From Minisyncoccota bacterium (GTDB lineage Bacteria; Patescibacteriota; Minisyncoccia; Phycocordibacterales; JAGLPS01): a stretch of 64,000 nucleotides of DNA. Position numbers and translations under genes: made by a program. Below, one piece after another: positions 1-64,000 of this stretch. The notes beneath the pieces are model-generated. The model worked only from the letters and a program-made list of their open reading frames with translations, did not search any database and was not told where the DNA came from. How positions within the stretch are numbered: the stretch's first letter is position 1; every line of letters starts with the position of its first letter. The stretch is taken from contig JAGLPS010000019.1 in NCBI GenBank assembly GCA_023137185.1, positions 309-64,308 of the forward strand. The letters run 5' to 3'.

Positions 1-3000
1 TTATAATTTCTCTTATTATCGCACCTTTTGGTAGTTTTTTCTCAACAGATTCAAGATTGATGTCATTAGTGTTCTTTGAAACAGATATTATTTTTGTCCT
101 ATCTCTTGATGGTTCATAAATAGCGATGAGATTGTCCATTACGGTTTTTAAATGGGAAATAAAGATTAAAGACTTTCCTGTTCTTGGGTGTTTCGCGTAA
201 TGGTACCTTGCGAACGCATTTTCATTATACACCGCCTTCGTCGTTGTTCCGTACGTGAGCAAATTCAGAGAAATTAAAGACTGGCGTTTCTTTTCAGCCA
301 AATCATAACTAACTGCAAGGGTGTTCCCCCACTCGTCCGTTATCGTGGTGGATTTATCTCCAAACAAAACCACGGGTTCTTGCGTTGTTTCGTCAATGCC
401 CGTTATTTCTATGCCGTTCTTTTCCATAGAAAAACCGATTCTCGCTTCGGGAGGAATGTCATCAACAGGAATCGGGGGTAAGGTTACAGTGCCTCCGATC
501 ACGGGCTCAAGCGAAATGTCCGTTTCTCCGTCATTGTCAAAATCCACGTCAAGAGAAGACGCGTTCTCTATGGTGCCAAGAGGAAAAGATATTGACGCTT
601 TCGTTGTGGTCGCAACTGGTATTGATTCAAACATAGTCGCGGCAATAATAACGCCATTGGAAGATTCTTCTATTTCAAGGTCAAAGGACCCGCTCGCGAA
701 TCCCGAAAGATTTATAACAGGAGCAGCTTGTTTTGGTATGGAGATATATTGGACTTCTCCAAAGTGTTTATACCTTCCCCCGGGTATAGCCGATGTCGTT
801 GAACTAAGTGTGTTTCCAAAACTGTCTACAGCCGTCATACCCAAAGGAGAGTGAAGATAGAAATACAAGCGGTTGTCGGATTCTCCCACCGATGGCTGGT
901 AATCGGTAACAAATTGCGGAGTGGTAGTCGTCCCCTCAATTTTGTTTTTTATGAGCTCAACTAGCTGTGGAATTTCTAAAATGTTTTTGTGCTCCCTTGG
1001 AACATGAATACCACTAGATAAAACATTGTTGTAACTATTCAAATTCACCCACCACCTTTTAACGTTCGGGCTTGAAGTGCTCATAGCAAGAGCGCTCGGC
1101 GTAACAACTATCCCATCGCCGTCAACAACAAGCTTAGGTTTATAATCCCACACAAGTTCGCTTTCCTCACAGAAAAAGTTATCCCCAATCGGCAAATAAG
1201 AAACGCATTTATTTTTCCCTTTATAAACTATTGACGACAACGTCTCCTCGCCCCAGCCGGCAATTTCGTAAATATCAATACGCGAAGGCGGAATAAAATC
1301 GTCTATTTCATTATGCGCGCTATCGGCGTACGCGAGCAATTGTTCGTTCAATACTTCCGGCGATGACAAATCGGAAAATAGCGGGGATTCCCTGCCATCG
1401 CCCTCCTCGCCTTTTAGAAAACTCCAAAGTTCCTCCTTCGTATCTATTGTATCGCCGTATTCAGCCACAGCATCGTCTATTGGTTCGTACCCGCTACCTT
1501 CAAACCGTATGGGAGGCGTGGTTATTCCTCCGCCTTCACCCAGCCAATACGAAGCGGATGGTAAAAGAGGATACGCGCCCGGCATATTCTGCGCAAACTC
1601 GCGCGCCGTGCTCCTTGAAACCACCGCGTCAAACCAGTCTTTAGGCAAACCCTGGTCAAAGCCGTGAAGAAGCGCGCCTATCGCCATCGGCGTTCCCGCT
1701 TGCGGAACCGCCACCAAAAATACGTTGTCAATTTTTTCAAGAAGCGGGCTGTTTTCATTTTCAAGTTTTTTCAGCAAATACTTTACTACCAGTCCCCCGT
1801 TTGAATGAGCAACAATAGACACTTTTCCCGTCTTTGACGTTTCAGCGAGCCGATTGAGTTCCTGAATAATGTAAGGAGTGCTAGTCGCCCGCAAATCTCC
1901 AGAATAGTAAATTTTTTCGTCCACTTTGTTCCCATAAGAGAGAATGTCATTAAGCGAGAGCCGCCAATCGTATGGCACGGTCGAATAATCGGCGATAATA
2001 CGCTCGTCGTTTTTCCAAGTTTCCAAATCGGAAAGAAACGACTTGTAAATATTCCAAAGAGGAATAAACCCAAACGCGCGCACCTCGCCAATCACGTCCT
2101 TTGTGTAAATATCAAAACGCGCGCTTTGTCCGTTTTCATCCAAAAAGAGCGCTTCAACATCGCCGTTGTTATTAGGTTCCCAAAGAATATCCGTGCCGCC
2201 GCTATAGTCGGGTTTGTACAAGCGACTTGCTTCAAGTCCCGGCAAAAACAGAACACTTGAACAACATTCCGGCGCGAGAATATTAAGAGGATACTCGGTA
2301 AGCCATGGGTCAAAATCAACGTCGCCGACAACTCCGTCCCCCGTGCCCAAAGGGTTCACGGGATTTCTCGGTCCGGACGCATCTCCCCACCAATTATTGG
2401 TGGCATCCGCGATATCAGGGTTTGCGGACGGCAAACTGGAGTAAAAATTGACGCCGTAGTTTGAGTTTCCGGCGATAGAACTGTCATGAATTTCAAGAAT
2501 CGGTCGGATGTCGCAAGAAAAAACTCCGGCGCAGACGCCTAGCACACCATCAAAATTATTCGTAATGGTCGTGCTCGCGATACTCGCCGAGCCACCTGTT
2601 AACTTCACACCTGCGATAATAAAATCTTGGATCACGGCGTCTGCTAATTCAAGATGTCCTCGCTCGCCGCTTCCGGCGCTGACCTCAATTCCAACTCTTC
2701 CACCCGAAAGAAACACGCGATTCGCACTCGCGATCGCGTTGACACTTATGTTGATTGCCAATCCCGACCCCGCGTTGGTAACAGTTATATTTTCAAATGT
2801 CGCGGTCGCGTTTCCGACTGTAATTCCCGAGCCACCAGTAAGATTTTCAATAGTAATATCGGAGAACAAGCAGGTTCCACCCCCGCCACAGGACAAGCCG
2901 TCGTTAACATTATTCAACGTAATATTTTTAAATTCATACGTTCCATTATTCGCGATAACAGAACGAACTGAATCAAGAAAATGCGTGTCTTCAAAAACAG

Positions 3001-3499
3001 TATCCGCGCGCGTAGCCCGCAAACCGTCATTACTGTATTTCCACACAAGCCCTTTAATTTTATGGGGACCGCTATATTTAGACAGGTCAACCAACCATTC
3101 GTCATTCGGCGCCCCTTCCGAAAAACCATCTCCATTTGTATCACCACCCGCGCTGTCATCCTTGAGCGAAGTAAAAAATACAGGATTTTCGGTAGCGCCA
3201 TTCACGATTAAGACGCCGGTCTGACGGACATACATTCTGGCATTATCCCCAAACTTCACAATCGCGCCTTCTTCAATGGTAAGAGTGGCACCGTCTTGAA
3301 CGCTTACGATAGTAGAGTCGCTTATGTAATACGGACTGTCCTCGGCATTCCACACAGTATCTGATGTAATAGTTGCGCCAGAGACGTCTGTTGCTGCCCG
3401 CACGGCAATCGGCAACAGCAATATAAGTGCGAAAACAGCCAATTTCAAAAACCATATATTTGTGCGTTTTTTTATGTATTTCTTGGTATGTTTGAGCAT
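1..3499 (-). CDS. Large secreted protein, 3'-truncated by the window edge (more than 1160 codons visible). It has an N-terminal signal peptide, parallel beta-helix-like repeats, and a C-terminal-half alpha/beta-hydrolase (lipase/esterase) domain with a GxSxG nucleophile elbow (VAHSNGG).
   Basis: I translated the minus strand by hand from the ATG at 3497-3499 and found no stop codon down to position 1. The frame is absent from the ORF track, apparently because its stop lies outside the window. The start reads MLKHTKKYIKKRTNIWFLKLAVFALILLLPIAVRA, a clear signal peptide. Beta-helix-like motifs include NITVTNAGSGLAINISV, and SIVAHSNGGLVVKYLL marks the nucleophile elbow. The plus-strand ORFs in this span (321..854, 2508..3224) are low-complexity shadows. 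Confidence 0.6.
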   Translation of the reverse strand, partial: MLKHTKKYIKKRTNIWFLKLAVFALILLLPIAVRAATDVSGATITSDTVWNAEDSPYYISDSTIVSVQDGATLTIEEGAIVKFGDNARMYVRQTGVLIVNGATENPVFFTSLKDDSAGGDTNGDGFSEGAPNDEWLVDLSKYSGPHKIKGLVWKYSNDGLRATRADTVFEDTHFLDSVRSVIANNGTYEFKNITLNNVNDGLSCGGGGTCLFSDITIENLTGGSGITVGNATATFENITVTNAGSGLAINISVNAIASANRVFLSGGRVGIEVSAGSGERGHLELADAVIQDFIIAGVKLTGGSASIASTTITNNFDGVLGVCAGVFSCDIRPILEIHDSSIAGNSNYGVNFYSSLPSANPDIADATNNWWGDASGPRNPVNPLGTGDGVVGDVDFDPWLTEYPLNILAPECCSSVLFLPGLEASRLYKPDYSGGTDILWEPNNNGDVEALFLDENGQSARFDIYTKDVIGEVRAFGFIPLWNIYKSFLSDLETWKNDERIIADYSTVPYDWRLSLNDILSYGNKVDEKIYYSGDLRATSTPYIIQELNRLAETSKTGKVSIVAHSNGGLVVKYLLKKLENENSPLLEKIDNVFLVAVPQAGTPMAIGALLHGFDQGLPKDWFDAVVSRSTAREFAQNMPGAYPLLPSASYWLGEGGGITTPPIRFEGSGYEPIDDAVAEYGDTIDTKEELWSFLKGEEGDGRESPLFSDLSSPEVLNEQLLAYADSAHNEIDDFIPPSRIDIYEIAGWGEETLSSIVYKGKNKCVSYLPIGDNFFCEESELVWDYKPKLVVDGDGIVVTPSALAMSTSSPNVKRWWVNLNSYNNVLSSGIHVPREHKNILEIPQLVELIKNKIEGTTTTPQFVTDYQPSVGESDNRLYFYLHSPLGMTAVDSFGNTLSSTTSAIPGGRYKHFGEVQYISIPKQAAPVINLSGFASGSFDLEIEESSNGVIIAATMFESIPVATTTKASISFPLGTIENASSLDVDFDNDGETDISLEPVIGGTVTLPPIPVDDIPPEARIGFSMEKNGIEITGIDETTQEPVVLFGDKSTTITDEWGNTLAVSYDLAEKKRQSLISLNLLTYGTTTKAVYNENAFARYHYAKHPRTGKSLIFISHLKTVMDNLIAIYEPSRDRTKIISVSKNTNDINLESVEKKLPKGAIIREII

Positions 3500-3640
3500 T
3501 TTGTTTTCCCAAATTTTCGAGTATGTGTATACTATCATAAACATAATTACGAACGTAATTACGAACGTAATTACACCCTTGAAATTATCTGAATGCCCTA
3601 CTTGGAGGTTGAGCCTCCAAAGTTCACAAAGTTGAGATTT

Positions 3641-3988
3641 TTAAATAAGCTCAAAACCCAGAATTCCGTATTCTTCTATCTTCTCTAAATAGTCGGGGTA
3701 CGAAGCATATCTTTTTCTTATTTGTTCGGCACTATTCAAGTTAGGCATAACTTTTTTTATTGGGACTTCGGTAAGCATATCCTCAATGGTCGACCAGTGG
3801 TATTTTCTAAGTATTTTTTTAGAGAAAACATCGTTACCGCACACAAACTTGATTTCACCCCCCGCTTCAATAGATTGATACTCTTTTGTTCCGGCGCGTG
3901 TTTCTATGGCTTTAACACCGTTTTTGATTTCTTCAAAACGCTCTTTGTCTACCTCTCTGAATTTTAAAATTGGTATTCCCATTCTCAA
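3641..3988 (-). CDS. ASCH-domain protein
   Basis: A 115-aa protein with the ASCH-like pattern (LKF...I..G.K.IETR... GGEIKF, short beta-barrel). Confidence 0.55.
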   Translation of the reverse strand: MRMGIPILKFREVDKERFEEIKNGVKAIETRAGTKEYQSIEAGGEIKFVCGNDVFSKKILRKYHWSTIEDMLTEVPIKKVMPNLNSAEQIRKRYASYPDYLEKIEEYGILGFELI

Positions 3989-4056
3989 AAATTATAGCAA
4001 AATAACAAAACAGTCTAGTTCGCTTTGTACATTCGGCTTTGCAAAGTTCAGTGTTT

Positions 4057-4121
4057 TTTTATCGAGTTTTTATCGAGGTTTTTTATCGAGGTTCTTTTTT
4101 ATCGAGGTTCAACCTCGATAT
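4057..4121. repeat. Iteron-like direct repeats: about four copies of TTTTTATCGAGGTT, followed by the inverted copy AACCTCGATA
   Basis: Seen in the sequence between the ASCH and GIY-YIG genes. A related TTGAACCTCGATAA occurs at 8866-8879. Confidence 0.6.
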
Positions 4122-4148
4122 TTCACTTTATTAGTTTCTTCCATAATT

Positions 4149-4430
4149 CTAAGTCCTTCTTTTAGGTCGATGTTTTGCAGTCCTTGTCATAGTGGCACAT
4201 ATTAGATTCAATTTCTTTTTTCTGCGCCAACTTTTGATTTCAGCTTCTCTTTTTAAAGCCGATGACCTGTTAGGATGTTCCTCTGTATACACAACACGTA
4301 CAACTTTTTTGGAACTTGTGTAGTGCCCGCCCATTTTATTCTTGTGTTCATTAAAGCGACGTTCTACATCAGTTGTTATTCCTGTGTAGAATGAACCGTC
4401 ACTGCATTCTATAAGATATACAAAATACAT
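4149..4430 (-). CDS. GIY-YIG nuclease-family protein (YhbQ/UPF0213-like small stand-alone GIY-YIG)
   Basis: MYFVYLIECSDGSFYTGITTDVERRFNEHK...ALKREAEIKSWRRKKKLNLI matches the GIY-YIG core (GIY...YTG...R...EH...K). Confidence 0.75.
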   Translation of the reverse strand: MYFVYLIECSDGSFYTGITTDVERRFNEHKNKMGGHYTSSKKVVRVVYTEEHPNRSSALKREAEIKSWRRKKKLNLICATMTRTAKHRPKRRT

Positions 4431-4460
4431 ATTTCATCTGCCCTTCAAAGCAAAGCTTTT

Positions 4461-4669
4461 CAGGACATTGGGTTGCATTTGTCCCTTGCCCTTCGTCGAA
4501 GACTTCTCAAGGACTGCGTCGCTTCGCTTCTTTCCCTGCCCTTCGTCGAGGACTCCTCAGGACATTAGATTGCATTTGTCCCCTGCCCTTCGTCGAGGAC
4601 TCCTCATCAGGACTGCATCGCTTCGCTTCTTTCCCTGCCCTTCGTCGAGGACTCCTCAGGACACTGAAT
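4461..4669. repeat. Tandem repeat, about 99 bp x 2.1. Each unit contains two copies of a 28-bp core (CTGCCCTTCGTCGAGGACTCCTCAGGAC) separated by two alternating 21-22-bp spacers.
   Basis: Read directly from the sequence. The spacers themselves recur, so this is not CRISPR-like. Confidence 0.8.
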
Positions 4670-4702
4670 TTTTATAGTCGCTTCGCTCGTTAAAAATTCG
4701 TG

Positions 4703-4773
4703 CTGCGGGACTTGGACTCGAACCAAGATACTCGCCTTCAAAGGGCGATGTCCTACCATTAGACGATCCCGCA
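4703..4773 (-). tRNA. tRNA-Gln (anticodon UUG)
   Basis: A cloverleaf folds by hand. The acceptor stem is U1-A72 and the discriminator is G73 (Gln identity elements). The D-arm is GUCU/GGAC, the anticodon stem UCGCC/GGCGA, the anticodon loop CUUUGAA and the T-arm CUUGG-UUCGAGU-CCAAG. No CCA is encoded. Confidence 0.75.
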
Positions 4774-4778
4774 ATGTG

Positions 4779-5891
4779 TTATTCAGAATGCCCGATTATC
4801 TTAATAAGCGCAAGCTCAAGTGGGAGCGTTTGAATGTATGAATACTGCGTGTTTTCGTACGCAGTCAAAAGAGTGTAAAGCGTAGCTGATGAAATATTAG
4901 AATCCTTGTTCTTGCTCAAGTCTTTTAAAAACTTAAAGTCCTCGTCCGTTAATTCTTCTTTGATTTCCTTTTCCATTTCAGGAGCAAACCGCAAAAGCAA
5001 CACATAGCGAACATTGCGGAGAAGGAGTTTCAAAAATACCTTCATATCAATATTCCCCTCCGCCACTTTCTTGAGAGCCATAAGTCCGTCCGGCAATTTT
5101 TTCTCGGAAATGCTTTTTATGACCGTGTTTACAAGCCCGGATTTCGGCGCGCCGGTTACCATTTCCACTTCTTCAACGGAAACTTTTTTGTCCTTTGAAG
5201 ATGTGATTACTTTTTGCAAAATTCCCAACGCGTCTCGGAAAGAGCCCTCTGAAAGAAGCGCGATCAAATCAGCAGACGAAGGCTCAAGCGAGTACCCTTC
5301 TTTTTTTGCCACATCCGTAATCATTTTTTTAAGAGTCTCCTGATTCGGTTTCTTGAACGTGAATGTTTGGCAGCGGGAAATGACAGTTTCCGGAAGTTTT
5401 TCCATTTCCGTCGTCGCGAGAATAAAGACGACATATTCCGGCGGCTCCTCCAAAGTTTTCAGAAGCGCGTTGAAGGCTTCTTTGGTAAGCATATGCACCT
5501 CGTCAATAATGTAGACTTTACATTTTGAATCAAACGGAAAGCTGGAAACCGATTCGCGAAGCGCCCGCACATCATCAATGCCGCGGTTTGATGCCGCGTC
5601 TATTTCATAGAGGTCGTTTCCGCTGCATCCGATTTCCGAAGAGAATATGCGGGCAACACTTGTCTTCCCCGTTCCACGGGAACCTGAAAAAAGATAGGCG
5701 TGGGAGAAGTTTCCTTCTTTTATCGCGCCCTGAAGCACATTTACTACGTGATCCTGCCCAATGACTTGGGAAAATTTTTGAGGCCTGTATTTGCGATAGA
5801 GTACGCTTTGAGACACTCCGATAGAATTTTTACTATTATTGATAGACATATTAAATATATGATTGCCCCTATTCCTGTCTGCGCTTATCAA
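4779..5891 (-). CDS. dnaX: DNA polymerase III subunit gamma/tau (short form)
   Basis: YRPQKFSQVIGQDHVVNVLQGAIKEGNFSHAYLFSGSRGTGKTSVARIF, with Walker A and the clamp-loader sensor motifs. Confidence 0.85.
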   Translation of the reverse strand: MISADRNRGNHIFNMSINNSKNSIGVSQSVLYRKYRPQKFSQVIGQDHVVNVLQGAIKEGNFSHAYLFSGSRGTGKTSVARIFSSEIGCSGNDLYEIDAASNRGIDDVRALRESVSSFPFDSKCKVYIIDEVHMLTKEAFNALLKTLEEPPEYVVFILATTEMEKLPETVISRCQTFTFKKPNQETLKKMITDVAKKEGYSLEPSSADLIALLSEGSFRDALGILQKVITSSKDKKVSVEEVEMVTGAPKSGLVNTVIKSISEKKLPDGLMALKKVAEGNIDMKVFLKLLLRNVRYVLLLRFAPEMEKEIKEELTDEDFKFLKDLSKNKDSNISSATLYTLLTAYENTQYSYIQTLPLELALIKIIGHSE

Positions 5892-5930
5892 ATTATAACG
5901 AAATTCTAACAGAACAAGTAGCCACAGTAT

Positions 5931-5964
5931 ATCAAAAGAAAACCCCCTTACGCATCAAGGGGGC
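5931..5964 (-). terminator. Rho-independent terminator on the minus strand (CCCCCTT-loop-AAGGGGG followed by TTTTCTTTT)
   Basis: Hairpin plus U-tract immediately downstream of the small membrane ORF 5998..6234. Confidence 0.5.
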
Positions 5965-5997
5965 AGTGGCTATTATTTTATTCGGAGAGGTTATGGC

Positions 5998-6234
5998 CTA
6001 GAGGGGCAAAAGCGGACCCCAAATCAAAAGAAAACAAACTGCAAAGATCAAAATAGCAGCCAATATGAGGGGCTCAGAAGAACCGTCGTATTTTTCCATA
6101 TTAGGAATCCAATATTTAGAGTTCCTAATATAAAAAGTAATACCAATCACAACAATGCCAGTAATTATCACTCTAATACAATATGGTGATGAAACAAGAG
6201 CCTCCGTTAAGATTCCCATTTTTCCTCCTTCCAT
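5998..6234 (-). CDS. Small hypothetical membrane protein (two predicted TM helices)
   Basis: ORF-track ORF with hydrophobic helices and a terminator downstream. No homology recognised. Confidence 0.3.
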   Translation of the reverse strand: MEGGKMGILTEALVSSPYCIRVIITGIVVIGITFYIRNSKYWIPNMEKYDGSSEPLILAAILIFAVCFLLIWGPLLPL

Positions 6235-6308
6235 CCATATATAAATGAACTTAAAATTGACTGTATAGAATTAAATAGAAGAAAGAAGTAATTGTCAAAT
6301 TATGAATT

Positions 6309-7460
6309 TTAGTTTGTCTGTCTTGTTTTTAGATAGTTTTTCACCACTTTTTTTACCTCTTCTGCGTTTTTTACTTCCATAAGCCGCATCCGCAATTCTT
6401 TTGCCCCGTTCCAGCCAAATACGTACGCTTTGAAATGTTTTTTCATAACTGAAAAATTCTTTTTGCTCTTGAAAAGTTTTTCAAACAAAAGCGTATGCTC
6501 CACCATCACTGAAAGACGCTCCTGAATTGTGGGAATATGTCCCGGTTCCAATTTTGCGAGATTTTTAGAAAGCGACGCACTCACTTCGTTCGACCTATTT
6601 CGGCTCTGCGTCGCAAAACTTCGTTCGTGTGTTTTCAATTTTTTTTCTCTATCTTTTTCCAACAGCAAAATTGGAACGGGATGCTCAATTTGCCAACGAG
6701 CTTTTAGCTCGGGCAAATTGGCAAACATCCAAGGCGCGCCGAAAATCGCCCGTCCGAGCATTACGCCGTCCGCGCCTGTTTCTTTGGCTTTCTTTTTCGC
6801 GTCCGCGAGACTCATTATGTCCCCATTCCCTAAAATAAGAGTTTTGCTTTTAAGCGAATCGCGAATTTCAACCGCTCGTTTTATCACGTCCCAGCGCGCG
6901 GGAACGTCAGACATTTCTTTGCGCGTTCGCGCGTGAATTGTAATAGCGGCCGGCTCTTCGACTAATAACTCCAGAAGCCACGTTTCAATCTCATTTGTCT
7001 TGTATCCAATTCTTGTTTTAACTGACACGGGAATCCGCCGACCGGCGGATTCCGCGCCTTTTTTTGCCGCCTTTATAAGTTCGCGCGCGAGCTTCGGATT
7101 CTTCATCAATGCCGCGCCAGCCCCCTGTTTTTCAATGCTTCTGTCAGGGCATCCCATATTAATATCTACCCCGTCAAAACCAAGCTCAACGGCAAGCTTG
7201 GCGGCTTTGTGCATATTTTCGGGCTTTATCGTAAAAAATTGCGCCACAATTGGCCGTTCTTTTTCTGTAAATTTTAAGTTAGTCATAAGCGCCTTTTTGC
7301 CTCCCTGAAACAGCCCGTCCGCAGAAACAAATTCCGTCCACATTACATCGGGCTTCCCATATTTGGCGATAACACGCCGAAAAGCCGCGTCCGTAACATC
7401 CGACATCGGCGCAAGCGCTATAATTGGCTTTTTAAGTTTTTTCCAAAATCCCTGCGACAT
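6309..7460 (-). CDS. tRNA-dihydrouridine synthase (Dus family, TIM barrel) with a C-terminal extension
   Basis: ALAPMSDVTDAAFRRV...GVDINMGCP...KTRIG...GNGDI are Dus family motifs. Confidence 0.8.
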   Translation of the reverse strand: MSQGFWKKLKKPIIALAPMSDVTDAAFRRVIAKYGKPDVMWTEFVSADGLFQGGKKALMTNLKFTEKERPIVAQFFTIKPENMHKAAKLAVELGFDGVDINMGCPDRSIEKQGAGAALMKNPKLARELIKAAKKGAESAGRRIPVSVKTRIGYKTNEIETWLLELLVEEPAAITIHARTRKEMSDVPARWDVIKRAVEIRDSLKSKTLILGNGDIMSLADAKKKAKETGADGVMLGRAIFGAPWMFANLPELKARWQIEHPVPILLLEKDREKKLKTHERSFATQSRNRSNEVSASLSKNLAKLEPGHIPTIQERLSVMVEHTLLFEKLFKSKKNFSVMKKHFKAYVFGWNGAKELRMRLMEVKNAEEVKKVVKNYLKTRQTN

Positions 7461-7519
7461 TGTTTTTTACACTACCACAACTTTAAAAAAAGAATCAAAA
7501 AAACCCGTGAGAAATTTTC

Positions 7520-8035
7520 TCACGGGCTCAAATACGCAGTTTTGTAGAAACACTCTTCCCTTTCTTTAAGAAGGTGAAGATAAAATTCAGCATTTCCATA
7601 TTTTGTAAGAATTAATGTGGCAATTGATGTACCGTTAACTTCCACATCCTCGGTTACAAATACAGCATCAGGCACAAGTTTTTTGAGCCTATTAAGCGGC
7701 TCCGGTAGAGAGGAAAAAAGACTAAAGGGTAAGGTAGTGCGACGATATTTAAATCGAGATTCTTTCTGGTCCTTAAACAAACCGACTGAACGACAATCCC
7801 AAAAAAAATCTGTAGAAATTTCGTTGGCATACCTCTTCACTGATTCCTCGGTCAGCGGCTTGATACGAAGCGCGTTAAGAGCTTTCATAAGCACCTTTGC
7901 TTGTGCGCTTTCGCGCCGTGCCTTCCCCGGACTAAATAAGCGGCCACGAAAGGAAGCGAGCCTGTCTTGTATGGGTAGATTGTTGATGAGTAAATAGACA
8001 GGAACCCTTTTTAAAAGCTGCTTGTGTTTTGTCAC
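7520..8035 (-). CDS. Hypothetical protein
   Basis: A 171-aa ORF with no recognised domain, immediately upstream of dus. Confidence 0.35.
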   Translation of the reverse strand: MTKHKQLLKRVPVYLLINNLPIQDRLASFRGRLFSPGKARRESAQAKVLMKALNALRIKPLTEESVKRYANEISTDFFWDCRSVGLFKDQKESRFKYRRTTLPFSLFSSLPEPLNRLKKLVPDAVFVTEDVEVNGTSIATLILTKYGNAEFYLHLLKEREECFYKTAYLSP

Positions 8036-8148
8036 TTTGCCCTCCTTTCTTTATGAAAAGAATTTAACCTAAAACTAGTTATAGCACAAAATCATCTTTT
8101 GCAAAGGAGAACCCATCCTATAAGATGCCGCTTGTACTACCTCATTGC

Positions 8149-8190
8149 GCAAGCGCTATAATTGGCTTTTTAAGTTTTTTCCAAAATCCC
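8149..8190. repeat. Exact 42-bp duplicate of the 5' end of the dus gene (7411..7452), displaced into the intergenic region
   Basis: GCAAGCGCTATAATTGGCTTTTTAAGTTTTTTCCAAAATCCC is present at both sites. Confidence 0.8.
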
Positions 8191-8331
8191 AAATTCATAG
8201 CTTCAAGATTAACACGTTCCCACAATATAAGCGTGGAAATACTTGACGTACTATTTTAAATATGATGTTATGTAAAAAGATAGAGTCAAAAGAATCTTAA
8301 AAAGATGTTCTTTAACAAGGAGGAAGTAAAA

Positions 8332-8790
8332 ATGAAAAAAGTTAATAAGTTTTGGCTTGTAATCGCGTTTTTAATGATTTTGAATTTGAATCTAGGAAAT
8401 TGCAAAGCGGCAATCCCTATGTTTGATAACACAGAAGCAGTCCAAATCTTTCGGACAGAGTCTGGAAAAATACCATATCAGGTAATAAAGAGAGGGTTTC
8501 AAGAACAAATTGCTCTTCTTGGAGAGAGATCGATAATGGTGTTAGACGACTGGAGTACAATTTTTCACTTACATCCTAAAAACCACAACTTCCTTACAGT
8601 ATACGGACCAATAAAAATACGCGTAAATTCTTCGGAAGAAACAATCATACTGAAAGGTAAGATTGAACAAACGATACAGCTTCACAGTACTATTACAAGC
8701 ATTCAATTTCAGGCAAGCAAAAAAGTAAAAATTCTTCTTGTTTCTCGGATGCCCAATCCGTTTGTTGATCAGTTTTTGCCAGTACCATAA
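8332..8790 (+). CDS. Small secreted hypothetical protein (signal peptide)
   Basis: AGGAGG sits 8 nt upstream of the ATG at 8332. MKKVNKFWLVIAFLMILNLNLGNCKA is signal-peptide-like. Confidence 0.45.
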   Translation: MKKVNKFWLVIAFLMILNLNLGNCKAAIPMFDNTEAVQIFRTESGKIPYQVIKRGFQEQIALLGERSIMVLDDWSTIFHLHPKNHNFLTVYGPIKIRVNSSEETIILKGKIEQTIQLHSTITSIQFQASKKVKILLVSRMPNPFVDQFLPVP

Positions 8791-8893
8791 AAGGCAAACC
8801 AGTAAAAGTGGAGAAAGAAATTTCTCCACTTTTTTTATGCAAAGAAAACCCGTCAATTATACCTAGATTGAACCTCGATAACAAAGCACTCCG

Positions 8894-8971
8894 TTTTTGG
8901 ACACTCAGTGTCCAAAAACCCAAGTGTCCAAAAACCCAAATTACACTACACTTGGAAGCCGAGCTTCCAAG
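8894..8971. repeat. Composite palindromic repeat element: TTTTTGGACACTCAGTGTCCAAAAA, then TTACACTACA, then CTTGGAAGCCGAGCTTCCAAG
   Basis: Both palindrome cores recur in the same arrangement but inverted orientation at 23646..23726. Single palindromes occur at 3602, 31520, 36964, 50946, 60241 and 60771. Confidence 0.7.
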
Positions 8972-9088
8972 TTGGCAAAGATTGTTAAACTCGCGTAAAA
9001 AAATTTGACAAAAAGGATATTTGTGCTAATATAGCAAAAGATAAAGAAGAGTACAGTCCTTTAAAAAACCGTTAAAAGGAGAGCTGCG

Positions 9089-9424
9089 ATGGATACTGTG
9101 ATTGATAATTTGGGTACTTTGAATCTAGATTTAAAAGACGAAAAAACGTTAAAATACCTGATTGGACGTTGCAAGTCGGTGGAGAATTTCGAAAGGCTGT
9201 ATGGGCAAATTTCGCCTTATTATTCAAAAGCCACAGCAAAGGTCGGGGGAGCGTGGAATAAGTTCATTCTGCCTGAAATTGAGAAGCAAATCCCAAATTG
9301 CAAGTCAGTGGAGGATTTTGAAAGGCTGGATAGCCAAACTCCGCCTTATTCAGAAGCCAAGAGAAAGGTTTGGGGGGCGTGGCAAACATTCGTAAAATCT
9401 GAAATTCAGAAAACCATCGTTTAG
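9089..9424 (+). CDS. Hypothetical protein with an internal tandem duplication of about 42 aa (CKSVENFERL...GGAWNKF / CKSVEDFERL...WGAWQTF)
   Basis: Good RBS (AAAGGAGAG) and an internal repeat visible in the translation. Confidence 0.45.
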   Translation: MDTVIDNLGTLNLDLKDEKTLKYLIGRCKSVENFERLYGQISPYYSKATAKVGGAWNKFILPEIEKQIPNCKSVEDFERLDSQTPPYSEAKRKVWGAWQTFVKSEIQKTIV

Positions 9425-9442
9425 ACTCTTAATTAAAACTTG

Positions 9443-9478
9443 AAAGCGGGCAAGGATATAATCCTGCCCGCTTTTTTT
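9443..9478 (+). terminator. Rho-independent terminator (GCGGGCAAGGA-loop-TCCTGCCCGC followed by TTTTTTT)
   Basis: Hairpin plus T-run after the 9089..9424 ORF. Confidence 0.6.
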
Positions 9479-9596
9479 GTTGCACTTTTCCGAGAGAACA
9501 ATAATCTCTTTTCTGAAGTAGTATAGAGATAAATCCGCTCAATCCTGCCTTCCGCAGGCGACAGCGCAACCACAATAGGTTCAATCCTCTCGGAGC

Positions 9597-10748
9597 TTAG
9601 CCCGAGGGAACCTTGATTTTACTTAAAGTACTTTTTTTCTCCTTTTCTTTTCCGCAAGGCATTGATAACCGACGGCAAGTTTCTTCAAGAAGAAGTTTTG
9701 TTGTGTCCCATCCCATACAGCTGTCTGTTACCGACTTATCGTGCAGAATATCCGCAGGATTGTCTGGTGTTGATTGTCTACCTTCGGTGAGATGACTTTC
9801 AAGCATAACGCCAGCAATAACATCATTTCCACTTAACCTCCTTTTTATTATCTGCTCAAGGACCTCCGCAAAAACAGACTCCTGTTTTTTGTAGTCTTTT
9901 TCCGAATTCCCGTGCGAACAGTCAATAATAAGTTTCTGTCTTAACCCTTTTTGCGTAAGACACGCAATGGCGGATGAGACAGAGAATTGGTCATAATTGG
10001 GAAGAAAACGAGGCTCCCCTTTCACACCGGCTGACTCTTTTCCTCCCCGCAAAATAATGTGAGAGTAAGAATTTCCCTTCCCGCGAATTTCACAAGGGAA
10101 ACCTTCATCATCAATCCCTGGAAAAGTATGTGGAAACTTTGTTGTGTATGCCGCATCAACCGCTACTTGAGTTGAACCTCCTTCACTGTTCTTGAAACCA
10201 ACAGGCATCGACAGAGCGCTTGCCATTCGACGGTGCTCGCTTGAAGAAGCTGTGCGAGCGCCAATCCATACGTATGACACCAGTTTGCTTATGTAGTGAA
10301 TAAAATAGGTATCAACAGGCTCCGTTGCGATAGGAATACCAATTTTAGTTATTTCCCTCGCAATTTTCCAGGACAATTCGTACCCTTCGGAAAGTTTGTA
10401 CGAACCGTCAAGACGCGGGTCATTTGAAAGTCCCGGCCAACCAGTGCCTGTACGCGGTTTTTGGAAACATACTCGCAGTACAGGAAAAATTTCTTTATGA
10501 GCCTTCTTCGCAAGCGCTTTAAGCCGCCTCGCGTACTCAAGCGCACACTCCGTGTCGGTAATAGAACAAGGACCTACAATAACAAGAAGTCTCTTGTCTT
10601 TTCCTTCTAAAATATTTTCAATCGTCGTCGTTGCACACCCAACAAAGGCAAGCATTTCATCATCCACGGGGTGCTTTTCCCATAATTCTTTTGGAGAGAT
10701 TATCCTTTTCATACTCTCGACACGATAATTATTAACTCTAACTGTCAT
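9597..10748 (-). CDS. 3-deoxy-7-phosphoheptulonate (DAHP) synthase, class I (AroG/F/H-like)
   Basis: LLVIVGPCSI, KPRTGTGWPGL and IGARTASSSEHRRMASALSMPVGFKN, in the same order as in enterobacterial AroG. Confidence 0.8.
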   Translation of the reverse strand: MTVRVNNYRVESMKRIISPKELWEKHPVDDEMLAFVGCATTTIENILEGKDKRLLVIVGPCSITDTECALEYARRLKALAKKAHKEIFPVLRVCFQKPRTGTGWPGLSNDPRLDGSYKLSEGYELSWKIAREITKIGIPIATEPVDTYFIHYISKLVSYVWIGARTASSSEHRRMASALSMPVGFKNSEGGSTQVAVDAAYTTKFPHTFPGIDDEGFPCEIRGKGNSYSHIILRGGKESAGVKGEPRFLPNYDQFSVSSAIACLTQKGLRQKLIIDCSHGNSEKDYKKQESVFAEVLEQIIKRRLSGNDVIAGVMLESHLTEGRQSTPDNPADILHDKSVTDSCMGWDTTKLLLEETCRRLSMPCGKEKEKKSTLSKIKVPSG

Positions 10749-10981
10749 TTAGACCTCCTTTTTTACTTGGGTTTTTCCAAAAACTACAAGTCACAAGTCA
10801 ATTTCCAATTTGAAAAGAACAACAAGCTCTTTTTCAGAGCCTGTTGCCAAACTCTTGAAACAAAAATTCAACAATTGACTCTGAAACAAAAACTATTTAA
10901 AAAGAAACTAAAGAAATACGAATTTCTAAAGCTGTTCATATTTGCTGCCCAGTATAGTCCTCCTTACAGAAGAATGCAAAT

Positions 10982-13363
10982 TTAGCGCAAATCATCTTCA
11001 CGTAATACTACTTTTGAACCTGGACGAAGAGCGCCAGAAATAATTTCCTCAGCGATTACCTTTTCAATTTTTTCCTGAATCGCGCGATTAAGGGGACGAG
11101 CGCCAAACTGCGGATCACTTCCTTCTCTAACAAGAAAATCAATTAGAGCGGGAGTAATCTCCAAGTCATAGCCTTTTTCATAGAGTCGCTTTTTAAGCTT
11201 GTTGAGCATTAACTCGGCAATTTTCTTGAGATGTTCTTCTTGGAGCGGATGAAAAATAATAATTCCATCAAACCGATTTAAGAATTCGGGTTTGAAAATT
11301 CTCTTTTGGATAAGCGCGTCAATGAGTGTTTCTTTTTTCCGCGCAAGACTTTTTCCCTCCTTAACCATATTCCAGATAATATCGCTTCCAGCATTTGAAG
11401 TTGCGATAATAATGAGGTTGCGAGCATTTACTTTTTTGCCGAACATATCTGAAAACATTCCTTCATCAAGAACCTGCAAAAATAAGTCGTGCACTTCTGA
11501 ATGTGCTTTCTCAAACTCATCAAGAAGCAAAACACCATACGGATATTCGCGAACCATAGAAGCAAGAACACCTGCCGTTCCCGTTGTGAAAGAGCCAATG
11601 AGACGATCAAGAGCGTCAAGAGAGTTGTATTCTGACATATCAAGCCGCATCATTTTTGCCTCATTTCCAAAAAAGATTTCCGCGAGCGCCTTAGAGGTTT
11701 CTGTTTTCCCAACACCTGTGGGTCCCAAAAAAAGAAACGAACCAAGTGGGCGATGGGGATTCGCAATCCCAGAACGAGCCCGTTTCATTGCTATACTCAC
11801 CGCGCTCACCGCCATATCTTGTCCGACAATTCTTCTGTGAAGAACTTCTTCAAGATTCGTAAGAATCTTTTTCTCGCTTCCCTTTACCTCGCTCGTGGGG
11901 ATACCTGTTTTTGATTCAATAAGCGCGAAAACATCTTTATCTTCAATAATTTTCTTTCCACTTTTTTTAACAATAGGTACAAGTTCAACCAGCAAATCAA
12001 GCGCTTTTTCTGATAAGGAACCGCTTGTTATATAACGCTCCACGCCGTAAGCAATCGCCCGAACTGCCTGATATGTAAAAAAAACTTTATCTTTATCCTC
12101 AAAAGTTAACGCAGCGCTTTCAAGCATTTGGAGTATTCCTGAAAACCCTTTTTCTTCTATCCGCAGCTTCTCAAATCTTCGCTCAAGTCTCTCATCACGA
12201 ACAATTGTCTGTTGAAACTGAGCTGCGTCTGCAAGCGCGATGCACTGCAAAGATTGGGACGTAAGGAATGGCTCAAGCAACGCCGTGGCATCGCTTCCCA
12301 AAGAAAGAGCATTTCGTATAAACATCGTAAAGTTGGGTATCACCAAAATTATATCTCCAGCTTTTTCTGCCTGATTAAGAAGTTTGAGTAATTCTCTTTC
12401 AAATACCGCTTTTCCTCCACACACCGCAATAAAATTTTCAGTCTCAAAAACTTTTATTTGTTTATGTTCAATAGGAGAAAAAACCGTGCGTCTTTGAATT
12501 TTTGCGGCAATAGCCGATAACACTTCCATTTGAAAAGAGGGAGTATCGCTTACAAGAACCGCGTTAGCTTCCCGTGCTCGAGACAAAATTGTTTCAAGAA
12601 TTTCTACCTCCCTATCAAATCGTCCCGAGGATGAAGGTTCAATAGTTCGCGCGTATTTATCAAGGAAAAAAGTTTCTCCGTATGACCACGCCGAACCGAT
12701 ACTTTTGACACGAGCAAGATTCTCTCTGCTCCACCAACGTTTTTTTCTTCTTGCCCATTCTCGCATATTCTCAACAAATATTACTGCGCCAACCCATTCT
12801 TCCCGCTGAATATTTTTTGAAAAAAGAAAATTGGAGAGTTCAGCATCTGATTCAAAAAGCGCTTCGGCATACAAAGAGAGGGAAATGTGTGTTTTAAAAG
12901 ACAAATTATTGCCCATAACCTTACTGGATCTCTCGTTAAGAAAAAACCGCATCTCTTTTTGAGATAGCCCAAGGCGAGTCGCTATTTCTTTTCCGAAAGA
13001 AGAAACAAAAAAACCTTTAGTGATATCCGATGAATTTGTTTCGAAAATTACCGAGGCAACATCAAAACTTACTGTTTTTTTCTGAGAATGGAGAATGTCT
13101 ATATCAGAGAAACGAAAGGCATATGAACGGAAAAAGACTTCAAGCATAAAAAAAGAAAGATACACAGACAAAAAAAGGAAAATGCCCCTTGTCGTGACTG
13201 AAAGAGAAACGCTGGGGACAAAAACAAAAACGAAAATAAAAAATAATACGAAAACGAGAGAAACGCGAAGAATAAGAGCGCGAATAGACGAAGGAAGTAT
13301 TTTTTCAATAAAAGCCGCGGGGGAAAAAGGACGGGAGAGCTGTGTGATTTCTTTCCAATTCAT
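10982..13363 (-). CDS. Membrane-anchored Clp/Hsp100-family AAA+ ATPase. It has N-terminal TM helices, a Clp_N-like region, a degenerate D1 module lacking Walker A, and an intact D2 ATPase module.
   Basis: D2 shows [45 protein letters not shown] ... VLLLDEFEKAH ... ATSNAGS. The D1-equivalent region has no GxxGxGKT. The N-terminus is strongly hydrophobic (LVFVLFFIFVFVFVPSV...). Confidence 0.7.
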   Translation of the reverse strand: MNWKEITQLSRPFSPAAFIEKILPSSIRALILRVSLVFVLFFIFVFVFVPSVSLSVTTRGIFLFLSVYLSFFMLEVFFRSYAFRFSDIDILHSQKKTVSFDVASVIFETNSSDITKGFFVSSFGKEIATRLGLSQKEMRFFLNERSSKVMGNNLSFKTHISLSLYAEALFESDAELSNFLFSKNIQREEWVGAVIFVENMREWARRKKRWWSRENLARVKSIGSAWSYGETFFLDKYARTIEPSSSGRFDREVEILETILSRAREANAVLVSDTPSFQMEVLSAIAAKIQRRTVFSPIEHKQIKVFETENFIAVCGGKAVFERELLKLLNQAEKAGDIILVIPNFTMFIRNALSLGSDATALLEPFLTSQSLQCIALADAAQFQQTIVRDERLERRFEKLRIEEKGFSGILQMLESAALTFEDKDKVFFTYQAVRAIAYGVERYITSGSLSEKALDLLVELVPIVKKSGKKIIEDKDVFALIESKTGIPTSEVKGSEKKILTNLEEVLHRRIVGQDMAVSAVSIAMKRARSGIANPHRPLGSFLFLGPTGVGKTETSKALAEIFFGNEAKMMRLDMSEYNSLDALDRLIGSFTTGTAGVLASMVREYPYGVLLLDEFEKAHSEVHDLFLQVLDEGMFSDMFGKKVNARNLIIIATSNAGSDIIWNMVKEGKSLARKKETLIDALIQKRIFKPEFLNRFDGIIIFHPLQEEHLKKIAELMLNKLKKRLYEKGYDLEITPALIDFLVREGSDPQFGARPLNRAIQEKIEKVIAEEIISGALRPGSKVVLREDDLR

Positions 13364-13752
13364 ATATTAATGCCTGTTATTCCCATTAAAAAAAGAGTCG
13401 GAACAAACGCTGGTAGCAATATCCAGACTCCAAAAAGCGCAATGCCCAAGACAACTGCAAGTACGATAGTGACAATTCCTGCTCCTATTACAAAGATTCG
13501 AGCAACTACTCCGACTATCCGCATCAACGTGTTAACAACAAACGTTTCAAAAAAAGCCTCAATATCAAGACCTTCTTTATATTGCTCCCCCATTCGTCTA
13601 AACGGACTGAATAAAGTTCTAGCAAGTACCGGAATAGAAAAAAAATGATAAAAAAACCAAATAAAATTTCTGAATACTTTAAAGAAATCTTTGATGGCGC
13701 GCGTATAGTGCCATACAAGATAATGTGGAATAAATGTAACAAATCCGCTCAT
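13360..13752 (-). CDS. Hypothetical polytopic membrane protein (4-bp overlap with the Clp-like gene)
   Basis: ORF track plus hydrophobic helices. Translationally coupled (ATGA overlap). Confidence 0.4.
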   Translation of the reverse strand: MSGFVTFIPHYLVWHYTRAIKDFFKVFRNFIWFFYHFFSIPVLARTLFSPFRRMGEQYKEGLDIEAFFETFVVNTLMRIVGVVARIFVIGAGIVTIVLAVVLGIALFGVWILLPAFVPTLFLMGITGINI

Positions 13753-13767
13753 ATGCGTTTATTATAC

Positions 13768-14565
13768 CTATTTATAGAAAATTTTGTTTCCAAAACGGAG
13801 GTCAAGATATTCAAAATCTGACAATTCATCTCGATTTTCTCTCCAAAAAGACTTCAGATTCGCGAGAGTTTCATTAAAGTCGCGCTCGAGAGTGAAGATT
13901 ATTTTCCCCTCGTTTGTTTCTAACACGACACTGTCATCTTCAAACACCTCAACAAAAACCGAAGGGAATCCAATTTCCTCAACTCTCTTCACAAATGAGG
14001 ACAAGCGGAAAAAAATTTCGGGAAGAAATACAGAGCGAAGCGGCTCATCATTTGAAAGCTGTCCCAAAAAACGCGTGTACACCTGCGAGGAAAATAAAGG
14101 GGACTTTGCAAATATAAAACCTCTTTCATCTAAAAAGTAGCAGTCGCTATTTTCTTCTTTGCTTTGGCACCAGAGCGCTTCGGGAAGTCTTTCTGAAATC
14201 AGCACCGATACAGCGCGCGCGCCTTTTATACGAACAATGACATTTTTAATGCGTGGAAAATCCTGAAGAATTTTTCGTTCTATCTCTCCCTTGGGATATA
14301 AAAGAATATTTCTCTTTGAGAAGAAACCCAAATACGCACCGGAAGTGTGTTCAAAGATAATAGGTTCAATATCGGAAAGGGAGGTAAACACATTTCCCTC
14401 TAGAGAAACATCTTCAATAAAAAAAAACGGACTACAAGAAATCGATGAAAGAGACCATACAATACCAATAACAGCAGCAAAGCCAACACAACAGCGTAAA
14501 GTTTTAAAATTTCTTCTTTGTTTTGCCGCTTGCCGTGACCTTCTAAGTGAGCGTCTCTTTAACAT
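13768..14565 (-). CDS. FtsQ/DivIB-like cell-division protein (TM anchor plus POTRA-like domain)
   Basis: N-terminal basic segment plus a TM helix, then IEDVSLEGNVFTSLSDIEPII, typical of the POTRA start of FtsQ. Confidence 0.45.
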   Translation of the reverse strand: MLKRRSLRRSRQAAKQRRNFKTLRCCVGFAAVIGIVWSLSSISCSPFFFIEDVSLEGNVFTSLSDIEPIIFEHTSGAYLGFFSKRNILLYPKGEIERKILQDFPRIKNVIVRIKGARAVSVLISERLPEALWCQSKEENSDCYFLDERGFIFAKSPLFSSQVYTRFLGQLSNDEPLRSVFLPEIFFRLSSFVKRVEEIGFPSVFVEVFEDDSVVLETNEGKIIFTLERDFNETLANLKSFWRENRDELSDFEYLDLRFGNKIFYK

Positions 14566-14574
14566 GAGACTTTA

Positions 14575-15843
14575 TTATGATTTTTTGAGATTTTCCTTGC
14601 CTTGCATATATACTCTAAGCGCTTCAGGAATAGAGATACTTCCGTCTTCTCTCTGGAAATTTTCAATTAAGGGTATTGCGATTCTCGGAGTCGCGATTGC
14701 CGTATTGTTGAGAGAGTGAACAAACTTGAGTCTTCCGTCACTGTCTCGATACTTGATGTTGAGACGTCTTGTTTGAAAATCATGAAAATAAGAAGAAGAA
14801 TGCGTCTCCCGATACGTTTCCTGTGACGGTATCCAGCTCTCAATGTCGTATTTCTTTACCTGCCCCAATCCAAGGTCGCCTCCACAATTAATGACAACGC
14901 GATACGGAATGGAAAGCTTTTGTAAAATTTCTTCCGCGTTTTTTGTAATTTCCTCGTGAAAAGACACGGTTATATTGTGATCGGCTTCGCATAGCACAAT
15001 CTGCTCAAGTTTGAAAAACTCATGAACGCGAAAAATTCCTTGGACGTCCCTTCCATAACTTCCCGCTTCCCTTCTAAAACAAGGAGAAAACGCAAGAATT
15101 TTTATCGGCAGTTCGCTTTTATCAAAAACCTTGTCCATAAAATACCCCATTGCTCCGACCTCCCCTGTCCCGGCAAGATAATCCCCGTCTTGAGTTTTGT
15201 ACAAATCATCTTCGCCTTGTGGAAGATATCCGGTACCCATAAACGCCTCGCGTCGAAGAAGCGACGGAGCAATCATAAATTGGAAACCTTTGGGTAAAAT
15301 AGAATCCATCACGAATCTCCACAGCGCGACATTAAGCAGTGCTCCGTCTCCTTTCAGGAAATATCCGCGGAATCCTGCTAGCTCCGCGCCTTTTTTGGTA
15401 TCAAGTATATTCAAACCCTCCATCAAAATTTTGTGGTCTTTTGGTTTAAATGAGAACCGCGGTTTCTTACCCCACGCTCTAATTTCTTTATTGGATGTAT
15501 CGTCCTCGCCCTCAGGGACAGACATATCCGGTATATTCGGAACAGAAAGCATAAGCTTCTGCCATTCTTTCATTATCTCTTTTAGCTCTTCTTCAAGTTT
15601 TGAGAGCGGCTCTTTCAACGCTTGCATATCCTGTATAAGCGCGGCCTTTTCAACTATGGAAGCTTGCGCTATTTTTTGGTTATAGGAATTCTGCTCGCTT
15701 CGTCTCTCTTCCACCTCAGAAAGAAGTTTCCGCCGTTTGTCGTCAAGAGAAAGAAAAGCGCCGACATTGAAAGAAATGTGTTTTTTCCGAGCCGCATCGT
15801 CAATGAGGTCTTTATTTTCTCTGATAAAGTTAATATCTAGCAT
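14575..15843 (-). CDS. serS: Seryl-tRNA synthetase
   Basis: An N-terminal coiled coil followed by a class II core (motifs 2 and 3: FRREAGSYGRD..., GTGEVGAMGYF). Confidence 0.9.
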   Translation of the reverse strand: MLDINFIRENKDLIDDAARKKHISFNVGAFLSLDDKRRKLLSEVEERRSEQNSYNQKIAQASIVEKAALIQDMQALKEPLSKLEEELKEIMKEWQKLMLSVPNIPDMSVPEGEDDTSNKEIRAWGKKPRFSFKPKDHKILMEGLNILDTKKGAELAGFRGYFLKGDGALLNVALWRFVMDSILPKGFQFMIAPSLLRREAFMGTGYLPQGEDDLYKTQDGDYLAGTGEVGAMGYFMDKVFDKSELPIKILAFSPCFRREAGSYGRDVQGIFRVHEFFKLEQIVLCEADHNITVSFHEEITKNAEEILQKLSIPYRVVINCGGDLGLGQVKKYDIESWIPSQETYRETHSSSYFHDFQTRRLNIKYRDSDGRLKFVHSLNNTAIATPRIAIPLIENFQREDGSISIPEALRVYMQGKENLKKS

Positions 15844-15968
15844 AAAGATAGCTGTTAGCTTTTAGGAATTAGCATTTAGGCAAATGAAACAAGGAATCCT
15901 GCAAACTACACGCTATTAATTACAAACTGTTTTATAATAGTATCAAAGCCTGTCTAAATAAACAAAAA

Positions 15969-16820
15969 ATGAATCATCCTATTAAAACATTAGCTTCTCA
16001 AGAATTTCCTCCGCTTCTTACGGAAATCCCTGATAAACCGAAGCAGCTTTTTCTTCGCGGCGTGTTGCCAAATCATCAGAAAATTCTTTCTGTTGTCGGC
16101 GCGCGAAAATACAGCCCGTACGGCAAGGACGTATGCGAGCGGCTTATTGAAGGACTCCGCGGTTACAGTATAGCCATTGTATCCGGCCTTGCCCTTGGCA
16201 TTGATTCAATCGCCCACCGCGCCGCTCTTAAAGCCGGTTTATACACACTTGCGATTCCGGGTTCCGGATTATCGGACAATGTGCTATACCCAAGTCTCCA
16301 CCGTAACTTGGCAAAAGAGATTCTTAGCTCTGGCGGCGGACTTTTATCGGAGTTTGAAGAAGAAACAAGAGCCGCGCCGTGGACATTTCCGCGACGTAAC
16401 AGAATTATGGCGGGAATTTCGCACGCGACACTCGTTATTGAAGCCGAGAAAAAATCAGGAACACTTATTACTTCTCGTCTCGCGACAGAATATAATCGCG
16501 ATGTATTCACCGTCCCCGGTTCTATCTTTTCAAAAAACTCCGAGGGACCGCATATGCTCTTGAGGCTTGGCGCTACTCCTATCACATCGGCAGAAGAACT
16601 TTTAGACGCGCTTGGTTTTGAGAAAGATGAAAAAGCGGAAAAAAACATTGACTGCTCGCCACAAGAAAAGAAAATTCTAGAAATTTTACACACACCGCTT
16701 TCCCGCGATGAGCTTATTCGTCAAAGCAAGATGACTGTAAGTGAAGCTAACACCTTGCTTTCCATAATGGAGATAAAAGGGCTTGTTGAGGAAACGCTTG
16801 GAGAAATACGACGAAGTTGA
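15969..16820 (+). CDS. dprA: DNA processing protein A (DprA/Smf)
   Basis: VVGARKYSPYGKDVCERL...IVSGLALGIDSIAHRAAL...RNRIMAGIS, with a C-terminal winged-helix-like tail. Confidence 0.85.
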   Translation: MNHPIKTLASQEFPPLLTEIPDKPKQLFLRGVLPNHQKILSVVGARKYSPYGKDVCERLIEGLRGYSIAIVSGLALGIDSIAHRAALKAGLYTLAIPGSGLSDNVLYPSLHRNLAKEILSSGGGLLSEFEEETRAAPWTFPRRNRIMAGISHATLVIEAEKKSGTLITSRLATEYNRDVFTVPGSIFSKNSEGPHMLLRLGATPITSAEELLDALGFEKDEKAEKNIDCSPQEKKILEILHTPLSRDELIRQSKMTVSEANTLLSIMEIKGLVEETLGEIRRS

Positions 16821-16888
16821 TTTTTTTACCCTTTGTGTTAAAAAGATATAAATTGTTCTAAAAATACACAATAAAGGAAAGGGGGTGT

Positions 16889-17383
16889 TTGATGATAAAG
16901 TCAGCTGGCTTAATCATTATTACACAATTGCCGTCTTGCAAAGGTAACGTAGCGATTCTTCACAGGCGAGGTATTTTAAACGAAAAATTGACACCTCAAT
17001 CGTGGCCAGGAGGATATCAGGTTACCGCAACAGGAAAAATAGAAACTGGAGAAACTTCAGACAACGCTCTCGAAAGAGAGACTGTGGAGGAACTTGGAAA
17101 AGAGTTTTCTCTGTCAATTCCCTCTGAGATGATGAGAGTATTCAGAAGTGACATACGTATTATCTATGCAGTGTGGATCAGTCCAGAAAATCTTCCTCAA
17201 GTGTCATTAAGTCTTGCCTCTGGTGGACTTGTACCTATTACAAGAAAAATGATTCCCCAGATTAAGAACCTCCTTATGTTTGACAAGAAAAAGGGGGTTC
17301 AGGATGGAAATGTAATTGCGATGTTTCCAGACGAAAAAGAAGCACTGAAATGGGCTTTTAATAGAATTTCCATCCCTCGTTAA
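16889..17383 (+). CDS. NUDIX hydrolase
   Basis: Nudix box GKIETGETSDNALERETVEELG, which is Gx5Ex7REUxEExGU. Confidence 0.6.
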   Translation: MMIKSAGLIIITQLPSCKGNVAILHRRGILNEKLTPQSWPGGYQVTATGKIETGETSDNALERETVEELGKEFSLSIPSEMMRVFRSDIRIIYAVWISPENLPQVSLSLASGGLVPITRKMIPQIKNLLMFDKKKGVQDGNVIAMFPDEKEALKWAFNRISIPR

Positions 17384-17398
17384 GTACAAAAATAAAAC

Positions 17399-17438
17399 TT
17401 GCCCATCGTGCATAATCGCACGATGGGCAATCCTTTTT
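17399..17438 (+). terminator. Rho-independent terminator (TTGCCCATCGTGC-ATAAT-GCACGATGGGCAA followed by TCCTTTTTA)
   Basis: Perfect 13-bp stem plus T-run after the NUDIX gene. Confidence 0.6.
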
Positions 17439-17479
17439 ATAGATAAAAGTTTGCAAAAAAAATTAGGTTGTAGTACTAA

Positions 17480-19708
17480 TTGGTATCAATGACTAAGTTG
17501 TTAATTGTAGAATCACCGGCAAAAGCCAAAACCATCACAAAGTATCTTGATGATACATATACCGTTACCGCGTCAGTCGGGCACATAAGAGACTTGCCAA
17601 AAAGCAATAAGAAAGCCGTGGATATAGAACACGGTTTTGTTCCACATTACGAAATTTCCAAAGGAAAAGAGAAAGTTATTTCGGAAATAAAAAGTCTCGC
17701 AAAAAAAGCAGAGGAGGTGCTTCTCGCGACCGACCCCGACCGCGAAGGAGAAGCGATCGCGTGGCATATAATTCAAGCCTGCGATTTAGAAAATCAAAAG
17801 TTAAAAGTCAAAAGGATTGTTTTTCACGAAATTACCAAAGACGCCGTCAACGAAGCATTAAAGCATCCCCGAGATATTGATAACGACTTGAAGGAAGCTC
17901 AGGAGGCCCGCCGTGTTCTTGACCGCCTCGTCGGCTACGACTTGTCGGGACTTATCTGGAAAAAAGTTAGATATGGACTTTCCGCGGGACGAGTGCAATC
18001 CCCCGCTTTGCGAATCCTCTCCGAACGCGAGCGCGAAATCGCGGCTTTTATTCCCCAGAAATATTGGGTTATTGACGCGGACACAGAAACTGATAAAAAA
18101 GAAAAAATTACTTTTACCTGCGCGAAAGAACCCACTGAAGAAAAAGAAGCGGAAGAGATTTTGAAACGAGGAAAAGAGGCGCAATGGAAAATTGTTGATG
18201 TTAAAGAAACAAAAGGGAAACGTGCACCGAAAGCTCCTTTTATCACTTCAACTCTCCAACAAGCCGCAAGTTCCCGTCTTGGATTTTCGCCATCACGCGC
18301 GATGATGCTTGCCCAGAAACTTTATGAAGCGGGATTCATTACATATATGCGCACCGATAGCACTACCATAAGTGGTTCTATTGCCACTCATATCGCGGAA
18401 GTTATCAAAAAAGAGTTCGGAGAAAAATTATACACGCCGCGTGTATATAAAACAAAATCAAAAAACGCGCAAGAAGCGCACGAAGCAATACGTCCAACTG
18501 ATGTACTGAAGAGGTTTGCTGGACACAATGACGCGGAGAAAGCGCTCTACCAGCTTATCTGGGAAAGAACTGTCGCCTCTCAAATGGCAGACGCTATTGT
18601 TTTGAAAACCCGCGTCATCGCGGAAGGAGGAAAGGAAAATCCTGAGTTTACGGCAAATGGTTCGCGAATTATTTCACCCGGCTGGCTCCTTGCTGACCCG
18701 CGCGCGCGAGGCGAAGACGTAGAACTGCCGAAAGTGCAAGCTCAAGACAATCTCTCTCTGCTTAAAATACGCTCTGAAGAAAAAGAAACGCTTCCCCCGC
18801 CTCGCTATTCAGAGGCCGGCCTCGTAAAAGAGCTTGAAAAGCGCGGTATTGGTCGCCCTTCCACTTACGCGGCTATCATAAAAACCATTCAGGAAAGAGG
18901 CTACGTTGAGAAAATAAACCGCAGTCTCAAAGTAACAGACACAGGCGAAGTAGTAAGCTCTTTTCTAGAAAATAATTTCGCAAAATACGTAAGCGATACA
19001 TTTACCGCCGAGATGGAAAACAAGCTTGACGCAATCGCCGATGGACAAGCCACATATACAAAAATACTTGAAGACTTTTATGCCCCATTCGCCAAGGATG
19101 TGGAATCAAAACAGGACACGGAAAAAATCACGACACTGGGAGACGCTGAACCTCATCACAAATGTCCTTTGTGCGGAGGAGATATGATTATAAAACTCGG
19201 ACGAACCGGAAAGTTTTTAAGTTGTAAAAAATTCCCAGAATGCAAAGGCGCGCGAACACTGGAAGGAGAAGCAATGGAAGGACCAAAAGAAACTGGAGAA
19301 AACTGTCCCGAATGCGCAAAAAGCCTGCCTGTTGAGAAACAAGGAAAACTTGTAGAGCGTATGGGACGATTCGGAAAATTTATCGCTTGTAGCCGTTATC
19401 CCAAATGTAAGTACGTCAGGAAAGACCCCGCTCAAGAAGAAAAGGCAAAAACAGGAGTTAAGTGCCCCGAATGCGCAAAAAGCCTGCCTGCCGATAAGCA
19501 AGGTGAAATTATGGAGCGTCGCGGACGATTTGGACCTTTTTTCAGTTGCAGCAACTACCCTGATTGCCGTTTTAATATAAAATCAAAACCGACAGGAAAA
19601 TTGTGCGAGGATTGCGGTTCTCTAATGATGGAAGGCACGAAGACTATCCCTGAACGTTGTAGCAACAAAAACTGTCCAAATCACAATCCTCATAAAAAAA
19701 TAAAGTAA
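17480..19708 (+). CDS. topA: DNA topoisomerase I with C-terminal zinc-ribbon repeats
   Basis: TOPRIM TDPDREGEAIAWHI, and multiple CPxC...C Zn ribbons (CPLCGGDM, CPECAKS x2, CEDCGS). The start may be Met-4 (MTKLL). Confidence 0.9.
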   Translation: MVSMTKLLIVESPAKAKTITKYLDDTYTVTASVGHIRDLPKSNKKAVDIEHGFVPHYEISKGKEKVISEIKSLAKKAEEVLLATDPDREGEAIAWHIIQACDLENQKLKVKRIVFHEITKDAVNEALKHPRDIDNDLKEAQEARRVLDRLVGYDLSGLIWKKVRYGLSAGRVQSPALRILSEREREIAAFIPQKYWVIDADTETDKKEKITFTCAKEPTEEKEAEEILKRGKEAQWKIVDVKETKGKRAPKAPFITSTLQQAASSRLGFSPSRAMMLAQKLYEAGFITYMRTDSTTISGSIATHIAEVIKKEFGEKLYTPRVYKTKSKNAQEAHEAIRPTDVLKRFAGHNDAEKALYQLIWERTVASQMADAIVLKTRVIAEGGKENPEFTANGSRIISPGWLLADPRARGEDVELPKVQAQDNLSLLKIRSEEKETLPPPRYSEAGLVKELEKRGIGRPSTYAAIIKTIQERGYVEKINRSLKVTDTGEVVSSFLENNFAKYVSDTFTAEMENKLDAIADGQATYTKILEDFYAPFAKDVESKQDTEKITTLGDAEPHHKCPLCGGDMIIKLGRTGKFLSCKKFPECKGARTLEGEAMEGPKETGENCPECAKSLPVEKQGKLVERMGRFGKFIACSRYPKCKYVRKDPAQEEKAKTGVKCPECAKSLPADKQGEIMERRGRFGPFFSCSNYPDCRFNIKSKPTGKLCEDCGSLMMEGTKTIPERCSNKNCPNHNPHKKIK

Positions 19709-19986
19709 TATTAAAGCACGCAAACTGCTTTGCGTGCGCAACTAGTCTGAGTGAGCCGGAGCGATGTTTCTGTAGCAACAGAAACCGCGAGGCGGGTGAG
19801 AAATGCTGGGAGCATTTCGCAAGACCTTTTGAGACAATTTCTGAATTGTCCAAAAGGTGTACAGACTCTGTAAGAGTCACAAGTCATTCAAGCTCCGTCG
19901 AGCTTGAATGACTTGTGACCGAAGACTATCCCTGAACGTTGTAGCAACAAAAACTGCCCAAATCACAATCCTCATAAAAAAAACTA
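19709..19986 (+). mobile_element. 211-bp non-coding structured element inserted immediately after the topA stop. It is followed by a near-identical duplicate of the last ~66 bp of topA, carrying its own in-frame stop (PHKKN*).
   Basis: topA 19642..19708 is repeated at 19920..19986 with 2 mismatches plus an altered terminal codon. The element begins with the hairpin GCACGCAAACTGCTTTGCGTGC. It ends with CCAAAAGGTGTACAGACTCTGTAAGAGTC plus a 20-bp-stem hairpin. The same 3' motif ends the tRNA-linked elements. Confidence 0.5.
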
Positions 19987-20398
19987 AAAGCCAAAAGCTG
20001 TCTTGGGAGCTTGTCCGCCAAACTTTATTTTGACGAGCGAGTATGCCATGAAAGCTTCCGAGCTTTCATGGCATACAAGCCTGCCTGCCGGCATAGGCAA
20101 GGTCAAGGTCAAGTCAAACTTATAGGTCAATACCGCCCCGCAGGCGGGGCGGGGCGATTGGACAAGCAAAGCGGGCGAGTACCGATAAGACCTGTGGACA
20201 CGGCGTGTCCACAGGTCTTTGTTACTCCCATACTCCCATATTACCCTGCGGTTTTTGCCGCAGGGACATATATTACCTAAACTTAAAATACGATGGGAAG
20301 GGAAAATTTGAGACAATGTGCTTTTTATCCACTTATATTCCATTTTTCCATAAAGTTAGGCGAGTTGCTTTTTTGCCCGCCTCTCCTAAAATAGAGAT

Positions 20399-21982
20399 AT
20401 GAGTGCCCGAGATATTCTTAATCTCCTGCCCGTTCCTCCGACAGAGAAGGATACGGCACTTATTGAACACGCTTATATATTTGCAAAAAAAGCTCACCAA
20501 GAGCAAAAACGATACGAGGGAGAACCTTATTTTACGCATCTTTTCGAGACGGCAAAAATACTCGCGGAGCTCGGTATGAGCGCTGTAACAATCACCGCGG
20601 GACTCCTTCACGATGTTGTGGAAGACAAAAAAGCAACCTCTGAGCAAGTGGAAAAAGAATTCGGAAGCGAGATTCTTTTTCTTGTTGAGGGAGTAACGAA
20701 GGTTGGAAAAATTGAATACCACGGAATAGAACGCTACAACGAAAGTCTGCGGAAACTTCTCGTCGCGACATCACAGGACATTCGCGTCATTATTATCAAA
20801 CTGTGCGACCGATTGCATAATATGCGAACACTAAACCACCTTCCAGAATATAAGCAGCAGCGAATCGCGAAAGAAACATTGGATATTTATGTTCGTATCG
20901 CCTACCGATTGGGAATAAGAAGGATACAGCGCGAACTTGAAAATCTTGCGTTTCCTTACGTATACCCCAAGGAATACAAAGAAATAAACGAATTAATAAA
21001 ACACAAGGAAAAGGAGGACGCGCGGCAACTTGAGAAATTCCAGAAGTCTCTTCGCAAAGCGCTCGCGAAAGCGGGCATAAGAGACTTCAAAACCGATTAC
21101 CGAATTAAGAGTATGTACAGTTTGTACAAGAAATATTTACGAAAGAATAGAAATATTGAAAAAATTTATGACATTCTTGCGATTCGCGTCATCGCGCCTA
21201 CTATAGAAGACTGCTATAAAGTTCTTGGGGTAATACACAGTGTCTGGAAACCAGTTTTAGGACGAATCAAAGACCACATTGCCTTTCCCAAAATAGACGG
21301 TTATCAGAGCATCCATACAACTATTTTTACCGGCGATGGAGCTATTGTTGAAATTCAAATAAAAACAGAAGAAATGTATAAACGGGCAGAATATGGTATG
21401 CATTTTATATATAAAAATGAGTATGGAAGCAAAGATGAAAACAAGGATCAATCAACATTCGCATGGGTTTTGAGACTTCTTCCTTCTTTGTTTTTCAGAG
21501 GAAGAAATGAAAAACCAATCCAAAAAAAATTAAAACGTTCTTCAAAAAATGGAGAAAATAATGATATTCCAAAATGGGTAAAGGAGCTCGCGGAATATCA
21601 AGCTTCCTTGTCTACAAACAAAAAAGACTTCGCAAAAAATCTGCAAGCTGATTTTTTTGATGAGAGAATTTTCGTATTCACGCCAAAAGGAGACGTGATT
21701 GATCTTCCGATTTATTCAACCCCTGTTGATTTTGCCTATAATATCCATTCGGACATCGGCAATCATATGAGCGGAGCCAAAGTGAATGGTAAACTTATTT
21801 CCTTTGACTCATCGTTAAATAATGGCGATATTGTGGAAATCATTATAAAACAGTCCGCAACGCCATCACATAAGTGGCTTGAATCAGTAAAAACGACGCT
21901 CGCTCGGAAACAAATCAAGTCTGAAATCGCTCGCGCGGAAGAAAAAAAATATCAATCTAAAACTAAGTTTAAATCTAAATAA
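20399..21982 (+). CDS. rel: Bifunctional (p)ppGpp synthetase/hydrolase, Rel/SpoT family (HD, synthetase and TGS domains; no ACT)
   Basis: HD domain (HLFETAKIL...LLHDVVED), synthetase domain (YRIKSMYSLYKKY...IHTTIF), TGS domain (IFVFTPKGDVIDLP). Confidence 0.85.
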   Translation: MSARDILNLLPVPPTEKDTALIEHAYIFAKKAHQEQKRYEGEPYFTHLFETAKILAELGMSAVTITAGLLHDVVEDKKATSEQVEKEFGSEILFLVEGVTKVGKIEYHGIERYNESLRKLLVATSQDIRVIIIKLCDRLHNMRTLNHLPEYKQQRIAKETLDIYVRIAYRLGIRRIQRELENLAFPYVYPKEYKEINELIKHKEKEDARQLEKFQKSLRKALAKAGIRDFKTDYRIKSMYSLYKKYLRKNRNIEKIYDILAIRVIAPTIEDCYKVLGVIHSVWKPVLGRIKDHIAFPKIDGYQSIHTTIFTGDGAIVEIQIKTEEMYKRAEYGMHFIYKNEYGSKDENKDQSTFAWVLRLLPSLFFRGRNEKPIQKKLKRSSKNGENNDIPKWVKELAEYQASLSTNKKDFAKNLQADFFDERIFVFTPKGDVIDLPIYSTPVDFAYNIHSDIGNHMSGAKVNGKLISFDSSLNNGDIVEIIIKQSATPSHKWLESVKTTLARKQIKSEIARAEEKKYQSKTKFKSK

Positions 21983-22132
21983 TTCATCTTGTTAGGTAAA
22001 TATATTTGGTATAACATTTTGAATGCATCTGCGCGACAATCAGGTTGCCGTAGAGCAATGCCAAAACTCTCTCGGTCTGAGGACGTTTGTCTCTGAGAGA
22101 TTAGTTTCAATGAGCTGGAGACTCGAAAGTTA

Positions 22133-23131
22133 CTACAGAGTGAAGTTCTTGATTGAATAAAGTTCTTCTTCTTTTTTCTCTTCTGAGGATCTATCGTCTG
22201 CTGGCTTGTCCAGAACTTCTCCGACAGAAGTCTGAGCTGGCGTTTCTCCGTTCTGTTGCAAATTTGCTATATGGCGGTCAAGCATTTCGGACGGATTTTT
22301 TTGTTGATTTGAACGGATAAGGCCGAGGATGTTATGCAGGTCGTCATTTGAGAAAAAATCTATAAGAAGTTTGCCGCCGTTCTCCTTTCTCTCAATAGTT
22401 ACCCGTGTTCCAAGGCTTTCGGCAAGATGTTCTTCAAGCTCCATAAGTTCCGGGTCAGGAATATATTTTTTCTTTCGTATCCGTTCAACCGCGATACGGC
22501 GAGCCATTGATTCAGCGTCGCGCACACTAAGTTTTTTGTATACGATTTCTTTGAAAAGAGTCACTTGCTCTTCAGGTCGGTCATCTAACATCAAAAGCGG
22601 ACGAGTGTGACCTTCGGAAATCTGTCCAGCGCCCAACGCGTCAACAATCTCTTGTGGAAGAGAAAGAATCCTCATTGTATTGGTAACATACGCGCGACTC
22701 TTTCCTACTTTTTTTCCAATCTGCTCGTGTTTGAATTTAAATTCGTTTGCAAGACGGTGGAAAGCCCGCGCTCGGTCAACCGCGTTTAGGTCTTCGCGTT
22801 GGATATTTTCAATAATTGCCAATTCAAGCTTAAGAAGGTCGCTTTCTTCACCCATACGAATCATTACCGGCACCTGTGTCAGTTGGGCTATTTTTGCAGC
22901 GCGCAAACGGCGTTCCCCAGAAATAAGCTCGTATTCAACAGCTAGTCCCCCATCTTCTTTGGAAACTTCTAACCTTGTTACCACAAGAGCTTGAAGTATC
23001 CCGTATTGTCTGACAGAATCAGCAAGATTTTCAAGTTGAGCCTGGTCAAATTCCCGCCGGGGTTGGTAGGGATTCGGTTTTATTTTGTCTGTCTCAATCC
23101 AAAAAATTGAATCGTTGTAAAATTGTGACAT
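22133..23131 (-). CDS. parB: ParB/Spo0J-family partition protein (no adjacent parA)
   Basis: ParB box ELISGERRLRAAKIA, HTH KKVGKSRAYVTNTMRIL. The adjacent upstream position on this strand is occupied by tRNA-Leu rather than parA. Confidence 0.8.
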   Translation of the reverse strand: MSQFYNDSIFWIETDKIKPNPYQPRREFDQAQLENLADSVRQYGILQALVVTRLEVSKEDGGLAVEYELISGERRLRAAKIAQLTQVPVMIRMGEESDLLKLELAIIENIQREDLNAVDRARAFHRLANEFKFKHEQIGKKVGKSRAYVTNTMRILSLPQEIVDALGAGQISEGHTRPLLMLDDRPEEQVTLFKEIVYKKLSVRDAESMARRIAVERIRKKKYIPDPELMELEEHLAESLGTRVTIERKENGGKLLIDFFSNDDLHNILGLIRSNQQKNPSEMLDRHIANLQQNGETPAQTSVGEVLDKPADDRSSEEKKEEELYSIKNFTL

Positions 23132-23236
23132 ATCAGTTTATTAAAACAATTTTAGCATATTTTTTTCTAGGAGCGAAAATTCGTGGAGTATTCTAAAATT
23201 GAAACAGAGGCTTATTTGTAGTAACGTGTATCGTAT

Positions 23237-23318
23237 GCCGAGGTGGCGGAATTGGTAGACGCGCACGACTCAAAATCGTGTGGGGAAACTCATGAGGGTT
23301 CAAGTCCCTCCCTCGGCA
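23237..23318 (+). tRNA. tRNA-Leu (anticodon CAA), class II
   Basis: GCCGAGGUGGCGGAAUUGGUAGACGC, anticodon arm CACGA-CUCAAAA-UCGUG, long variable arm, T-arm GAGGG-UUCAAGU-CCCUC, acceptor CCUCGGC-A. No CCA is encoded. Confidence 0.8.
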
Positions 23319-23638
23319 CAAATTGAGCAAAGCGAAAGCTGTGCCGAGGGAGGCGCAGCTTTCTTTCTGAAGAAAGCGTCGCGCGGACTTGAAGCCCGAT
23401 TGAGATTTTCTTGAATCCAAAGGATGAAAAGAAAATCCAATTGGGGTACTGTTCCTGTAAGGAACAGTACCCCAACACAAGTAGTCAAGGCGAAGTTGGG
23501 CGCGGCAAAATCGTGTGGGGAAAGGCTTGAGGGTTGAGGCGCGAATACTTGGAGCGCCGAAAAATCTTGTGAGATTTTTTCTGAAAAATCCACAAGGTGT
23601 ACAGAACCTGTAAGATTCAAGTCCCTCCCTCGGCACCA
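23319..23638 (+). mobile_element. tRNA-3'-end-linked element. It comprises module B (about 130 bp), the hairpin GGGGTACTGTTCC-TGTAA-GGAACAGTACCCC, a partial tRNA-Leu copy (anticodon-3' half to T-stem), the GGTGTACAGAACCTGTAAG motif, and a duplicate of the tRNA 3' end with CCA (ATTCAAGTCCCTCCCTCGGCACCA).
   Basis: It starts exactly after the discriminator A. Module B is shared with 30473..30630 and 40615..40777. Confidence 0.5.
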
Positions 23639-23645
23639 AGTCAAA

Positions 23646-23726
23646 ATTTGGAAGCTCGGCTTCCAAATGGGAGTCTCAAAACGTGGTGTAATAATTTTAC
23701 AGCTTTTGGACACTGAGTGTCCAAAA
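23646..23726. repeat. Composite palindromic repeat element (ATTTGGAAGCTCGGCTTCCAAAT ... TTTTGGACACTGAGTGTCCAAAA); same family as 8894..8971, opposite orientation
   Basis: Seen in the sequence. Confidence 0.7.
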
Positions 23727-23874
23727 CCGTATTTAGAAGCTTTGCTTCCGAGAGGCTGAAGTGTTACTAACGCTATGGTAATAGGTGGTGCGCAATTTTG
23801 ACTTTTTAATTAAAATATTGTTATATTCAGACAGTCTAATATAGCCATCGTACATTTTTACCAAAGAAAGGAGG

Positions 23875-24159
23875 TTGTCTATGAAGAAGATTTACGTGGT
23901 AATATGTGTCGCCCTTCTCATATTTTTTGTCATCGGGTGCGAAGAGAGACCTGAACTGGTTCATGAAAGGGAAGAACGCCAACGAGCGAGAAATATTAAG
24001 TACGGAATTTTTGTAATCAAAACCGTTGAGTATATAAAAGATCCGCGAACTAATATTTGTTTCGCTTACTCTTGGGGAGGACAGTATAATGGTGGACAAG
24101 CTCTCTCAACAGTACCTTGCGAAGCAATCCCGCCCGAATTGTTAACGGTGGCAAAGTAA
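23875..24159 (+). CDS. Small hypothetical lipoprotein-like protein (signal peptide ending in a Cys lipobox-like IGC)
   Basis: ORF track. Hydrophobic N-terminus VVICVALLIFFVIGC. AGGAGG upstream of the start. Confidence 0.35.
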   Translation: MSMKKIYVVICVALLIFFVIGCEERPELVHEREERQRARNIKYGIFVIKTVEYIKDPRTNICFAYSWGGQYNGGQALSTVPCEAIPPELLTVAK

Positions 24160-24247
24160 ACATCTCCAATCCCTTCCCCGCTATTTTTCGGAATAGCGGG
24201 GTTTTTGTTGAAAAAAAAGTAGAAAAACTGGTAAGATTCATTTTATC

Positions 24248-24340
24248 GCGAGTATAGTTTAGTGGTAAAATGGCTGCCCCGAACAACTTTGCTCCGCAAA
24301 GCATACGGGGTAAACTTCCCAAGCCCCTACACCAACTTTT
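24248..24340 (+). pseudogene. Degenerate tRNA-like sequence (5' acceptor/D-arm-like GCGAGUAUAGUUUAGUGGUAAAAU and an anticodon-arm-like CUUCCCAAG copy of tRNA-Gly) without a T-arm
   Basis: It resembles the 5' half and the anticodon region of the adjacent tRNA-Gly(CCC) but cannot fold into a cloverleaf. Confidence 0.3.
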
Positions 24341-24351
24341 ACATAACATAC

Positions 24352-24422
24352 GCGGGTATGGTTCAGTGGTAGAACACTTGCTTCCCAAGCAAGAAACGCG
24401 AGTTCGATTCTCGCTACCCGCA
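24352..24422 (+). tRNA. tRNA-Gly (anticodon CCC)
   Basis: GCGGGUA-UG-GUUCAGUGGUAGAAC, anticodon arm CUUGC-UUCCCAA-GCAAG, T-arm GCGAG-UUCGAUU-CUCGC, acceptor UACCCGC-A. Confidence 0.85.
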
Positions 24423-24472
24423 CAAAAAGGCCGCATTATTATTTAGAAATAATGCGGCCGAAAACTTGATAC

Positions 24473-25558
24473 TTAAAAGGAAGAATTAAAAAATACACCT
24501 GCCCATTTTTTGCCGCCCTTTGTTACTTTGGATTCTTTTATTTCGATGCGTTCCACAACAATTTTGTTCTTAGCAGATTCTTGGGTAACGTACTGTACTA
24601 CATCCAGTGCTTGCGCGGTGGGGCTAAAATTGAGCCAACCTTCTTTGCTTTTTCCCCCCTTAAGAGAAGCTTTTACAAAGTATTTTCCCTCTGCACACTG
24701 AGTACGAGGTTTTGATTTCACTAGTTTACCGACAAACTTATTACTATCGGTAAAATTTATGGAAAACTCCGTACTCCTACCGTCAAGTAGTTGTCTGAAC
24801 TGTTGAACCGCTTCCATAACCCACATTTCATTTTCTTCAACTGGACGAGGTGTACAAGTAAAACCGTTTGAGACACTTCCGTCATCCCAATAAATGAAAC
24901 GTGAATGAGATTCATTTTCTATGAAACGTGTTCCCATACATGTCTTTATCACTGGAATGTTTTTATCATCAGAGACGACAAACTTCCGTCCAAAACGATA
25001 CACCGGATCATCTTGCAGTCCTTCGGGGAAAGTATAATCACCAATAAGTTGTTCCTCGCCAATTGCGTAAAACCATGGCGTTAGAGCGCCACAGACAACT
25101 CGACGCTTGAAACCAGTAAGTTTTGGGAACGTTTCTTTGACGTTTATGCTACTAGTCCAATATTTGGAGAAAACAGCACAGGCTTGCTTAATTGTTTCCC
25201 ATTCTGTAAATATTGAGCCCTTGCGATTCGAAAACTCATTAATGACAATTCCCCACCGCCCGTCAGGTGGATTTTTAACTTCAAGCACTTCAATATATCC
25301 CCCACTACCAGAACAACCTCCACCAGCGTATTTGTGCTGTTTAATTTTATAGCGAGTGTATCGTCCATAACTCCCATGAGAGACATTGACACGACCAGTT
25401 GAGGGTATGTCAATATTACGAATGTTATTTTTGATGAATTCTTTAATTTGCTCCCTCAAACTCTTGGGTTCTGTAGGACAACTAAATTCAATATGCTGCC
25501 CAATACCGGTTCTTGCTTCGCCAAAAGTATAACAAGAGAAACGGTCAGATGTACTCAT
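24473..25558 (-). CDS. Hypothetical protein (361 aa from MSTSDRF), Gly-rich central segment, no recognised domain
   Basis: ORF track. AGGAGG sits 5 nt upstream of the ATG at 25558. The gene is convergent with the tRNA-Gly locus. Confidence 0.5.
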   Translation of the reverse strand: MSTSDRFSCYTFGEARTGIGQHIEFSCPTEPKSLREQIKEFIKNNIRNIDIPSTGRVNVSHGSYGRYTRYKIKQHKYAGGGCSGSGGYIEVLEVKNPPDGRWGIVINEFSNRKGSIFTEWETIKQACAVFSKYWTSSINVKETFPKLTGFKRRVVCGALTPWFYAIGEEQLIGDYTFPEGLQDDPVYRFGRKFVVSDDKNIPVIKTCMGTRFIENESHSRFIYWDDGSVSNGFTCTPRPVEENEMWVMEAVQQFRQLLDGRSTEFSINFTDSNKFVGKLVKSKPRTQCAEGKYFVKASLKGGKSKEGWLNFSPTAQALDVVQYVTQESAKNKIVVERIEIKESKVTKGGKKWAGVFFNSSF

Positions 25559-25629
25559 AATAACCTCCTTTTTGTTTTTAAGTTTTTGAAGAACAATATT
25601 CACCGAAAAATTACCATTATTTTACTTTA

Positions 25630-26541
25630 ATGTCCAATTTCTATATATTATGTTCTATGCAAAAACTTTTAGTAATTCTTGGTCCTACGGCTTCTGGAAA
25701 AAGCGAGCTCGCGGTAAAACTTGCCAAAAAATTCAATGGTGAGATTATTTCCGCCGACTCTCGGCAAGTATACAAAGGATTAGATATTGGAACAGGAAAA
25801 ATAACAAAAAAAGAAATGCGGGGGGTCCCGCACTATCTTCTTAACGTTGCGTCTCCTAAAAACACATTTACCGTCGCGCAGTATAAAAAGCAGGCGGAAA
25901 AAGCCATAAACAAAATTATTAAAAAGGGAAAATTGCCAATTCTATGCGGTGGAACGGGATTTTATATTCAGGCCGTCGTGGATGATATTTCCATTCCTGA
26001 AGTAAAACCAAACAGCGCGCTTAGGAAAAAGTTTGAGAAAAAAAGTATAAAGGAGCTCGCTACAATTCTCAAAAAACTTGACTCCAAACGGCATAAAACA
26101 ATAGATATTAAAAATCCAAGACGCCTTATTCGCGCGATTGAAATAGCAAAAGCGCTCGGGAAAGTCCCCTCTTTAAAGAAAAAAAAGAAATTTGATGCAT
26201 TGCAGATTGGAATAAAAACAGAGGATAAAATTCTTAAACAGAAAATAAACAAACGAATTAAGCAGTGGTTAAAACAAGGGCTGATACAAGAAGTAAAAAA
26301 ACTTCACAATCCGCCCACCCGCCTCATCGGCGGGCGGGCGGGCGAAGGGTTATCTTGGAAACGACTGGAATCTCTCGGTTTAGAATACAAATATGTCGCC
26401 CTTTATCTCCAAGGAAAACTTTCCAAAGACGAAATGCTAAAAAAACTTGAGACTGAAACATGGCGTTACGCAAAACGCCAAAAAACATGGTTCAAGAAAG
26501 ACAAGAGAATTGAGTGGGTTGAATCGAAAGAAAAATCTTAA
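25630..26541 (+). CDS. miaA: tRNA dimethylallyltransferase
   Basis: P-loop ILGPTASGKSELAVKLAKKF..ISADSRQVYKGLDIGTGK. The start may be the ATG at 25657. Confidence 0.85.
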   Translation: MSNFYILCSMQKLLVILGPTASGKSELAVKLAKKFNGEIISADSRQVYKGLDIGTGKITKKEMRGVPHYLLNVASPKNTFTVAQYKKQAEKAINKIIKKGKLPILCGGTGFYIQAVVDDISIPEVKPNSALRKKFEKKSIKELATILKKLDSKRHKTIDIKNPRRLIRAIEIAKALGKVPSLKKKKKFDALQIGIKTEDKILKQKINKRIKQWLKQGLIQEVKKLHNPPTRLIGGRAGEGLSWKRLESLGLEYKYVALYLQGKLSKDEMLKKLETETWRYAKRQKTWFKKDKRIEWVESKEKS

Positions 26542-26586
26542 TTATCAGTTGCTCGGAAAGCCCCCGGCTTTCCTTGCGAATAATTG

Positions 26587-26657
26587 CGGGAGTGGCAGGA
26601 ATCGAACCTGCAGTCACGGTTTTGGAGACCGTTGGTTTACCATTAACCGACACTCCC
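26587..26657 (-). tRNA. tRNA-Trp (anticodon CCA)
   Basis: Reverse complement is GGGAGUG-UC-GGUUAAUGGUAAACC-A-ACGGU-CUCCAAA-ACCGU-GACU-GCAGG-UUCGAUU-CCUGC-CACUCCC-G. Confidence 0.8.
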
Positions 26658-26660
26658 AGA

Positions 26661-26737
26661 TTAGTTTTGTCTCCCTACGAGAGACGCCCCGAAAGAGCAG
26701 AGACCGCCGTTATACCACTTAACTAAGCTCCCATAAG
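26661..26737 (-). pseudogene. tRNA-like 5' fragment (acceptor GGGAGCU, D-arm GUUAAGUGGUAUAAC, anticodon-stem-like) lacking a T-arm, directly abutting tRNA-Trp
   Basis: The reverse complement begins GGGAGCUUAGUUAAGUGGUAUAACGGCGGUCUC and has no GTTCGA/T-loop. It could be a truncated tRNA or a leader structure. Confidence 0.25.
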
Positions 26738-26771
26738 TAACTTTGAATAGAGTATCGCAAAAATTGGCTTC

Positions 26772-27647
26772 TTACAACGCGGGAATCGCGGAATGTTTTC
26801 CTACCTTATCTCTAAATTTTTTCATTAACTCCAACGTTACTTGCCCTGGCTTTCCACCTCCGGCAATTTTCCCGCCAACATTAACAATAGGAACAATCTC
26901 TTTGTTAGTAGCTGTTATAAACACTTCGTCAGCCGTATAGAGATCTTTCAAAGTTACATCCCTTCTAGTAACCGCGTATTTTCCTTTTGCCAAAGAAATA
27001 ACAAAATTTCTGGTTGTTCCAATCAAAATATTTTTTTCGGGAGTAATCAACCTTCCTTTTTTAACAATAAAAATGTTACTGGTGCTTGCTTCAAACACTT
27101 TCCCGCGCAAGGTATAGAGAATTTCAACCGCTTTTTCTTTAAGACGCTTTTGCTGCAAGCTCACGGCAGTAATATAGTTTAATGTTTTTGCTTCAGGAAA
27201 AATTCTTTGAAATTCCTCCACCATCAGTTTTCCACCCTTTTCATAAAGAGGTTTTGGAAAGGAAGTGAATTTTTCAATGATGATATAAAATGTCGGCTGT
27301 TTCTTATTAAAAAATATCCCTTCTATTGCTTCTCCCCCTGTAAGTATAAGACGCACCTGGTCATTGGGCATATTGTTCTTTTTGAGAAGCGTTATAATAA
27401 TTTCTTTTACTTTTTTGGGAGGTACGGAAAATTTCAATCCGAGAAGTTTCGCGGAATTAATAAACCTTCGTATATGCATATCAAAAAGAAACGGTTTCCC
27501 ATTGTATGCTCGCATCACATCAAAAATTCCAAAGCCGCGAATAATGCCGATATCGTTTATTGAAACCTTCGCGTCCTTTTCAGGAAGAATTCTTCCATTC
27601 AGATAGCAATACTTTTTAGCGCTTCGTGAAGCCATAATAAGTTTCAA
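26772..27647 (-). CDS. Class IV (D-amino-acid/branched-chain) aminotransferase, PLP fold type IV
   Basis: YLNGRILPEKDAKVSINDIGIIRGFGIFDVMRAYNGKPFLFDMHIRRF is typical of the IlvE/Dat/PabC family. Confidence 0.75.
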   Translation of the reverse strand: MKLIMASRSAKKYCYLNGRILPEKDAKVSINDIGIIRGFGIFDVMRAYNGKPFLFDMHIRRFINSAKLLGLKFSVPPKKVKEIIITLLKKNNMPNDQVRLILTGGEAIEGIFFNKKQPTFYIIIEKFTSFPKPLYEKGGKLMVEEFQRIFPEAKTLNYITAVSLQQKRLKEKAVEILYTLRGKVFEASTSNIFIVKKGRLITPEKNILIGTTRNFVISLAKGKYAVTRRDVTLKDLYTADEVFITATNKEIVPIVNVGGKIAGGGKPGQVTLELMKKFRDKVGKHSAIPAL

Positions 27648-27714
27648 TTATATGGGATTTCAGAAAAAAGAGAAAGGGCGACCAGATTTTGGCCGCCCTT
27701 TAAAACAGAAGCAA

Positions 27715-28680
27715 TCAGAGCCTGGCAAGTTTCCCATCATAATCTCTACAATGAGAAAAATCGACTTTGCCCCAGAAATCAAGAGGGATTGGAATTTTTC
27801 CTTTACCAGAGACATCAATGATGTATTCGGGAACAGCAATTCCCGAAAGTCTGCGCCGAATTTCGCTCACAATCATTCTCTCTTTCTCAAAGGAGCAAAC
27901 ATACCTCTCTATGCCCTTCACATAATCACACCGATACAGGTAGTAAGGTATAACGCCCATATGATAGAGCTCATTGAGAAGATGTCCCATAACCTCAACA
28001 TCATCATTAATGCCTTTGAGAAAGACTGTTTGAGAAAAAACAGCGGTGCAATTCTTCCGTATTCGTCTTATTACATCCCGCACATCCTTCGTCAATTCGT
28101 CAAAATGGCTTATATTGATAAGCACATAGAGTGGTTTTTTCAACGATATCCGGCAAGTCATTCTAAGAAGATTTTTAAGAGGCGTTGTTTCAAAACTTTT
28201 AGGCGAATGAATCGGCAAACGAGTACCTATTCGGATTACTTTTACACTTTTTATTTTTGCAAGCTCAGGCAAAAGTCCAAGTGTAATGTGCGGTGTGTAT
28301 AATGGATCTCCACCACTCAAGATTATATCGTTTATTTCCGGGTGATCGCGAATGTAAGACAAAGCGGTTTCTATTTCTTCAGGACTCAAATCACCTGAAG
28401 TGTCCCCTATTTGCCTTGCGCGCGTACAAAACTGACAGTGCGCGGCGCAGCGGTAAGAAACTTTGAAAAGCGCGCGATTGCGAAACTTGTGCGTAATTCC
28501 CTTAACGGGAGAGTATTGAGATTCCTCTCCCAAAGGGTCGAGATTTGCGAAAGCATATTCCACAACCTTTTCCGTATTCTCTACAGTAGGGTTCTTTCCA
28601 ACAGAATGAAACTGCAACGAGAGAGCTTTACTTCCTTCGTCTATAAGACGTTTGAGATGAGGAGTAATCTTTTCTTTCAT
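27715..28680 (-). CDS. KamA-family radical SAM protein (lysine 2,3-aminomutase / EpmB-like)
   Basis: CAAHCQFCTRARQIGD (a CxxxCxxC cluster) and ILSGGDPL are KamA family signatures. Confidence 0.75.
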   Translation of the reverse strand: MKEKITPHLKRLIDEGSKALSLQFHSVGKNPTVENTEKVVEYAFANLDPLGEESQYSPVKGITHKFRNRALFKVSYRCAAHCQFCTRARQIGDTSGDLSPEEIETALSYIRDHPEINDIILSGGDPLYTPHITLGLLPELAKIKSVKVIRIGTRLPIHSPKSFETTPLKNLLRMTCRISLKKPLYVLINISHFDELTKDVRDVIRRIRKNCTAVFSQTVFLKGINDDVEVMGHLLNELYHMGVIPYYLYRCDYVKGIERYVCSFEKERMIVSEIRRRLSGIAVPEYIIDVSGKGKIPIPLDFWGKVDFSHCRDYDGKLARL

Positions 28681-28859
28681 TAGGGGCTCCTTTCCAATTT
28701 TTTTCTTAATTTTAGGCTCTATTCAAATGTAAAGAACATATTAAAAGAGAAAAGCAATAGAGCCTTCTCTCACACTAAAAATACAATATCACAAGTTACA
28801 TTAAAAAAAATTATTGAATAACCTTGCGTGAAAATGTGTACTGAGAGAAACTTGAATTT

Positions 28860-28906
28860 TCAAAGAAACAAAAAGGGCTCTATTGTTTGCACAACAGAGC
28901 CCTTTA
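28860..28906 (-). terminator. Hairpin (GGGCTCTATTG-TTTGCA-CAACAGAGCCC) flanked by an A-run and a T-run; probable bidirectional terminator
   Basis: Lies just downstream of the MYG1-like gene on the minus strand. Confidence 0.45.
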
Positions 28907-28915
28907 GAAAAAAAA

Positions 28916-29986
28916 TTATTTTTTTCCTTTATGATAAGAATTAAACCGTATTCCACGACAGCGCGAGAGACCCCACGAATACCATGGGCACGGCTTTTTC
29001 TTCGAAGAACTACACGACCCTTTACTGCATACAGAAGCGCGTTTCGGCTCAAATACCGATGAGTTAAGGCCAATTTTTACTATCTCTTTTATTTTCTCAA
29101 GCGATAGCTGAGTTAGTGGCGCATCCGACGCCGTTTTTGAACCGTTCAGAAGAACTTGAAGCTTTTCGTGGAAATACCATTCTTCGGCTCCAGAAATTTT
29201 TCCCTCCGAAACAAGATAACTCCATGGAACTGGATCGTGAATATTCTTAACCGCCCTCTCCTCAACACGAAGAATACGGGCAACGTCCTCGAGCCTGATG
29301 CCCATTCTCTGGTTTGTAAAGATTTGGGTATGTCCCGACGGCTGTTTTTGGATAACCACAGAAATATTACCTCCTGCGCGACTCCGTGCGAATTTGCTTA
29401 TAATAGGATCGCCGGAGACAACCGTGGCAAGTTTAAGTTTTCCGCAAGCGCTATGGATTTCTTCAACTAGCGCGTTTTTAAGAAATTCCGTTTTTGTTTT
29501 TGTCCAGAATTGTCGTTGCTCTTCATACTTTGCCGTAATGCCTTGCATAACCCAATTTATTACTTCTCCGTTTGCGTTTGGTTTTTGTTCGTATAGAAGC
29601 GTCGCCAAGTGCGCGATGTCAAAAGGATGCCCTGAACCCTCAAGGTCATTGCTTTTCGCAAAGGCAATGATTTTGTTCAATGACGGACAATCATCTACTT
29701 CAAGCTCTTTCGCAACCAGAGTTGATGAACATTCATTTTTTTTGCGTTTCTTTTTCTCTGTCGGGTGTTCGTCAAATCTGCCGCCGCCGCAACCTATACA
29801 AAGAATTCCTTCTTGTTCGCGCTTTGCGGAAGAGCGATTTCCCATTTCTTTCCTCCAGAAATTAATTTTCGCATCCTGTATTTCCGGGAAAGTTTCTTCA
29901 CCAAAACGGAGCAGAAGCCAGATAGCAACAATTTCGTCAAGGTGCGGACGTTCGTGCGTGATAATTGTGTGAATTTTTTGGGCCAT
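28916..29986 (-). CDS. MYG1/UPF0160-family metal-dependent hydrolase-like protein with a Cys-rich C-terminal tail
   Basis: ITHERPHLDEIVAIWLL and IGCGGGRFDEH match the MYG1 pattern (TH..FHCDE, GG.YD..HH). Confidence 0.5.
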   Translation of the reverse strand: MAQKIHTIITHERPHLDEIVAIWLLLRFGEETFPEIQDAKINFWRKEMGNRSSAKREQEGILCIGCGGGRFDEHPTEKKKRKKNECSSTLVAKELEVDDCPSLNKIIAFAKSNDLEGSGHPFDIAHLATLLYEQKPNANGEVINWVMQGITAKYEEQRQFWTKTKTEFLKNALVEEIHSACGKLKLATVVSGDPIISKFARSRAGGNISVVIQKQPSGHTQIFTNQRMGIRLEDVARILRVEERAVKNIHDPVPWSYLVSEGKISGAEEWYFHEKLQVLLNGSKTASDAPLTQLSLEKIKEIVKIGLNSSVFEPKRASVCSKGSCSSSKKKPCPWYSWGLSRCRGIRFNSYHKGKK

Positions 29987-30197
29987 TACAGCCTCCTTTC
30001 GTTGGGAGCTAAGCGCTCCTAGGTTTACGTAAATTCACGTTTCAATTTTTTCTAAAGAAATTATACTACAAAAATAGTTTTAAGTCAACAAAATAAACCT
30101 CGGAACTGGAAACCTCCTTTACTTTTTTCTTTTTTGCATTTACATTATATGAGTATCTCTCTTCGCGAAGGCGAAGAGAGATAGAAAAAAAATATAT

Positions 30198-30280
30198 GCG
30201 CAGGTGGCGGAGTGGTCAATCGCGCCTGACTGTAAATCAGGTGGCTTATGCCTACGGGGGTTCAAATCCCTCCCTGCGCA
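30198..30280 (+). tRNA. tRNA-Tyr (anticodon GUA), long variable arm
   Basis: GCGCAGG-UG-GCGGAGUGGUCAAUCGC, anticodon arm CCUGA-CUGUAAA-UCAGG, variable arm GUGGCUUAUGCCUAC, T-arm GGGGG-UUCAAAU-CCCUC, acceptor CCUGCGC-A. Confidence 0.8.
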
Positions 30281-30818
30281 CAAAATCAAATTTCAGCAGG
30301 TTCTCCTGCTGAAATTTGTATTTCTAGTAGCACACGCAGTGTGCGATGGGATTTGAAAGATTTTGCGGGGCTACCCATTCAGCAGAATGGGTCGCAAAAT
30401 CAGGGCTGAGAAATTTTTTACTGCGGCGGCAGTAAAAAATGTTCTTGGCCAAATCCCTCCCTGCGCACAGATTGAGCAAAGCGAGAGCTGTGGCTGGGAG
30501 GCGCAGCTTTTTTTCTGAAGAAAGCGTTGCGCGGATTTGAAAACCTTTTGAGGTTTTTTGGAGTCAAAGACGAACAAAAAATCCAAAAGGTGTACAGAAA
30601 CTGTAAGTTTCAAATCCCTCCCTGCGCACAAAATCAAATTTCAGCAGGTTCTCCTGCTGAAATTTGTATTTCTAGTAGCACACGCAGTGTGCGATGGGAT
30701 TTGAAAGATTTTGCGGGGTTACCCATTCAGCAGAATGGGTCGCAAAATCAGGGCTGAGAAATTTTTTACTGCGGCAGCAGTAAAAAATGTTCTCGGCCAA
30801 GTCCCTCAGCGCGCACAA
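30281..30818 (+). mobile_element. Three tandem tRNA-3'-end-linked elements. Module A (30281..30472), module B (30473..30630) and module A' (30631..30818) each end in a duplicate of the tRNA-Tyr 3' end (AAATCCCTCCCTGCGCA; degenerate in the third).
   Basis: Module A and A' are about 97% identical over about 190 bp and are built from four near-perfect hairpins. Module B matches the elements at the Leu-CAA and Leu-UAG loci and ends CCAAAAGGTGTACAGAAACTGTAAGTTTC. Confidence 0.55.
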
Positions 30819-31011
30819 AAATTATACAAAAATATTTCTTCAAAATTTCGCCTGACATCGCGGTTATCTGAAGTTGCCGAAGGCAATTTTGGGATTTTTC
30901 GCAGGAAAATCTCAGATAATCGCTGTTAGGCGTCCCGAGCGGAATGAAATGGAGCGAGTGCCTGCAAGGCGTGGTCGGAGTAAAATCTTTGATTTTACGG
31001 AGAAGTTGAAT

Positions 31012-31434
31012 TTATGGGCTCTGAATATTTTCTTTTATGAAGAGTTTTATTTTCGATTTTATTTGAGAAATTATCTTTTTGTAACCTTTGTCATCTATTC
31101 CTTTAGGATCTTTAATGTCCCAAAATTCTGCTTTGTTGCTTTTAAATAAATATTCAGGAATTGTTTCAAATTCAGCCATGACTATTATTTTATCGAACTC
31201 TATAACCATTTCTGGAGTTAATTGAGTTCTGGCATTTTCTGCTATACCAATTCCTTCTTCTTCCATAAATCTAATAACCGGTTCTGCCAAGGGAATTTCT
31301 TTGAGTTTTTGTCCTTCTTTTTCAAAAATCTTAGTTCCTACAGAAAATGCTTTTATTCCTGAATATTTATTGAACAAAGCAGCAGCCATTTGGCTTCTTC
31401 CAACATTTCCTCTACAAACAAAAAGTATTTTCAT
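31012..31434 (-). CDS. Low-molecular-weight phosphotyrosine phosphatase / ArsC-superfamily protein
   Basis: N-terminal P-loop MKILFVCRGNVGRSQMA (CX5R). Confidence 0.65.
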   Translation of the reverse strand: MKILFVCRGNVGRSQMAAALFNKYSGIKAFSVGTKIFEKEGQKLKEIPLAEPVIRFMEEEGIGIAENARTQLTPEMVIEFDKIIVMAEFETIPEYLFKSNKAEFWDIKDPKGIDDKGYKKIISQIKSKIKLFIKENIQSP

Positions 31435-31519
31435 AAAAAAGATATTATTTTAAAACTTTATAAATATTGCCCTAAATTCAATTTCGCCTAACTGATTTTT
31501 ATCTAAACTTTCTGTTCAT

Positions 31520-31562
31520 ATTACACTACATTTAGAAGCTGAGCTTCCAAATGTAGTGTAAT
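31520..31562. repeat. 43-bp palindrome ATTACACTACATTTAGAAGC-TGA-GCTTCCAAATGTAGTGTAAT, in the TTGGAAGC/GCTTCCAA family
   Basis: Seen in the sequence, with one mismatch in a 20-bp stem. Confidence 0.7.
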
Positions 31563-31703
31563 ATGAATTTTATCTACTTATATCTACTTGAAGGCTCAAC
31601 ATCCAAACAAGCCTCAAACCTCCAATGTTTAAAGTGCATTCAAAAAATTTTGTAAATTCTCGGCGATCTTGACGCTTTTATCAGACGCGATATTATTAAA
31701 TGT

Positions 31704-31961
31704 ATGAAAGAAGAACAAATCTCCAACAATGAGCTTGCGGCGATGGTAAAGCGCGGTTTCGACGAGACCGCGACCAAAGCTGACCTTGCGGACGTTAAAA
31801 CCGACCTTATGAGCGTTAAAACCGACCTTGTAGGTGTTGAAAAACGCCTCACTCAACGTATAGAAATTCTTGAACACCGCGTGCTTAACAAACATTCCAC
31901 CCGCATTGATATTCTTGAAGACAATATGCGGCAGGTTAAAACAAAATTGGGCATAGCGTAA
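31704..31961 (+). CDS. Small coiled-coil protein, paralogous to 60380..60607 (shared C-terminal MRQVKTKLGIA / MRKVKTEIGIE)
   Basis: ORF track, a heptad-like pattern, and a paralog elsewhere in the window. Confidence 0.45.
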   Translation: MKEEQISNNELAAMVKRGFDETATKADLADVKTDLMSVKTDLVGVEKRLTQRIEILEHRVLNKHSTRIDILEDNMRQVKTKLGIA

Positions 31962-31994
31962 TATTGAAACTATCCAAACAGAAAAAACCTCAAT

Positions 31995-34694
31995 TCATCG
32001 GGTTTTTTTAATGGCAGTTTCAGCAACGAGATTTTCAGTAATTAAACTCCCCCTTCTTCCTTTTTTCACATCAAAAATAAATTCTCCGTTTTTTACGTCA
32101 ACGGAAACAGTGCCCCCTTTTACTATACCTTTGGAAATGATAAGCGAAGCGACTTGATTGAGAATTTTTGTTTGAATAAGTCTTTTAAGGGGCCGCGCGC
32201 CATATTGCGGATTGTGTCCCTCCTTAGCAAGATATTCCATCGCCTGCAAACTCACATTAAGGGTAATTTCTTTTTGATTGAGACGTTCTTGCACAAGTTT
32301 AATCTGAATTTCAACAACTTTCTTGGTAGCTTCCCTGCTCAAGATATCAAATACCACAATGTCATCTAGACGGTTTAAGAACTCGGGACGAAAATGATCT
32401 TTTAGAGCGTCCATTACTTTGCTCTTCACTTCTGTGTATGTTTCTCCTTCGCTCTTTCCCCCAAATCCGATTTTTTCCATTTTGTCTATATATCGCGCGC
32501 CGATATTCGAGGTAAGAATAATAACAGTATTTTTGAAATTCGCCGTGCGTCCTTTTGCGTCGGTAAGTTGTCCGTTATCAAGCACTTGAAGCAAAATATT
32601 AAATACTTCGGGGTGCGCTTTTTCAATCTCGTCAAAAAGAACCACAGAGTATGGTCGGTGGCGAATTTTTTCGGTCAAGCCACCTCCTTCATCGTGTCCA
32701 ACATAACCTGGAGGCGAACCGATAATTTTTGAAACTGAGTGTTTTTCCATAAATTCAGACATATCAATGCGAATAAGCGCCTTTTCATCATCAAAGAGAA
32801 ATTCGGCAAGCGCTTTCGTAAGCTCTGTTTTTCCAACGCCAGTCGGACCTAAAAACAAGAACGAACCAATCGGCCGCTGCGGATCGGAAACTCCCGCTCG
32901 TGAACGTTTGATTGTCTCTGAAATTTTAGTTACCGCTTCATTCTGTCCCACTACGCGTTTCTCTATTTCTTCCTCCATACGAACAAGTTTCTGGGCTTCG
33001 CTTTCAAGCATCCGAGACATCGGAATTCCAGTCCATCGTGAGACGATATCAGCAATGTCTCCTTCCGTCACTTCTTCTCTGAGAATTCTGCGGGAGCTTT
33101 GGAGCCTTTTTAGCCGTTTTGTTTTTGTCTCCAAATCTTTTTCAAGTAATGGGATTTTTCCATAGCGAATTTCAGCCGCTTTTCCAAGGTCAGTACGAAT
33201 TTCGGCGTTTTCAGCCTCGACTCGCGCTTCATCAAGTTCTTTTTTTATCCGCTTAATATCGGTTACCATTTCTTTTTCATTTTTCCACTTGAGCTCAAGT
33301 TCTGACGTCTTTTCCTTAAGGTCAGCAATTTCTTTTTCAATCTGTTTGACCCGCGCTTTTGTCTTGGTATTTCCTTTTTCTTTTGCTGCTTCTGTTTTTA
33401 GCGCTTCTCGTTCAATCTCAAGTTTGGTCACTTTCGAGCGGGTTTCCGCAAGCGCTGGCGGCATATTTTCAAGAGAAATTTTCAAAAATGAAGACGCCTC
33501 ATCAATAAGATCAACCGCTTTATCTGGCAAAAACCTATCAGTAATATAGCGAGCGCTTAAGGTAACAGCCGATTGAATCGCTTCATCTGTAATATGAACT
33601 CCGTGATAAAGCTCATAGCGTTCTTTAAGCCCGCGCAAGATTGCCGTAGTGTCATCAAGAGAGGGTTCAGAAACGTGAACTGGTTGAAAACGGCGAGTAA
33701 GAGCTGGATCTTTTTCAATATGTTTTTGATATTCTTTCAGTGTTGTCGCGCCGATAGCTCGTAATTCCCCGCGCGCAAGCGGAGGTTTGAGCATATTGGA
33801 GGCATCTATTGAACCTTCCGCAGCACCTGCGCCAACAATTGTATGAATTTCATCTATAAACAAAATAACTTTCCCTTCGGAACGTTCAATCTCCTTAATA
33901 ATATTTTTCAGGCGTTCTTCAAACTCTCCTCTATATTTCGTTCCAGCAACTAAAAGTCCGAGATCAAGAGATACAAGTTCTTTCCCGCGAAGTGATTCTG
34001 GCACATCGCCGCTCGCCATTTTAATGGCAAGACCTTCAACAATCGCCGTCTTCCCGACCCCAGCTTCACCAATAAGAATTGGGTTGTTCTTTGTACGTCG
34101 GGACAAAATCTGAACAATGCGGGAAATTTCGTTGTCCCGTCCGATTACCGGATCAAGTTTATTCTCCGCCGCAAGCACAGTAAGACTTCGTGTATAGCGA
34201 GCAAGCGACTTAAATCGTTTTGGCTGTTGAATATCTGTGACGTTGCCTTTCTTCAGCTCTTCAACAATTTTAAGCACTTCCTGTTTATCAATCTTAAAAC
34301 GCAAAAGAAGTTCTTTTGTTGCTCCAGGAATTTCCAAAATAGCAATAAAAAGATGCTCGGTAGAAACAAAATCATCATTAAGACTCGCCGCGACTTTAAC
34401 GCCCCCTTCAAGCACATGTGCAAGATCGGGAGTAAGGTAAATCTGGTATGACGAAGAAAGCACACCATGACTTTCAGTGCCTTCAATCGCTTCAAGTAAC
34501 GAGTCCGTAAGAAGCACATAATCTATTTCGAGCCTGTCTAAGATTGAAGCGACCATACTTTCTTCCTGCAAAATAAGCGCGGTGAGAAGATGAAGTGGAT
34601 TAACATGGTTTTGACTTCGTTCAATGGCAAGTTCATGGGCTTTGCGAATAGCCTCTTTTGCTTTGGTTGTAAATTGATTAAATGGTGGTGGCAT
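31995..34694 (-). CDS. clpB: Chaperone ClpB (Clp_N, NBD1, long coiled-coil M-domain, NBD2)
   Basis: [15 protein letters not shown] (NBD1), a coiled-coil M-domain of about 120 aa, [18 protein letters not shown] and the sensor-2 GARPLKR (NBD2). Confidence 0.9.
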
Positions 34695-34746
34695 AGATAA
34701 GATAATAAATACAATAAATTAATGAAGTTTGTCAACCCCGTAGTGA

Positions 34747-34810
34747 ATTTTGGCATAGCACTTTGAGTGCGCCCCGCGGCAATCTGATTGCCGCGGGGCA
34801 ATGCCAAAAT
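34747..34810. promoter_or_regulatory. Nested palindromes upstream of clpB: ATTTTGGCAT [AGCACTttgAGTGC] [CCCCGCGGCAAT-ctg-ATTGCCGCGGGG] ATGCCAAAAT. A CIRCE-half-like GCACT/AGTGC lies inside.
   Basis: Seen in the sequence, 50-115 nt upstream of the clpB start. A candidate heat-shock operator or attenuator. Confidence 0.3.
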
Positions 34811-34825
34811 CTACTACAGGGTCAA

Positions 34826-35650
34826 TTACAGCGCCTGCGTGGTTGTCGCAGTGATATTTATTTTCTCTACCGGCAGAAATGCTCCTTTCATAACAGAGGA
34901 AGTCTTGATGCCCACCATTTCTCCGGAAAGGTTTATGAGAAGCGCTCCAAGTGTCTCGTTGGAAACATTTATGTCTGTATTAATTAGTGAAACAGTATCC
35001 CCTACAGTATTAACACTTTCTCCTCTTATGGATGAGGAAAACCCGGATACGCGTCCCGTAGCAACTATCGTACTTATCTCTCCCCCCAAGAGAATGACAC
35101 TCTGCCCGAGCTTAAGCGGCTTATTTGATACAACAACCGGATAAAATGTATACGGGGTGGTTGTTCCAAAGGATGAAGAAAGATATATGACTCCATTAAG
35201 CGTATCTCTGCGAATGACAGAAACTGTTGTCGTGGCGGCATCATAAAATTTTGCCGTGTATATTGTGCCCTCAACAAAATCACGCAATGAAGCAACAATT
35301 ATACCTCCGCTTGAGAACACAGTACCAAGTGTATAAAACGACCCTTCTTCAGAACCACGAAAAATTCTTACCACACTCTTTGAATTTTTATCAATCGAAT
35401 CAATAACAAGCTCCTCTTCCTTTACTATTATTGTTATTTCCTTGATTTCCTTCGTTTCCGTTATTTTTCCGGGAATTTCGACAGGGACTACTCGTTCAAT
35501 AGTTTTTTCAACGACACGATTGATTGTCTGAGTTATCTCCTGCGGAGCTTCGTTCAAAAGAGAAACAGTCATAATTCCTGTCGCAATTGATGTGACAAAA
35601 CTTAATAAAAGCGTTAAAAGAATTAATTGTTGTTTAGTTAAATCCTCCAT
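34826..35650 (-). CDS. Membrane-anchored trypsin-fold (HtrA/DegP-like) pseudo-protease lacking the catalytic His and Ser
   Basis: N-terminal TM segment. GALLINLSGEMVGIKT aligns to the HtrA GNSGGPLVNLNGEVIGINT with the nucleophile Ser replaced. The His-region equivalent is GTVFSSGGIIVAS. Confidence 0.45.
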   Translation of the reverse strand: MEDLTKQQLILLTLLLSFVTSIATGIMTVSLLNEAPQEITQTINRVVEKTIERVVPVEIPGKITETKEIKEITIIVKEEELVIDSIDKNSKSVVRIFRGSEEGSFYTLGTVFSSGGIIVASLRDFVEGTIYTAKFYDAATTTVSVIRRDTLNGVIYLSSSFGTTTPYTFYPVVVSNKPLKLGQSVILLGGEISTIVATGRVSGFSSSIRGESVNTVGDTVSLINTDINVSNETLGALLINLSGEMVGIKTSSVMKGAFLPVEKINITATTTQAL

Positions 35651-35695
35651 AGATTACTCATTCATAATAACAAAACACTTTAACGAACACCAATA

Positions 35696-36880
35696 CTATC
35701 GCGCTCGCAAAACAATTGACGGAAGGGCTTTTAATAACACGTCTATATCGTTTTTGCGAGTTCCCCGCCCCATCGTAATGCGAAGGCTTGAAACAGCGCA
35801 TTCTTTTTTGCTCAACGCTTCAATAACGTAAGATGAAGCCCCTTCCGCAAGTGTCCGACAAGAACTTGCGTACGCGACAGATATTCCTAGCGCGTCCAAA
35901 AGATATACCGCGAACTCGGCGTTCATCCCCGGAATACAAATATTTATGTTATTAGGAAGCCTTTCCGCACAGCTTCCATTAAGCGATGCTTTTGGAAATT
36001 GTTTTAAAATTTTTTCTATTGCGTAATCCCGCAGAAAAGAGAGATATTTTGCTTCTTTTTCTCTGTCACGCGTTGCCATTTCTAAAGAAACGGCCATACC
36101 TACAATACCCGCGACGTTTTCAGTTCCCGACCGCAACCCATATTCTTGCCCTCCTCCATACATAATTGGAAGCAAACGGGTACCGCGTCGCGCGTATAAC
36201 ATTCCTACCCCCTTAGGACCATACACTTTTGACGCGTCAAGAGTCATTAAATCAACGCCAAGCGAGGAGACATTCAAGGGCAGGTAGTTGGGAGCCTGAC
36301 TTGCGTCTGTATGAAAATACAAGGAAGTACCTTTTTCCTCTTTATATTCACGAATTACCTTACCAATTTCACGAATCGGGTTTACAGTGCCAATTTCGTT
36401 ATTCGCATACATTACTGAAACAAGAATAGTTTCTTCCCGCAATGCTTCTCTGATTGAGCTGGCAGTAACGAGACCGTTTTCGTTCGGGTGAATAAGAGTA
36501 ACATTTCCTCCGACAGCCTTAATTGCCTTTGCAACTTCTCGCACCGCGGGGTGTTCAATCGTAGTTGTAACAATGTGAGGAGCTTTTTTCCCTTGATATG
36601 AATTAATCACTCCCCAGAGAGCCAGATTTGCCGATTCTGTTCCGCTTCCGGTAAATATAATTTCCTCCGAACGACTTCCCAATATACGCGCTATTTTTTT
36701 TCGCGCCTGTTCAACCGCTTTCTTGGCGTCAATTCCTTCTTGGTATAATGTGGCAGGGTTTCCAAAATGCTCCGAAAAATATGGCCCCATAGCTCTTTTT
36801 ACCTCCAACAGCACTGGTGTTGTTGAGGCGTAATCAAGAAATATTCTTTTCTTTTTTCTCCAAAAACCCATACGCGACAT
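35696..36880 (-). CDS. Cysteine desulfurase (IscS/NifS-like, class V aminotransferase)
   Basis: DYASTTPV...FTGSGTESANLALWG...LDASKVYGPKGVGMLYAR (PLP-lysine region). Confidence 0.85.
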   Translation of the reverse strand: MSRMGFWRKKKRIFLDYASTTPVLLEVKRAMGPYFSEHFGNPATLYQEGIDAKKAVEQARKKIARILGSRSEEIIFTGSGTESANLALWGVINSYQGKKAPHIVTTTIEHPAVREVAKAIKAVGGNVTLIHPNENGLVTASSIREALREETILVSVMYANNEIGTVNPIREIGKVIREYKEEKGTSLYFHTDASQAPNYLPLNVSSLGVDLMTLDASKVYGPKGVGMLYARRGTRLLPIMYGGGQEYGLRSGTENVAGIVGMAVSLEMATRDREKEAKYLSFLRDYAIEKILKQFPKASLNGSCAERLPNNINICIPGMNAEFAVYLLDALGISVAYASSCRTLAEGASSYVIEALSKKECAVSSLRITMGRGTRKNDIDVLLKALPSIVLRAR

Positions 36881-36963
36881 TCTACGTATTTATTGCATAA
36901 ATTTCAAACTCCCTTTTCTTGAGTAACGTATTTCCCAATCTGCCCTTGAAACAAGTGATACCT

Positions 36964-37016
36964 TTTTTGGGCATAGATTTTGGACACTCTGTGTCCAAAA
37001 TCTATGCCCAAAAAAC
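36964..37016. repeat. Perfect 53-bp palindrome (25-bp arms: TTTTTTGGGCATAGATTTTGGACAC-tct-GTGTCCAAAATCTATGCCCAAAAAA) in the divergent iscS/DUF4446 intergenic region
   Basis: Seen in the sequence. The core GGACAC/GTGTCC is shared with 8894, 23704, 60771 and 20187. Confidence 0.8.
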
Positions 37017-37192
37017 CAACAAATAACGTAACTTTCCAGAAACTCGCGCAGTCCCGCCCAGTATGGTTTCGCCCAGGGCGAATTGGCGGGACGAGCGGAG
37101 TACATAATTTTCGCTGGAAAATCATAATGCGTTTTCTGGAAAATTATGTTATGAGTGCTATAATCCAGTAGTTAATTAACTCTTAATTTTCT

Positions 37193-37678
37193 ATGCTGAC
37201 AACAGGTATCATTTTTTATATTGTTTCGGGATTTGCACTACTTGTGTTAGTCTGGTTACTTCGTTTAGAAATTAAATTCAAACGACTACTGCCGGGAAAA
37301 TCCCACAATCTTGAGGAATCTCTTACGTCCATTCAAGACGCTGTAAAAGAGCTTAAAAAATTTCAGATAGATTCTGTCGCCTATCTCGGTACTGTAGAAG
37401 AAAGATTGCAGTGCAGTGTCCAAGGCGTTGAAACCATTCGGTTTAATCCGTTTCAAGGAAGGGGTGAAGGTGGAAAGCAAAGTTTCGCGACAGCACTTAT
37501 TAATGAAAAAGGTGATGGAGTGGTCATTTCAAGTCTTTATTCACGCGAAAGAGTAAGTATGTTTGCAAAACCTCTAAAATGCTTTGTGTCAGAATTCGAA
37601 CTTTCAGACGAAGAAAAAGAGGCGCTACAAAAAGCCCGAAAGAGTTTCTCCAATCATAAAGATAAAAATGGAAAATAA
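37193..37678 (+). CDS. DUF4446-like membrane-anchored protein
   Basis: N-terminal TM segment, then RFNPFQGRGEGGKQSFATALINEKGDGVVISSLYSRE, resembling the DUF4446 signature. Confidence 0.45.
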   Translation: MLTTGIIFYIVSGFALLVLVWLLRLEIKFKRLLPGKSHNLEESLTSIQDAVKELKKFQIDSVAYLGTVEERLQCSVQGVETIRFNPFQGRGEGGKQSFATALINEKGDGVVISSLYSRERVSMFAKPLKCFVSEFELSDEEKEALQKARKSFSNHKDKNGK

Positions 37679-39200
37679 ATCTGGACAAAAGAATTCGATT
37701 CCTCTAGGCGGACAAGCCTTAAACGGGCAAGCTCGCCCTCCTGTTATCGCAGTGATGGGGCATATTGACCATGGGAAATCAACGCTTTTGGATTACATTC
37801 GTAAATCAAACATTGTTGAGAAAGAAAGTGGCGGAATTACGCAACATATTTCCGCGTATGAAGTGTCGCATAAAACAAGCGACGGGAAAGAAGGTAGGTT
37901 GACATTTCTTGATACTCCGGGGCATGAAGCATTTGGAGCTCTTCGCGCGCGCGGCGCGCGCATCGCGGACATGGCAGTGCTTGTTATATCTGCTGAAGAT
38001 GGAGTAAAGCCACAGACCCTCGAGGCGTTAAAAGTGATAAAAGAATCGGGTATCCCTTACATCATTGCAATAAATAAAATTGACCTTCCCGGGGCAAATG
38101 TAGAAAAAACAAAAACCGGTCTTGCCGAGAATGAAATCTATATTGAAGGATATGGAGGCTCAATTTCAGCGGTAGAAATTTCGGCAAAAACAGGACAAGG
38201 GGTGAACGACCTGTTGGATATGCTTGTTCTTCTCTCCGATATGGAAGAATTAAAAGGCGACCCGCATAAAAATGCGAAAGGGTTTGTGCTTGAAAACAAT
38301 CTAGATAGCCAAAAAGGAATTTCAGCTACGTTAATTATCAAAGATGGAACGCTTCAATCAGGGATGTTTGTGGTAGCGGAAAAAAGTTATTCTCCTGTCC
38401 GTATTATGGAAGATTTTTCTGGCTCTTCTATAAAGAAAGCAAGTTTTTCAAGTCCTATACGAATTATCGGATGGAATGCTCTTCCTCAAGTAGGCACGTG
38501 CTTTGTTTCTTTAAATTCTAAAAAAGAAGCAGAGAAATATATTGAGCAAAATCAGACTGAAATCCTAAACCAGGAACAAAATGAAGAGGATACACGGACT
38601 ATTATTCCTATTATTATAGAAGCCGACACATCAGGCTCGCTTGAGGCAATTGCCGCGAAAATCGCTCTGTTTTCAAATGACCGCGCGCGATTCAAAATAA
38701 CACAGAGCGGCGTTGGTTCAATTTCCGAAAGCGATATCAAACTTACCCAAAATAATAAAAACACAATTGTTATTGGATTCAATGTAAAAACTGACTCTCT
38801 TGCCCGAAATCTTGCCGAGCGTTCAGGGGTAGATATCCAGATATTTACCATCATTTATGAGTTAACTGATTTTCTCGAAAAAACGCTCCAAGAAAAAACT
38901 CCAAAAGTTGAGAGCGAAGAAGTTATTGGGAAACTGAAAGTTTTGAAGATATTTAGTCAAGAAAAAAACCATCAGGTTATTGGAGGGAAAGTTCTAGAAG
39001 GAAGTCTGAAAGTCGGAGGAGAAGTAAAGGTAGTGCGCAGAGAAACTTTTCTTGGTGAGGGAGAAATACGACAGATTCAAAAACTTAAAAACAAAGTGAG
39101 TGAAGCGACAGAAGGAGAAGAGTGTGGTCTTTTAGTGGAGTCAAAAACAGAAATTGCCATTGGTGATGTGTTAGAAAATTTTGTTCTTGTTGAAAAATGA
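37668..39200 (+). CDS. infB: Translation initiation factor IF-2 (short form; G domain plus beta-barrels)
   Basis: [29 protein letters not shown]. Start chosen at the ATG at 37668 (MENKSGQ), which overlaps the previous gene end. Confidence 0.85.
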
Positions 39201-39511
39201 GTTTCAAATTTGAAAAAGGAACACAGGTTTTGAGAGACGTCGCGGCAGAATTTGTTTCCCGCGAGTCAAACAGAACATCCCTCATTACTGTCACCTCTGT
39301 CTCCCTATCAACTGATTTCTCAAAAGTTATATTTTTGATAAGCGTATACCCAGAAGAAGCGGAAAAAGAAGCGCTTGACTTCTTAAAAAGAAAAAGGGGA
39401 GAATTGAGGACATACCTCGGAGCGAAAGTAAAAACAAAAAGAATACCCTTTGTCGATTTTGAAATAGACAAAGGCGAGAAAACGCGTCAGCGACTTGACG
39501 AGATTCTCTAG
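39197..39511 (+). CDS. rbfA: Ribosome-binding factor A
   Basis: Position downstream of infB with a 4-bp overlap. KH-like RbfA fold pattern (RTSLITVTSVSLSTDFS.VIFLIS). Confidence 0.8.
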   Translation: MSFKFEKGTQVLRDVAAEFVSRESNRTSLITVTSVSLSTDFSKVIFLISVYPEEAEKEALDFLKRKRGELRTYLGAKVKTKRIPFVDFEIDKGEKTRQRLDEIL

Positions 39512-39555
39512 AACAGTATTTACATAATAAAAAAGAAATCTTAAAGAAAAAATAT

Positions 39556-39630
39556 GGCCTGGTAGACAAGTGGTAAGTCGAGAGTCTGCAAAACTCTTAT
39601 GCGCGGGTTCGATTCCCGCCCAGGCCTCCA
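39556..39630 (+). tRNA. tRNA-Cys (anticodon GCA), CCA encoded
   Basis: GGCCUGG-UA-GACAAGUGGUAAGUC-GAGAG-UCUGCAAAA-CUCUU-AUGC-GCGGG-UUCGAUU-CCCGC-CCAGGCC-U-CCA. Confidence 0.8.
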
Positions 39631-39895
39631 GAAAACTGGTTGCAGTTTTCGTAGAGGACTAGGGAGTACGTAAACTGCTTTACGTGCGTCGGGAATCGAA
39701 AGGTGGAGGCACGTTTTTCTAGCAAGAAAAACAGCCGAGCCAAGGTCATGGAAATGTGTCTGCGACGGCAGACAAATTATCCCTGACCGATTCCCGCCCA
39801 GGCCTCCAGAAAACCGACTGTGGTTTTCGCAGAGGATTGGGAGCATGTAAACTGCTTTATATTCATAGGCTTTGTACCTTTTGTTTTTAAGGCAA
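39631..39895 (+). mobile_element. tRNA-3'-end-linked element. It starts with the hairpin GAAAACTGGTTGCAGTTTTC and a CGTAAACTGCTTTACG hairpin, and ends with a duplicate of the tRNA-Cys 3' end with CCA (39789..39808). A second truncated copy follows (39809..39895).
   Basis: GATTCCCGCCCAGGCCTCCA is repeated. The CUGC-loop hairpin is shared with the topA-linked element. Confidence 0.45.
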
Positions 39896-39898
39896 TCT

Positions 39899-39981
39899 GC
39901 CCGGGTGGCGGAATGGTATACGCGAAGGACTTAAAATCCTTTGTTCGAAAGGACGTGTGGGTTCGACTCCCACCCCGGGCA
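39899..39981 (+). tRNA. tRNA-Leu (anticodon UAA), class II
   Basis: GCCCGGG-UG-GCGGAAUGGUAUACGC, anticodon arm AAGGA-CUUAAAA-UCCUU, long variable arm, T-arm GUGGG-UUCGACU-CCCAC, acceptor CCCGGGC-A. Confidence 0.8.
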
Positions 39982-40201
39982 CAATGGCACATTATGATAT
40001 GAAGAAAAAAGAAACATACGAATCTGTACAGTAAAAAGTGTCACTAATAGAAAAATCTGGTAAAGTAGTAAAATATTCCCCGCCCATAGCCATGCCCCGT
40101 ACCTCCCGCAGCGGGATGGTATCGGGGTCAATTGGTAGATTCGCCAGCTGGCGGACTTTTAAAGAAAATGAAGCAGTTTGATTGTTTGAAAATTTAATCA
40201 T

Positions 40202-40274
40202 CCGCCCATAGCTCAGTTGGTAGAGCAGTTGCCTCTTAAGCAAATGGTCGCAGGTTCGAATCCTGCTGGGCGGA
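40202..40274 (+). tRNA. tRNA-Lys (anticodon CUU); unusual C1-G72 start
   Basis: CCGCCCA-UA-GCUCAGUUGGUAGAGC-A-GUUGC-CUCUUAA-GCAAA-UGGUC-GCAGG-UUCGAAU-CCUGC-UGGGCGG-A. It matches canonical bacterial tRNA-Lys apart from the 5' end. Confidence 0.7.
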
Positions 40275-40532
40275 CTCGCGAAGCGAGTCCGAGACGGAGG
40301 CTGACGAGCCGAGTCGGGCTCGCGCAAAAATTCAGCAGAATTTTATGTGTGAGGACACAAAGACTTTGCGAAGCGATAGGACGTCCAGAGAAAGCAAACT
40401 GCTTTGCTTTCGTCAGGATTCGAAGTTGCCTAACAAGCTAAAAACTAATAAACTACAAGCTGTGGTTATGGGCAGACGGGAAAATTCAAGTAGTACAGCA
40501 AAGCTGACCACAGGATAAATCCCGTACAAAGT

Positions 40533-40614
40533 GCTGGGGTGGCGAAATTGGTAGACGCGCTAGTCTTAGGAACTAGTGGAGCAATCCATGGGAGTTCAAG
40601 TCTCCCCCCCAGCA
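40533..40614 (+). tRNA. tRNA-Leu (anticodon UAG), class II
   Basis: GCUGGGG-UG-GCGAAAUUGGUAGACGC, anticodon arm CUAGU-CUUAGGA-ACUAG, long variable arm, T-arm GGGAG-UUCAAGU-CUCCC, acceptor CCCCAGC-A. Confidence 0.8.
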
Positions 40615-40777
40615 CAAATTGAGCAAAGCGAAAGCTGTGCCGAGGGAGGCGCAGCTTTCTTTCTGAAGAAAGCGTTGCGCGGACTTGAAGCCCGATTGAG
40701 ATTTTCTTGAATCCGAAGGATGAAAAGAAAATCCAATTGGGATACTGAAACTGTAAGTTTCAAGTCTCCCCCCAGCA
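40615..40777 (+). mobile_element. tRNA-3'-end-linked module B, ending in GATACTGAAACTGTAAGTTTC plus a duplicate of the tRNA-Leu(UAG) 3' end (AAGTCTCCCCCCAGCA)
   Basis: About 95% identical to module B at 23319.. and 30473... The whole tRNA-plus-element unit is bracketed by a 19-bp inverted repeat (40521..40539 and 40772..40790). Confidence 0.5.
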
Positions 40778-40888
40778 CTTTGTACGGGATTTGAAATAAC
40801 TTGACTTTTTTAAATATTTGTGACACTGTTACAAATAGAAGATAACGCTTTTTGAAATCGGTTTTTACATCCTAAAGGAGGGTGCAAA

Positions 40889-42112
40889 ATGAAAGAAAAA
40901 AAGAAGGAGCTTTTGGAGATAGCCTTAAACAAGGCTTTGGAAAAGAGAGAAAAAGATAAAGAACGGAGAAAACTAAAATTCATACAGTGGATTGTTGCGT
41001 TGTATAGCATCGCTCTGCTATTTTCTTCCCTTTTTCTTCTTGTATCTCTCAAAATTGGAGGAATTCTGTTTATTGTAAATGTAATCTACTCACTTGCTTC
41101 ATTCAAAACCGTTTCCTCAAATGAGTTGGGGGTAGTACGTCTTTTTGGAGAAGCCGTGGCAGAATTAGAGTCAGGACTTTGTTTTGTGCCACTTGGTATT
41201 TGTGAACTCAAAACATATCCTAAAAGCACTCAAGTAATAGAAATAGGTTCCCCTCTTGAAGATGATGAGGGAAAGCCTATCCCCAAAGAAAAAATTCAAC
41301 GGACTGGTGTTGTGATCAACGACACTCCTTTTAGAATCCCTTTAAAAGGAGATCCAGAGAGTAAAAACGTTATGGACCATGCTTTGACAGTTGATTCTCG
41401 AGCGCAAGTTCAGTACGTCGTCGAAAGCACTATTGCTTTTGACGAACAAAAGAGAGACCCCAATCTTGCTAACAACGAATTAATTGAAGTTCTCAAAACA
41501 GCCGTTCAAAAATTATATGGTGACAAAACACCAAAAATGGTACTCGAGCTCATCAGCAGTGGAAGAATCAACGATGTGCTCCAGGAAGAATTGGAATGGC
41601 TTATCGGTGAACCGACATCACAACCTCCTTCGGTTCTTTCAGGAAAAGAGCCTGAGGAAAATAAGGAGGAGACCAAAGAAAAAGAATGGGAATGGGTTGA
41701 AAACAAAAGGCCATGGTGGGGAATCGACATACTGAGTGTGGGTATCACAACATTGGGCCTTCCGAGAAGGGTGAACGAAGGCCTAGCTGATGCAAGAAAA
41801 AGAGAAATACTTGCAGAGGCAGACGAAGTGCAAAGAGTTAAGGCTGGTACGGGTGACGCATTTGCACTCAGTGCACGTCTTGACGCGGAAGCAACCGGCC
41901 TAAAGAAAAAGGCTAAAGTCGGGAAAACTGTTGAAGGAAAGAGAGTTATTGAACTGGAAACAGTTCAACAAACTTTTAAGAACACGGAGAAAATCATTGT
42001 CACCCCTTCTGAAGGGTTGATGTCCACAGTAATGGGATTATCCCAAGCTGTAAAAGAAACATCCTCTTCTTCCAAAAAGAGCGCCATTGAAAAAGAAACC
42101 GTAAAAAAGTGA
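40889..42112 (+). CDS. SPFH/band-7 domain membrane protein (stomatin/HflKC/flotillin superfamily) with a coiled-coil C-terminus
   Basis: N-terminal TM segment, then SNELGVVRLFGEAVAELESGLCFVPLGICELKTYPKSTQVIE...TVDSRAQVQYVV, the SPFH pattern. Confidence 0.65.
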   Translation: MKEKKKELLEIALNKALEKREKDKERRKLKFIQWIVALYSIALLFSSLFLLVSLKIGGILFIVNVIYSLASFKTVSSNELGVVRLFGEAVAELESGLCFVPLGICELKTYPKSTQVIEIGSPLEDDEGKPIPKEKIQRTGVVINDTPFRIPLKGDPESKNVMDHALTVDSRAQVQYVVESTIAFDEQKRDPNLANNELIEVLKTAVQKLYGDKTPKMVLELISSGRINDVLQEELEWLIGEPTSQPPSVLSGKEPEENKEETKEKEWEWVENKRPWWGIDILSVGITTLGLPRRVNEGLADARKREILAEADEVQRVKAGTGDAFALSARLDAEATGLKKKAKVGKTVEGKRVIELETVQQTFKNTEKIIVTPSEGLMSTVMGLSQAVKETSSSSKKSAIEKETVKK

Positions 42113-42233
42113 GTCCCTTAAAGTGTCCGCCCCACAAAATTTTGTGGGGCGGTTTTTGTTGACTTTTTATATAATTATGCTATACTGCTATTTAGCATCG
42201 GACATTGAAAATTTGAAAAAAGGAGGAGATAAA

Positions 42234-43178
42234 ATGATTAACCCAAAAAAGTGGATGGACGCCTTAAGCAAAAAAATACAGTATCTGAACAACAAGTGTC
42301 GGGAAAAGATTTCACTTCCAACAAAAACAAAAAGGGAGGCAAAAAAAAGTCTTCTAACACGATGGTACCTTTTACAGAAAGAAAAATACGGAAAAGCAAC
42401 AGATTGTATAGTTATTGTCGTTCTTGCCTGTCTTATTATCACTGTTACAGCCATCTTTAAAAACCCAGGAATCTATCGCCTCTCGGCAAAAACAGAGATG
42501 TGGACTATTTATTCATTGATTGGAATTGCCACTATTATTCTTCTACTAAAGAGTGGTGGAGGACAAGCTGGAAAAATTATCTTTTCTTGGTTCAAAGGAA
42601 GATGGGGTGATTTGGTAAATCTGTTTGCATGGCCGGGAGTTATCTTCGCGGGTCTTGTAATGTTCAACATCTTTCTCTGGCTTGTATTCCCGGGATCATG
42701 GAATGCATGGTTTGAAAACAAAAGATGGTTTTTTGCTTCAAGCTTGTTGATTCTGACAATACCGATATTCGTCAGAACAAAAACGATAGGAGGATATACT
42801 GTAGCAGCAATACTCAGTTTTCTTATGACAGGAGGATTTATGCGCCACAATGAAATTCCTCCTTCTATTGCCTACGTGGGTAACTTCTCCCAAACACAAA
42901 CAAAAGAAGTAAAAGAACTTCCATGCCCAGCTCGAAAGGGAGATTTCTGGATTGCTGCTCCAGCTAGCGGATACGGAGAATGTGTTGGGATTCCAAATAA
43001 CTCTTCCGCGAAATTCCGCGCCGATTTTAAAGTATCTATGCAAAGAATGGACACAATGGAGGAGTATCCTAATGTGGATTACAAGACATTCAGTATCCAG
43101 AACTTTAAGGGAGTGCGATTCAAATCTCTTACAGGAAAAGACAAACAGGTTCTAATGCGTATTGAACCTAAGTCTTAG
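42234..43178 (+). CDS. Hypothetical polytopic membrane protein with a C-terminal soluble domain (possible NfeD-like partner of the SPFH protein)
   Basis: Strong RBS AGGAGGAG 6 nt upstream of the ATG at 42234. Multiple TM helices. Followed by a strong terminator. Confidence 0.45.
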   Translation: MINPKKWMDALSKKIQYLNNKCREKISLPTKTKREAKKSLLTRWYLLQKEKYGKATDCIVIVVLACLIITVTAIFKNPGIYRLSAKTEMWTIYSLIGIATIILLLKSGGGQAGKIIFSWFKGRWGDLVNLFAWPGVIFAGLVMFNIFLWLVFPGSWNAWFENKRWFFASSLLILTIPIFVRTKTIGGYTVAAILSFLMTGGFMRHNEIPPSIAYVGNFSQTQTKEVKELPCPARKGDFWIAAPASGYGECVGIPNNSSAKFRADFKVSMQRMDTMEEYPNVDYKTFSIQNFKGVRFKSLTGKDKQVLMRIEPKS

Positions 43179-43198
43179 TTACCTTGTTCTTTAAACCC

Positions 43199-43230
43199 AA
43201 AACGGGAAGACATATGTCTTCCCGTTTTTT
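43199..43230 (+). terminator. Rho-independent terminator (AACGGGAAGACA-TA-TGTCTTCCCGTT followed by TTTT), probably bidirectional
   Basis: Perfect 12-bp stem plus T-run, flanked by an A-run upstream. Confidence 0.7.
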
Positions 43231-43253
43231 ACTTTTAAAATCTAGGTGCAGTT

Positions 43254-43529
43254 TTACGGAAAACTTGGACTATAAATTCCAAAAGTGCCAATGAGTACCT
43301 GTACTATTCCATAGACACTCCCCATTATAAACATTCCAATAAGCCCCCACATAATTGCTCGTTTTCCTTGAAGACGATCGTTATCGGTCAAACCCCCCTC
43401 ACCCTTTCCACTTATCACATACTGCACTACCCCCCAAACAAAAACAATCATTGCGACTGCGAACAAAAGTCGGATAAAAGGGTCAATAATGACTTCAGAA
43501 ACGCTGTTAAGAAAGGGACCAATTGACAT
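43254..43529 (-). CDS. Small two-helix membrane protein, VirB2/TrbC (T4SS pilin)-like paralog 1
   Basis: Helix-loop-helix hydrophobic topology with a central GKGEGG loop; similar to the five upstream paralogs. Confidence 0.4.
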   Translation of the reverse strand: MSIGPFLNSVSEVIIDPFIRLLFAVAMIVFVWGVVQYVISGKGEGGLTDNDRLQGKRAIMWGLIGMFIMGSVYGIVQVLIGTFGIYSPSFP

Positions 43530-43537
43530 ATCGAGCT

Positions 43538-43879
43538 TTATTGAACTGAAGGAACAGTAACTGAAGTTGTTTCCTGAATACCAAGTGCTTGGTTAATAAA
43601 GGCTACAATACCCCAGATTGACGCCATCACAAAGAGCGCGATTACTCCCCAAAGCATCATTGTCTTTCCTTTTGTTTGTGCTTCTTCATTTCCTCCAGCA
43701 AGAAGATACATTGCCAATCCCCAAAAGAAGAAAAGAAGCGCGGCAGCAAACGCGATAGGAATAAGAAGATCAACTATTGACCCAATTGCCTGAACAAGTG
43801 TTTGCACATTGCTTAAATTCTGAGCAAACGCGATTACAGGCGCCCCCAAAATTGCAAAAAGTGCTATATTTTTTTTCAT
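43538..43879 (-). CDS. VirB2/TrbC-like pilin paralog 2 (signal peptide MKKNIALFAILGAPVIAFA)
   Basis: Core AAALLFFFWGLAMYLLAGGNEEAQTKGKTMMLWGVIALFVMASIWGIV. Confidence 0.5.
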   Translation of the reverse strand: MKKNIALFAILGAPVIAFAQNLSNVQTLVQAIGSIVDLLIPIAFAAALLFFFWGLAMYLLAGGNEEAQTKGKTMMLWGVIALFVMASIWGIVAFINQALGIQETTSVTVPSVQ

Positions 43880-44055
43880 TTTTTTGTATAAAGCTAATAA
43901 AAATAATACGAAAACGACCTCATTTTCTAACAAATCATTCTTTATAATACCTTAATTTCAAGCGAAGAACAAGGAGACTGTGGATAAATACCAAGGAGGA
44001 TAAAGCAATTTTAAGGTATTTGTTATTCAAAAAAAAGACCGACCTGATTCACCGT

Positions 44056-44370
44056 CTAAAAAATGTCTTCTTGGAAGAATGTGATAATCCCCCAAATCGA
44101 GACCATAACAAAAAGAGCGGTAATCCCCCATTGCATAAGCCGTTTACCATCGGCGCGCGCTTTCTCGTTATCAGCATTAAGAATAAACTTTGCCAATCCC
44201 CAAAAGAAGAAAAGAAGAGCGGCGGCAGCGGCAATACGAGTAAGGTCATTAAAAAAATCTACAAGGTACCACAAAATCTCTTGGATATTCTCAAAGGCTT
44301 CTGTAATGAATGGGAAAGAAACTAAAATGGAAATAAATATAAGAAAAATGGAGAATGAATATATTTTCAT
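44056..44370 (-). CDS. VirB2/TrbC-like pilin paralog 3
   Basis: Core AAAALLFFFWGLAKFILNADNEKARADGKRLMQWGITALFVMVSIWGII. Confidence 0.5.
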   Translation of the reverse strand: MKIYSFSIFLIFISILVSFPFITEAFENIQEILWYLVDFFNDLTRIAAAAALLFFFWGLAKFILNADNEKARADGKRLMQWGITALFVMVSIWGIITFFQEDIF

Positions 44371-44380
44371 AAGACCTTAA

Positions 44381-44710
44381 TTAAAAACGTGGAGCAAGCG
44401 GCACACCAAATTGAAAGTCAAAACTTCCCGCAATGATACTTGCAAGCGCCCAGGCCGAAAGAATTACGAACAGACCTATAATTCCCCACAGCATAAGTTT
44501 TTTTCCTTCTTCAACCGATTCTTCACTTCCCCCACGAGAGAGAAATTTAGCCAAACCCCATACAAAAAGAAAAAGAGCGTACGCCACCGCTGCCGGAAGC
44601 GCCAGATTTATAATTCCTATAACAATCCCTACAAAACCGCTAAAATCCTGCGGCTGAGCAAACGCCATTAGAGGAAAAAGAAATGAAATTAAAAGCAAAA
44701 AATATCGCAT
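44381..44710 (-). CDS. VirB2/TrbC-like pilin paralog 4 (signal peptide MRYFLLLISFLFPLMAFA)
   Basis: Core AYALFLFVWGLAKFLSRGGSEESVEEGKKLMLWGIIGLFVILSAWAL. Confidence 0.5.
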   Translation of the reverse strand: MRYFLLLISFLFPLMAFAQPQDFSGFVGIVIGIINLALPAAVAYALFLFVWGLAKFLSRGGSEESVEEGKKLMLWGIIGLFVILSAWALASIIAGSFDFQFGVPLAPRF

Positions 44711-44713
44711 AAA

Positions 44714-45055
44714 TTAACCTGTGATTTGGCTGATAGTATTTTCAATAACCTGCGCTATTACCCACGCGCCAAGCAGGATAATCGCTCCGATAGCGCTCCA
44801 CAAAAACGCCCGTTTTGCCACCTCCAGTTTTTCTGGGTTTCCTTGCGCCGTGACAAAAAGAAAACCAGAATAAATAATTGCCAAGACTACAATCACAGCG
44901 CCTATTGGAATAACTATATCCGTGACAATAACCTCAACAAATTTGCCAAGCGTATCAATACCTCCCTTGAGAGGATTTTCAATTCCCTGGGCAGAAACTG
45001 CTAAAGGCAGAGTGCCTGCAATAAGTGAAACAAGTGATATATATGCTTTTTTCAT
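44714..45055 (-). CDS. VirB2/TrbC-like pilin paralog 5 (signal peptide ...LAVSAQG)
   Basis: Core VLAIIYSGFLFVTAQGNPEKLEVAKRAFLWSAIGAIILLGAWVIAQV. Confidence 0.45.
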   Translation of the reverse strand: MKKAYISLVSLIAGTLPLAVSAQGIENPLKGGIDTLGKFVEVIVTDIVIPIGAVIVVLAIIYSGFLFVTAQGNPEKLEVAKRAFLWSAIGAIILLGAWVIAQVIENTISQITG

Positions 45056-45064
45056 AATAGGTAA

Positions 45065-45433
45065 TTAGAGATATGAATAGCTTTCTTTGACAAGAGCGCC
45101 GAGAATAGTGTGAACGATAAGCCACGCGCTTAAAATAATAATAAATCCCCATAACACTTTCCAAAATACTAAATGCGCCTTTTTTATCTGATTCTCACTG
45201 CCTCCTGCCGTGAGATACAAAAATCCAGCGTACACAAACGCGATAACAGCAAGAGGAATTGAGATAACAACAAGAAAATTAACGATACTGTCCCCAAGTT
45301 CCAAAAGAGACCCGAAGTTGCAATCAAGACCGTCACACGGAACAATCCCCTCTTGAGAAAATACGAGTAATGGAAAAACAAAAAAGAGAATACTCGCAAG
45401 AAAAAAAGACTTTTTAAAAATAAGTGATTTCAT
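45065..45433 (-). CDS. VirB2/TrbC-like pilin paralog 6 (signal peptide; CDGLDC motif)
   Basis: Core AVIAFVYAGFLYLTAGGSENQIKKAHLVFWKVLWGFIIILSAWLIV. Confidence 0.45.
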   Translation of the reverse strand: MKSLIFKKSFFLASILFFVFPLLVFSQEGIVPCDGLDCNFGSLLELGDSIVNFLVVISIPLAVIAFVYAGFLYLTAGGSENQIKKAHLVFWKVLWGFIIILSAWLIVHTILGALVKESYSYL

Positions 45434-46728
45434 TGGCTGCTTCTAAATAATTCTGCCATTTCGGCATGAGCCCGCAATACCGCTTCAGTTGTCGCCGTTC
45501 TTCCTCCTGTAACAGATTCTATCATAGATTGGAAAATAGCTCCTGTCGCTGTATTTTCAGGGTCAAGCCATGCTTGCGAACGCAAAGCGCTCTGATAAAA
45601 AATACTAGAATACGCGTCCCCTTTATTTTGGGACAATAAATCACGGCGCGCGGGAGGAAGAGTGGTTTCGCCGCTTAAAACGCTCGCAACCGTAGCTTCA
45701 GCAAAAGCATAGGCAACTCGTATTGAATCAGTAATGTTATCCGATGTTTTTAACACCGACAGCGCGTATACTTTGCCAAAAGTGCTCCGAGTGTCTTCGC
45801 CGCGCGCTTGTGGAAAAAGTGCAACGTCAAAATTAAGATTTGGATTTTTATTTTTGAGAGAAATAAATTCGCTCGCGAAACCAAAATATATCGCCAAATC
45901 GCCTCCTAAAAATGCGTTGTCAGAACGTGAAAGAGAACGATTCCATGAATAGAATAGTTTAATAGGATTTGAAAATTCGGTAAAGAAATTTATTGCCGCA
46001 ACAGCGGGAATAGTAGGTTTGCCAAGTTTCTCTCCAAAGACAAGGGAAACTATTCCATCTGCTTTGCGTGTTGTAATCGGACTGCCTGCCTGAATAACAA
46101 GCGCGCTAATAATATCTTTTGCATTCACTACGTTACGATACTCACCAAACGCGATAGCGCTTTCAAGAATGTTAAGAGACTGGTCTTTCTTTGTGAGTAT
46201 CGTAGAAAGATTGAAAAGTTCGTCCCAATATTGCGGCGGACGACTTATTCCAGCGTTTGAAAAAAGAGTTCGATTCCAATACATCACGAGAGGGTCAACA
46301 AGAATCGGAAAACCCATTACTCCTTCAGGAAAAAGATATAATTCCCCTTCTTCTATAAAGGTATCTTTAAATTGTCGTTCAGAAAAAGATTTGTAGGGTA
46401 CCGGAAAGATTTTGTTTCTGTGCTCCCATAACGCATCTTGAGGTAACATAACAATATCAGGACCTCTGTCTTCAGCAAGAGCTTCAATAAGCTCTTTTTC
46501 TATGGTGAGAGCATTTTTTTGCACGTAGGTGACGATAACTTCTTTCTTTGTCCCCAGAAGAGAGTGGCTCCGTATAGCCTCAGCAATCACAGATTCTGAA
46601 ATTGTGCCCCATACTTCAATATTGCCGTTGGGGCCAGGACCACTTCCTCGGTTTGTCGAAAATATAATTACCCCAGTAACAATAAATACCCCGAAAATAA
46701 TGAGTGTGATAAGTTGAAAACGTGTCAT
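45430..46728 (-). CDS. Membrane-anchored extracellular solute-binding-protein-like protein (ABC-type SBP family 1 fold)
   Basis: N-terminal TM segment. PDIVMLPQDALWEH, VMYWNRTLF and PQYWDELF are typical of MalE-like SBPs. 4-bp overlap with pilin paralog 6. Confidence 0.5.
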   Translation of the reverse strand: MTRFQLITLIIFGVFIVTGVIIFSTNRGSGPGPNGNIEVWGTISESVIAEAIRSHSLLGTKKEVIVTYVQKNALTIEKELIEALAEDRGPDIVMLPQDALWEHRNKIFPVPYKSFSERQFKDTFIEEGELYLFPEGVMGFPILVDPLVMYWNRTLFSNAGISRPPQYWDELFNLSTILTKKDQSLNILESAIAFGEYRNVVNAKDIISALVIQAGSPITTRKADGIVSLVFGEKLGKPTIPAVAAINFFTEFSNPIKLFYSWNRSLSRSDNAFLGGDLAIYFGFASEFISLKNKNPNLNFDVALFPQARGEDTRSTFGKVYALSVLKTSDNITDSIRVAYAFAEATVASVLSGETTLPPARRDLLSQNKGDAYSSIFYQSALRSQAWLDPENTATGAIFQSMIESVTGGRTATTEAVLRAHAEMAELFRSSQ

Positions 46729-47252
46729 ATTTTTTTAAATATAAGTCCGTAATGATGAGCGCCTGCTGGCATACGGCGGTCAAGCGCAAAACCGATTTCT
46801 TCAAAAATTTCTTGTGCTCTTTCCGAAGTCAGTACATTTTCTGGTGTCGGTCCCATATTTTCAAACGACGAAGTCCAGTCAATCACAAGCACTCGCCCTT
46901 TTGGTTTTAAAATCCGTCTCGCTTCTTTTACAAGTCCCGCTTTATCAGGCGTTTGGAATAAGACATTAGAAAGAAAAACAGCGTCAACAAAATTGTCGTG
47001 TAAACCGCTCCCGCCAGGTTTTTCTATATTCCCCCATATTGTTTCAATATTTTTTTTATATATATTCTCTGCTTCATTTTTTAGCTTCGCCAAAAGGTCT
47101 TTCTGAACATCAACGGCATACACTCGTCCTTTCTCTCCTACTATTTTTCCCGCGGCCAAACTGTAAAAACCCGAACCCGAACCCAAATCGGCAACACGCA
47201 TACCAGGCATAAGCCCAAAATTGGCAACATTTTTTTCAGGGTCAGAAAACAT
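46725..47252 (-). CDS. Class I SAM-dependent methyltransferase
   Basis: Motif I VADLGSGSGFYSL; post-I acidic VYAVDV. Confidence 0.7.
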   Translation of the reverse strand: MFSDPEKNVANFGLMPGMRVADLGSGSGFYSLAAGKIVGEKGRVYAVDVQKDLLAKLKNEAENIYKKNIETIWGNIEKPGGSGLHDNFVDAVFLSNVLFQTPDKAGLVKEARRILKPKGRVLVIDWTSSFENMGPTPENVLTSERAQEIFEEIGFALDRRMPAGAHHYGLIFKKI

Positions 47253-47419
47253 AAAGACAGCTTGTTAGTCCGCCAGCTGGCGGAGTAACTTATTAGCTCG
47301 TCAAATACAACAAGCTAATTATATTATAGCGCGCACAAATTTTACTTACCACATATATCCAGACACATCTGTGGAAACCTTGGCTTTCTGAAGTTTTTTC
47401 CTACAAACCAAACAAGCTG

Positions 47420-49885
47420 TTAGAGACAGATAAGAGAGGCGATACTGTCTTTGTCCCGCAACTTCATAATACGAACACCCTGCGTTGAACGACTTAAGAG
47501 TGGAATTTCTTCAATTCCAACGCGTATAACTTGGCTTTTCTTGGAAATCGCGACAATTTCACTATCTTCCTCTTCAACAATTTTTGACGCAACAAGTTGG
47601 CCGGTTTTTGTGGTTACATTTGCCGTTTTAATTCCTGAACCTCCGCGTTTTTGTATTTTATATTCTTTAATGGATGTTTTCTTGCCAAACCCGTTCGATG
47701 AAACTACCAAAAGGAACGGATTTCTCATATCTTTTGTTACAACATACGCGCCAACAATAAAATCGTTTCTAGAAAGGCGGATACACCGAACACCACCGGC
47801 GCTTCGTCCCATTTCGCGAATATCGGATTCTTTAAAGTGAATTGACTGACCCTTTCCTGTTATTGCCATAATGGTTTCACTCTTTGCTACAAATGAAGCG
47901 GAAACAAGCTCATCTCCTTTTGGCAATTTAATGGCTATAATACCGCTTCTACGCACATCGTGAAAACTTTTCGCCGCGACTTTTTTTGCAGTTCCTCCTT
48001 TTGTTACCATAAGAATAGAAAGGGGGCTTTGTTTTATCTCTATTGGCATCGAAAGCACGGAAGTAACTTTTTCCTCGGCTTCAAGTGAAAGAAAGTTTAG
48101 TATTGATTTTCCTTTAGTCGCCCGTCTTCCTTCCGGAATATCATACATTTTTATCTGATACGCCTTTCCCTTGTCAGTAAAGAAAAGCAAGTCGCTGTGA
48201 GTAGAAGCATTAAGGAAAGTTGTTACAAAATCCTCTTCTTTTGTGTTTAGGTCAACGACACCCACCCCCCCGCGTTTCTGTTTTTTAAACTCATCAGGAT
48301 TAGTTCGTTTTATATATCCGCCAGAAGTCAAAACGAGAGCATTTTCTTCGTCAGGAATTAAATCCTCTGGAGAAATAACACGCGCACCTGATTTGATAAC
48401 TTTGGTTCTCCTCTCATCTCCGTACTTATCCGAAATATCCGCAAGTCCCGCTTTTATAATTGATAGAATTTTCTTTTCGCTCGACAGAATCGTTTTGAGT
48501 TCAACAATAAGTTTTTGCGTTTCCTTTAAGTCATTCTCGATTTTCTTGCGTTCAAGACCCGCAAGTTTCTGCAACTTCATTTCAAGGATAGCGGTAGCTT
48601 GTCTGTCGGAAAACTTGAATGTTTTCATCAGTTCACTGTGCGCATTTTCCACGTCTCTCGCGGCCTTAATGAGCTTGATAATCTTGTCTATATGGTCAAG
48701 CGCCTTTTTAAGACCTAAAAGAATGTGTTCCTTCTCTTCGGCTTTGCGAAGGTCAAATTCGGTTCTTCGGCGGATAATAATAATCCGATGTTTTATGAAT
48801 TCTTGCAGAATGCCTTTAAGAGCAAGCGTATGCGGAATGCCATTTACAAGCGCAACAACATTAAAGTGGAAAGTATCTTCAAGCGCCGTATGTTTATAGA
48901 GATAATTGAGCACTTTTTGCGGGTAACTTCCTGTTTTGAGTTCTATGACAATACGAATGTCCCTTGTTGACTCGTCGCGAAGCGCTTTAATCCCTTCAAT
49001 TTTTTTATCCCGTACAAGCTCGGCAATTTTTACAATCAAATCCGCTTTATTTACCCGATACGGTAATGATGTAACGACTATCTGAAACGAACCCGCTTTT
49101 GGTTCAACAATTTCAGCAACACCACGTGTCACTACACCGCCCCGTCCTGTAGCATAGGCATGGTGGATATCTTTTTCATTAAAAATAAGGCCTCCTGTTG
49201 GAAAATCAGGACCTTTAATAAACTGCAGCAAATCTTCGGTTGTCGCGTTTTTGTTATCAATGAGATAGACGGTTGCATCAATGACTTCTCCAAGGTTATG
49301 AGGTGGTATATTTGTAGCCATACCAACAGCAATACCAAGAGTGCCATTAAGCAACAAATTCGGAGCGGCAGATGGAAGAACAGTCGGTTCTTTTTTAGTG
49401 CCGTCGTAGTTTGGGCGAAATTTTACTGTCTCTTTTTCAATGTCTTTCAAAAGCTCTCCGGAGAGTTTAGACATTTTCGCCTCTGTATATCTCATTGCCG
49501 CCGCGGAATCTCCGTCAATGTTCCCGAAGTTTCCTTGTCCCGCGATAAGCTGATAACGCATCAAAAATCCTTGTGCCATTTTTACCATTGCGTCATAGAC
49601 AGAGGCATCGCCGTGAGGATGATAATTACCGAGGACATCTCCCACTACAACCGCCGACTTTCTGAATTTTGATGTTGAAACAAGCCCCATTCGATGCATT
49701 GAATAAAGAATGCGACGCTGAACCGGCTTAAGTCCATCCCGAACATCGGGTAATGCCCTTGATGTAATAACAGACATCGCATAATCTAAATACGATTCCT
49801 TCATTTCGGAAGTTATGCTTCTCGGTACAATATTTTTGGAGCTATTTTCCGCCCCATTTTCTTGTGTATCTTTCTTTTCCGTCAT
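47420..49885 (-). CDS. gyrA: DNA gyrase subunit A
   Basis: [12 protein letters not shown]...AAMRYTE (active-site Tyr region), beta-pinwheel C-terminal domain, and a GyrA box QKRGGSG. Confidence 0.9.
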
Positions 49886-50062
49886 ACAAATTTAAAAGCT
49901 ACTGTGTAAGTGAGGAGCGCCATGTAAATAGTTTATTTACATGGCGTCCAAGCAAAATCATAACAAAAGTTTACTTTGTAATTATAGCATATTTCCAGCC
50001 TTTTACCTACTAAAAATTGTATTTTTCTCCATTACTTCGCAGCCTTTTTGTTACAGAGAAAA

Positions 50063-50263
50063 TTACATTTCATCAAAAAAAATGTTGAGTGGAGATGATG
50101 CAGCGGATTGTTCCACGCCCTTATCTATGCGGAGAGAACGGGTATATAAAATAGTAAGCCACACAAAAACAATAACGCCTGTGAGAACAACTGCTGTAAT
50201 GATGGCAATGCGTTTGCGAACACTCTCCGGTTTTGCTTTTAAATGTTCAAGAATATTAGGCAT
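50063..50263 (-). CDS. Small hypothetical single-TM protein, translationally coupled to the upstream MBL-like gene (start 2 nt after its stop)
   Basis: ORF track; ATG at 50261-50263; TM helix IAIITAVVLTGVIVFVWLTILY. Confidence 0.3.
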   Translation of the reverse strand: MPNILEHLKAKPESVRKRIAIITAVVLTGVIVFVWLTILYTRSLRIDKGVEQSAASSPLNIFFDEM

Positions 50264-50918
50264 ATGAAGGTGAAATAACAATAATATCTCCCTTTTTGCC
50301 TTCTACATCCTTTCTTTTAAGCGTTACTTTCTCCTGCGGTTCTACTTTTTCTACTCCTCCCTCCTTGAGAAACGTGTTTAACAACTTGTTCTGCTGGTCA
50401 AAGTGCATTGGAATAATAATACTGGGTTCAAGACTTACTGAAAATTCATACGCTTCCGCGGGAGACATTACCCCGTCTCCTCCAATAGGAACAAAAAGAA
50501 TCCCAATATCCTCCATTTCCTCAAGCACTTCAGGGGAAAGATTTTTGTTTGAAAGGGCGCCTAAAAAACACAGACGAATATCTTCCAATGTAACCATATA
50601 AATGGTATTGATTCGCTTCTTTTCTCCGTAATGCGAAACTGAAGGAAATCCTTTTATAATAACTCCCTTCACATCATATTCTCCGGGACCGGAAATAATA
50701 AACGGTTTTTTCTCTCCGAAAACAAGACTGTCAACTCCGTTAAAGTCTTTGTCTCGAACACTTACCAGAGCTATGTCAGCCCCAAATTTCGGAGATTTGA
50801 TTTTAGATTCCTTTGAAGGCGGATTAAAACCTAATACCATATCCCCAAACTGGACTTTGAAAGATTGCAAACCGTAATATGTAATAATCATAGGAAAAAG
50901 TATAGCACAATATGGCAC
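50256..50918 (-). CDS. Metallo-beta-lactamase-fold hydrolase-like protein (COG2220/UPF0173-like) with a degenerate metal-binding motif
   Basis: ITYYGLQSFKVQ (versus the usual ITWLGHSSF) ... LFVPIGGDGVMSPAEAYEF...IIPMHFD. Confidence 0.45.
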   Translation of the reverse strand: MPYCAILFPMIITYYGLQSFKVQFGDMVLGFNPPSKESKIKSPKFGADIALVSVRDKDFNGVDSLVFGEKKPFIISGPGEYDVKGVIIKGFPSVSHYGEKKRINTIYMVTLEDIRLCFLGALSNKNLSPEVLEEMEDIGILFVPIGGDGVMSPAEAYEFSVSLEPSIIIPMHFDQQNKLLNTFLKEGGVEKVEPQEKVTLKRKDVEGKKGDIIVISPSYA

Positions 50919-51002
50919 TTTTTTTCGTGAAAATTGAAAGTCAACTTGGAAGCTCGGCTTCCAAAAAAGAGCTCCGAAATGTTGTATGGGGCAGCCTTTA
51001 GC

Positions 51003-51066
51003 TATTAGCTCTTAGGCGGAAGAATTTTTCCTAATAGCTATCTTCCTAAAGGCTAAAAGCTATACC
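51003..51066. repeat. Intergenic motif copy 1 of TAGCTNTTAGGCRGAAGAATTTTTCYWAAAGCTA (also at 53262..53300 and 58358..58392), embedded in AGCTATTAG/CTAATAGCT inverted repeats
   Basis: Three copies, each upstream of a plus-strand gene (rpsA-like, lepB, trxB). Confidence 0.6.
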
Positions 51067-51441
51067 AGGGGGTTTACCCCCACACCTGTTTCCCCGTTGT
51101 CACAGTATTTTCAGGAATAATGTGATTGTAAAAAGTGTGGCTATACTTTCCAATGTTATGAATACATCGACTTAGGCGACAAAATACTACGAGAAAACAG
51201 GTGTGGGGGTATACAAAAGTCTTTTTCTCCGTATAATAGGGAAATCTGTCTTTATTATGTACTGTCTTAAAGAGACAGGGTAGTTAAGATATGTTCTTTA
51301 TTGGAAGCGACCATTTATCCTCACAGCTCTGCTGCGGGAATCGACGGACGGCAAACTTTATTATTAATCGGAAAAGAGTAGCCTCATATTTGAGAACAGA
51401 GAGAATCGGCACTATGAACCTCTTTTCTATACAACATTATA

Positions 51442-52569
51442 ATGGAAAATGAAACACAAACTTCGGCAGACGCCCTAGAAACGCCTCACGAAGAAAAAGA
51501 TAAGAGCAAAAAAAAGGACTCATTGATGGGGTCTTTATTTTCATCCACCCCAAATCCCCCACTTGTCGGCGATCTTGTGGAAGGTTCTGTAATTGGCGTA
51601 ACCAAGGACGCGGTGTATGTTAACCTCCCCCCATTTGGAACAGGAATTATTTTTGGTCGGGAATATCTAAACAGTCGCGATGTTATAAAAAAGATAAATA
51701 TCGGAGATAATGTCGCTGGCAAAGTAATCGAAATCGCAAACAAAGACGGTTACATTGAAATTTCTCTGAAAGAAGCCCGCCAAGCGCTTTTATGGAGCGA
51801 GGCAGAAATATATATTAAAAACAAAACTCCTCTTGAGCTTGTCATAGCCGACGCAAATCGCGGAGGACTTATTCTTGAATGGCAAGGAATACAAGGGTTC
51901 TTGCCTGCCTCCCAACTTAAAACAGAGCATTATCCCCGCGTAAACGACGGAAACAAAGACAAAATCCTTGAAGAACTTAAAAAATTAGTCGGACAAAAAA
52001 TTTCTGTCTCTATTATTTCCGTTCTTCCGAAAGAAGGAAAAATGATTTTTTCGGAAAAGGACCCCGAACAAAAGAACAAGGATGAAATTGTTGACAAGTA
52101 CTCTCTCGGAGACGAAATTGAGGGCGAAATAACAGGAATCGTTGATTTTGGAATCTTCATAAAGATTGAGGAAGGCCTTGAGGGGCTTGTGCATATTTCT
52201 GAAATCGATTGGTCGCTCGTTGAAGACCCGCGTTCTCTTTATAATCTCGGAGACAAAGTAAAAGTAAAAATCATTGATATCAAGGATGGAAAAATTTCAC
52301 TATCAATTAAAGCGCTCAAAGAAAATCCCTGGATGTCAGCCGAAAAGAGATACAAAAAGGATAACATCGTGCAAGGAGTAGTCATTAAGTTCAACAAACA
52401 CGGTGCTCTCGCATCAATTGAAGAAGGAATCGCCGGACTCGTTCATGTGTCTGAATTTGGAAACGAAACTGCGCTACGTCAGAAATTGGAGCTTGGTAAA
52501 ACTTACGCGTTCAAGATTTCACTTTTTGATCCGAAAGAACGTCGTATGGCGCTTTCGTTTGTGGAATAA
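51442..52569 (+). CDS. rpsA: 30S ribosomal protein S1-like (four S1 domains)
   Basis: Four S1/OB repeats (GDLVEGSVIGV..., NVAGKVIEI..., GDEIEGEITGIVDFGIFIKI..., NIVQGVVIKFNKHGALASI...). Confidence 0.75.
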   Translation: MENETQTSADALETPHEEKDKSKKKDSLMGSLFSSTPNPPLVGDLVEGSVIGVTKDAVYVNLPPFGTGIIFGREYLNSRDVIKKINIGDNVAGKVIEIANKDGYIEISLKEARQALLWSEAEIYIKNKTPLELVIADANRGGLILEWQGIQGFLPASQLKTEHYPRVNDGNKDKILEELKKLVGQKISVSIISVLPKEGKMIFSEKDPEQKNKDEIVDKYSLGDEIEGEITGIVDFGIFIKIEEGLEGLVHISEIDWSLVEDPRSLYNLGDKVKVKIIDIKDGKISLSIKALKENPWMSAEKRYKKDNIVQGVVIKFNKHGALASIEEGIAGLVHVSEFGNETALRQKLELGKTYAFKISLFDPKERRMALSFVE

Positions 52570-52639
52570 CTACTAGCTTTTGCCAGAGTGATTAAAAATA
52601 TTTTTTCTAAAAGATAATCCGCTAGATGGCGGATTAAAG

Positions 52640-53233
52640 CTACTTCCGATGTGCAACTTCAGTAGCCTTTCCCCTCCCTTCCGTTAACCACGCATCAAGC
52701 GCAATATTTACTCGGTGGGCAACTTTTTTAAGTTCGCCTTCCTCTTTTGGTTTAAAATTATTGAGAATAAAACTATTGACGGCTTTCTCTCCGCGAGGTT
52801 TTTTTGGGATACCTTTTGATGTTTTTTCTGATACTCCGACGCGAAATCGTAAAAAACCTTTAGTTTTAACAGCGCGCATAATTGATTCTACCCCCCGATG
52901 GCCGGCAGACCCACGATTAAAAGAAAGTTTGAGCGTCCCAAGCGGCAAATCAAGGTCATCGTGTACTACCCCCAGTTTCTCTGCTTTTTTTACGCTTGTT
53001 ACAAGATGCTTAAGACTTACACCCGACTTATTCATAAAAGTCTCTGGAAATACAAGAGTAACACTCTTTCCCCCGCGCTTCCCCTTTGAAACAAGAGCTT
53101 TAAGCTTCTTATCTTCCTTCCACTCCGGAAATTTCCACAATATCCGCACTTCTTCTACAATAATATGCCCCGTATTATGGCGAGAGTGAGCATATTCTTT
53201 TCCGGGATTTCCAAGACCAACAATAATATACAT
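52640..53233 (-). CDS. pth: Peptidyl-tRNA hydrolase
   Basis: MYIIVGLGNPGKEYAHSRHNTGHIIVEE. Confidence 0.85.
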   Translation of the reverse strand: MYIIVGLGNPGKEYAHSRHNTGHIIVEEVRILWKFPEWKEDKKLKALVSKGKRGGKSVTLVFPETFMNKSGVSLKHLVTSVKKAEKLGVVHDDLDLPLGTLKLSFNRGSAGHRGVESIMRAVKTKGFLRFRVGVSEKTSKGIPKKPRGEKAVNSFILNNFKPKEEGELKKVAHRVNIALDAWLTEGRGKATEVAHRK

Positions 53234-53369
53234 AGCTTTTAGTTTTTAGCTATTAACTGTTAACTCTTAGGCAGAAGAATTTTTCTAAAAGCTAATAGCT
53301 AACTAATTGTACTGACTATGTCTCTATTGCGTCAAGAGAAGCACCTGTATTACAATTGGCTTTATAATA

Positions 53370-53963
53370 ATGTCCGATACTCCTCAAGAACCATTTTCCA
53401 AAGAAGGTTATTCCTTGGGAAAAAAAGAAAGCGGATCATTCGCAGATACACTACGTTTTGTGTTGTTCGCGTTGCTTATAGTAATTCCATTCCGGATTTT
53501 TATTGCCCAACCTTTTATCGTCAGCGGCGCATCTATGGATCCTACGTTTGAAACTGGAGATTATCTTATTGTTGATCAGATAACACCACGTTATTTTAAA
53601 GAACTGAAACGCAAAGAGGTGGTAGTATTTCACTATCCACTTGACACGACACGCTCTTTTATAAAAAGAATAATCGGACTGCCGGGAGAAACTGTCGAAA
53701 TACGATCTGGTGTTGTCACTATAAAAAATGAGGAAAATTCGGATGGACTTACTCTTTCAGAACCATACGTTCTTTATCAAAGAGACGTAACAATGACAAC
53801 GATTTTGAAAGAAAATGAATATTTCGTTATGGGAGATAATAGAGAAGGGAGTTTGGATTCGCGAATCTGGGGACCACTTGAAAAAAAATATATTATCGGT
53901 AGACCTATATTTCGGCTTTTTCCATTTCAAAAATTTAACATTATTTTTCTAGAGTATGAATAA
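53370..53963 (+). CDS. lepB: Signal peptidase I
   Basis: TM segment, SGASMDPT (Ser box), IKRIIGLPGETVEI, VMGDNREGSLDSR. Confidence 0.8.
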   Translation: MSDTPQEPFSKEGYSLGKKESGSFADTLRFVLFALLIVIPFRIFIAQPFIVSGASMDPTFETGDYLIVDQITPRYFKELKRKEVVVFHYPLDTTRSFIKRIIGLPGETVEIRSGVVTIKNEENSDGLTLSEPYVLYQRDVTMTTILKENEYFVMGDNREGSLDSRIWGPLEKKYIIGRPIFRLFPFQKFNIIFLEYE

Positions 53964-55152
53964 AACCAAGAATAAGAAAATCAAAAAGAAAAAAGAAAAG
54001 GCGCGACATATCGAACGACCTGCTGAAGTGGCTTTTTATTTTGGATTTACAGAAATTTCATCACCCTCCATAGAAAAAAAGGACAAAGATTCAATAAAAT
54101 GGGGGAAAAGGGGGGAATTAAACAGCGAAAAAAAGGAGGATATATACAAAGCAGAAGAGAAAGCTCGTATACTTCGTTTATATTTTGAGGATATGAAGGC
54201 GTTTCCGCAACATTACTTTCTTTTTTATCGTAAACCGCTGTCAGGAGGTTCATTGAAAAAAAGAACAAGCAATTATGAGTGCGGTCTTGATATAATCGGG
54301 TCATCAAAAGCGGTCGCTGAAGCCCTTGTGATTCAAGCCGCTCTGTCAATTCTTTCAGAGGAAGGATTTGTAGATCTTGAAATTATAATAAATAGTATCG
54401 GGGACAAAGGGTCTTTTACGGCGTTTGAGCGTGAACTTATCGCATATTATCGGCAGAACATAGAAAAATTTCCAACGTTATGTCGTCAGACATTTAAAAA
54501 AGATATATTTGAAATATTGCGGACAGAAGATGAAAAGTGCCGAGAGGCGGTTGCTGACGCGCCTCAGTCACTGAATCTGTTATCAGATTCTGCCCGTCTT
54601 CATTTTAAAGAGGTTCTTGAATTCTTGGAAAGTATGGGTGTGCCATATACAATAGATAATCATCTTATCGGAAATCCTTTTGTTACCTCACATACAATTT
54701 TTGAAATACAAGGAACCACAAAAAGCGGTAAAAAAATGCTCCTCGCTTCAGGATATCGTTATAATGACTTCTCCAAAAAAGTGGGGATTAAAAAAGAAAT
54801 CCCCGCAGTCGGAATAAGTCTTTCATGGAAACGAAGCGGAAAACCTGCTCCAAGACGTCTTCCCAAACCTATTTTTTATCTTGTACAACTTGGAACATTT
54901 GCAAAATTTAGAAGTCTGCCAATTATTGAATCTCTCCGAAAAGCAAAAGTTCCAATTTTCCACGCGTTGACAAAAGATAAATACGGAGGACAATCTGGAA
55001 CAGCTGAGAATATGAGAGTTCCGTTTCTTCTTATCTTTGGACAAAAGGAAGCAATCGAGAATACAATCGCCGTTCGTGATGTCAAGACGCGATTCCAAGA
55101 GACAACTTCTCTTGCAAAACTTCCTTCATATTTGAAAAAACTTTCGTCTTGA
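53956..55152 (+). CDS. Histidyl-tRNA synthetase-like class II aaRS (HisS/HisZ family) with divergent motifs 2 and 3
   Basis: EADAEVIAL-like ALVIQAALSILSEEGFVDLEIIINSIG; motif-3-like LLASGYRYNDF...PAVGISLSW; anticodon-binding-like VPFLLIFGQKEAIENTIAVRDVKT. The conserved Arg residues of motifs 2 and 3 are substituted. Confidence 0.5.
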   Translation: MNKTKNKKIKKKKEKARHIERPAEVAFYFGFTEISSPSIEKKDKDSIKWGKRGELNSEKKEDIYKAEEKARILRLYFEDMKAFPQHYFLFYRKPLSGGSLKKRTSNYECGLDIIGSSKAVAEALVIQAALSILSEEGFVDLEIIINSIGDKGSFTAFERELIAYYRQNIEKFPTLCRQTFKKDIFEILRTEDEKCREAVADAPQSLNLLSDSARLHFKEVLEFLESMGVPYTIDNHLIGNPFVTSHTIFEIQGTTKSGKKMLLASGYRYNDFSKKVGIKKEIPAVGISLSWKRSGKPAPRRLPKPIFYLVQLGTFAKFRSLPIIESLRKAKVPIFHALTKDKYGGQSGTAENMRVPFLLIFGQKEAIENTIAVRDVKTRFQETTSLAKLPSYLKKLSS

Positions 55153-55185
55153 AGCCTCCAAACATTTGTGGTAGCATAGGGTGCT

Positions 55186-55443
55186 ATGATAGGAAATATA
55201 AAAGTTGAACGCGGAGGAAGTGAAAACAATTTAAGTATTTTACGTCGTTTTACAAAACGGATGCAAGGTTCTGGAATTCTTCGTCGCGTTCGCGGACGAC
55301 GCTACCACAGTCGAGCGCTATCTCAAAGCGTGCAAAAAAAACAGGCGCTCAAAAAGCTCGGGAAGAGAGAAAAGTACGAAGAGTTGGTTAAATTAGGAAA
55401 AATTATCCCGCGAGTAACAGGAAGGAGACCTCGCAAAAAATAA
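55186..55443 (+). CDS. rpsU: 30S ribosomal protein S21
   Basis: IKVERGGSENNLSILRRFTKRMQGSGILRRVRGRRYHS parallels [37 protein letters not shown]. Confidence 0.6.
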   Translation: MIGNIKVERGGSENNLSILRRFTKRMQGSGILRRVRGRRYHSRALSQSVQKKQALKKLGKREKYEELVKLGKIIPRVTGRRPRKK

Positions 55444-55832
55444 TGGAAAAGGAGAGCTTCTATATAACAAACCACACAAAAGGCAAGCTCAAAAGCTTGC
55501 CTTTTTCGAAGATTAAAGGACACTGCGTCGGCCAAAACTTTGAAGTTAGCCTCGTTTTTATAGGAGAAAAGAAGGCGCGTTTCCTCAACTATAGATATCG
55601 TAAAAAAAAGTACGTCCCTAATGTTTTAAGTTTTCCGCTCGGAAATAACAGCGGAGAAATTTTTATTTGTCCAAAACAAGCGGCTCGCGACGCAAAAAAA
55701 TTTGGTATGAATTCGGAAAAATTCCTCCCATTTCTTTTTATCCACGCCCTTTTTCATTTGAAAGGACTCTCACACGGTAGTACAATGGAGAAGAAGGAAG
55801 CGAGTGTGAGAAAAAAGTTTCGCATTGCGTAA
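55443..55832 (+). CDS. ybeY: Endoribonuclease YbeY
   Basis: C-terminal H..FHLKGLSH metal-binding motif (HxxxHxxGxxH); about 129 aa. Confidence 0.7.
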   Translation: MEKESFYITNHTKGKLKSLPFSKIKGHCVGQNFEVSLVFIGEKKARFLNYRYRKKKYVPNVLSFPLGNNSGEIFICPKQAARDAKKFGMNSEKFLPFLFIHALFHLKGLSHGSTMEKKEASVRKKFRIA

Positions 55833-55910
55833 CAAACACACAAAAAAAATTCTTCTTTCTCTTATCCCTTTCATCTGGAAAGGAATGGATTTGTCTTTAA
55901 TCAAAAATAA

Positions 55911-57086
55911 ATGGCACGGCACATTATTACAGGTATAGATATCGGCACACACCAAGTGAAGGTGGTTATTGCCGAGGGAATACGCAAAAATGGCGGATAT
56001 GCGCCACGTATTATAGGAAAAGGTTTGGCCGAATCAAAAGGGCTTCGTCATGGCTATATCATCAATCCAGGAGATACAATTCGAAGTGTTAGGCAGGCAA
56101 TAAATGAAGCCGAAAAAGTAGCTCGTGTTGGAGTACGAAGGGCATTTGTTTCTATAGGAGGTATAGGTTTGGGAAGTATTATTTCTCAGGGAAGCACGAT
56201 TATTTCCCGCGCTGACTCCCTTGTGACAGAATTGGACATATCAAAAACTCTTGAAACAAGCGAAACTCAAATTCCCCAGTCACTTTCTCTCAATAAAGAA
56301 ATAATTTATACCATTCCTGTCCAGTACAAAATTGACGGAAAACCAATTCTTGGACGTCCTGTTGGAATGAAGGGAAGTAAGTTTGAGGTTAGAGCGCTTT
56401 TTGTAAACTGTCTTAAACCCCATCTGGATGATTTGATTGCCGCAATTGAAGAAACGGGGGTAGAAGTAATTGACGTAATGGCTGCTCCAATAGCCGCAAG
56501 TGTTGTAACGCTCAATAAAACACAGAAAATCGCAGGTTGTGTTCTCGCTAATATCGGAGCAGAAACCCTTTCTATTGTCGTATTTGAAAACAGTATTCCT
56601 ATTTCTCTTGAGGTTTTTCCTATTGGCTCAACCGATATCACAAACGACATTGCTCTTGGGCTTCGTATTTCCATAGAAGAAGCGGAACAAATCAAATTGG
56701 GAGCAATAACGAGCACTAATTATTCAAAGAAAGAGCTTGACGACATTGTCAGCGCGAGACTGTCGGATATGTTTGACCTTATTGAAGCGCATCTTAAAAA
56801 AATCGGACGAAATGGACTTCTGCCCGCGGGAATTATTATTACAGGAGGAGGTTCGGGAATCGGAACAATAGAGGATTTTGCAAAAGCGGCGCTTAAACTT
56901 CCTTCGCGAAAAGCGGTATTTCAAGCAAAAGCGGGGTTCGCCGAAAACCTTGACACAACGTGGTCAGTTGCGTATGGTTTGTGCGTTTTAGGACTTTCTG
57001 CTGAAAATGAGGATGGTTTTGGGAAAAAATTGGTAAGAACGACAGGTAAGAACATCGCATCTTGGGTAAAACGATTCCTTCCATAA
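55911..57086 (+). CDS. ftsA: Cell division protein FtsA
   Basis: Actin-fold ITGIDIGTHQVKVV ... IIITGGGSGIGTIEDFA. Confidence 0.85.
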   Translation: MARHIITGIDIGTHQVKVVIAEGIRKNGGYAPRIIGKGLAESKGLRHGYIINPGDTIRSVRQAINEAEKVARVGVRRAFVSIGGIGLGSIISQGSTIISRADSLVTELDISKTLETSETQIPQSLSLNKEIIYTIPVQYKIDGKPILGRPVGMKGSKFEVRALFVNCLKPHLDDLIAAIEETGVEVIDVMAAPIAASVVTLNKTQKIAGCVLANIGAETLSIVVFENSIPISLEVFPIGSTDITNDIALGLRISIEEAEQIKLGAITSTNYSKKELDDIVSARLSDMFDLIEAHLKKIGRNGLLPAGIIITGGGSGIGTIEDFAKAALKLPSRKAVFQAKAGFAENLDTTWSVAYGLCVLGLSAENEDGFGKKLVRTTGKNIASWVKRFLP

Positions 57087-57194
57087 CCTCAAAAAGATAG
57101 TTTTTTGAACACAAAACTTGAAAAAATCAAGTATTTTTTATTTAACTTTCTGCTATGATGGAGAGCACATAAAAGTTCACAGTAAAAAACGCTT

Positions 57195-58355
57195 ATGCCA
57201 CAAGTTAAACCTGAAGTAGAAACATTTGCCCGCATTAAAGTGCTAGGTATCGGTGGTTCCGGCAAAAACGCCGTCAACCATATGGTCAATTCCCGTGTCA
57301 AAGGAGTTGATTTTATTGCCGTCAATACAGACGCGCAAGATCTCCATCATTCTCTTGCTAAAAAGAAAATTCATATTGGAAAAAATCTCACTCGTGGTTT
57401 GGGAACTGGAATGAATCCCGACCTCGGACGAAAAGCCGTTGAAGAAACACGCGAAGAAATCCAAGAGTCCATAAAAGGCGCCGATATGATTTTTATTGCT
57501 GGCGGTCTTGGCGGCGGAACATGCTCCGGTGCCGCGTCCCCTATTGCCCAGATTGCAAAAGAACTTGGAGCGCTTACAGTAGCTGTTGTTACAAAACCAT
57601 TCTTTTTTGAAGGACAACAGAGAATGCGAATTGCGGAACAATCTTTGGAAGTTCTCCGTAAAGCGGTAGATGCGATTATTATCATTCCAAACGATCGACT
57701 TCTTAACGCTATTACAAAAGAAACAAGTGCCCGAAATGCCTTCGCGCTTTGCGATGAAGTTCTAAAACAGGCCGTTGAGGGAATCTCCGACCTTATTACT
57801 ACTCCGGGAATGATTAACGTTGATTTTGCCGATGTACGTTCCGTTATGGAAAGCGCGGGTTCCGCTCTTATGGGAATCGGTTCTGCAAGCGGAGAAAACA
57901 GAGCTGTTGAAGCCGCAAAAATGGCAATCAATTCTCCTCTGCTCGAGCTTTCTATTGCCGGAGCAAAAGGTGTATTATTCTCAATTGCCGGAGGGGACGA
58001 CCTTTCAATGTTTGAAATTCAAGAAGCCGCTAAAGTTATTACCGAATCCGTTGATTCTGAGGCAAAAATTATTTTTGGTACTGTCCATGATGAAAAATTA
58101 AAGAAGAACGAGATTAAAGTTACTGTTGTCGCTTCCGGTTTCCCAGATGTTCCAGGGAAACGCTCAAGTCTTTTTACAAGTGGAAGTCAGGAAGGAAAAG
58201 ATGAAAAAGGCAAAATTTACAATTCTGTGCCTGCTGTAACTCCCGAGAAAAATGATAAGAAAAAAGACGAAAAGGAAAGCGCTGTAATTGAAGATACTGA
58301 CGATGATGACTGGAGTGCAGTTCCGGCATTTTTACGGCGCTCAAAACTTAAGTAG
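57195..58355 (+). CDS. ftsZ: Cell division protein FtsZ
   Basis: GIGGSGKNAVN, GGGTCSGAASPIAQIAKE (T4 loop GGGTGSG-like), acidic C-terminal tail. Confidence 0.9.
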   Translation: MPQVKPEVETFARIKVLGIGGSGKNAVNHMVNSRVKGVDFIAVNTDAQDLHHSLAKKKIHIGKNLTRGLGTGMNPDLGRKAVEETREEIQESIKGADMIFIAGGLGGGTCSGAASPIAQIAKELGALTVAVVTKPFFFEGQQRMRIAEQSLEVLRKAVDAIIIIPNDRLLNAITKETSARNAFALCDEVLKQAVEGISDLITTPGMINVDFADVRSVMESAGSALMGIGSASGENRAVEAAKMAINSPLLELSIAGAKGVLFSIAGGDDLSMFEIQEAAKVITESVDSEAKIIFGTVHDEKLKKNEIKVTVVASGFPDVPGKRSSLFTSGSQEGKDEKGKIYNSVPAVTPEKNDKKKDEKESAVIEDTDDDDWSAVPAFLRRSKLK

Positions 58356-58499
58356 CTGTTAGGCAGAAGAATTTTTCTAAAAGCTATCTTCTTAAAAGCT
58401 ATGCGATAGCTATGAGTTTATTAGTCGGCAGAAATTGTTATAATAACAAAGATTTATCTTTATTTATTCCTAAAAGCTAACAACTAATCGCTAAAAGCT

Positions 58500-59435
58500 A
58501 TGCAGTATGATTTGGCAATTATCGGCGGCGGGCCTGCGGGAGTTGCCGCTGGAGTTTACGCAGCCAGAAAGCGCCTTAAAACGATTCTTATTACTAAAGA
58601 ATTTGGGGGACAAAGCGTTGTGTCAGCAGATATTCAAAACTGGATAGGCACAGTATCGGTATCAGGCGAAGAACTTGCGAATATGCTTGAAAAGCACATC
58701 AGAACATACGCCTCTGATGTTGTTGATATTCGCGCGGGAGAATTGGTAGAAAAAATCAGCAAAAAACCCGCGTCTCATCAAGAACAGGATGATAGTTTTG
58801 TAATCAAGACTGCTCACGGTGAAGAAAAAGCCAAAACAGTTCTTGTAACAACAGGAAGCGAAAGACGAAAACTTTCCGTTTCCAGAGCGGATACATTTGA
58901 AAATAAGGGACTCACCTATTGCGCCTCCTGCGATGGACCAATGTTTTCAGGCAAAGACACGATTGTAATAGGCGGCGGAAATGCGGGATTTGAAACGGCA
59001 GCTCAACTTCTCGCATACGCTAAAAGTGTTACATTACTTGAATCCGAAAACGAGTTTGGGGCAGACCCGATAACCGTTGAAAAAGTCCTTTCAAACCCGC
59101 ATATGAAGGCTGTCAACGGAACGCGAATACTTGAAATAAAGGGCGATACATTCGTGAAAAGCGTTGTGTATGAAAAAGGTGGAAAGAAGGAGGAATTGCC
59201 GGCAGAAGGCGTATTTGTTGAAATAGGGCTTGCCCCAACGACATCTTTTGTTAAAGACCTTATTGAGTTGAACAAGTACAGACAGATTATTATTGACCCC
59301 CGTACCCAGAAGACTTCCGTAAAGGGTTTATGGGCCGCGGGAGACTGCACTGACACGCTTTATCATCAAAATAACATCGCCGCTGGTGACGCGGTACGAG
59401 CGCTTGAAGATATATACATTTATCTAAAGGCGTAG
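58500..59435 (+). CDS. trxB: Thioredoxin-disulfide reductase
   Basis: FAD motif DLAIIGGGPAGVAAGVYAAR; redox CASCDG; NADPH motif VIGGGNAGFETA. Confidence 0.85.
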   Translation: MQYDLAIIGGGPAGVAAGVYAARKRLKTILITKEFGGQSVVSADIQNWIGTVSVSGEELANMLEKHIRTYASDVVDIRAGELVEKISKKPASHQEQDDSFVIKTAHGEEKAKTVLVTTGSERRKLSVSRADTFENKGLTYCASCDGPMFSGKDTIVIGGGNAGFETAAQLLAYAKSVTLLESENEFGADPITVEKVLSNPHMKAVNGTRILEIKGDTFVKSVVYEKGGKKEELPAEGVFVEIGLAPTTSFVKDLIELNKYRQIIIDPRTQKTSVKGLWAAGDCTDTLYHQNNIAAGDAVRALEDIYIYLKA

Positions 59436-59493
59436 TATAATATTTTTAGACAAACATTCATAAAAGTACTCTACGGGAAAGGAGGTTTGGGAT

Positions 59494-59844
59494 ATGAGGA
59501 GGAAAGTAAAGGTCTTTGTCTTTTTAATGATTAACGAAAGCGCGAGGGAAAGATACGAAAAAATCCAGGATGAGAGAGAAATGCCAGATTTCACTATCAC
59601 TGACCATATTCCTCTTGTCGGAGAACTTATTACTCGTCGCGGAAATTTATGCTTTTTTCCGCGGGAAGGACGCTGGATACAGCCTGATAAGAGAAACGGG
59701 GAGCTTCTTATTACGTCAAAGGTGTATAAGGTTACCCGTAACACAAGTTCCCCCTCTCGCATTCCCATTTCCGTCTACGCATTTATAAAAGATGTGGAAA
59801 AAAAGGTAAAAGAAAAAACCTTAAGGAATATACCCACTCTCTAA
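59494..59844 (+). CDS. Hypothetical protein
   Basis: ORF track with a strong RBS AAAGGAGG upstream. Confidence 0.4.
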   Translation: MRRKVKVFVFLMINESARERYEKIQDEREMPDFTITDHIPLVGELITRRGNLCFFPREGRWIQPDKRNGELLITSKVYKVTRNTSSPSRIPISVYAFIKDVEKKVKEKTLRNIPTL

Positions 59845-59904
59845 GGGGTGGGTATATTTTTTTGTAATTTCTATACTTAGACAGACAAGAAAGGAAGGTG
59901 CGAT

Positions 59905-60192
59905 ATGACACAGTTTTACGTTCTTTTGTATGGAGGCAAAGGAGTGTATCAGAAACCGTTTTTTTTGGCAGACTCCGATTACATTTTTTTCAATCCGCAA
60001 ATAGGAGATTTTGTTGAATGTCCAGAAGAAATTCTCTCTTCAGAAAAACTAAGGAGAAAATTTGGACTTAAGCCAACAGAAAGTTACGTGTTTAGAATTA
60101 CCCACGTCGAAAACTCCCTAATCGAAAGTACCGTCTTTCTGTCACCTGTACGAGTAAGCTCTTTGCCAACATTAGTAGAGGTATGTTCTTAA
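59905..60192 (+). CDS. Hypothetical protein
   Basis: ORF track with an RBS GAAAGGAAGG, followed by a terminator. Confidence 0.4.
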   Translation: MTQFYVLLYGGKGVYQKPFFLADSDYIFFNPQIGDFVECPEEILSSEKLRRKFGLKPTESYVFRITHVENSLIESTVFLSPVRVSSLPTLVEVCS

Positions 60193-60203
60193 TTTTTAGC
60201 TCA

Positions 60204-60234
60204 AACTCCCGTGTAAAAACGGGAGTTTTTCTTT
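60204..60234 (+). terminator. Rho-independent terminator (AAACTCCCGT-GTAAAA-ACGGGAGTTT followed by TTCTTT)
   Basis: Hairpin plus T-run. Confidence 0.6.
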
Positions 60235-60379
60235 AGCGTCTCACTTGGAAACTTCGCTTCCAAGTGAGGCTTACAAAGGCTTCGTCTTTGTAAGCCTTTG
60301 TAAGAGGCTATTTGGAGTTGAGCCTTCAAGTCGCATCCAAACATCAAAAAGTTTCGATTCATTGAAACTTTTTAAAAGT

Positions 60380-60607
60380 TTACTCTATTCCGATTTCCGT
60401 TTTCACTTTCCGCATATCGTCCCTCAATCCGTCAAACTGATTGGTGAAATTCGTTTCAAAATAGTCTTTGAGGTCTCTCAAATCCTCTTTTGTGGCCATT
60501 GTCTTTCTGATTTCTGAAAATTCATTCTGCGCCGCCGTAACGACATTTTCAATTTGCGTAACCAGACCTTTAACTTCGTTGTGAATTTCATTAAGTTTGT
60601 TTTCCAT
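60380..60607 (-). CDS. Small coiled-coil protein, paralog of 31704..31961; flanked by palindromic elements at 60241..60268 and 60771..60793
   Basis: The C-terminal MRKVKTEIGIE matches MRQVKTKLGIA of the paralog. Confidence 0.45.
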   Translation of the reverse strand: MENKLNEIHNEVKGLVTQIENVVTAAQNEFSEIRKTMATKEDLRDLKDYFETNFTNQFDGLRDDMRKVKTEIGIE

Positions 60608-60815
60608 TGGGTTAATAATAACTTGCCTGATAATATCGTCAAGGAAATGTCCAGTCTATAACATCTGACACTCCCGCTCTGGGTAATGTACTGACAAAGA
60701 AAAACACCAATGAGGGCATCTTGTGTTGTGCCACAGAAGCCAAACGAGGAGGGTATCTGTGTCTGACACTTTTTGGACACTGGATGTCCAAATGGTGTTC
60801 AATAATTAGTGCGAG

Positions 60816-63494
60816 TTAAAAACTTGTAAAAGCGTTCCGCAAGCGAGTACGCCTTAAGAGCACATCTGAAATAAGATAGGACGCAAGAAGCGCAAGGGCA
60901 AGAAAATACGTGTCCTGAATATTTTTTCGGTTGAAAGCAGAAAAGACAGCAGCTTTCTGGTCAGGTAGTTTCGGCGCCGTAATAGAATCCTTAAACGCAA
61001 ACACCTTGTGAAGAAGGGGTGAAAATGGCGCATAAAACGGCATTTCGGCAGGCATTGGAGTAATATTTCCGCTATCTTTCGGAATTTCAGTCGCGACAAT
61101 CGCGCGTTTGATGACAGCCGGAAGCGCTGTTGTGGCAACTTCCTCCTCTACAAACTCTTCTGTCGCAGTAACTACGGGAGTCGGAGGAACTTCAATAATA
61201 GTATTTGAACTCGTCGCGATATTTGAATCGGCAATATATCCATAAAACGGCACTAGCGACGGATGGCGACCGGTAGCTTTCACCTGCGCGTAGTTTGTAT
61301 ATACGCCACCCGGAGTATCGGCGCTAAATATAGACGTATAAGTAACTTCAATCTCTTCATTTGGATAAATATCGTCAAGCTCCCATTGCTGCTCGTTTAG
61401 CACCTCTCCATACTCATTCTTGAGTGTATCTATAAGCACAGCATGGTGAGCAATTCCTCCTTCGTTTTTAATGACAATTCTATAGTTAACGGTTGTCGTG
61501 CCAGCAGTCGGGAAAAATACATCATTTGTTTTTGTAACAACAATTTCAGGGTCGGGGGTAAATGTGAGATTTTGGACGCCAGTTCGTCCGGGAATAAAAC
61601 TTGTCGCGAGTATTGTAAGTAAATCCCTGTTATCAATAAGGTCAGCGTCAGTTTCTGTCAATACAACATTGGTCGTTGCCACTATGTTTGTATCTTGGTA
61701 AGGAATTTCGGGGCTAATTTTTGCGTCATAGGTAACTTCTACCATTCCACCAGCTGGAATATTGCCGATATCCCAACCAGTGATTCCTTTTTCAGGGTCA
61801 ATATAGTTATACCCTTCTTCAAAAGAAATAAATTGCGGCTTATCAAATTTTGTTAACAGACGCACACCAGAAGCGTCGGCGTCACCATGGTTTATAATCG
61901 TGAAGCGATAACGAACTTCTTCGCTCTGCCCGAAGAAATTCTTTTCAGGCACTTCTACCTGTGTTCCAACCCACAAGTCGGGCATACCAAACGACACATT
62001 CCCCGCCCAGTCTCCAAAAATATTCACAATCGCCAATATCCAGTTTTGACCCATAATGTTCGTATTGGCGACATTCACGACATTCGCGCTCGCGTAAGCA
62101 TTTCCAGTATAGATATCACCTTCCCCAAGCAGATTGTCTCCGGTAAGAGCTTGAACTTGCACATCGTTATGTATGGAGGCCGTGTTTGTAGCATCCACTG
62201 TAAGTTTTGAAAGGTTGCTTGCCGCGCCCGATGTTAATTCCGCGTCAGGAGCTCCGTAGAGCTCTACCCCGGAATCTGTTTCTCTCCAATACACTCCCGG
62301 AGGCGCGTTAAATACGTCCCCAAGCCAGTTTCCATGAATACGAATAAGTATCCGAAGATTGCTTCCTCCAAAAAAGTTTGAGTTTATTTGGTTTACAACA
62401 TTTGTCCCCGCGTAGGCATCTCCTGTCTGTATATTTCCCCCGTTAACAGCCGTATTCTCTCCTGTTGAAGCCGCTGTGGTCACGCTAGTGGTAATTTCAG
62501 CCGTATTATCCGTGGAAACATCAACTCCAGAATTCGCCGTTCGCCCACCGCCAAAAAAGAAACCAGTGAAAAAATCATCATTAGGAAGCACCAAATCTCC
62601 GCCCAAACCGCCAAAATTATTGAGGGTAAATAAAAGATAATTTGAATCAATAATATTGGTATTAGCGACATTCACGACGTTCGCGCTCGCGTATGAGTCT
62701 CCCGTGGCAATAATTCCCGCGCTATCAACATTTCCTCCCGTGTTTGAACGAACCAAAACCGTATTGGAAATATCGGCAGTGCTTGTTGATGAAATCGTCT
62801 CGGATGAAGGGGCGATTTGAGCTGAACACCCGTCTCCGGAAGAGCACAAAGAGGGAGGTGAGGTAGAAGCATTTTGAAAATCGCGCAAGTCAATGTGTCC
62901 GTCAAAACCGAAAAATTGGTTTAGCAAATAAAAGAAGCCGAATGAATTAAAGATATTCGTGTTTACCACGTTAAGAACATTTGCTCCCGCGTATGAGTCC
63001 CCCGTCACAATCACTCCGGCGTCCCCGATAATTTCATTTCCTCCAGTATTTGCTTCCGTATCAACCTCATTGATAACCTCTGCCTCATTTTCAATTTCAA
63101 CGTCAATTGACAGGGGAGTGCTTGTTGCTTGTGTTAGTGTCGCCTCTGCCTCGCCTGTTTCCTCAACTACAACTTCCTCCTCGGTAGTTGCCTGCTCTTC
63201 TTCGGGAACCGGCGGATTTTCTTCGGATTCCTCCGAAGCCTCTTCTTCGTCTTGAGTACTTTCGTTTTGGGTACTGTCGTCTCCCTCAATTTCCGCTTCA
63301 TTAGTATTCACCTCATTTTCAATGTCAGTCGTCGCAACCGCGTCCCCTGTCTCAATTACCGGGTAATCGTCTGCTTCCGTAGTGCCAACGTCCTCCGCGG
63401 AAAGGATAAAAGGATAAAAGACAAGCGCAAAAACCGCGCACAACGCGAGCGCTTTGTTTAATAGGTTATTTTGTTGTAAACCAAGAAAATACAT
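60816..63494 (-). CDS. Large cell-surface protein. It has a signal peptide, an acidic region, four tandem ~35-aa repeats (TG.N...G.I.TGDAYA.ANVVNVANTNI), a DUF11-like beta domain and a C-terminal TM anchor.
   Basis: ORF track; repeats visible in the translation; hydrophobic C-terminus YFLALALLASYLISDVLL. Confidence 0.6.
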   Translation of the reverse strand: MYFLGLQQNNLLNKALALCAVFALVFYPFILSAEDVGTTEADDYPVIETGDAVATTDIENEVNTNEAEIEGDDSTQNESTQDEEEASEESEENPPVPEEEQATTEEEVVVEETGEAEATLTQATSTPLSIDVEIENEAEVINEVDTEANTGGNEIIGDAGVIVTGDSYAGANVLNVVNTNIFNSFGFFYLLNQFFGFDGHIDLRDFQNASTSPPSLCSSGDGCSAQIAPSSETISSTSTADISNTVLVRSNTGGNVDSAGIIATGDSYASANVVNVANTNIIDSNYLLFTLNNFGGLGGDLVLPNDDFFTGFFFGGGRTANSGVDVSTDNTAEITTSVTTAASTGENTAVNGGNIQTGDAYAGTNVVNQINSNFFGGSNLRILIRIHGNWLGDVFNAPPGVYWRETDSGVELYGAPDAELTSGAASNLSKLTVDATNTASIHNDVQVQALTGDNLLGEGDIYTGNAYASANVVNVANTNIMGQNWILAIVNIFGDWAGNVSFGMPDLWVGTQVEVPEKNFFGQSEEVRYRFTIINHGDADASGVRLLTKFDKPQFISFEEGYNYIDPEKGITGWDIGNIPAGGMVEVTYDAKISPEIPYQDTNIVATTNVVLTETDADLIDNRDLLTILATSFIPGRTGVQNLTFTPDPEIVVTKTNDVFFPTAGTTTVNYRIVIKNEGGIAHHAVLIDTLKNEYGEVLNEQQWELDDIYPNEEIEVTYTSIFSADTPGGVYTNYAQVKATGRHPSLVPFYGYIADSNIATSSNTIIEVPPTPVVTATEEFVEEEVATTALPAVIKRAIVATEIPKDSGNITPMPAEMPFYAPFSPLLHKVFAFKDSITAPKLPDQKAAVFSAFNRKNIQDTYFLALALLASYLISDVLLRRTRLRNAFTSF

Positions 63495-64000
63495 TTTTTA
63501 GAAAATTTGAAACCTTTTTGAATAATGAAAATTGTTTTGCTGGCGGAACCTTTTCTGTTTTCCCGTCATTTCCTGCGAGTTTTTCCGTTGCGCCCGAGCT
63601 GTTTTTTTGGGTTGACATACCAGTCTCTTCGTTCTGTATCTTCTCGGTAATCGCGATCCGTTCAGAGATATGTTCTTCCGCGTTTTCTTTCTCAGAAACT
63701 TTCCCTCCTCCAAATATGTTTTCAAATAGTCTGGAAAGAAACGCTTTCGCGGGTACTTCAGAAGCGGAAGTCGTCGCATTTGCTTTAACCGATATGTTCG
63801 TCTTTACCGACGCGTTGCCGCCTTCGTATGTATGCGATTCATTTATTTCAACCGACTCCGTCCCTTCAACGGTTTTATGAACTTCCTGAACCGTTACCCC
63901 ATTGACCGTCGTTTTTACGTCAACGCTTGCTTTTGCAGACGATTCAGCCACTTGCCCATCGCCTGCGGTATTTCCTCCGCTATTAGCGCTTGAAGAAACT
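63466..64000 (-). CDS. Ser/Thr/Asn-rich hypothetical secreted or surface protein, 5'-truncated by the window edge (overlaps the downstream gene by 29 nt)
   Basis: The open frame continues upstream of the GTG codon at 63951 to the window end without a stop. Confidence 0.4.
   Translation of the reverse strand, partial: VSSSANSGGNTAGDGQVAESSAKASVDVKTTVNGVTVQEVHKTVEGTESVEINESHTYEGGNASVKTNISVKANATTSASEVPAKAFLSRLFENIFGGGKVSEKENAEEHISERIAITEKIQNEETGMSTQKNSSGATEKLAGNDGKTEKVPPAKQFSLFKKVSNFLKNVFSWFTTK

What the first reader, a model, noticed from the sequence alone, without database searches (positions are those of the whole stretch)
8894..8971. Dispersed palindromic repeat family with two cores (TTGGAAGC-NNN-GCTTCCAA and TTTTGGACAC-NNNN-GTGTCCAAAA), sometimes fused into a ~80-bp composite element
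Composite copies occur at 8894..8971 and 23646..23726, with the same parts in opposite orientation and the linker TTACACTACA / GTGGTGTAATAAT. Single-core copies occur at 3602..3620 (TTGGAGGTTGAGCCTCCAA variant), 31520..31562 (43-bp palindrome), 36964..37016 (perfect 53-bp palindrome), 50946..50964, 60241..60268 and 60771..60793. The GGACAC/GTGTCC core also sits inside a hairpin at 20187..20219. All copies are intergenic. They are either REP/MITE-like mobile palindromes or operator sites of an abundant dimeric DNA-binding protein. The 36964 copy sits in the divergent iscS/DUF4446 promoter region. Two copies flank a small paralogous coiled-coil gene.
Basis: seen in the sequence. Interest (0 to 1): 0.6.

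Follow-up and report, generated by a model that had tools for sequence, protein, structure and literature searches.

The report
REP-type mobile palindromes in a Patescibacterium
The scattered hairpin repeats are real and are most likely REP elements: short non-coding palindromes spread by a RAYT-type tyrosine transposase, a system well known in Proteobacteria but, as far as I could find, not described in the tiny-genome candidate-phyla bacteria (Patescibacteria) this window comes from.

Summary
The window is from a 'Candidatus Pacebacteria' MAG (GC 0.41). It carries about 16 hairpin units at 10 non-coding loci. There are four core types on one scaffold, YTTGGA-xxx-N3-xxx-TCCAAR: GGACAC, GGAAGC, GGAGGY and a CGAGGT type. 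The spacer is 3 nt, not 4.

Eight more copies lie in the 9.5 kb beyond the window. Two syntenic relatives have none. In one of them, the iscS/DUF4446 palindrome falls inside a ~130-nt insertion.

In other Patescibacteria contigs the same cores sit within 45 nt of one or both ends of a ~220-aa Y1/HUH transposase gene. Its predicted fold best matches E. coli TnpA-REP bound to a REP hairpin (4ER8). So these are REP/BIME-like elements of a RAYT-like system. No RAYT lies in the window, so its presence in this genome is inferred.

An unexpected extra: these RAYT genes (>6,300 homologues) carry in-frame copies of the hairpin at two conserved codon positions, of the same core types as the flanking and dispersed REPs.

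The operator, parS, terminator and known-RNA readings are disfavoured.

Verdict: a new variant of a known kind, of moderate to high interest.

The parts
3602..3620 (.). REP unit, type C (TTGGAGGT-TGA-GCCTCCAA)
   Evidence: It lies between the stop of ORF 3641-3988(-) and the start of a 1185-aa gene that runs off the window start. A perfect type C copy (TGCACTTGGAGGC-tca-GCCTCCAAGTGCA) lies in the same genome outside the window (L100 6971-6999).
4100..4120 (.). REP unit, type D (TATCGAGGT-TCA-ACCTCGATA); membership less certain
   Evidence: A longer copy stands inside a REP cluster at L100 178-212, and a degenerate copy at 8861-8879. It is intergenic (gene list).
8861..8879 (.). Degenerate type D unit, first member of the 8861-8972 cluster
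   Evidence: 3 mismatches, pair I8.
8893..8919 (.). REP unit, type A (GTTTTTGGACAC-TCA-GTGTCCAAAAAC)
   Evidence: Folds as a 12-bp hairpin in single-stranded DNA.
8924..8933 (+). Extra right half-site of type A (GTGTCCAAAA, part of a direct 16-nt duplication)
8940..8972 (.). REP unit, type B with its left outer arm (ATTACACTACA + CTTGGAAGC-CGA-GCTTCCAAG)
   Evidence: family D18.
20187..20219 (.). Variant type A core (GTGGACAC-GGC-GTGTCCAC) inside a perfect 15+3+15 palindrome
   Evidence: It lies in the hairpin-rich 690-nt spacer between topA and relA/spoT.
23646..23668 (.). REP unit, type B (ATTTGGAAGC-TCG-GCTTCCAAAT)
   Evidence: It starts 6 nt after a duplicated tRNA-Leu 3' end.
23684..23696 (+). 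Remnant of the right outer arm of type B (GTGGTGTAATAAT)
   Evidence: Compare TGTAGTGTAATAT at 31551-31563.
23704..23726 (.). REP unit, type A (TTTTGGACAC-TGA-GTGTCCAAAA)
23733..23751 (.). Degenerate type B unit (TTAGAAGC-TTT-GCTTCCGA)
   Evidence: 2 mismatches.
31515..31567 (.). Full-length type B unit: 53-nt palindrome with outer arms ATATTACACTACA / TGTAGTGTAATAT
   Evidence: pair I11 (26-nt arms, 96%); (-21 kcal/mol, z -10.8).
31588..31606 (.). Degenerate type C unit (TTGGATGT-TGA-GCCTTCAA on the - strand)
   Evidence: 2 mismatches.
36963..37015 (.). Type A core inside a perfect 53-nt palindrome, in the divergent iscS / DUF4446 spacer
   Evidence: pair I10. It lies in a ~130-nt segment that is missing from the orthologous spacer of L085. 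The spacer is only 94 nt in L092.
50942..50964 (.). REP unit, type B (CAACTTGGAAGC-TCG-GCTTCCAA)
   Evidence: It lies 27 nt upstream of ORF 50256-50918(-).
60240..60268 (.). Hybrid GGAAAC/GGAAGC unit (CTCACTTGGAAAC-TTC-GCTTCCAAGTGAG)
   Evidence: The same CTCACTTGGAAAC flank occurs in L039, and TCACTTGGAAGC in L087.
60772..60792 (.). Variant type A unit (TTTGGACAC-TGG-ATGTCCAAA)
   Evidence: It lies between the stop of the 892-aa gene (60816) and the small gene 60380-60607(-).

Best explanation
The repeats are REP-type elements: short, non-autonomous hairpin repeats that belong to a RAYT-like (Y1/HUH, IS200-related) tyrosine transposase system of Patescibacteria.

Each unit is a 19-23-nt hairpin. 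The outer stem is conserved (YTTGGA...TCCAAR), the 3-nt loop and 3-bp inner stem vary, and the inner stem defines the type (GGACAC, GGAAGC, GGAGGY; a CGAGGT type is probably related).

Proposed mechanism (inferred):
- A RAYT encoded elsewhere in this genome binds the hairpin when the DNA is single-stranded, for example on the lagging-strand template.
- It cuts next to the hairpin and re-inserts it elsewhere in non-coding DNA, often beside existing units. This builds BIME-like clusters of two to four types, which are the 'composites'.
- Longer perfect palindromes (53 nt) are either full-length units or cores extended by hairpin-templated copying.

What is shown: the family, its extragenic dispersal in this genome, its absence from relatives, and the link between these exact cores and RAYT-like genes in other Patescibacteria.

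What is inferred: that this genome has its own RAYT, that the elements are or were mobilised by it, and the single-strand mechanism. The last is taken from E. coli TnpA-REP and IS608.
For: 1. The family is real and extragenic. About 16 units stand at 10 loci, none in a credible gene, although about 83% of the window is coding. All fold as strong hairpins.

2. It is not confined to the window. Eight more copies (types B, A-like and C, plus D) lie in the 9.5 kb beyond the right end of the same genome, all between called genes except a cluster inside a REP-made 96-aa ORF (L100).

3. It is lineage-specific and looks inserted. L085 (iscS 73% identical) and the syntenic 21-kb L092 (61%) have no copy. 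Alignment A2 puts the 36963 palindrome in a ~130-nt segment between conserved promoter-proximal blocks.

4. It is linked to a transposase.
- TTTGGACAC-N3-GTGTCCAAA lies 19-45 nt before the start and/or within 30 nt after the stop of a ~210-230-aa gene in L003, L016/L026, L020, L037 and L094; L013/L057 carry it only as the second internal site.
- The GGAAGC core does the same in L087, before the start only, with a dispersed copy 6 kb away.
- The gene hits Pfam Y1_Tnp (E about 1e-6). Its only notable NCBIfam hit is REP_Tyr_transpos, which is weak.
- JGI names several homologues 'REP element-mobilizing transposase RayT'.
- The AlphaFold model (pLDDT 84.9) best matches 4ER8_A, E. coli RAYT bound to a REP hairpin (E 1.8e-6, TM 0.70), ahead of the IS608/ISDra2 TnpA structures.

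5. All four window core types are among the commonest hairpin types encoded inside RAYT genes: GH.VS, GS.AS, GG.AS and GN.VS, plus RG.TS.

6. Two different types can belong to one RAYT gene (L057, L037; about 20 of 71 proteins). This parallels the two-core clusters here. Composite modules of the GGAARC hairpin plus the GGACAC hairpin recur in L039, L031 and L041.

7. One RAYT sits at the same chromosomal place in six samples. That is single-copy, resident behaviour typical of RAYTs.
Against: - No RAYT homologue lies in the 64-kb window or in the 9.5 kb beyond it (tblastn; hmmsearch; gene lists). The cognate enzyme in this genome is therefore unproven.
- No insertion polymorphism was seen. All assemblies of this strain from two samples are 99.9-100% identical at the copies.
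- The classical GTAG/CGTC head of proteobacterial REPs is absent next to the hairpins.
- The protein scores far below NCBIfam's RAYT cut-off (22-29 against 80 bits).
- One RAYT-bearing 12.6-kb locus (L094) shows no dispersed copies.
- The only relatives I could fetch are distant (61-73% iscS identity), so absence there could also reflect loss.
Confidence: 0.8

Rival explanations
1. The palindromes are operator or partition (parS-like) sites bound as double-stranded DNA by an abundant dimeric protein, for example the ParB encoded at 22133-23131.
For: - The sites are palindromic.
- Some lie in promoter regions: 36963 in a divergent spacer, and 50946 27 nt upstream of a gene.
- ParB is present and no canonical parS occurs in the window.
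Against: - The sites are not conserved at the orthologous iscS/DUF4446 promoter or anywhere in 21 kb of syntenic relative DNA.
- Four core types differ by paired changes on both arms. That preserves a hairpin rather than a sequence.
- The units occur in arrays, as half units, and with perfect extensions to 53 nt.
- Their positions relative to genes are not fixed.
- The same cores flank transposase genes elsewhere.
Confidence: 0.05
2. They are primarily RNA-level elements: intrinsic terminators or 3'-end stabilising hairpins. Their similarity would reflect common descent or selection, not transposition.
For: - In low-GC relatives the same core is bracketed by A and T runs (AAAAAG-TTTGGACAC-YSR-GTGTCCAAA-CTTTTT). 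This looks like a bidirectional terminator and often follows stop codons.
- Several window copies lie downstream of genes.
- E. coli REPs are known to affect 3' ends (established knowledge).
Against: - In the window the T run is 5' and the A run 3' of the stem, so neither strand has a U tail. Only 1 of about 11 copies is followed by a T run (read directly).
- The neighbouring genes have their own canonical terminators, for example 8804-8833 and 60203-60228.
- One copy lies between divergent starts.
- No Rfam family matches.
- Such a role would in any case be a secondary use of a REP.
Confidence: 0.1
3. They are solo ends or MITE derivatives of an ordinary multi-copy IS200/IS605-type insertion sequence rather than a REP/RAYT system. 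Alternatively, they are dead relics of a system whose transposase has been lost.
For: - The gene-plus-flanking-hairpins unit is about 735 bp, like IS200.
- The Pfam match is to the IS200-like family.
- No RAYT was found in 73 kb of this genome.
Against: - Hairpins far outnumber genes.
- The gene sits at a fixed chromosomal place in six samples.
- The best structural match is the RAYT, not an IS TnpA.
- No TnpB partner was seen next to any copy (gene lists).
- The 'relic' version cannot be excluded with these data.
Confidence: 0.1
4. They are DNA uptake signal sequences of a naturally competent, nucleotide-scavenging bacterium. Such signals often occur as inverted pairs.
For: - Over-represented short motifs occur as inverted repeats in non-coding DNA.
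- DprA is encoded in the window (Pfam DNA_processg_A at window 15969-16820, from L101).
Against: - There are several unrelated inner-stem types.
- The copies are strictly extragenic.
- The cores are absent from close relatives.
- They are tightly linked to a transposase gene.
- Isolated half-sites are rare.
Confidence: 0.02

Closest known systems
REP / BIME elements and their RAYT (E. coli TnpA-REP, yafM; Stenotrophomonas and Pseudomonas RAYTs; PMC2817692, PMC3479197)
   Same: - Both are short extragenic hairpin repeats in many copies.
- Both cluster into mosaic arrays of more than one REP type.
- In both, the transposase gene is flanked by the same hairpins, sometimes by two different types.
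- Hairpin type differs between gene lineages and matches the gene's own flanks.
- The predicted fold is closest to 4ER8.
   Different: - There is no GTAG/CGTC head.
- The scaffold is a conserved outer stem TTGGA/TCCAA with a 3-nt loop and nearly perfect pairing.
- The protein is about 60 aa longer and only distantly related (below the NCBIfam cut-off).
- The host is Patescibacteria.
- The transposase genes themselves carry in-frame copies of the hairpin at two conserved positions.
REPINs (Pseudomonas fluorescens; PMC3116915)
   Same: Both are non-autonomous, vertically inherited hairpin populations thought to be replicated by a single-copy RAYT. Both show doublets of hairpins.
   Different: A REPIN is two copies of the same REP in inverted orientation that form one long hairpin. 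The clusters here juxtapose different core types at variable spacing. The 53-nt palindromes are single cores with extended arms.
IS200/IS605 insertion sequences and their MITE-like derivatives (IS608, ISDra2)
   Same: Both have a Y1/HUH enzyme, subterminal hairpins recognised as single-stranded DNA, and a small element size.
   Different: Here the hairpins greatly outnumber the genes. No TnpB partner was seen. The gene sits at a fixed chromosomal site. The left and right hairpins are the same palindrome rather than distinct LE and RE structures.
Terminator-like mobile hairpins (for example SPRITE of Streptococcus pneumoniae; recalled from memory, not tested here)
   Same: In low-GC relatives the same core is embedded in A-run/T-run arms and looks like a bidirectional terminator.
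   Different: The window copies lack U tails. No transposase is known for SPRITE, whereas these cores flank a RAYT-like gene.

Membership tests
REP elements (repetitive extragenic palindromes) | Short (about 20-40 nt) palindromic units able to form a stem-loop | tested here: met
   The units are 19-29 nt (extended forms 33-53 nt). Their single-stranded DNA folds have z-scores of -2.4 to -11.
REP elements (repetitive extragenic palindromes) | Many dispersed copies, confined to extragenic DNA | tested here: met
   There are 10 loci in 64 kb and 8 more copies in the next 9.5 kb, all outside credible genes.
REP elements (repetitive extragenic palindromes) | Unpaired GTAG (or CGTC) head at one end of the hairpin (PMC2817692, PMC3733652) | tested here: not met
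   No GTAG or CGTC abuts the A, B or C cores. GTAG/CTAC occurs only inside the outer arm of type B (TGTAGTGT / ACACTACA), and on the 3' side. The L061/L073 lineage does have TGTAGTGT-N5-ACACTACA hairpins.
REP elements (repetitive extragenic palindromes) | Arrangement in composite arrays of different REP types (BIME-like) | tested here: met
   The arrays are 8861-8972 (D', A, half A, B), 23646-23751 (B, A, B'), 31515-31606 (B, C') and L100 115-281 (B, D, B, A').
REP/RAYT system | A cognate Y1 transposase gene flanked by the same REPs | tested here: inconclusive
   Met in other Patescibacteria contigs for type A (L003, L016, L020, L094) and type B (L087). Not testable for this genome: no RAYT lies in the 73 kb I could reach.
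REP/RAYT system | The protein is a HUH/Y1 enzyme of the RAYT clade (HUH motif, catalytic Tyr, RAYT-specific motifs) | tested here: inconclusive
   An H-hydrophobic-H motif (NPNH[YF]H) and an invariant Tyr in SAY[VI]N.N are conserved. The Pfam Y1_Tnp hit passes its cut-off (27-29 against 23 bits). The best fold match is RAYT 4ER8. But the NCBIfam REP_Tyr_transpos score is 22-29 bits against a cut-off of 80, and there is no sequence-level PDB hit. RAYT-specific motifs were not checked one by one.
REP/RAYT system | Single-copy, chromosomally resident transposase gene (not IS-like) | tested here: inconclusive
   One homologue (P0112) lies at the same site (murC - x - RAYT - ATPase - murB) in six samples. 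Copy number per genome was not measurable.
REPIN | Two copies of the same REP in inverted orientation with a short spacer, forming one long hairpin | tested here: not met
   The clusters join different core types. The long palindromes have a single core. L003 and L094 do show inverted doublets next to the RAYT gene.
IS200/IS605 insertion sequence | Autonomous unit present in several copies, each with tnpA (often tnpB) between distinct LE and RE hairpins | tested here: not met
   The window copies carry no gene. In the RAYT loci both flanks are the same palindrome and no tnpB lies adjacent.
parS / ParB partition sites | 16-bp palindrome close to TGTTNCACGTGNAACA, conserved near parB in related genomes | tested here: not met
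   There is no match better than chance. The palindromes here are absent from the syntenic relative that carries parB.
Intrinsic terminators | GC-rich hairpin followed directly by a T run on the transcribed strand | tested here: not met
   The T run is 5' and the A run 3' of the stem on both strands. Only 31515-31567 is followed by TTTT.
Known RNA families (Rfam 15) | Match at or near a family's gathering score | tested here: not met
   Only tRNAs reach threshold. Nothing overlaps the repeats, even at E up to 1 in 19600-24500.

The most novel reading that the evidence does not exclude
Patescibacteria have their own large branch of REP/RAYT systems (more than 6,300 RAYT homologues). In it the transposase gene carries in-frame copies of its own target hairpin at two conserved places, near codon 62 and near codon 155. 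These encode [F/L]-G-x-x-x-S-K loops, and the hairpins are of the same core type as those flanking the gene in most lineages examined.

If this is functional, the enzyme would recognise or process its own gene or mRNA. That could mean autoregulation, self-limitation, or copy-correction of specificity. Such a feature has not been described for RAYTs. The window's palindromes would be the dispersed population of such a system in a roughly 1-Mb symbiont-type genome, where selfish repeats are not expected to persist.
Probability: 0.35. Interest if true: 0.8.

Novelty: new variant of a known kind. Interest (0 to 1): 0.6.

Why it matters
- REP/RAYT systems have been studied almost only in Proteobacteria. 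They are debated as 'domesticated' transposases and long-lived intragenomic replicators.
- Finding a distinct, very large branch in Patescibacteria extends the phenomenon to a major, poorly understood part of the bacterial tree. These organisms have streamlined genomes of about 1 Mb with little spare DNA.
- The branch has a simple sequence signature, TTGGA-xxx-N3-xxx-TCCAA.
- It gives annotators a way to label many 'intergenic hairpins' in such genomes.
- The in-frame hairpins inside the transposase genes provide a directly testable model of how a RAYT and its REPs keep matching each other.

Tried and rejected
The spacer is 3 nt.
- Canonical parS: nothing above chance.
- Rfam at gathering threshold on the whole window, and at E up to 1 around the 23646 composite and the 20187 copy: only tRNAs and noise.
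- RAYT in the window: tblastn with two RAYTs and hmmsearch of an 85-sequence profile against all six frames were both negative.
- Attempts to reach this genome's RAYT all failed.
  - Walking off the right end gave 9.5 kb with more REPs but no RAYT.
  - The left end gave only about 420 nt more.
  - One look-up was not on record.
  - Guessing P0112 from its contig length turned out to be another organism.
- The genome-contig scan for the 23-nt type A pattern gave only 5 hits. This species is not among the representatives, but one hit (L003, Parcubacteria) gave the first RAYT link.
- The viral-contig scan for type B gave 2 uninformative hits.
- The sequence-only PDB search with the RAYT profile gave only chance hits to RNase A. 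The fold search was needed.
- No paralogue of the coiled-coil gene was found.
- High-GC metagenome hits (for example Hydrogenophaga, Lentisphaerae genes, a Prevotellaceae tandem repeat) were treated as unrelated occurrences of the same 21-mer.
- Literature searches found no description of REP/RAYT in Patescibacteria or Parcubacteria in the held library.
Full report
**1. What the window is**

GC content is 0.38-0.46. The genes include topA, relA/spoT, parB, two clpB-like genes, iscS, DUF4446, ribosomal protein S1, a run of T4SS_pilin genes and nine scattered single tRNA genes. The iscS protein is identical to 'MAG: cysteine desulfurase [Candidatus Pacebacteria bacterium]' on a 65.8-kb contig. 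Its next relatives are named Patescibacteria, Parcubacteria or Paceibacterota. The same strain (99.9-100% identity) is present in ENA ERZ23498405 and ERZ23498471, Logan SRR13892604 and NCBI GCA_030634405.1.

**2. The observation**

Both cores are there and far above chance.
- TTGGAAGC-N3-GCTTCCAA gives 6 matches against 0.06 expected.
- TTGGACAC-N3-GTGTCCAA gives 6 against 0.24 expected; one of the six is the 60245 copy of the other core.
- The spacer is 3 nt. The pattern written with NNNN finds nothing.

Reading each site, together with a hairpin scan, gives about 16 units at 10 loci. They fall into four types on one scaffold, YTTGGA-xxx-N3-xxx-TCCAAR:

| Type | Core | Full copies | Variants or degenerate copies |
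|---|---|---|---|
| A | GGACAC | 8893, 23704, 36963 | 20187, 60772 |
| B | GGAAGC | 8950, 23646, 31515, 50946 | 23733, 60240 |
| C | GGAGGY | 3602 | 31588 |
| D (probably related) | ATCGAGGT-TSA-ACCTCGAT | 4101 | 8861 |

- Type B has a longer form with outer arms ATATTACACTACA / TGTAGTGTAATAT. It is complete at 31515-31567, has the left arm only at 8940, and has a remnant of the right arm at 23684.
- The two 'composites' share only the hairpins and that arm, and their spacings differ. I read them as clusters (D'-A-half A-B at 8861-8972; B-A-B' at 23646-23751) rather than one fused element.
- All units fold as strong hairpins in single-stranded DNA.
- None lies in a credible gene, although about 83% of the window is coding. 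With 10 loci that is roughly 0.17^10, my arithmetic, treating loci as independent.
- Window 1-3499 turned out to be part of a 1185-aa gene that runs off the window start, so 3602 is intergenic.
- The small gene between the 60240 and 60772 copies is 60380-60607(-). It has no paralogue in the window.

**3. Not confined to the window, and not conserved in relatives**

- A contig of the same genome extends 9.5 kb beyond the right end. It holds eight more copies: five or six of type B, one A-like and one perfect C, plus a D unit. One 170-nt cluster is B-D-B-A' (L100).
- The closest relatives I could fetch are L085 (iscS 73% identical, 3.4 kb, GC 0.41) and L092 (61%, 21 kb, the same gene order from the pilin cluster to parB/relA, GC 0.45). 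Neither has a single TTGGA-N9-TCCAA palindrome.
- The DUF4446-iscS spacer is about 190 nt in L085 and 94 nt in L092, against 312 nt here.
- The alignment keeps the promoter-proximal blocks on both sides and places the 53-nt palindrome inside a ~130-nt extra segment.
- This is the pattern of an inserted, lineage-specific element. It is not the pattern of a conserved operator.

**4. The link to a transposase**

A scan of species-representative genomes for the 23-nt type A pattern found only five places. One is a Parcubacteria MAG with several copies in 8 kb.

A scan of JGI metagenomes for TTTGGACAC-N3-GTGTCCAAA found 78 loci, mostly low-GC contigs. In 14 of them, and in the Parcubacteria locus, the palindrome stands next to and inside one gene family.

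The architecture is constant:
- a hairpin about 15-45 nt before the start;
- one hairpin inside the gene at codon 60-64;
- often a second at codon about 155;
- one hairpin just after the stop.

The hairpin type differs between lineages, and the first internal hairpin matches a flanking one in every lineage except L037:
- GGACAC in L003, L016, L020 and L094;
- GGAGAC plus GGACAC in L013/L057;
- CAGTGGC plus GGACAC in L037;
- TGTAGTGT-N5-ACACTACA in L061/L073.

A homologue chosen because it encodes LGSSAS (P0064) proved to have TCACTTGGAAGC-tga-GCTTCCAAGTGA before the start and the GGAAGC hairpin twice inside. Another copy lies 6 kb away (L087).

**5. What the gene is**

- It hits Pfam Y1_Tnp (E about 1e-6, above the cut-off). 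Its only notable NCBIfam hit is REP_Tyr_transpos, which is weak.
- It has a conserved NPNH[YF]H (HUH) motif and an invariant tyrosine in SAY[VI]N.N.
- It has more than 6,300 homologues at E up to 1e-10. They are named 'transposase' in Patescibacteria, Parcubacteria or Paceibacterota, and by JGI 'REP element-mobilizing transposase RayT'.
- A sequence-only search of the PDB found nothing real.
- An AlphaFold model built on 85 sequences (pLDDT 84.9, pTM 0.81) matches best 4ER8_A, the E. coli REP-associated tyrosine transposase bound to a REP hairpin (E 1.8e-6, TM 0.70). The IS608, ISDra2 and IS200 TnpA structures follow.
- One homologue sits at the same place in the mur/fts cluster in six samples. 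That fits a resident single-copy gene.

**6. An unexpected feature of these genes**

- In 106 of the 120 best homologues both sequence anchors could be located.
- Of these, 94 have a heptapeptide at site 1, and 78 at site 2, that can be encoded by a 9-bp-stem palindrome. The background in the same proteins predicts 0.14 and 0.08 per site window.
- The residue pairs are those forced by reverse-complementary codons: H..V = CAC/GTG, N..V, D..V, S..A = AGC/GCT, G..A.
- The commonest types (GN.VS, GH.VS, GS.AS, GG.AS; also RG.TS) include all the cores seen in the window.
- The two sites carry the same core in 44 proteins and different cores in 27 by the automatic count. Seven of those 27 site-1 hits are the conserved KLVEF strand rather than a hairpin peptide, which leaves about 20. 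That matches the coexistence of several REP types in one genome.
- In the model the site-1 peptide (residues 61-70) has pLDDT below 50, so it is a loose loop.
- I found no description of this, or of REP/RAYT in Patescibacteria, in the held literature. That is absence from one library, not proof of novelty.

**7. Most likely mechanism**

Shown:
- a hairpin family that is extragenic, clustered, abundant in this genome and missing from relatives;
- the same cores, elsewhere in the phylum, as the flanks of a RAYT-like gene.

Inferred:
- This genome has such a gene outside the 73 kb I could read. It is absent from the window and from the extensions.
- The enzyme binds the hairpin in single-stranded DNA and cuts beside it, as shown for E. 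coli TnpA-REP and IS608 (established knowledge; PMC3479197, PMC2817692).
- Units are copied into non-coding DNA, often next to existing units, giving BIME-like arrays.
- The perfect 53-nt palindromes are either full-length units or cores whose arms were extended by hairpin-templated copying. This is speculation.

No copy differs between the assemblies of this strain, so present-day activity is unproven.

**8. Rivals**

- *Operators or parS.* The sites are palindromic and some lie in promoters. ParB is present without a canonical parS. But they are not conserved at orthologous promoters, they differ by paired changes on both arms, they come as arrays, halves and long extensions, and they stand at no fixed distance from starts.
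- *Terminators.* In low-GC relatives the core is bracketed by A and T runs and may well serve as a bidirectional terminator. In the window the runs are the wrong way round, and the neighbouring genes have their own terminators.
- *Known RNAs.* There is no Rfam match.
- *An ordinary IS200-type IS with MITEs, or relics of a lost system.* This cannot be fully excluded without the whole genome.
- *DNA uptake sequences.* This is unlikely, given several inner-stem types, strict extragenic location and the transposase link.

**9. Comparison with what is known**

In how it works, this looks like REP/BIME plus RAYT. As to membership:
- Met: hairpin, extragenic dispersal and mosaic arrays.
- Met in relatives but untested in this genome: the flanked-transposase criterion.
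- Not met: the GTAG/CGTC head.
- The protein is a distant branch, with a RAYT-like fold but a score below the NCBIfam cut-off.
- It is not a REPIN in the strict sense and not an autonomous IS200/IS605 copy.

I therefore call it a new variant of a known kind.

**10. Verdict**

The REP/MITE reading is supported and the operator reading is not. My confidence in the REP/RAYT explanation is about 0.8. Interest is 0.6: the window finding alone is a new member of a known class, but it opens a large, undescribed Patescibacteria branch with an odd and testable self-targeting feature.

Noticed in passing
L016 6825-7493(-), L020 2607-3290(-), L003 1159-1797(+), L087 10001-10690(+), L094 6001-6642(+); proteins P0001-P0120: The RAYT-like genes of Patescibacteria carry in-frame copies of their own REP hairpin at codon ~62 and often at codon ~155. 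These encode [F/L]-G-x-x-x-S-K. The first internal hairpin matches a flanking hairpin in most lineages examined (not L037). 94 of 106 proteins at site 1 and 78 of 106 at site 2 have palindrome-codable heptapeptides, against 0.14 and 0.08 expected.
   Followed up: partly
window 23237-23640, 30198-30817, 40533-40791: Three class II tRNA genes (Leu-CAA, Tyr, Leu-TAG) are each followed by a shared ~300-nt non-coding module. Its start is complementary to the tRNA 3' end. It ends with a second copy of the T-arm/acceptor part, with CCA in the Leu-CAA case. The module is tandemly duplicated after tRNA-Tyr, and this is the only place where two assemblies of the strain differ. It looks like a small integrative element that duplicates its target's 3' end. 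There is no Rfam match.
   Followed up: partly
window 19638-19700 vs 19920-19982; 19708-20399: The last 63 nt of topA are repeated (98%) 282 nt downstream. The segment between resembles the end of the tRNA-linked module (19818-19879 against 23558-23619, 77%). The 690-nt topA-relA spacer is packed with long perfect hairpins (19876-19919, 20041-20076, 20187-20219).
   Followed up: no
window 8943-8950, 31523-31530, 31552-31559; L061 8285-8987; L073 4206-4908: The outer-arm motif of the type B units (ACACTACA / TGTAGTGT) is the stem of the REP that flanks and sits inside another RAYT lineage (TGTAGTGT-N5-ACACTACA), but with the arms in swapped order. I cannot tell whether this is chance, nesting or shared ancestry.
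   Followed up: no
window 4460-4658: Four tandem ~50-nt units in two alternating forms (90-94% identity between like units) lie between a GIY-YIG gene and tRNA-Gln.
   Followed up: no
window 37049-37097: A GC-rich imperfect hairpin (GCAGTCCCGCC...GGCGGGACGAGC) lies between the 53-nt palindrome and the DUF4446 start. In the alignment with L085 this stretch pairs only weakly with L085 sequence, so I cannot say whether it is conserved there.
   Followed up: no
L006 3533-3660 (Prevotellaceae MAG): The same 21-nt palindrome, TTTGGACAC-N3-GTGTCCAAA, is part of a 36-nt tandem repeat with at least four units in an unrelated Bacteroidota genome. It also lies inside a conserved protein-coding gene in several Lentisphaerae-like contigs (L004, L005, L011, L042, L069). 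These appear to be independent occurrences.
   Followed up: no
low-GC metagenome loci, e.g. L012 4315, L017 3165, L019 4227, L040 440: In GC 0.30-0.36 relatives the type A and B cores are embedded in AAAAAG...CTTTTT arms just after stop codons. There the REPs look like bidirectional intrinsic terminators, unlike the copies in the window.
   Followed up: partly
window 43254-45433: A run of six small T4SS_pilin (PF18895) paralogues follows a solute-binding protein gene. The arrangement is conserved in the relative L092.
   Followed up: no
window 31995-34694 vs L001 12187-14891: The 899-aa ClpB ORF of the window is called as two genes (320 and 547 aa) in the ENA assembly of the same strain. The two assemblies differ by one gap in 16 kb, so this is probably a frameshift or an assembly error.
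   Followed up: no

Follow-up and report, generated by a model that had tools for sequence, protein, structure and literature searches.

A folded, protein-less element at the duplicated end of topA and its probably mobile relatives in CPR bacteria

The gene topA, encoding DNA topoisomerase I (Pfam domains Topoisom_bac, Toprim and Zn_ribbon_Top1), lies at positions 17480–19708 on the forward strand of the 64-kb stretch of DNA analysed here (the window), with dprA two genes upstream. As read in the list of open reading frames (ORFs), its product ends in ...PHKKIK* and is 100% identical to a protein of a Ca. Pacebacteria metagenome-assembled genome (MAG). The databases contain no close relative of this MAG, the nearest TopA being 68% identical; because the closest TopA is so distant, the exact locus has no empty-site counterpart. 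The end of the gene is found twice on the forward strand, as a direct repeat. The first copy (codons T-K-T-I-P-E-R-C-S-N-K-N-C-P-N-H-N-P-H-K-K, 19638–19700) and positions 19920–19982 of the second (copy 2, 19920–19987) agree at 62 of 63 nucleotides, the sole mismatch being a synonymous TGT to TGC change. Past the repeat, copy 1 continues as ...KKIK* with its stop at 19706–19708, and copy 2 ends in frame as ...PHKKN*, with its stop at 19985–19987. A near-perfect repeat of 63 nt far exceeds chance. A preliminary description of this DNA had put the repeat at 66 bp with two substitutions, which was correct in substance and slightly generous in size; the changed terminal codon that it reported for the second copy (KKN* against KKIK*) is seen in the sequence.

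The two copies are separated by a spacer of 211 nt (19709–19919), which folds into six hairpins at −106.7 kcal/mol (z = −8.5 against shuffled sequences). It starts with the hairpin GCACGCAAACTGCTTTGCGTGC (19716–19737) and ends with GGTGTACAGACTCTGTAAGAGTC and a perfect 20-bp hairpin (19876–19919); both of the structures earlier said to frame it are thus present. The modules of the spacer, all on the forward strand, follow one another in a definite order. The initial hairpin, H1 (GCACGCAAA-CUGC-UUUGCGUGC; 19716–19737, from the fold), is a constant module of the family (..CAAACUGCUUUG..) that recurs after the topA stop in identical form at loci L119, L129 and L131, as close variants at L125, L135 and L165, and also within tRNA-linked copies. 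Then comes an arm complementary to the target (IR-L, CAACUAGUCUGAGUG; 19739–19753), which is helix P1 of the RNAalifold consensus and pairs with topA CAC-GA-AGACUA, spanning the insertion point. The 5′ part of module A (GCC-GGA-GCG-hairpin-CGC-GA-GGC; 19755–19793, from the fold and the alignment) is common to topA elements of other genomes, and its GCC/GGC helix becomes GAC/GUC in L046 and L086. Module B, the core (UGAG-hp1-CGCAAGACCUU-hp2-AAGGUGUACAGACUCUGUAAGAGUC, with a C(UGUAA)G hairpin at its end; 19797–19878, from models R1 and R2), contains the short palindrome TACAG-N3-CTGTA; it has no counterpart in topA elements elsewhere and is therefore regarded as nested in the window copy. The terminal hairpin, hp3 (GUCACAAG...CUUGUGAC; 19876–19919, from the fold), closes the element, whose 3′ end is the foot of the hp3 helix. 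Its equivalent in the family reads GUCGCGAG-hairpin-CUUGUGAC, with conserved G·U pairs.

The modules were aligned between the window copy and L002, L007, L009, L046, L047, L051, L077 and L086. Model R1, whose seed of nine sequences includes the window copy, gives it 128 bits; with model R2, built without it, the window copy scores 43 bits. Having the conserved modules in order, followed by a copy of the 3′ end of the upstream gene, it satisfies what we took as the definition of the family.

Further members lie in the same window. The motif GGTGTACAGNNNCTGTAAG, allowing up to three mismatches, occurs five times (19856, 23443, 23596, 30589 and 40739), compared with 0.14 occurrences expected; together with the R1 and R2 matches, this bears out the suggested kinship between the topA element and tRNA-linked modules. 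In all, the window contains five cores, A-type units and remnants, and the tRNA-linked features listed here are all on the forward strand. Downstream of tRNA-Leu(CAA), 23320–23638 comprises a B-type unit and a pseudo-tRNA-Leu fragment (23487–23545) with a second core, and a copy of the tRNA 3′ end (23618–23638). The array after tRNA-Tyr (30282–30817) consists of an A-like unit, a tRNA 3′ copy, a B unit, a tRNA 3′ copy, an A-like unit and a degenerate tRNA 3′ copy. After tRNA-Cys (39631–39860) there is an A-type unit, which shares 67% identity with the topA element over the 5′ part of the latter, then a tRNA 3′-end copy (39788–39808) and a truncated second unit. The segment after tRNA-Leu(UAG) (40616–40779) comprises a B-type unit and a tRNA 3′-end copy. 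This unit shares 96% identity with the one at tRNA-Leu(CAA), the tRNA that its arm still fits. Direct repeats at tRNA genes measure 19–21 nt, compared with 63 nt at topA. Displaced tRNA ends decay, as illustrated by a 1-nt deletion at 40761–40779 and the degenerate copy at 30798.

Outside the window, the 3′ motif occurs in the genomes of more than 116 GTDB species, with Patescibacteria making up nearly all of them, and model R2 recovered 130 copies across 100 loci. A same-strand tRNA gene lies just upstream of 82 of 122 cores (median distance 128 nt; 34 anticodons); an opposite-strand tRNA was near only two of the 122. The duplicated part of the tRNA begins in the T-loop, and in tRNA-linked elements the copy of the tRNA 3′ end usually comes after the 3′ motif. 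The ends of rplL and of a DEAD-box helicase gene are also targeted in other genomes, where both copies retain the reading frame and the stop codon. With topA, these cases substantiate the idea that the family targets gene 3′ ends. The insertion point is constant, being the T-loop for tRNA genes and the Thr codon of GTKTIPERC for topA, and the sequences at the insertion site vary with the target (TT|CGAAT, CA|CGAAG, CT|AAAGT). Units bounded by repeats span 104–404 nt (193 tRNA loci), bar one tandem pair of ∼800 nt. Module B lies within A in the window, and A lies within a B2-type unit in L125. Many tRNA-linked copies have a canonical intrinsic terminator between the tRNA and the arm and core.

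Among 75 metagenomic topA ends, ∼10–12 are occupied by a related element, inserted at exactly the same codon position, and ∼63 are empty. The occupied sites are those of L119, L125, L129, L131, L148, L156, L165, L174, L192 and the window, and in nine out of ten the displaced topA end keeps an intact frame and stop. The comparison of topA 3′ regions proposed in the preliminary description thus yields both empty and occupied sites, and the outcome that it held would refute a mobile element (the same arrangement everywhere, no empty site and no other copies of the motif) failed on every count. The origin of the two copies can be read at L165. There, copy 2 and the following terminator match the native ends of the empty-site relatives L158, L169 and L172, the differences from L158 being synonymous in a manual reading of the alignment, and copy 1, fused to the gene, is foreign. 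The prediction that the element brings a replacement gene end is upheld by this comparison. No foreign tract was found in the 60 nt just upstream of the boundary in L165 (83% identity; background 83–95%). At another locus, L147, the foreign end has been kept and the remainder of the element lost.

The window copies are 98% identical, and for that reason which of the two is foreign can be inferred solely from other genomes. By analogy with L165, copy 1 of the window would be the replacement end borne by the element, and copy 2 the displaced native end of topA. The foreign nature of copy 1 in L165 excludes a target-site duplication by staggered cuts (casposon-like or LINE-like) at topA. A mobile unit made of the element and the downstream copy, placed after an intact gene, is excluded for L165, where copy 2 and the terminator are native. 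A diversity-generating retroelement (TR/VR) was also rejected: the changes that separate the two copies in L165 and in L119 show no adenine specificity, and no reverse transcriptase (RT) was found.

The fold is supported by covariation. Compensatory changes affect 26 of 46 pairs in alignment A1. In alignment A4, 22 of 23 pairs covary; shuffling lowers the share of paired cells from 87.7% to 65.8%, and slid controls reach no more than 0.095 on the covariation score, for which the alignment itself has 0.463. At the NN positions of the terminal hairpin, which are unconstrained, pairing is seen in 117 and 118 of 119 copies. G·U pairs outnumber A·C pairs (155 versus 88), an excess that is biased, as the alignments had been fitted to the sense strand. 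Pairing between arm and target was assessed by covariance-model alignment, ungapped scoring being noisy from 1-nt indels. All nine pairs of P1 covary with the target (130 copies), with compensatory changes across different targets in the RNAalifold consensus. In other topA elements the equivalent arm is complementary to their own G-T-K-T-I codons. By manual inspection, the arms of L165 and L119 match the left junction at 11–12 of 11–12 positions and the reconstructed native target at 9–10 of 11–12. The arm of the tRNA-Leu(UAG) unit mismatches its own target, so perfect pairing is not needed for residence. Where the target is a tRNA, the arm may in part derive from a tRNA 5′ half and be a relic of it, given the pseudo-tRNA-Leu described above.

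We searched for proteins, carriers and known families that could account for these elements. Pfam searches of 50 of the ∼75 candidate ORFs of the window, including all those of at least 150 aa, detected no domain of a recombinase, transposase or RT. When the ORFs around 119 copies were clustered, no recurrent mobility-type neighbour gene came up; the recurrent clusters were housekeeping-like, and a LAGLIDADG-like ORF present in four loci was scattered, with no fixed relation to the elements. No autonomous parent emerged among the 193 tRNA loci, none of which has a repeat-bounded unit above 404 nt, the tandem pair aside. The core motif is absent from 2.9 million viral contigs (IMG/VR) apart from one chance match, and blastn against phage and plasmid collections returned no match to the element; the phage or plasmid donor of the topA-end element that had been envisaged was therefore not found in these collections. 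A GC-rich 15-mer of module A had at least 120 viral matches, of which 80 were tested with R1 and one was real: L201, a tandem A-type array located at the end of a viral contig.

Rfam 15, at the gathering threshold and at permissive E values up to 5–10, gave only tRNAs and chance miRNA-like hairpins, with no match to intron, ribozyme or HEARO families. A group I intron was discarded for want of an RF00028 core match (cmscan at the gathering threshold and at E up to 5, the latter over 19500–41000). A group II intron or retroelement was likewise discarded, with no RF00029 match, no RT domain in the window and an element of only 211 nt. An IS200/IS605 derivative or a TnpB/IscB guide RNA finds no support within the window, which lacks genes of this kind and Rfam matches and has a long target duplication. 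Rfam lends no support to the hammerhead-like CUGAUGAG...CGAA strings that occur in the repeats following tRNA-Gln. By-eye comparison of the junction with the canonical dif site revealed no convincing similarity; the dif site of this lineage itself is not known. Our full-text literature searches located no published description of such elements, and the family is apparently undescribed. The sole paper on tRNA insertions in CPR bacteria that we found deals with group I introns inserted at anticodon position 35/36 (PMC13011429).

Taken together, these data lead us to consider, with a probability of roughly 0.9, that the spacer and copy 1 constitute a mobile element of a CPR-wide family that replaces gene ends. 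Mobility is supported by the tandem arrays, the nested modules and the 96% identical unit at two tRNA-Leu genes. The element is non-autonomous and encodes no protein. Its components would be a replacement 3′ end, H1, the target-complementary arm, one or two multi-hairpin modules and the terminal hairpin, the window element presumably representing an insertion of module B into module A. Comparison of genomes shows that the element's own copy completes the gene, the native end being pushed downstream as a pseudo-end. The 'integrase attP behaviour' earlier ascribed to the locus holds for the outcome but not for the integrase, the search of the element, the window and related loci having revealed none. 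Among the features of integrase-type elements, flanking direct repeats of a gene 3′ end are present at topA (63 nt) and at tRNAs, and completion of the gene by the element copy with distal displacement of the native end is seen in the L165 comparison. Neither a recombinase of its own, tyrosine or serine, nor an autonomous relative sharing its att was found in the window ORFs scanned and neighbouring loci (whole genomes were not covered).

How insertion takes place is conjecture, since no enzyme, transcript data or circular or excised intermediate is available. Both the target-complementary arm and covariation of an RNA-like kind give a hint of some mechanism other than an integrase. We tentatively propose guided insertion of a single strand, while granting that the odds are somewhat against it; mobile family membership and guided mechanism, blended into one judgement, come out moderately favoured. 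The element would act as a folded single strand, either an RNA co-transcribed with the host gene or single-stranded DNA; the terminators between tRNA and arm and core are evidence against obligatory co-transcription as RNA. The arm may pick the target by base pairing and bring both ends of the element into proximity. An enzyme acting in trans, encoded by the host or unlinked, would carry out the strand exchange, self-catalysis seeming less likely. A bolder and more doubtful reading is that of a new protein-less class: a folded nucleic acid of ∼100–300 nt that chooses its site with its own arm, limits damage with a spare gene end, and is inserted either by self-catalysis (reverse splicing of a ribozyme- or deoxyribozyme-like kind) or by a hijacked housekeeping enzyme. 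Equally doubtful is its corollary, a programmable, guide-bearing 'micro-intron/transposon', endemic to CPR bacteria and driving horizontal swapping of gene termini.

Other explanations must be weighed against these proposals. One, which we regard as possible but unlikely, is a miniature att-only derivative, mobilisable in cis, whose duplex attP would be recombined with an attB in the T-loop or in topA, either by host XerC/D or by a tyrosine or serine recombinase with its gene elsewhere in the genome, the conserved hairpins being binding sites for the recombinase or an accessory protein. It would explain why the repeat starts at a fixed crossover point and extends as far as the gene end, with the element's end fused and the native one displaced, as well as the tandem accretion at tRNA-Tyr and the palindrome in the core. 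A crossover in the T-loop is, moreover, a known integrase sublocation, reportedly recognised by Williams in 2002. But the scanned window ORFs contain no integrase, the neighbours of the elements no recurrent mobility-type gene, the 193 tRNA loci no unit long enough for an autonomous parent, and the viral, phage and plasmid collections no carrier beyond the chance match. Insertion-site sequences that differ by target, with an arm that covaries with them, also disagree with this explanation, and helix covariation with G·U pairs is unexpected for duplex protein-binding sites. Natural transformation with homologous recombination alone, the gene body and the displaced end serving as homology arms without site-specific machinery and the folded core being an RNA with some other host or selfish function, we judge distinctly unlikely. 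The targets are indeed extremely conserved (tRNA 3′ halves and the invariant TopA motif GTKTIPERC), competence genes occur in CPR genomes (dprA near topA being one), gene conversion could have produced the near-identical units at the two tRNA-Leu genes, and the foreign end without an element in L147 resembles ordinary recombination or deletion. However, the identical point in ∼10 diverged genomes and the sharp switch between native and foreign sequence, without upstream co-conversion, fit a fixed cut site better, though a single ancient insertion later spread through recombination would look similar. Recombination alone leaves the covarying arm without a role and offers no drive for dozens of copies per small genome.

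An intron-like element, removed from RNA by self-splicing or with protein assistance, would make the internal gene-end copy a fail-safe for unspliced transcripts. Pairing of the arm across the left junction, like an internal guide sequence, a 3′ end at the foot of a helix and a twintron-like nesting of modules agree with this, and group I introns are abundant in Patescibacteria (PMC13011429). It is nevertheless improbable: even the permissive Rfam search found no intron or ribozyme, displaced tRNA ends decay, tandem arrays would require several splicings and terminators separate tRNA from core. The intact frame and stop of nearly all displaced topA ends, which would also favour it, can be accounted for by recent insertion. 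Finally, the region might not be mobile at all. It could have arisen long ago by local duplication of the topA end, or be a conserved terminator or regulatory structure of topA, as a strongly folded region at a gene end would allow. We give this hardly any credence and regard it as already refuted by the absence of the element from most topA ends, the recurrence of its modules in >100 genomes beside dozens of different tRNAs and other genes, and the foreign copy in L165.

CPR bacteria are known for minimal genomes with few mobile elements. If the mobile gene-end-replacing reading is true, they host a hugely successful family of non-coding elements, with at least six sites in the 64-kb window and multiple copies per 8-kb locus in >100 species, that invades essential genes without harm and provides a route for horizontal replacement of gene ends. 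It would also explain oddities of CPR annotation, among them tRNA copies that are only partial, the long structured spacers that follow tRNAs, and TopA C-termini that vary. A short target-complementary arm alongside precise insertion would make a compact natural system from which guided DNA insertion could be better understood and possibly engineered. The core, with GUAC ahead of the C(UGUAA)G hairpin, would be a candidate new structured RNA or DNA motif without a curated family.

The CPR family shares separate traits with several known systems. Integrase-mediated elements (prophages, genomic islands and integrative and conjugative elements, ICEs) also generate direct repeats from a fixed point to the gene end, complete the gene with their own copy, displace the native end and accrete in tandem at one site. 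In contrast, the CPR units are of 100–300 nt and have no ORF, no integrase was found nearby, no autonomous parent or phage or plasmid carrier was found, and they possess a covarying multi-helix structure and a target-complementary arm. Cis-mobilisable elements (CIMEs) and Xer-exploiting elements (IMEX), both non-autonomous, resemble them in lacking a recombinase of their own, in forming arrays at single sites and in needing a factor acting in trans, which is inferred for the CPR family. However, a CIME can be linked to an identifiable ICE by the att sites that they share, and an IMEX has a dif-like site; neither trait was found here. The CPR targets, moreover, comprise many sequences, and in each case the match is provided by the arm of the element itself.

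IS200/IS605 elements and PATEs, their non-autonomous derivatives, work as folded single strands with subterminal hairpins; in IS200/IS605 a short internal guide beside a hairpin chooses target and cleavage sites through base pairing, and non-coding derivatives are mobilised in trans. That guide has only 4 nt, though, no gene end is duplicated and TnpA/TnpB genes exist somewhere, whereas no TnpA/TnpB was seen here, nor any Rfam match to omega- or HEARO-type RNAs. Group I and II introns (RF00028, RF00029) have an internal guide that pairs with the flank of the insertion site, a preference for conserved genes (tRNA, rRNA), nesting and covarying RNA-like structure. The CPR elements differ in being far smaller, in matching neither these families nor any ribozyme and in lacking RT or homing endonuclease; as they carry a copy of the downstream exon, splicing is unnecessary. 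In fungal mitochondria, mobile endonuclease ORFs (for example Allomyces atp6-ORF360) supply a gene with a foreign C-terminus in place of its own, which is displaced. Those elements encode a homing endonuclease as driver, whereas the CPR element has no ORF; the two are alike in the hybrid gene with a foreign 3′ end, the insert and the displaced native end that can later be lost, to which the topA end of L147 may be compared.

The window comes from the chromosome of a Candidatus Pacebacteria/Paceibacterota (Candidate Phyla Radiation, CPR) MAG: the TopA that it encodes has a 100% identical counterpart in such a Pacebacteria MAG (runner-up, 68%), and housekeeping genes surround the topA element (dprA, a NUDIX gene, topA, relA/spoT, parB and miaA). 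The end of topA (17480-19708) is present twice, at 19638-19700 and again at 19920-19982, with a single, synonymous mismatch; beyond the repeat, the first copy ends in KKIK* and the second in KKN*. The 211-nt spacer between them (19709-19919) contains six hairpins and has a fold z-score of -8.5 versus shuffles. The window has five copies of the GGTGTACAGNNNCTGTAAG motif, where 0.14 would be expected. The preliminary description had proposed an element inserted behind the topA stop codon and followed by a duplicated gene end; the observation was borne out, hairpins and motif lying where it placed them. No empty-site counterpart of this exact locus was found, the next-best TopA being 68% identical, and which window copy is foreign can be inferred only by analogy with other loci. 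The remainder of the topA-relA/spoT spacer (19988-20398) is unusually long and crowded with more perfect hairpins of unknown origin, such as GTATGCCATGAAAGC...GCTTTCATGGCATAC and AGACCTGTGGACAC...GTGTCCACAGGTCT.

A TopA C-terminus profile search yielded 80 metagenomic topA ends, 75 of them readable. About 63 of the 75 are empty, the stop codon being followed by a terminator or the next gene. In ten, an A-type element lies immediately 3' of the stop codon (L119, L125, L129, L131, L135, L148, L156, L165, L174 and L192), and two further loci (L150 and L160) appear to hold remnants. Wherever an occupied locus offers enough sequence, a second topA end is present, its start coinciding exactly with that of the second copy in the window. 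The insertion point lies past the first base of the Thr codon in G-T-K-T-I-P-E-R-C, right behind ...GUGAC. Identity between copy 1, fused to the gene, and copy 2, downstream of the element, ranges from 78% to 100%, and nine of ten downstream copies retain an intact frame and stop. Module B, the core with the C(UGUAA)G hairpin, is absent from all the topA elements of other genomes. topA is a recurrent target of this element family.

The origin of the two copies could be resolved at L165, whose topA is 85-88% identical to that of the empty relatives L158, L169 and L172. Its downstream copy and terminator align to the native ends and terminators of these relatives, with ~12 differences from L158, all synonymous (alignment read manually); the gene-fused copy is ~73% identical (manual count) and has a different C-terminal tail. 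Upstream, identity remains at background level right up to the boundary between GGGA and CGAA. This pattern implies that the inserted DNA consisted of a foreign gene end plus the element, placed at a fixed point, and that the native end was displaced. Insertion of the element with the downstream copy behind an intact gene is excluded at L165, since copy 2 and its terminator match the native sequence. Another locus, L147, carries a foreign-type end as in L156 plus the first bases of the hairpin and no more, indicating that the element was lost later and the gene tail replaced for good. As this foreign tail outlasted the element, elements may drive horizontal swapping of gene termini. The same logic is followed by rplL in L007, where both copies encode KVTLK* with six synonymous differences, and by a DEAD-box helicase gene in L028 (ALTFIPG* and ALTFIPA*). 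Among Paceibacteria, TopA tails beyond the invariant ...NPHK are mosaic, and L147 illustrates one way in which such a pattern can arise.

Comparison of element copies revealed a modular plan. It opens with target copy 1, which forms the 3' end of the functional gene and in tRNA-linked units often precedes an intrinsic terminator; then come hairpin H1 (9-bp stem, loop-proximal CAAACUGCUUUG), a target-complementary arm, module A (GCC-GGA-GCG-hairpin-CGC-GA-GGC-GGG ... GUCGCGAG-hairpin-CUUGUGAC), module B ((GGUGAG-hp1-CGCAA)GACCUUGAG-hp2-CGAAAGGUGUACAGANNCUGUAAGNNUC) and, last, copy 2. In tRNA units the arm comprises an acceptor-5'-like segment before H1 and, past it, a T-stem-5' segment and an exact T-loop complement. 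Modules A and B are found singly or nested: in the window topA element, B interrupts module A between GGCGGG and GUC, an A unit is nested in a B2-type unit at L125, and minimal B units with 7-10-nt flanking repeats occur at L014 and L045. In diverged copies only GUAC.G and the C(UGUAA)G hairpin stay invariant. In one subclass of cores, an additional 3' tail, AAGCGUACUCGCGGUC, separates the T-loop and T-stem parts of the tRNA copy (L012, L013, L017, L035, L037, L044, L050, L054, L062, L069, L076, L083, L091, L093, L098 and L103); the GUACUC of this tail and a GAGUAC of the hp2 loop are complementary, pointing to a possible pseudoknot.

All subtypes carry, directly 5' of their conserved modules, a segment with complementarity to the initial 9-20 nt of the target. 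Across tRNA species, changes in this arm track those at T-loop positions 57, 59 and 60 and in the T-stem, and P1, the arm-target helix, shows covariation at all nine pairs. In topA elements the arm is the complement of the G-T-K-T-I codons, that of the window, CAACUAGUCUGAGUG, pairing with topA CAC-GA-AGACUA. In L165 and L119, where the copies differ, manual inspection showed a full match between arm and left junction (11-12 of 11-12 positions), compared with 9-10 of 11-12 for the reconstructed native target, wobbles counted. The matched stretch extends 2-5 nt into the upstream gene, so that the arm bridges the insertion point. The predicted fold puts the 5' junction within the arm helix and the 3' end at the foot of hairpin hp3, an arrangement that would bring the two ends of the element together. 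At tRNA-Leu(UAG) the arm is mismatched to its target, so pairing is not required for element persistence.

The element structure is under selection. RNAalifold analysis of nine topA-type (B2) copies predicted 46 pairs, 26 with compensatory changes (including GCC/GGC to GAC/GUC in module A), and hp3 keeps conserved G.U pairs. In 130 model-aligned cores, covariation was detected at 22 of 23 pairs, 87.7% of cells were paired versus 65.8% in shuffles, and the covariation score was 0.463 versus 0.136 (shuffles) and at most 0.095 (slid controls). These figures are somewhat inflated by an alignment fitted to the model; an alignment-free check agrees with them, two free search-pattern positions pairing with their partners in 117/119 and 118/119 copies. 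The excess of G.U over A.C pairs (155 versus 88) weakly suggests, without expression data, that the sense strand is the folding strand, as RNA or single-stranded DNA.

Scanning one genome per GTDB species with the pattern AAGGTGTACAGANNCTGTAAG detected at least 116 loci. The matches listed are nearly all from Patescibacteria of many classes, three in other phyla looking like chance. Among these matches, a same-strand tRNA gene lies upstream of the core in 82 of 122 instances (median distance 128 nt; 34 different anticodons), an opposite-strand tRNA being nearby in only 2 of 122. The core is followed 3' by that tRNA's own 3' part, from the T-loop onward. Repeat-bounded units measure 104-404 nt, one tandem pair excepted, and lack ORFs. 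The core covariance model found 130 copies in 100 loci of ~8 kb; many genomes thus have several copies per locus.

Several tRNA genes of the window share the layout seen at topA, whose element is one member of a very large family: intact gene, structured spacer of 100-300 nt, copy of the gene 3' end. The sites are tRNA-Leu(CAA), tRNA-Tyr, tRNA-Cys and tRNA-Leu(UAG); tRNA-Lys is followed by a remnant. The tRNA-Tyr array (30282-30817) comprises a 168-nt A-like, a 140-nt B and another 168-nt A-like unit, the latter 98% identical to the first; a tRNA 3'-end copy follows each, the final one degenerate, and the site looks to have been inserted into repeatedly. The element behind tRNA-Leu(CAA) includes a degenerate version of that tRNA's body (23487-23545; D-arm, anticodon stem, variable arm and T-stem 5' strand) immediately 5' of a second core, suggesting that at least some arms come from the tRNA 5' half. 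The tRNA-Lys remnant (40276-40430) still has the 5' part of module A, a hairpin of H1 type (GAAAGCAAACTGCTTTGCTTTC) and an arm (CAGGATTCGAA) with complementarity to the T-arm of tRNA-Lys; it lacks a core and a second tRNA copy and weakly matches covariance model R1 (16 bits). At tRNA-Leu(UAG), the displaced tRNA end and its trailer (40769-40791, CCCCAGCACTTTGTACGGGATTT) are reverse-complementary to the 5' leader and acceptor strand (40519-40541, AAATCCCGTACAAAGTGCTGGGG); this leader-trailer pairing identifies the downstream copy as the original 3' end.

How the element inserts was considered under four readings. We rank first, with a probability of about 0.35, insertion of a folded single strand guided by base pairing; the unknown catalyst would act in trans or be the element itself. 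The arm, the covariation, the diversity of target sequences and the nesting are all explained by this reading, which has precedents in the guide-target pairing of IS200/IS605 and the guide sequences of introns. Ranked second, and somewhat less likely, is the action of a conventional recombinase, encoded elsewhere, on duplex att sites. Replacement of tRNA or protein-gene 3' ends is known for integrase-type elements, and some mitochondrial endonuclease ORFs also replace gene ends, the same outcome as here. No recombinase, transposase, RT, TnpB or HNH domain was found in the window ORFs scanned (50 of ~75 candidates, all those ≥150 aa included; whole genomes not covered), nor was a recurrent mobility-type gene found adjoining the elements. 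In four loci (L003, L024, L070 and L096), free-standing LAGLIDADG-like ORFs (~220 aa, N-terminal HTH) lie within ~0.5-2 kb of elements, in no fixed orientation or position. No elements were found in viral, phage and plasmid collections, apart from L201, where a tandem A-type array with tRNA 3' copies (2900-3319) closes an IMG/VR contig; the array is more probably a piece of CPR chromosome or the flank of a prophage than a donor.

Transformation with homologous recombination via the conserved flanks comes third and is less likely again. An RNA-level intron, ranked last, is improbable. Many units have terminators between tRNA and core, which argues against obligatory co-transcription.

No Rfam 15 family matched the element, even at permissive thresholds. 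Its combined features (100-300 nt, non-coding, conserved multi-helix core, target-complementary arm, nested modules and CPR-wide abundance) were matched nowhere in Rfam 15 or the open-access full-text literature searched. The only related paper found there deals with something different, the group I introns that interrupt CPR tRNAs at anticodon position 35/36 (PMC13011429). We class the element found here among non-autonomous, site-specific insertion elements; a tentative and rather doubtful proposal is that it is something categorically new, a mobile element that encodes no protein and bears its own guide.

Other repeats were observed in the window. On the minus strand, the region 3' of tRNA-Gln (4702-4773) contains four ~50-nt tandem repeats (4460-4670), with a paired period of ~99 nt and hammerhead-like strings CUGAUGAGGAGUCCUCGACGAAGGGC; no hammerhead or other Rfam family was detected there at E up to 10, and this is a separate, unexplained tRNA-linked array. 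A short palindromic intergenic repeat family, TTTGGACACTNNGTGTCCAAA, occurs at 8890, 23699, 36973 and 60766, and more weakly at 20187 and 31525; it could represent either a terminator or a small element of REP type.

Follow-up and report, generated by a model that had tools for sequence, protein, structure and literature searches.

The DNA downstream of the tRNA-Leu(CAA) gene in the window (the whole 64,000-nt stretch analysed here) contains two members of a family of small, structured, protein-less modules which is specific to Patescibacteria, common in that group and outside the RNA families catalogued in Rfam. The modules share a conserved domain, termed D, of which at least 119 loci are found in Patescibacteria genomes and five copies, all on the + strand, in the window (covariance model R1). 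Their usual order is a gene end (U), a leader, the reverse complement of U, D and a second copy of U. It is proposed, with a probability of about one half, that these modules are non-autonomous mobile elements which carry a replacement gene end and displace the original one.

The tRNA-Leu(CAA) composite and its relatives

The first-pass annotation described an intact tRNA-Leu(CAA) lacking an encoded CCA, followed directly by a module, a hairpin, a second partial tRNA copy with an insert in its T loop and a CCA-bearing 3'-end duplicate, and this outline holds (Table 1). The module behind the tRNA (B1) had been described as about 95% identical to two further copies, which is true of the copy at 40616 behind a different tRNA (B3; 95.8%) but not of the copy at 30470, where identity is only about 80%. 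The perfect hairpin GGGGTACTGTTCC-TGTAA-GGAACAGTACCCC at 23443–23473 exists and represents an unusually extended form of the P3 hairpin (UGUAA loop) of the family, stretched to 13 bp. In the same domain, P1 pairs 23395–23402 with 23438–23445, P2 spans 23404–23437, and GTAC forms J2. Overlooked so far were the segments of the module that are antisense to the 3' end of the tRNA (g2 and g1). U is the segment which is both duplicated and mirrored. The reverse complement of the tRNA's last 13 nt, which is g2, lies at 23341–23353 and at 40637–40649 and has four matches against an expectation of 0.01. The hairpin separating g2 from g1 is also kept in two other loci (L047 and L056), beside other guide sequences.

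The second tRNA copy is a good match to the gene between the anticodon loop and the T stem, being intact from the anticodon loop through the T-stem 5' strand. Upstream of this stretch it is degenerate, back to about 23484, with the D arm and the 5' strand of the anticodon stem partly deleted, and ends at T55. The reported 80-bp insert in its T loop (23536–23615, ending CTGTAAG) is present as well, but it is not unrelated sequence: it corresponds to a minimal form of the conserved domain of module B (R1 match at 23551–23622, 56.9 bits, E 3e-13). This minimal D has no antisense segment of its own and is closable by the T stem. Downstream of it, TTCAAGTCCCTCCCTCGGCAC at 23616–23636 repeats 23299–23319 at 21 of 21 positions (dinucleotide shuffles expect 0) and is followed by CA, which yields the CCA. 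The CCA asymmetry between the two ends is explicable either by insertion after C74 of a CCA-encoding gene or by displacement of the original CCA-encoding 3' end, so that an RNA intermediate is not required. The composite also produces a spurious ORF on the minus strand (23193–23666).

The long form at the topA stop consists of GGTGAG, a Px hairpin, CGCAAGACC, P1/P2, P3 and a 44-nt hairpin with a GTGAC end, and the end of the topA ORF is duplicated around it over 63 nt (19638–19700 and 19920–19982; 62 of 63 identical). In the tRNA-Tyr array, domain D of B2 lies at 30530–30615 and the variant U at 30798–30817; this terminal U is not Tyr-like in pairwise alignment. In B3, domain D occupies 40678–40765 and the Leu(TAG) 3'-end copy, with one C fewer, occupies 40759–40778; the antisense segments of B3 are of the Leu(CAA) type, while both flanking copies are of the Leu(TAG) type. 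The module behind tRNA-Cys has a terminal CCCTGAC followed by a tRNA-Cys 3'-end copy at 39788–39808.

Table 1. Features of the tRNA-Leu(CAA) composite and further family members in the window.
Feature	Position	Strand	Support or remark
tRNA-Leu(CAA), complete, no encoded CCA (C at 23319)	23237..23318	+	ARAGORN; Rfam tRNA model 61.3 bits
U: T loop, T-stem 3' strand, acceptor 3' strand, discriminator, C	23299..23319	+	
B1 leader AAATTGAGCAAAGCGAAAGCT	23320..23340	+	B3 opens with an identical leader, B2 with a close variant
g2 GTGCCGAGGGAGG, reverse complement of tRNA positions 62-74	23341..23353	+	
Hairpin separating the two antisense segments (GCGCAGCTTTCTT..AAGAAAGCGTCGCGC)	23354..23384	+	
g1 GGACTTGAA, reverse complement of T-loop and T-stem positions 54-62	23385..23393	+	
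Domain D, copy B1	23382..23469	+	Covariance model R1, 85.2 bits; covariation
Decayed second tRNA-Leu(CAA) copy	23484..23535	+	Pairwise alignment
Minimal D (5' hairpin, P1/P2, P3) inside pseudo-tRNA T loop, positions 55/56	23536..23615	+	
U', exact tRNA 3'-end copy from T loop on, then CA (CCA)	23616..23638	+	
Long-form member at topA stop	19709..19919	+	R1, 66.1 bits
tRNA-Tyr array: module A, U, module B2, U, module A, variant U	30282..30817	+	
A-type module behind tRNA-Cys	39631..39808	+	Antisense segments CGGGAATCGAA and TGGAGGC
Module B3 behind tRNA-Leu(TAG) and Leu(TAG) 3'-end copy	40616..40778	+	

Fold and distribution of domain D

The D core, carried by modules of about 80–200 nt, consists of a long bulged hairpin and a short hairpin with a UGUAA loop. 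This fold is strongly supported by covariation: 91% of the cells of the P1/P2/P3 model are paired and 184 double-change cells are counted as opposed to 63 in shuffles (0 of 500), the loop-closing base pair covaries, and G-U pairs are confined to the + strand. Fold z-scores are −6.1 and −6.3. The domain terminates in C-UGUAA-G, followed by 3 nt that are the complement of the 3 nt ahead of it. In a long form, both ends are sharply defined and conserved (G|GUGAG at the 5' side, UGUAAG at the 3' side), and the antisense lies farther upstream; a closing helix beside its GGTGAG shows no enrichment, helices of at least 8 bp occurring in 20% of cases, equal to the control. The tip of P2 is optional and absent from minimal copies. 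The idea that GAG..CGAA at this tip, or the tRNA-Gln repeats, might represent hammerhead or box C/D elements was rejected given that the tip is optional and no model matches.

The R1 model gives 134 matches in 100 of the at least 119 loci, whose sequence conservation is overstated because they were picked by an exact 26-nt pattern. In Rfam 15, the whole window (gathering score and E≤5) and a 351-nt region (E≤10) matched only tRNAs and, by chance, miRNA and snoRNA models. Among 2.9 million viral contigs no true D match was found; the lone match lacks P1/P2 and is attributed to chance, so carriage by phages was dismissed. Literature searches returned no published description of D modules, and a paper on tRNA introns in Patescibacteria does not mention T-loop insertions or duplications.

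A common junction, in which the end of D is followed by a tRNA copy from T-loop position 56/57 on, is shared by dozens of loci. The earlier proposal of insertion as opposed to plain tandem duplication stands in so far as the modules are discrete members of a dispersed family. The site specificity for tRNA 3' ends that it implied does not, since modules are also located at ORF 3' ends, upstream of tRNAs and in pseudo-tRNA T loops.

Gene ends, antisense segments and their possible origin

About half of the D copies lie behind tRNAs, with all isotypes represented, and the others include copies at ORF ends. Of 65 tRNA-adjacent copies, 61 run in the same direction as the tRNA. The leader often forms a terminator-like hairpin, and the reverse complement of U is often split by a hairpin. 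At tRNAs, U comprises positions ~56–74, antisense to the local 3' end is found for all isotypes, and the duplicated length equals the length covered by antisense (19–21 nt). Both antisense segments are complementary to one and the same strand. They are true complements of the 3' strand in three of three informative G-U cases, which excludes that they are copies of the tRNA's own 5' strands (a decayed minihelix). Of 50 loci, 36 have an antisense that fits the upstream, functional copy better and 8 have one that fits it less well, and by our own reading of the scores every locus with a gap of at least 5 favours the upstream copy. Over all targets, the repeats are 10 to 63 nt long and reproduce the end of the local gene. 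ORF ends are duplicated at topA, in L030 and at rplK in four genomes, and duplicated tRNA 5' segments lie upstream of four tRNAs. At rplK, three loci (L015, L029, L081) show co-variation between the repeated ORF end and the antisense to it, and in another (L048) the antisense tracks the downstream copy alone. At topA, just 6 nt of antisense were found as opposed to the 63-nt duplication.

The upstream tRNA or ORF is whole in all typical loci; only pseudo-copies are interrupted, namely by the T-loop insertions in the window and in L125, where each pseudo-tRNA begins within the anticodon arm. In this biased sample of loci, 36% of tRNA genes are followed by a repeat of their own 3' end. These downstream copies are often too decayed for pairing and often unusable as exons. 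Some are nonetheless informative: CCA and a terminator-like hairpin are found on the downstream copy only in L012 and L017, the downstream copy also bears CCA in the window, L088 and L110, and in L122 it corresponds to the T67 allele of the near-identical tRNA of L127, while the functional copy of L122 has C67. In some loci (L076, L102, L016) the duplication overshoots the tRNA end by 5–11 nt, which indicates copying from DNA or a precursor and not from mature tRNA.

Presence of the modules is patchy. Nine of 11 related tRNA-Leu(CAA) loci with identical 5' 44 nt are empty, and both nested and tandem arrays occur. Among four contigs with identical ParB (99.8–100% identical), no filled and empty alleles were found, the sole gap being an N run. 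Pfam scans of 40 ORFs in the window detected no integrase, other recombinase, transposase or reverse transcriptase, and no TnpA/RAYT (Y1/HUH transposase) was seen in these 64 kb or in the 8-kb loci of other genomes. The ten protein families that recur in the largest numbers of 8-kb loci are housekeeping genes without an associated enzyme among them; recurrent neighbours are LepA, RbfA, ClpB, L11, NusG and MiaA.

If the modules bring their own gene end, a unit would enter at the inner edge of the target (T-loop position 55/56), the gene would be completed by the unit's own U, and the original end would be shoved downstream as a non-functional U' which then decays or is invaded again. The antisense could pair with either copy of U. 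Pairing with the downstream copy would close D so that a three-way junction forms; in a single strand, hypothetically excised or circular, the antisense and the unit's own U would rebuild a double-stranded image of the target, as in folded single-stranded attachment sites. Catalysis would fall to a host or unlinked enzyme, or to the fold itself. Arrays would grow and mix through recombination and gene conversion between repeated U and D. At tRNA-Leu(CAA), the order would then be the intact tRNA, B1, an older decayed tRNA-Leu with the minimal D, and the original CCA-bearing 3' end. Mobility is supported by the empty related loci, the near-identity of B1 and B3 at different tRNAs, the nested and tandem arrays and the insertions into pseudo-tRNA T loops. 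An element-borne U is supported by the better fit of the antisense to the upstream copy, by foreign tRNA 3' ends in the arrays L083 and L007 that correspond to the antisense of the element on their right, by the CCA on downstream copies and by the T67 allele in L122, and the layout extends beyond tRNA 3' ends to ORF ends and tRNA 5' segments. Two observations speak against an element-borne U: the Leu(TAG) flanks of B3 disagree with its Leu(CAA) antisense, unless B1 later converted the interior of B3, and the last U of the tRNA-Tyr array is not Tyr-like. Nor does this reading account for the way in which the antisense segments are rewritten for each isotype of tRNA although the hairpin that separates them is conserved. 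A bolder version, tentative and rather doubtful, holds that the modules are a new nucleic-acid-guided mobile element: a single strand of 100–200 nt (RNA or DNA, possibly circular) folded as a rod or branch would find a 20-nt target by antisense pairing, insert by its own fold or ubiquitous host enzymes and bring a spare gene end to guard against failure. In this case, D would represent either a ribozyme of a new kind or a new motif of tRNA-like topology that recruits proteins.

Most of the evidence for an element-borne U would look the same if the target site had been duplicated and the free copy had then decayed. Here, the mobile unit would comprise the leader, the antisense and D only; the antisense would pair with about 20 nt, and nicks on opposite strands at the ends of the duplex, followed by fill-in, would duplicate the paired segment. 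Such guide-directed insertion, which we regard as unlikely, explains why the duplicated and antisense-covered lengths agree at tRNAs, why the repeat sometimes extends beyond the tRNA end and, if insertion occurs after C74, the CCA pattern. B3 would simply have inherited its guide from a Leu(CAA) copy, and within one genome the B lineage is found at three class II tRNAs whose T arms resemble each other. It is at odds with foreign tRNA 3' ends between elements, which in two arrays (L083, L007) match the antisense of the right-hand element, with the non-Tyr end of the tRNA-Tyr array and with the short antisense at topA. It also requires a pre-existing guide for each isotype, although unrelated guides accompany D cores that closely resemble one another in a single genome (L019, L052, L079).

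A role as a putative host-beneficial, cis-acting RNA appears less likely still. The module would act as a tRNA-like or switch-like 3' element whose antisense pairs with the gene's own 3' end or a decoy, and D would be a folding, processing or insulating signal, for instance a terminator or a point at which RNase P, Z or III enters. The strong tendency of tRNA-adjacent copies to share the orientation of the host gene (61 of 65), G-U pairs on the sense strand only, the use of identical sites in distant genomes (rplK), the co-variation of the rplK duplicate with its antisense, the recurrent housekeeping neighbours and the terminator-like leaders all fit this role. The same applies to S, which would stack on a 5–6 bp hairpin right before the 3' strand in the topology of an acceptor/T-arm minihelix. 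It is difficult to reconcile with patchy presence even within one tRNA type, redundant tandem arrays, nested insertions and decayed copies, four copies antisense to a nearby tRNA and a decoy frequently too decayed for pairing.

Comparison with known elements

An internal guide complementary to the flanking exon is a hallmark of group I and II introns. The modules resemble these introns and other guide-bearing ribozymes in that an internal segment complementary to the flanking gene covaries with the host, in their insertion into structured RNA genes and in the GUGAG-like 5' end of the long form. They differ by a several-fold smaller core, the lack of a model match and a host gene that is uninterrupted thanks to the duplicated exon end. 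A new small self-cleaving or self-splicing ribozyme (a mobile intron) is conceivable but improbable; it would extend from T-loop position 55 to the downstream copy, and a tRNA would result whether or not the transcript is spliced. Besides the guide, the sharp ends of the long form, the simple T-loop insertions and invariant junction and loop nucleotides suggestive of a compact core argue for it. No Rfam ribozyme or intron model matched, even at E≤10 on the short region; for group I introns in particular there is no RF00028 match, and the D core of 70–90 nt compares with a minimum of about 200 nt. A core of 80–110 nt is likewise far below the size of known self-splicing introns, and downstream copies are frequently useless as exons. 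An in-frame continuation in L060, considered as a true intron in a protein gene, is explained by a diverged ORF-end duplicate. Finally, group II introns are reported to be absent from Patescibacteria (PMC13011429), and no reverse transcriptase was seen. A retroelement primer-binding site was also rejected, as no TGG precedes the antisense in B1, L019, L021 and L031 and the duplication reaches into the trailer.

tRNA-integrating islands and prophages likewise insert between the T loop or anticodon loop and the 3' end of a tRNA gene, supply a replacement 3' end (part of attP) while the displaced original forms a direct repeat, and can build tandem arrays of partial tRNAs. The modules share the direct repeat of a tRNA 3' part at their bounds; they are, however, only 80–200 nt long, have neither an internal nor an adjacent integrase, contain an antisense copy of the repeat and a folded domain, and are found at ORF ends and tRNA 5' ends as well. 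From what is established on the tRNA sublocation classes of integrases, partial tRNA copies that start in the anticodon loop or T loop and run to the 3' end are typical attL/attR products. Yet it is highly improbable that the modules are leftover element ends, scars of serial tyrosine-integrase integration and excision at an attB in the tRNA T loop or 3' end: although the pseudo-tRNAs of the window and L125 begin in the anticodon arm, the structure is conserved, covarying and strand-specific across a whole bacterial class and not a random remnant, true viral matches are lacking in the contigs scanned, classical att recombination has no use for an antisense copy, repeat lengths vary at ORF ends and 5' ends, and a classical crossover is unlikely with no recombinase in the window or recurrent near the elements.

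In CTX phage attP(+) and integron attC sites, as in the modules, an inverted copy beside the site folds one strand into a double-stranded image of the target, which is strand-specific and bulged, with a non-palindromic loop between the arms. In the modules, however, the stem is the host gene's own sequence and changes per target, the "loop" is a conserved, covarying three-helix domain, and dependence on Xer or IntI is known only for the former. The ends of IS200/IS605 elements, PATEs and REPINs (HUH/Y1) are similar in being protein-less, strand-specific hairpins with conserved nucleotides 5' of the hairpin and a guide upstream which pairs with downstream sequence; mobilisation would be in trans. 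Their pairing involves 4 nt as opposed to 10–21 nt, and the modules show an apparent long target duplication. Where the copies differ, the module antisense matches the upstream copy and not the right end of the element, while the guide of IS200/IS605 recognises the right end and no target is duplicated. Bacterial MITEs are also short, abundant, non-coding, structured and often directly downstream of genes, but the modules lack element-specific terminal inverted repeats and a short fixed target duplication; their inverted and direct repeats copy the target gene itself (10–63 nt). IS110 bridge RNAs and TIGR arrays were dismissed, given that both antisense segments complement one strand and no recombinase or Nop-domain gene lies nearby; the size and layout of the module unit also differ from the 36-nt TIGR units.

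Patescibacteria are among the bacteria with the smallest genomes, and few transposable elements are known from them; despite this scarcity, five copies are found in 64 kb. Should the modules move without a protein dedicated to the task, they would illustrate a way for selfish DNA to persist in extremely reduced genomes: the invaded gene is never broken, a spare end is supplied and the element's own antisense is neutralised. The antisense would, in addition, be a naturally reprogrammable 20-nt targeting segment. If they instead benefit the host, they would represent an unrecognised layer of tRNA or mRNA 3'-end handling in Patescibacteria. Either way, annotation is affected by tRNA pseudo-fragments, spurious ORFs and altered ORF termini as in topA, and covariance model R1 can be used to locate the modules.

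Composition of the tRNA-Leu(CAA) locus

The first-pass annotation of the tRNA-Leu(CAA) locus is accurate, with three caveats, because the parts of the locus were confirmed by ARAGORN, Rfam, alignment and shuffles. An intact tRNA without an encoded CCA and a downstream copy that carries one were recovered by ARAGORN, Rfam and sequence reading, and the perfect 13-bp-stem hairpin is present, its UGUAA loop as originally drawn being backed by covarying loop-closing letters. The second tRNA copy and the 80-nt insert in its T loop also exist, but the insert proved to be a minimal module B core. The reported identity of approximately 95% between module B copies holds for B3 behind tRNA-Leu(TAG), which is 95.8% identical to B1 although the two lie at different tRNAs, but B2 behind tRNA-Tyr aligns at about 80%. 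Absent from the earlier description were the antisense segments of the tRNA 3' end inside module B. In shuffles, 0 occurrences of the 21-mer 3'-end copy and 0.01 of the 13-mer antisense are expected by chance. The observation is thus genuine; it turns out to be both broader in scope and stranger than was supposed.

Features of the tRNA-Leu(CAA) locus and copies of the folded domain D in the window
Feature	Position	Strand	Basis or remark
Intact tRNA-Leu(CAA)	23237-23318	+	ARAGORN, Rfam; C at 23319, CCA not encoded
Module B1 leader, 21 nt	23320-23340	+	sequence reading
GTGCCGAGGGAGG	23341-23353	+	exact reverse complement of tRNA positions 62-74
Hairpin between antisense segments	23354-23384	+	sequence reading
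GGACTTGAA	23385-23393	+	reverse complement of T-loop/T-stem positions 54-62
Perfect 13-bp hairpin at the end of D	23443-23473	+	sequence reading
Decayed tRNA-Leu(CAA) copy, stopping at T55	about 23484-23535	+	pairwise alignment
80-nt insert	23536-23615	+	minimal copy of module B core (covariance model)
Exact 21-nt tRNA 3'-end copy, then CA	23616-23636	+	sequence match
D copy after topA stop	19811-19882	+	covariance model
D copy B1 behind tRNA-Leu(CAA)	23382-23469	+	covariance model
Minimal D copy, pseudo-tRNA T loop	23551-23622	+	covariance model
D copy B2 behind tRNA-Tyr	30530-30615	+	covariance model
D copy B3 behind tRNA-Leu(TAG)	40678-40765	+	covariance model

An older gene copy would be represented by the decayed tRNA body together with the 3' end that carries CCA; its T loop may have been invaded later by a minimal D, and the intact tRNA with B1 would be its replacement. 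Mechanically called minus-strand ORFs of 88-157 aa run across the tRNA and modules (23193-23666, 23300-23713, 30371-30637); these are almost certainly artefacts, which annotation pipelines could call as genes. Two families of short palindromes are dispersed in the window, TTTTGGACAC..GTGTCCAAAA (8892, 23701, 36975, 60768) and TTGGAAGC..GCTTCCAA (8950, 23647, 31530, 50945, 60244), with one member of each directly 3' of the composite; both are probably terminator-like repeats.

A conserved, strand-specific folded domain

A 26-nt search pattern derived from the five window copies of D, TCCANNNGGNRTACWGNNNCTGTAAG, has at least 119 matching stretches in the collection of species-representative genomes, where by our own estimate approximately 17 matches are expected by chance. 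All titled records among the matches listed are Patescibacteria MAGs, and the matching MAGs comprise Paceibacterota, Kaiser-, Taylor-, Nomura- and Zambryskiibacteria as well as bins labelled Saccharibacteria. The single match in 2.9 million viral contigs was dismissed as chance, the flanking helices being absent.

An alignment of 48 D copies supports two helices, the long P1/P2 with a conserved bulged A and the short hairpin P3, with 91% of cells paired. Double-sided changes occur in 184 cells as opposed to 63 in shuffles, none of 500 shuffles reaching 184, and the covariation score collapses once partners are shifted by one column. One P1 pair is found as G-U (14 copies), G-C (10), U-A (21) and C-G (3), and the structure is therefore that of the plus strand, as RNA or single-stranded DNA. 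In copies missing the exact pattern, covariation links the two outermost letters of the loop (C..G, A..T, G..C), identifying the P3 loop as a UGUAA pentaloop; the GUAC..UGUAA nucleotides are invariant. With the covariance model, the window yields precisely five copies, each on the plus strand, and 134 matches are obtained in 100 of the fetched loci. D matches no Rfam family at any threshold used, no description of the family was found in the literature searched, and a study of Patescibacteria tRNA introns does not mention it.

Recurring layout at gene ends

Among 127 instances of the pattern, 55 follow an intact same-strand tRNA, mostly at a distance of 100-200 nt and across all isotypes. Their order is constant: tRNA, leader (often a terminator-like hairpin with A and T tracts), antisense, AAG, P1/P2, G(U/G)(G/A)UAC(U/A)G, P3 and tRNA copy. 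The antisense, the reverse complement of the last ~20 nt of the tRNA, is either contiguous (L024, L037) or split by a hairpin into segments g2 and g1, and the downstream copy resumes at position 56/57 and runs to the tRNA end, forming an antisense/sense pair made from the end of the host gene. In loci whose acceptor stem contains G-U pairs (L006, L031, L061), the element is complementary to the 3' strand and does not reproduce the tRNA 5' strand, which marks the antisense as a genuine complement of the former. The antisense sequence differs by isotype, with its internal hairpin remaining conserved (window B, L047, L056). Folded with its downstream copy, B2 forms a branched rod, both antisense segments being paired to that copy (z = -6.3). 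Long forms contain an extra GGUGAG, hairpin and CGCAAGACC ahead of P1; some of them, including the topA copy, also have a further hairpin and after it a terminal ..UGUGAC. Other modules, namely the A units behind tRNA-Tyr, the unit behind tRNA-Cys and many found in other genomes, share the plan of antisense, AAG, domain and tRNA 3' copy, their domain being CCGGAG..GAGGCGGGGUCGCG..GUUGUGAC. In this biased locus set, 70 of 196 tRNAs have their own 3' 15-mer copied downstream, and 61 of the 65 copies next to a tRNA share its orientation.

The downstream tRNA copies recurrently show a 2-nt insertion (AT, AC or CT) after T-loop position 58/59 (e.g. L014, L019, L020, L041, L046, L050, L052, L061, L079, L088, L100, L104, L117), which would be a bulge facing the antisense segment. 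A third module type, with its end reading ..TTAGTCGAG and then GG, lies ahead of tRNA 3'-end copies in L031, L035, L042, L072 and others. The region behind tRNA-Lys (40276-40425) contains a degenerate A-type module and, after it, a hairpin and GTCAGGATTCGAAG, antisense of the tRNA-Lys T loop; having no downstream 3'-end copy, the module looks like a truncated family member.

The module family is not tRNA-specific. D also occurs at protein-gene 3' ends, with a duplicated ORF end of 63 nt at topA (19638-19700 = 19920-19982), where the insertion turned the TopA C-terminus from ..KKN* (downstream copy) into ..KKIK*, and of 35 nt in L030. The two topA copies differ once, in a synonymous Cys codon (TGT vs TGC). 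The rplK site is occupied in four distant genomes with a duplication of 10-14 nt; the duplicated end and the antisense co-vary in L015, L029 and L081, and the antisense in L048 matches the downstream copy only. Furthermore, four loci have the element on the 5' side of a tRNA; ahead of the element is a copy of the first 12-17 nt of that tRNA, beginning exactly at +1.

Ownership of the gene-end copies and proposed mode of movement

Which copy of the terminal segment belongs to the element decides the mechanism, and two models have evidence in their favour. In the first, the element brings the upstream copy (U, tRNA ~56-74) and displaces the original, now the downstream copy. Of 50 loci, 36 have an antisense that fits the upstream copy more closely and 8 one that fits it less well, and by our own reading of the scores all loci with a gap of at least 5 favour the upstream copy. 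L083 and L007 contain a foreign tRNA 3' end between two elements; the one in L083 matches the antisense carried by the right-hand element. CCA is found on the downstream copy only in the window, L012, L017, L088 and L110, with a terminator-like hairpin after it in L012 and L017. In L122, T67, the allele of the near-identical L127 tRNA, is retained in the downstream copy, and the functional copy has C67. The second model, target-site duplication, is favoured by B3, which carries a Leu(CAA)-type antisense yet has Leu(TAG)-type copies on both flanks, and by a duplication that may extend 5-11 nt into the trailer. Both models need occasional gene conversion to absorb each other's cases; that conversion happens is suggested by the arrays and by the odd last copy behind tRNA-Tyr. 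This copy (30798-30817, CAAGTCCCTCAGCGCGCACA) has four clustered differences from tRNA-Tyr and may derive from another tRNA locus by conversion. The same 36 vs 8 count speaks against an arrangement like that of IS200/IS605, in which the downstream copy would belong to the element as its guide-matched right end.

Presence is variable among related tRNA-Leu(CAA) loci: 11 metagenome loci have the same first 44 nt of the tRNA, nine of them with nothing behind it, and L122 carries an A-type module with a truncated 3' copy. L125 repeats the window's order of intact tRNA, spacer, partial tRNA copy, T-loop insert and 3' end with CCA. This independent locus (Ga0265297_10000570, about 1075-1340, minus strand) has a 73-nt insert unlike the window's, and its partial tRNA copy is 100% identical to the intact gene. 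Modules are also nested, and arrays (A-B-A behind tRNA-Tyr, B-A-B in L089) show growth via recombination between repeated 3' ends. No enzyme is linked to the elements: none of 40 ORFs in the window is a transposase, integrase or reverse transcriptase, and housekeeping genes account for the protein families recurring in the 8-kb loci that surround elements of other genomes. The window does encode DprA.

Returning to an element-borne upstream copy, we assign a probability of about 0.5 to a picture in which a mobile unit of U, leader, antisense and D would enter at the inner edge of the target segment, its own U completing the gene and the original end being left downstream. The antisense would allow a single strand to rebuild a duplex image of the target, and may close D in both the free and integrated states. 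Catalysis could come from an unlinked enzyme of the HUH or Xer type, from general recombination once DNA has been taken up, or from the fold. We class the family with the integrative elements that replace gene ends, as a variant showing features of folded single-strand recombination sites; the chance that it is a novel type of mobile nucleic acid or ribozyme bearing a guide is substantial, although well below even.

Other repeats were observed in the window. Directly downstream of tRNA-Gln (4702-4773) lie four tandem units of ~50 nt (4460-4670, minus strand) of two alternating types with a period of 99, each containing GAGGAGTCCTCGACGAAGGGCAGGG and starting with a CUGAUGAG/CUGAGGAG-like motif; no Rfam model matches them, and the units are of the wrong length for TIGR arrays. 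An inverted repeat of 16 nt, AAATCCCGTACAAAGT / ACTTTGTACGGGATTT (40517-40532 and about 40777-40792), exactly encloses tRNA-Leu(TAG), B3 and the 3'-end copy and resembles a processing stem. Lastly, an exact 44-nt direct repeat (7409-7452 and 8147-8190, 738 nt apart) has one copy in the 5' end of dus (6309-7460, minus strand) and the second in the region upstream of it.
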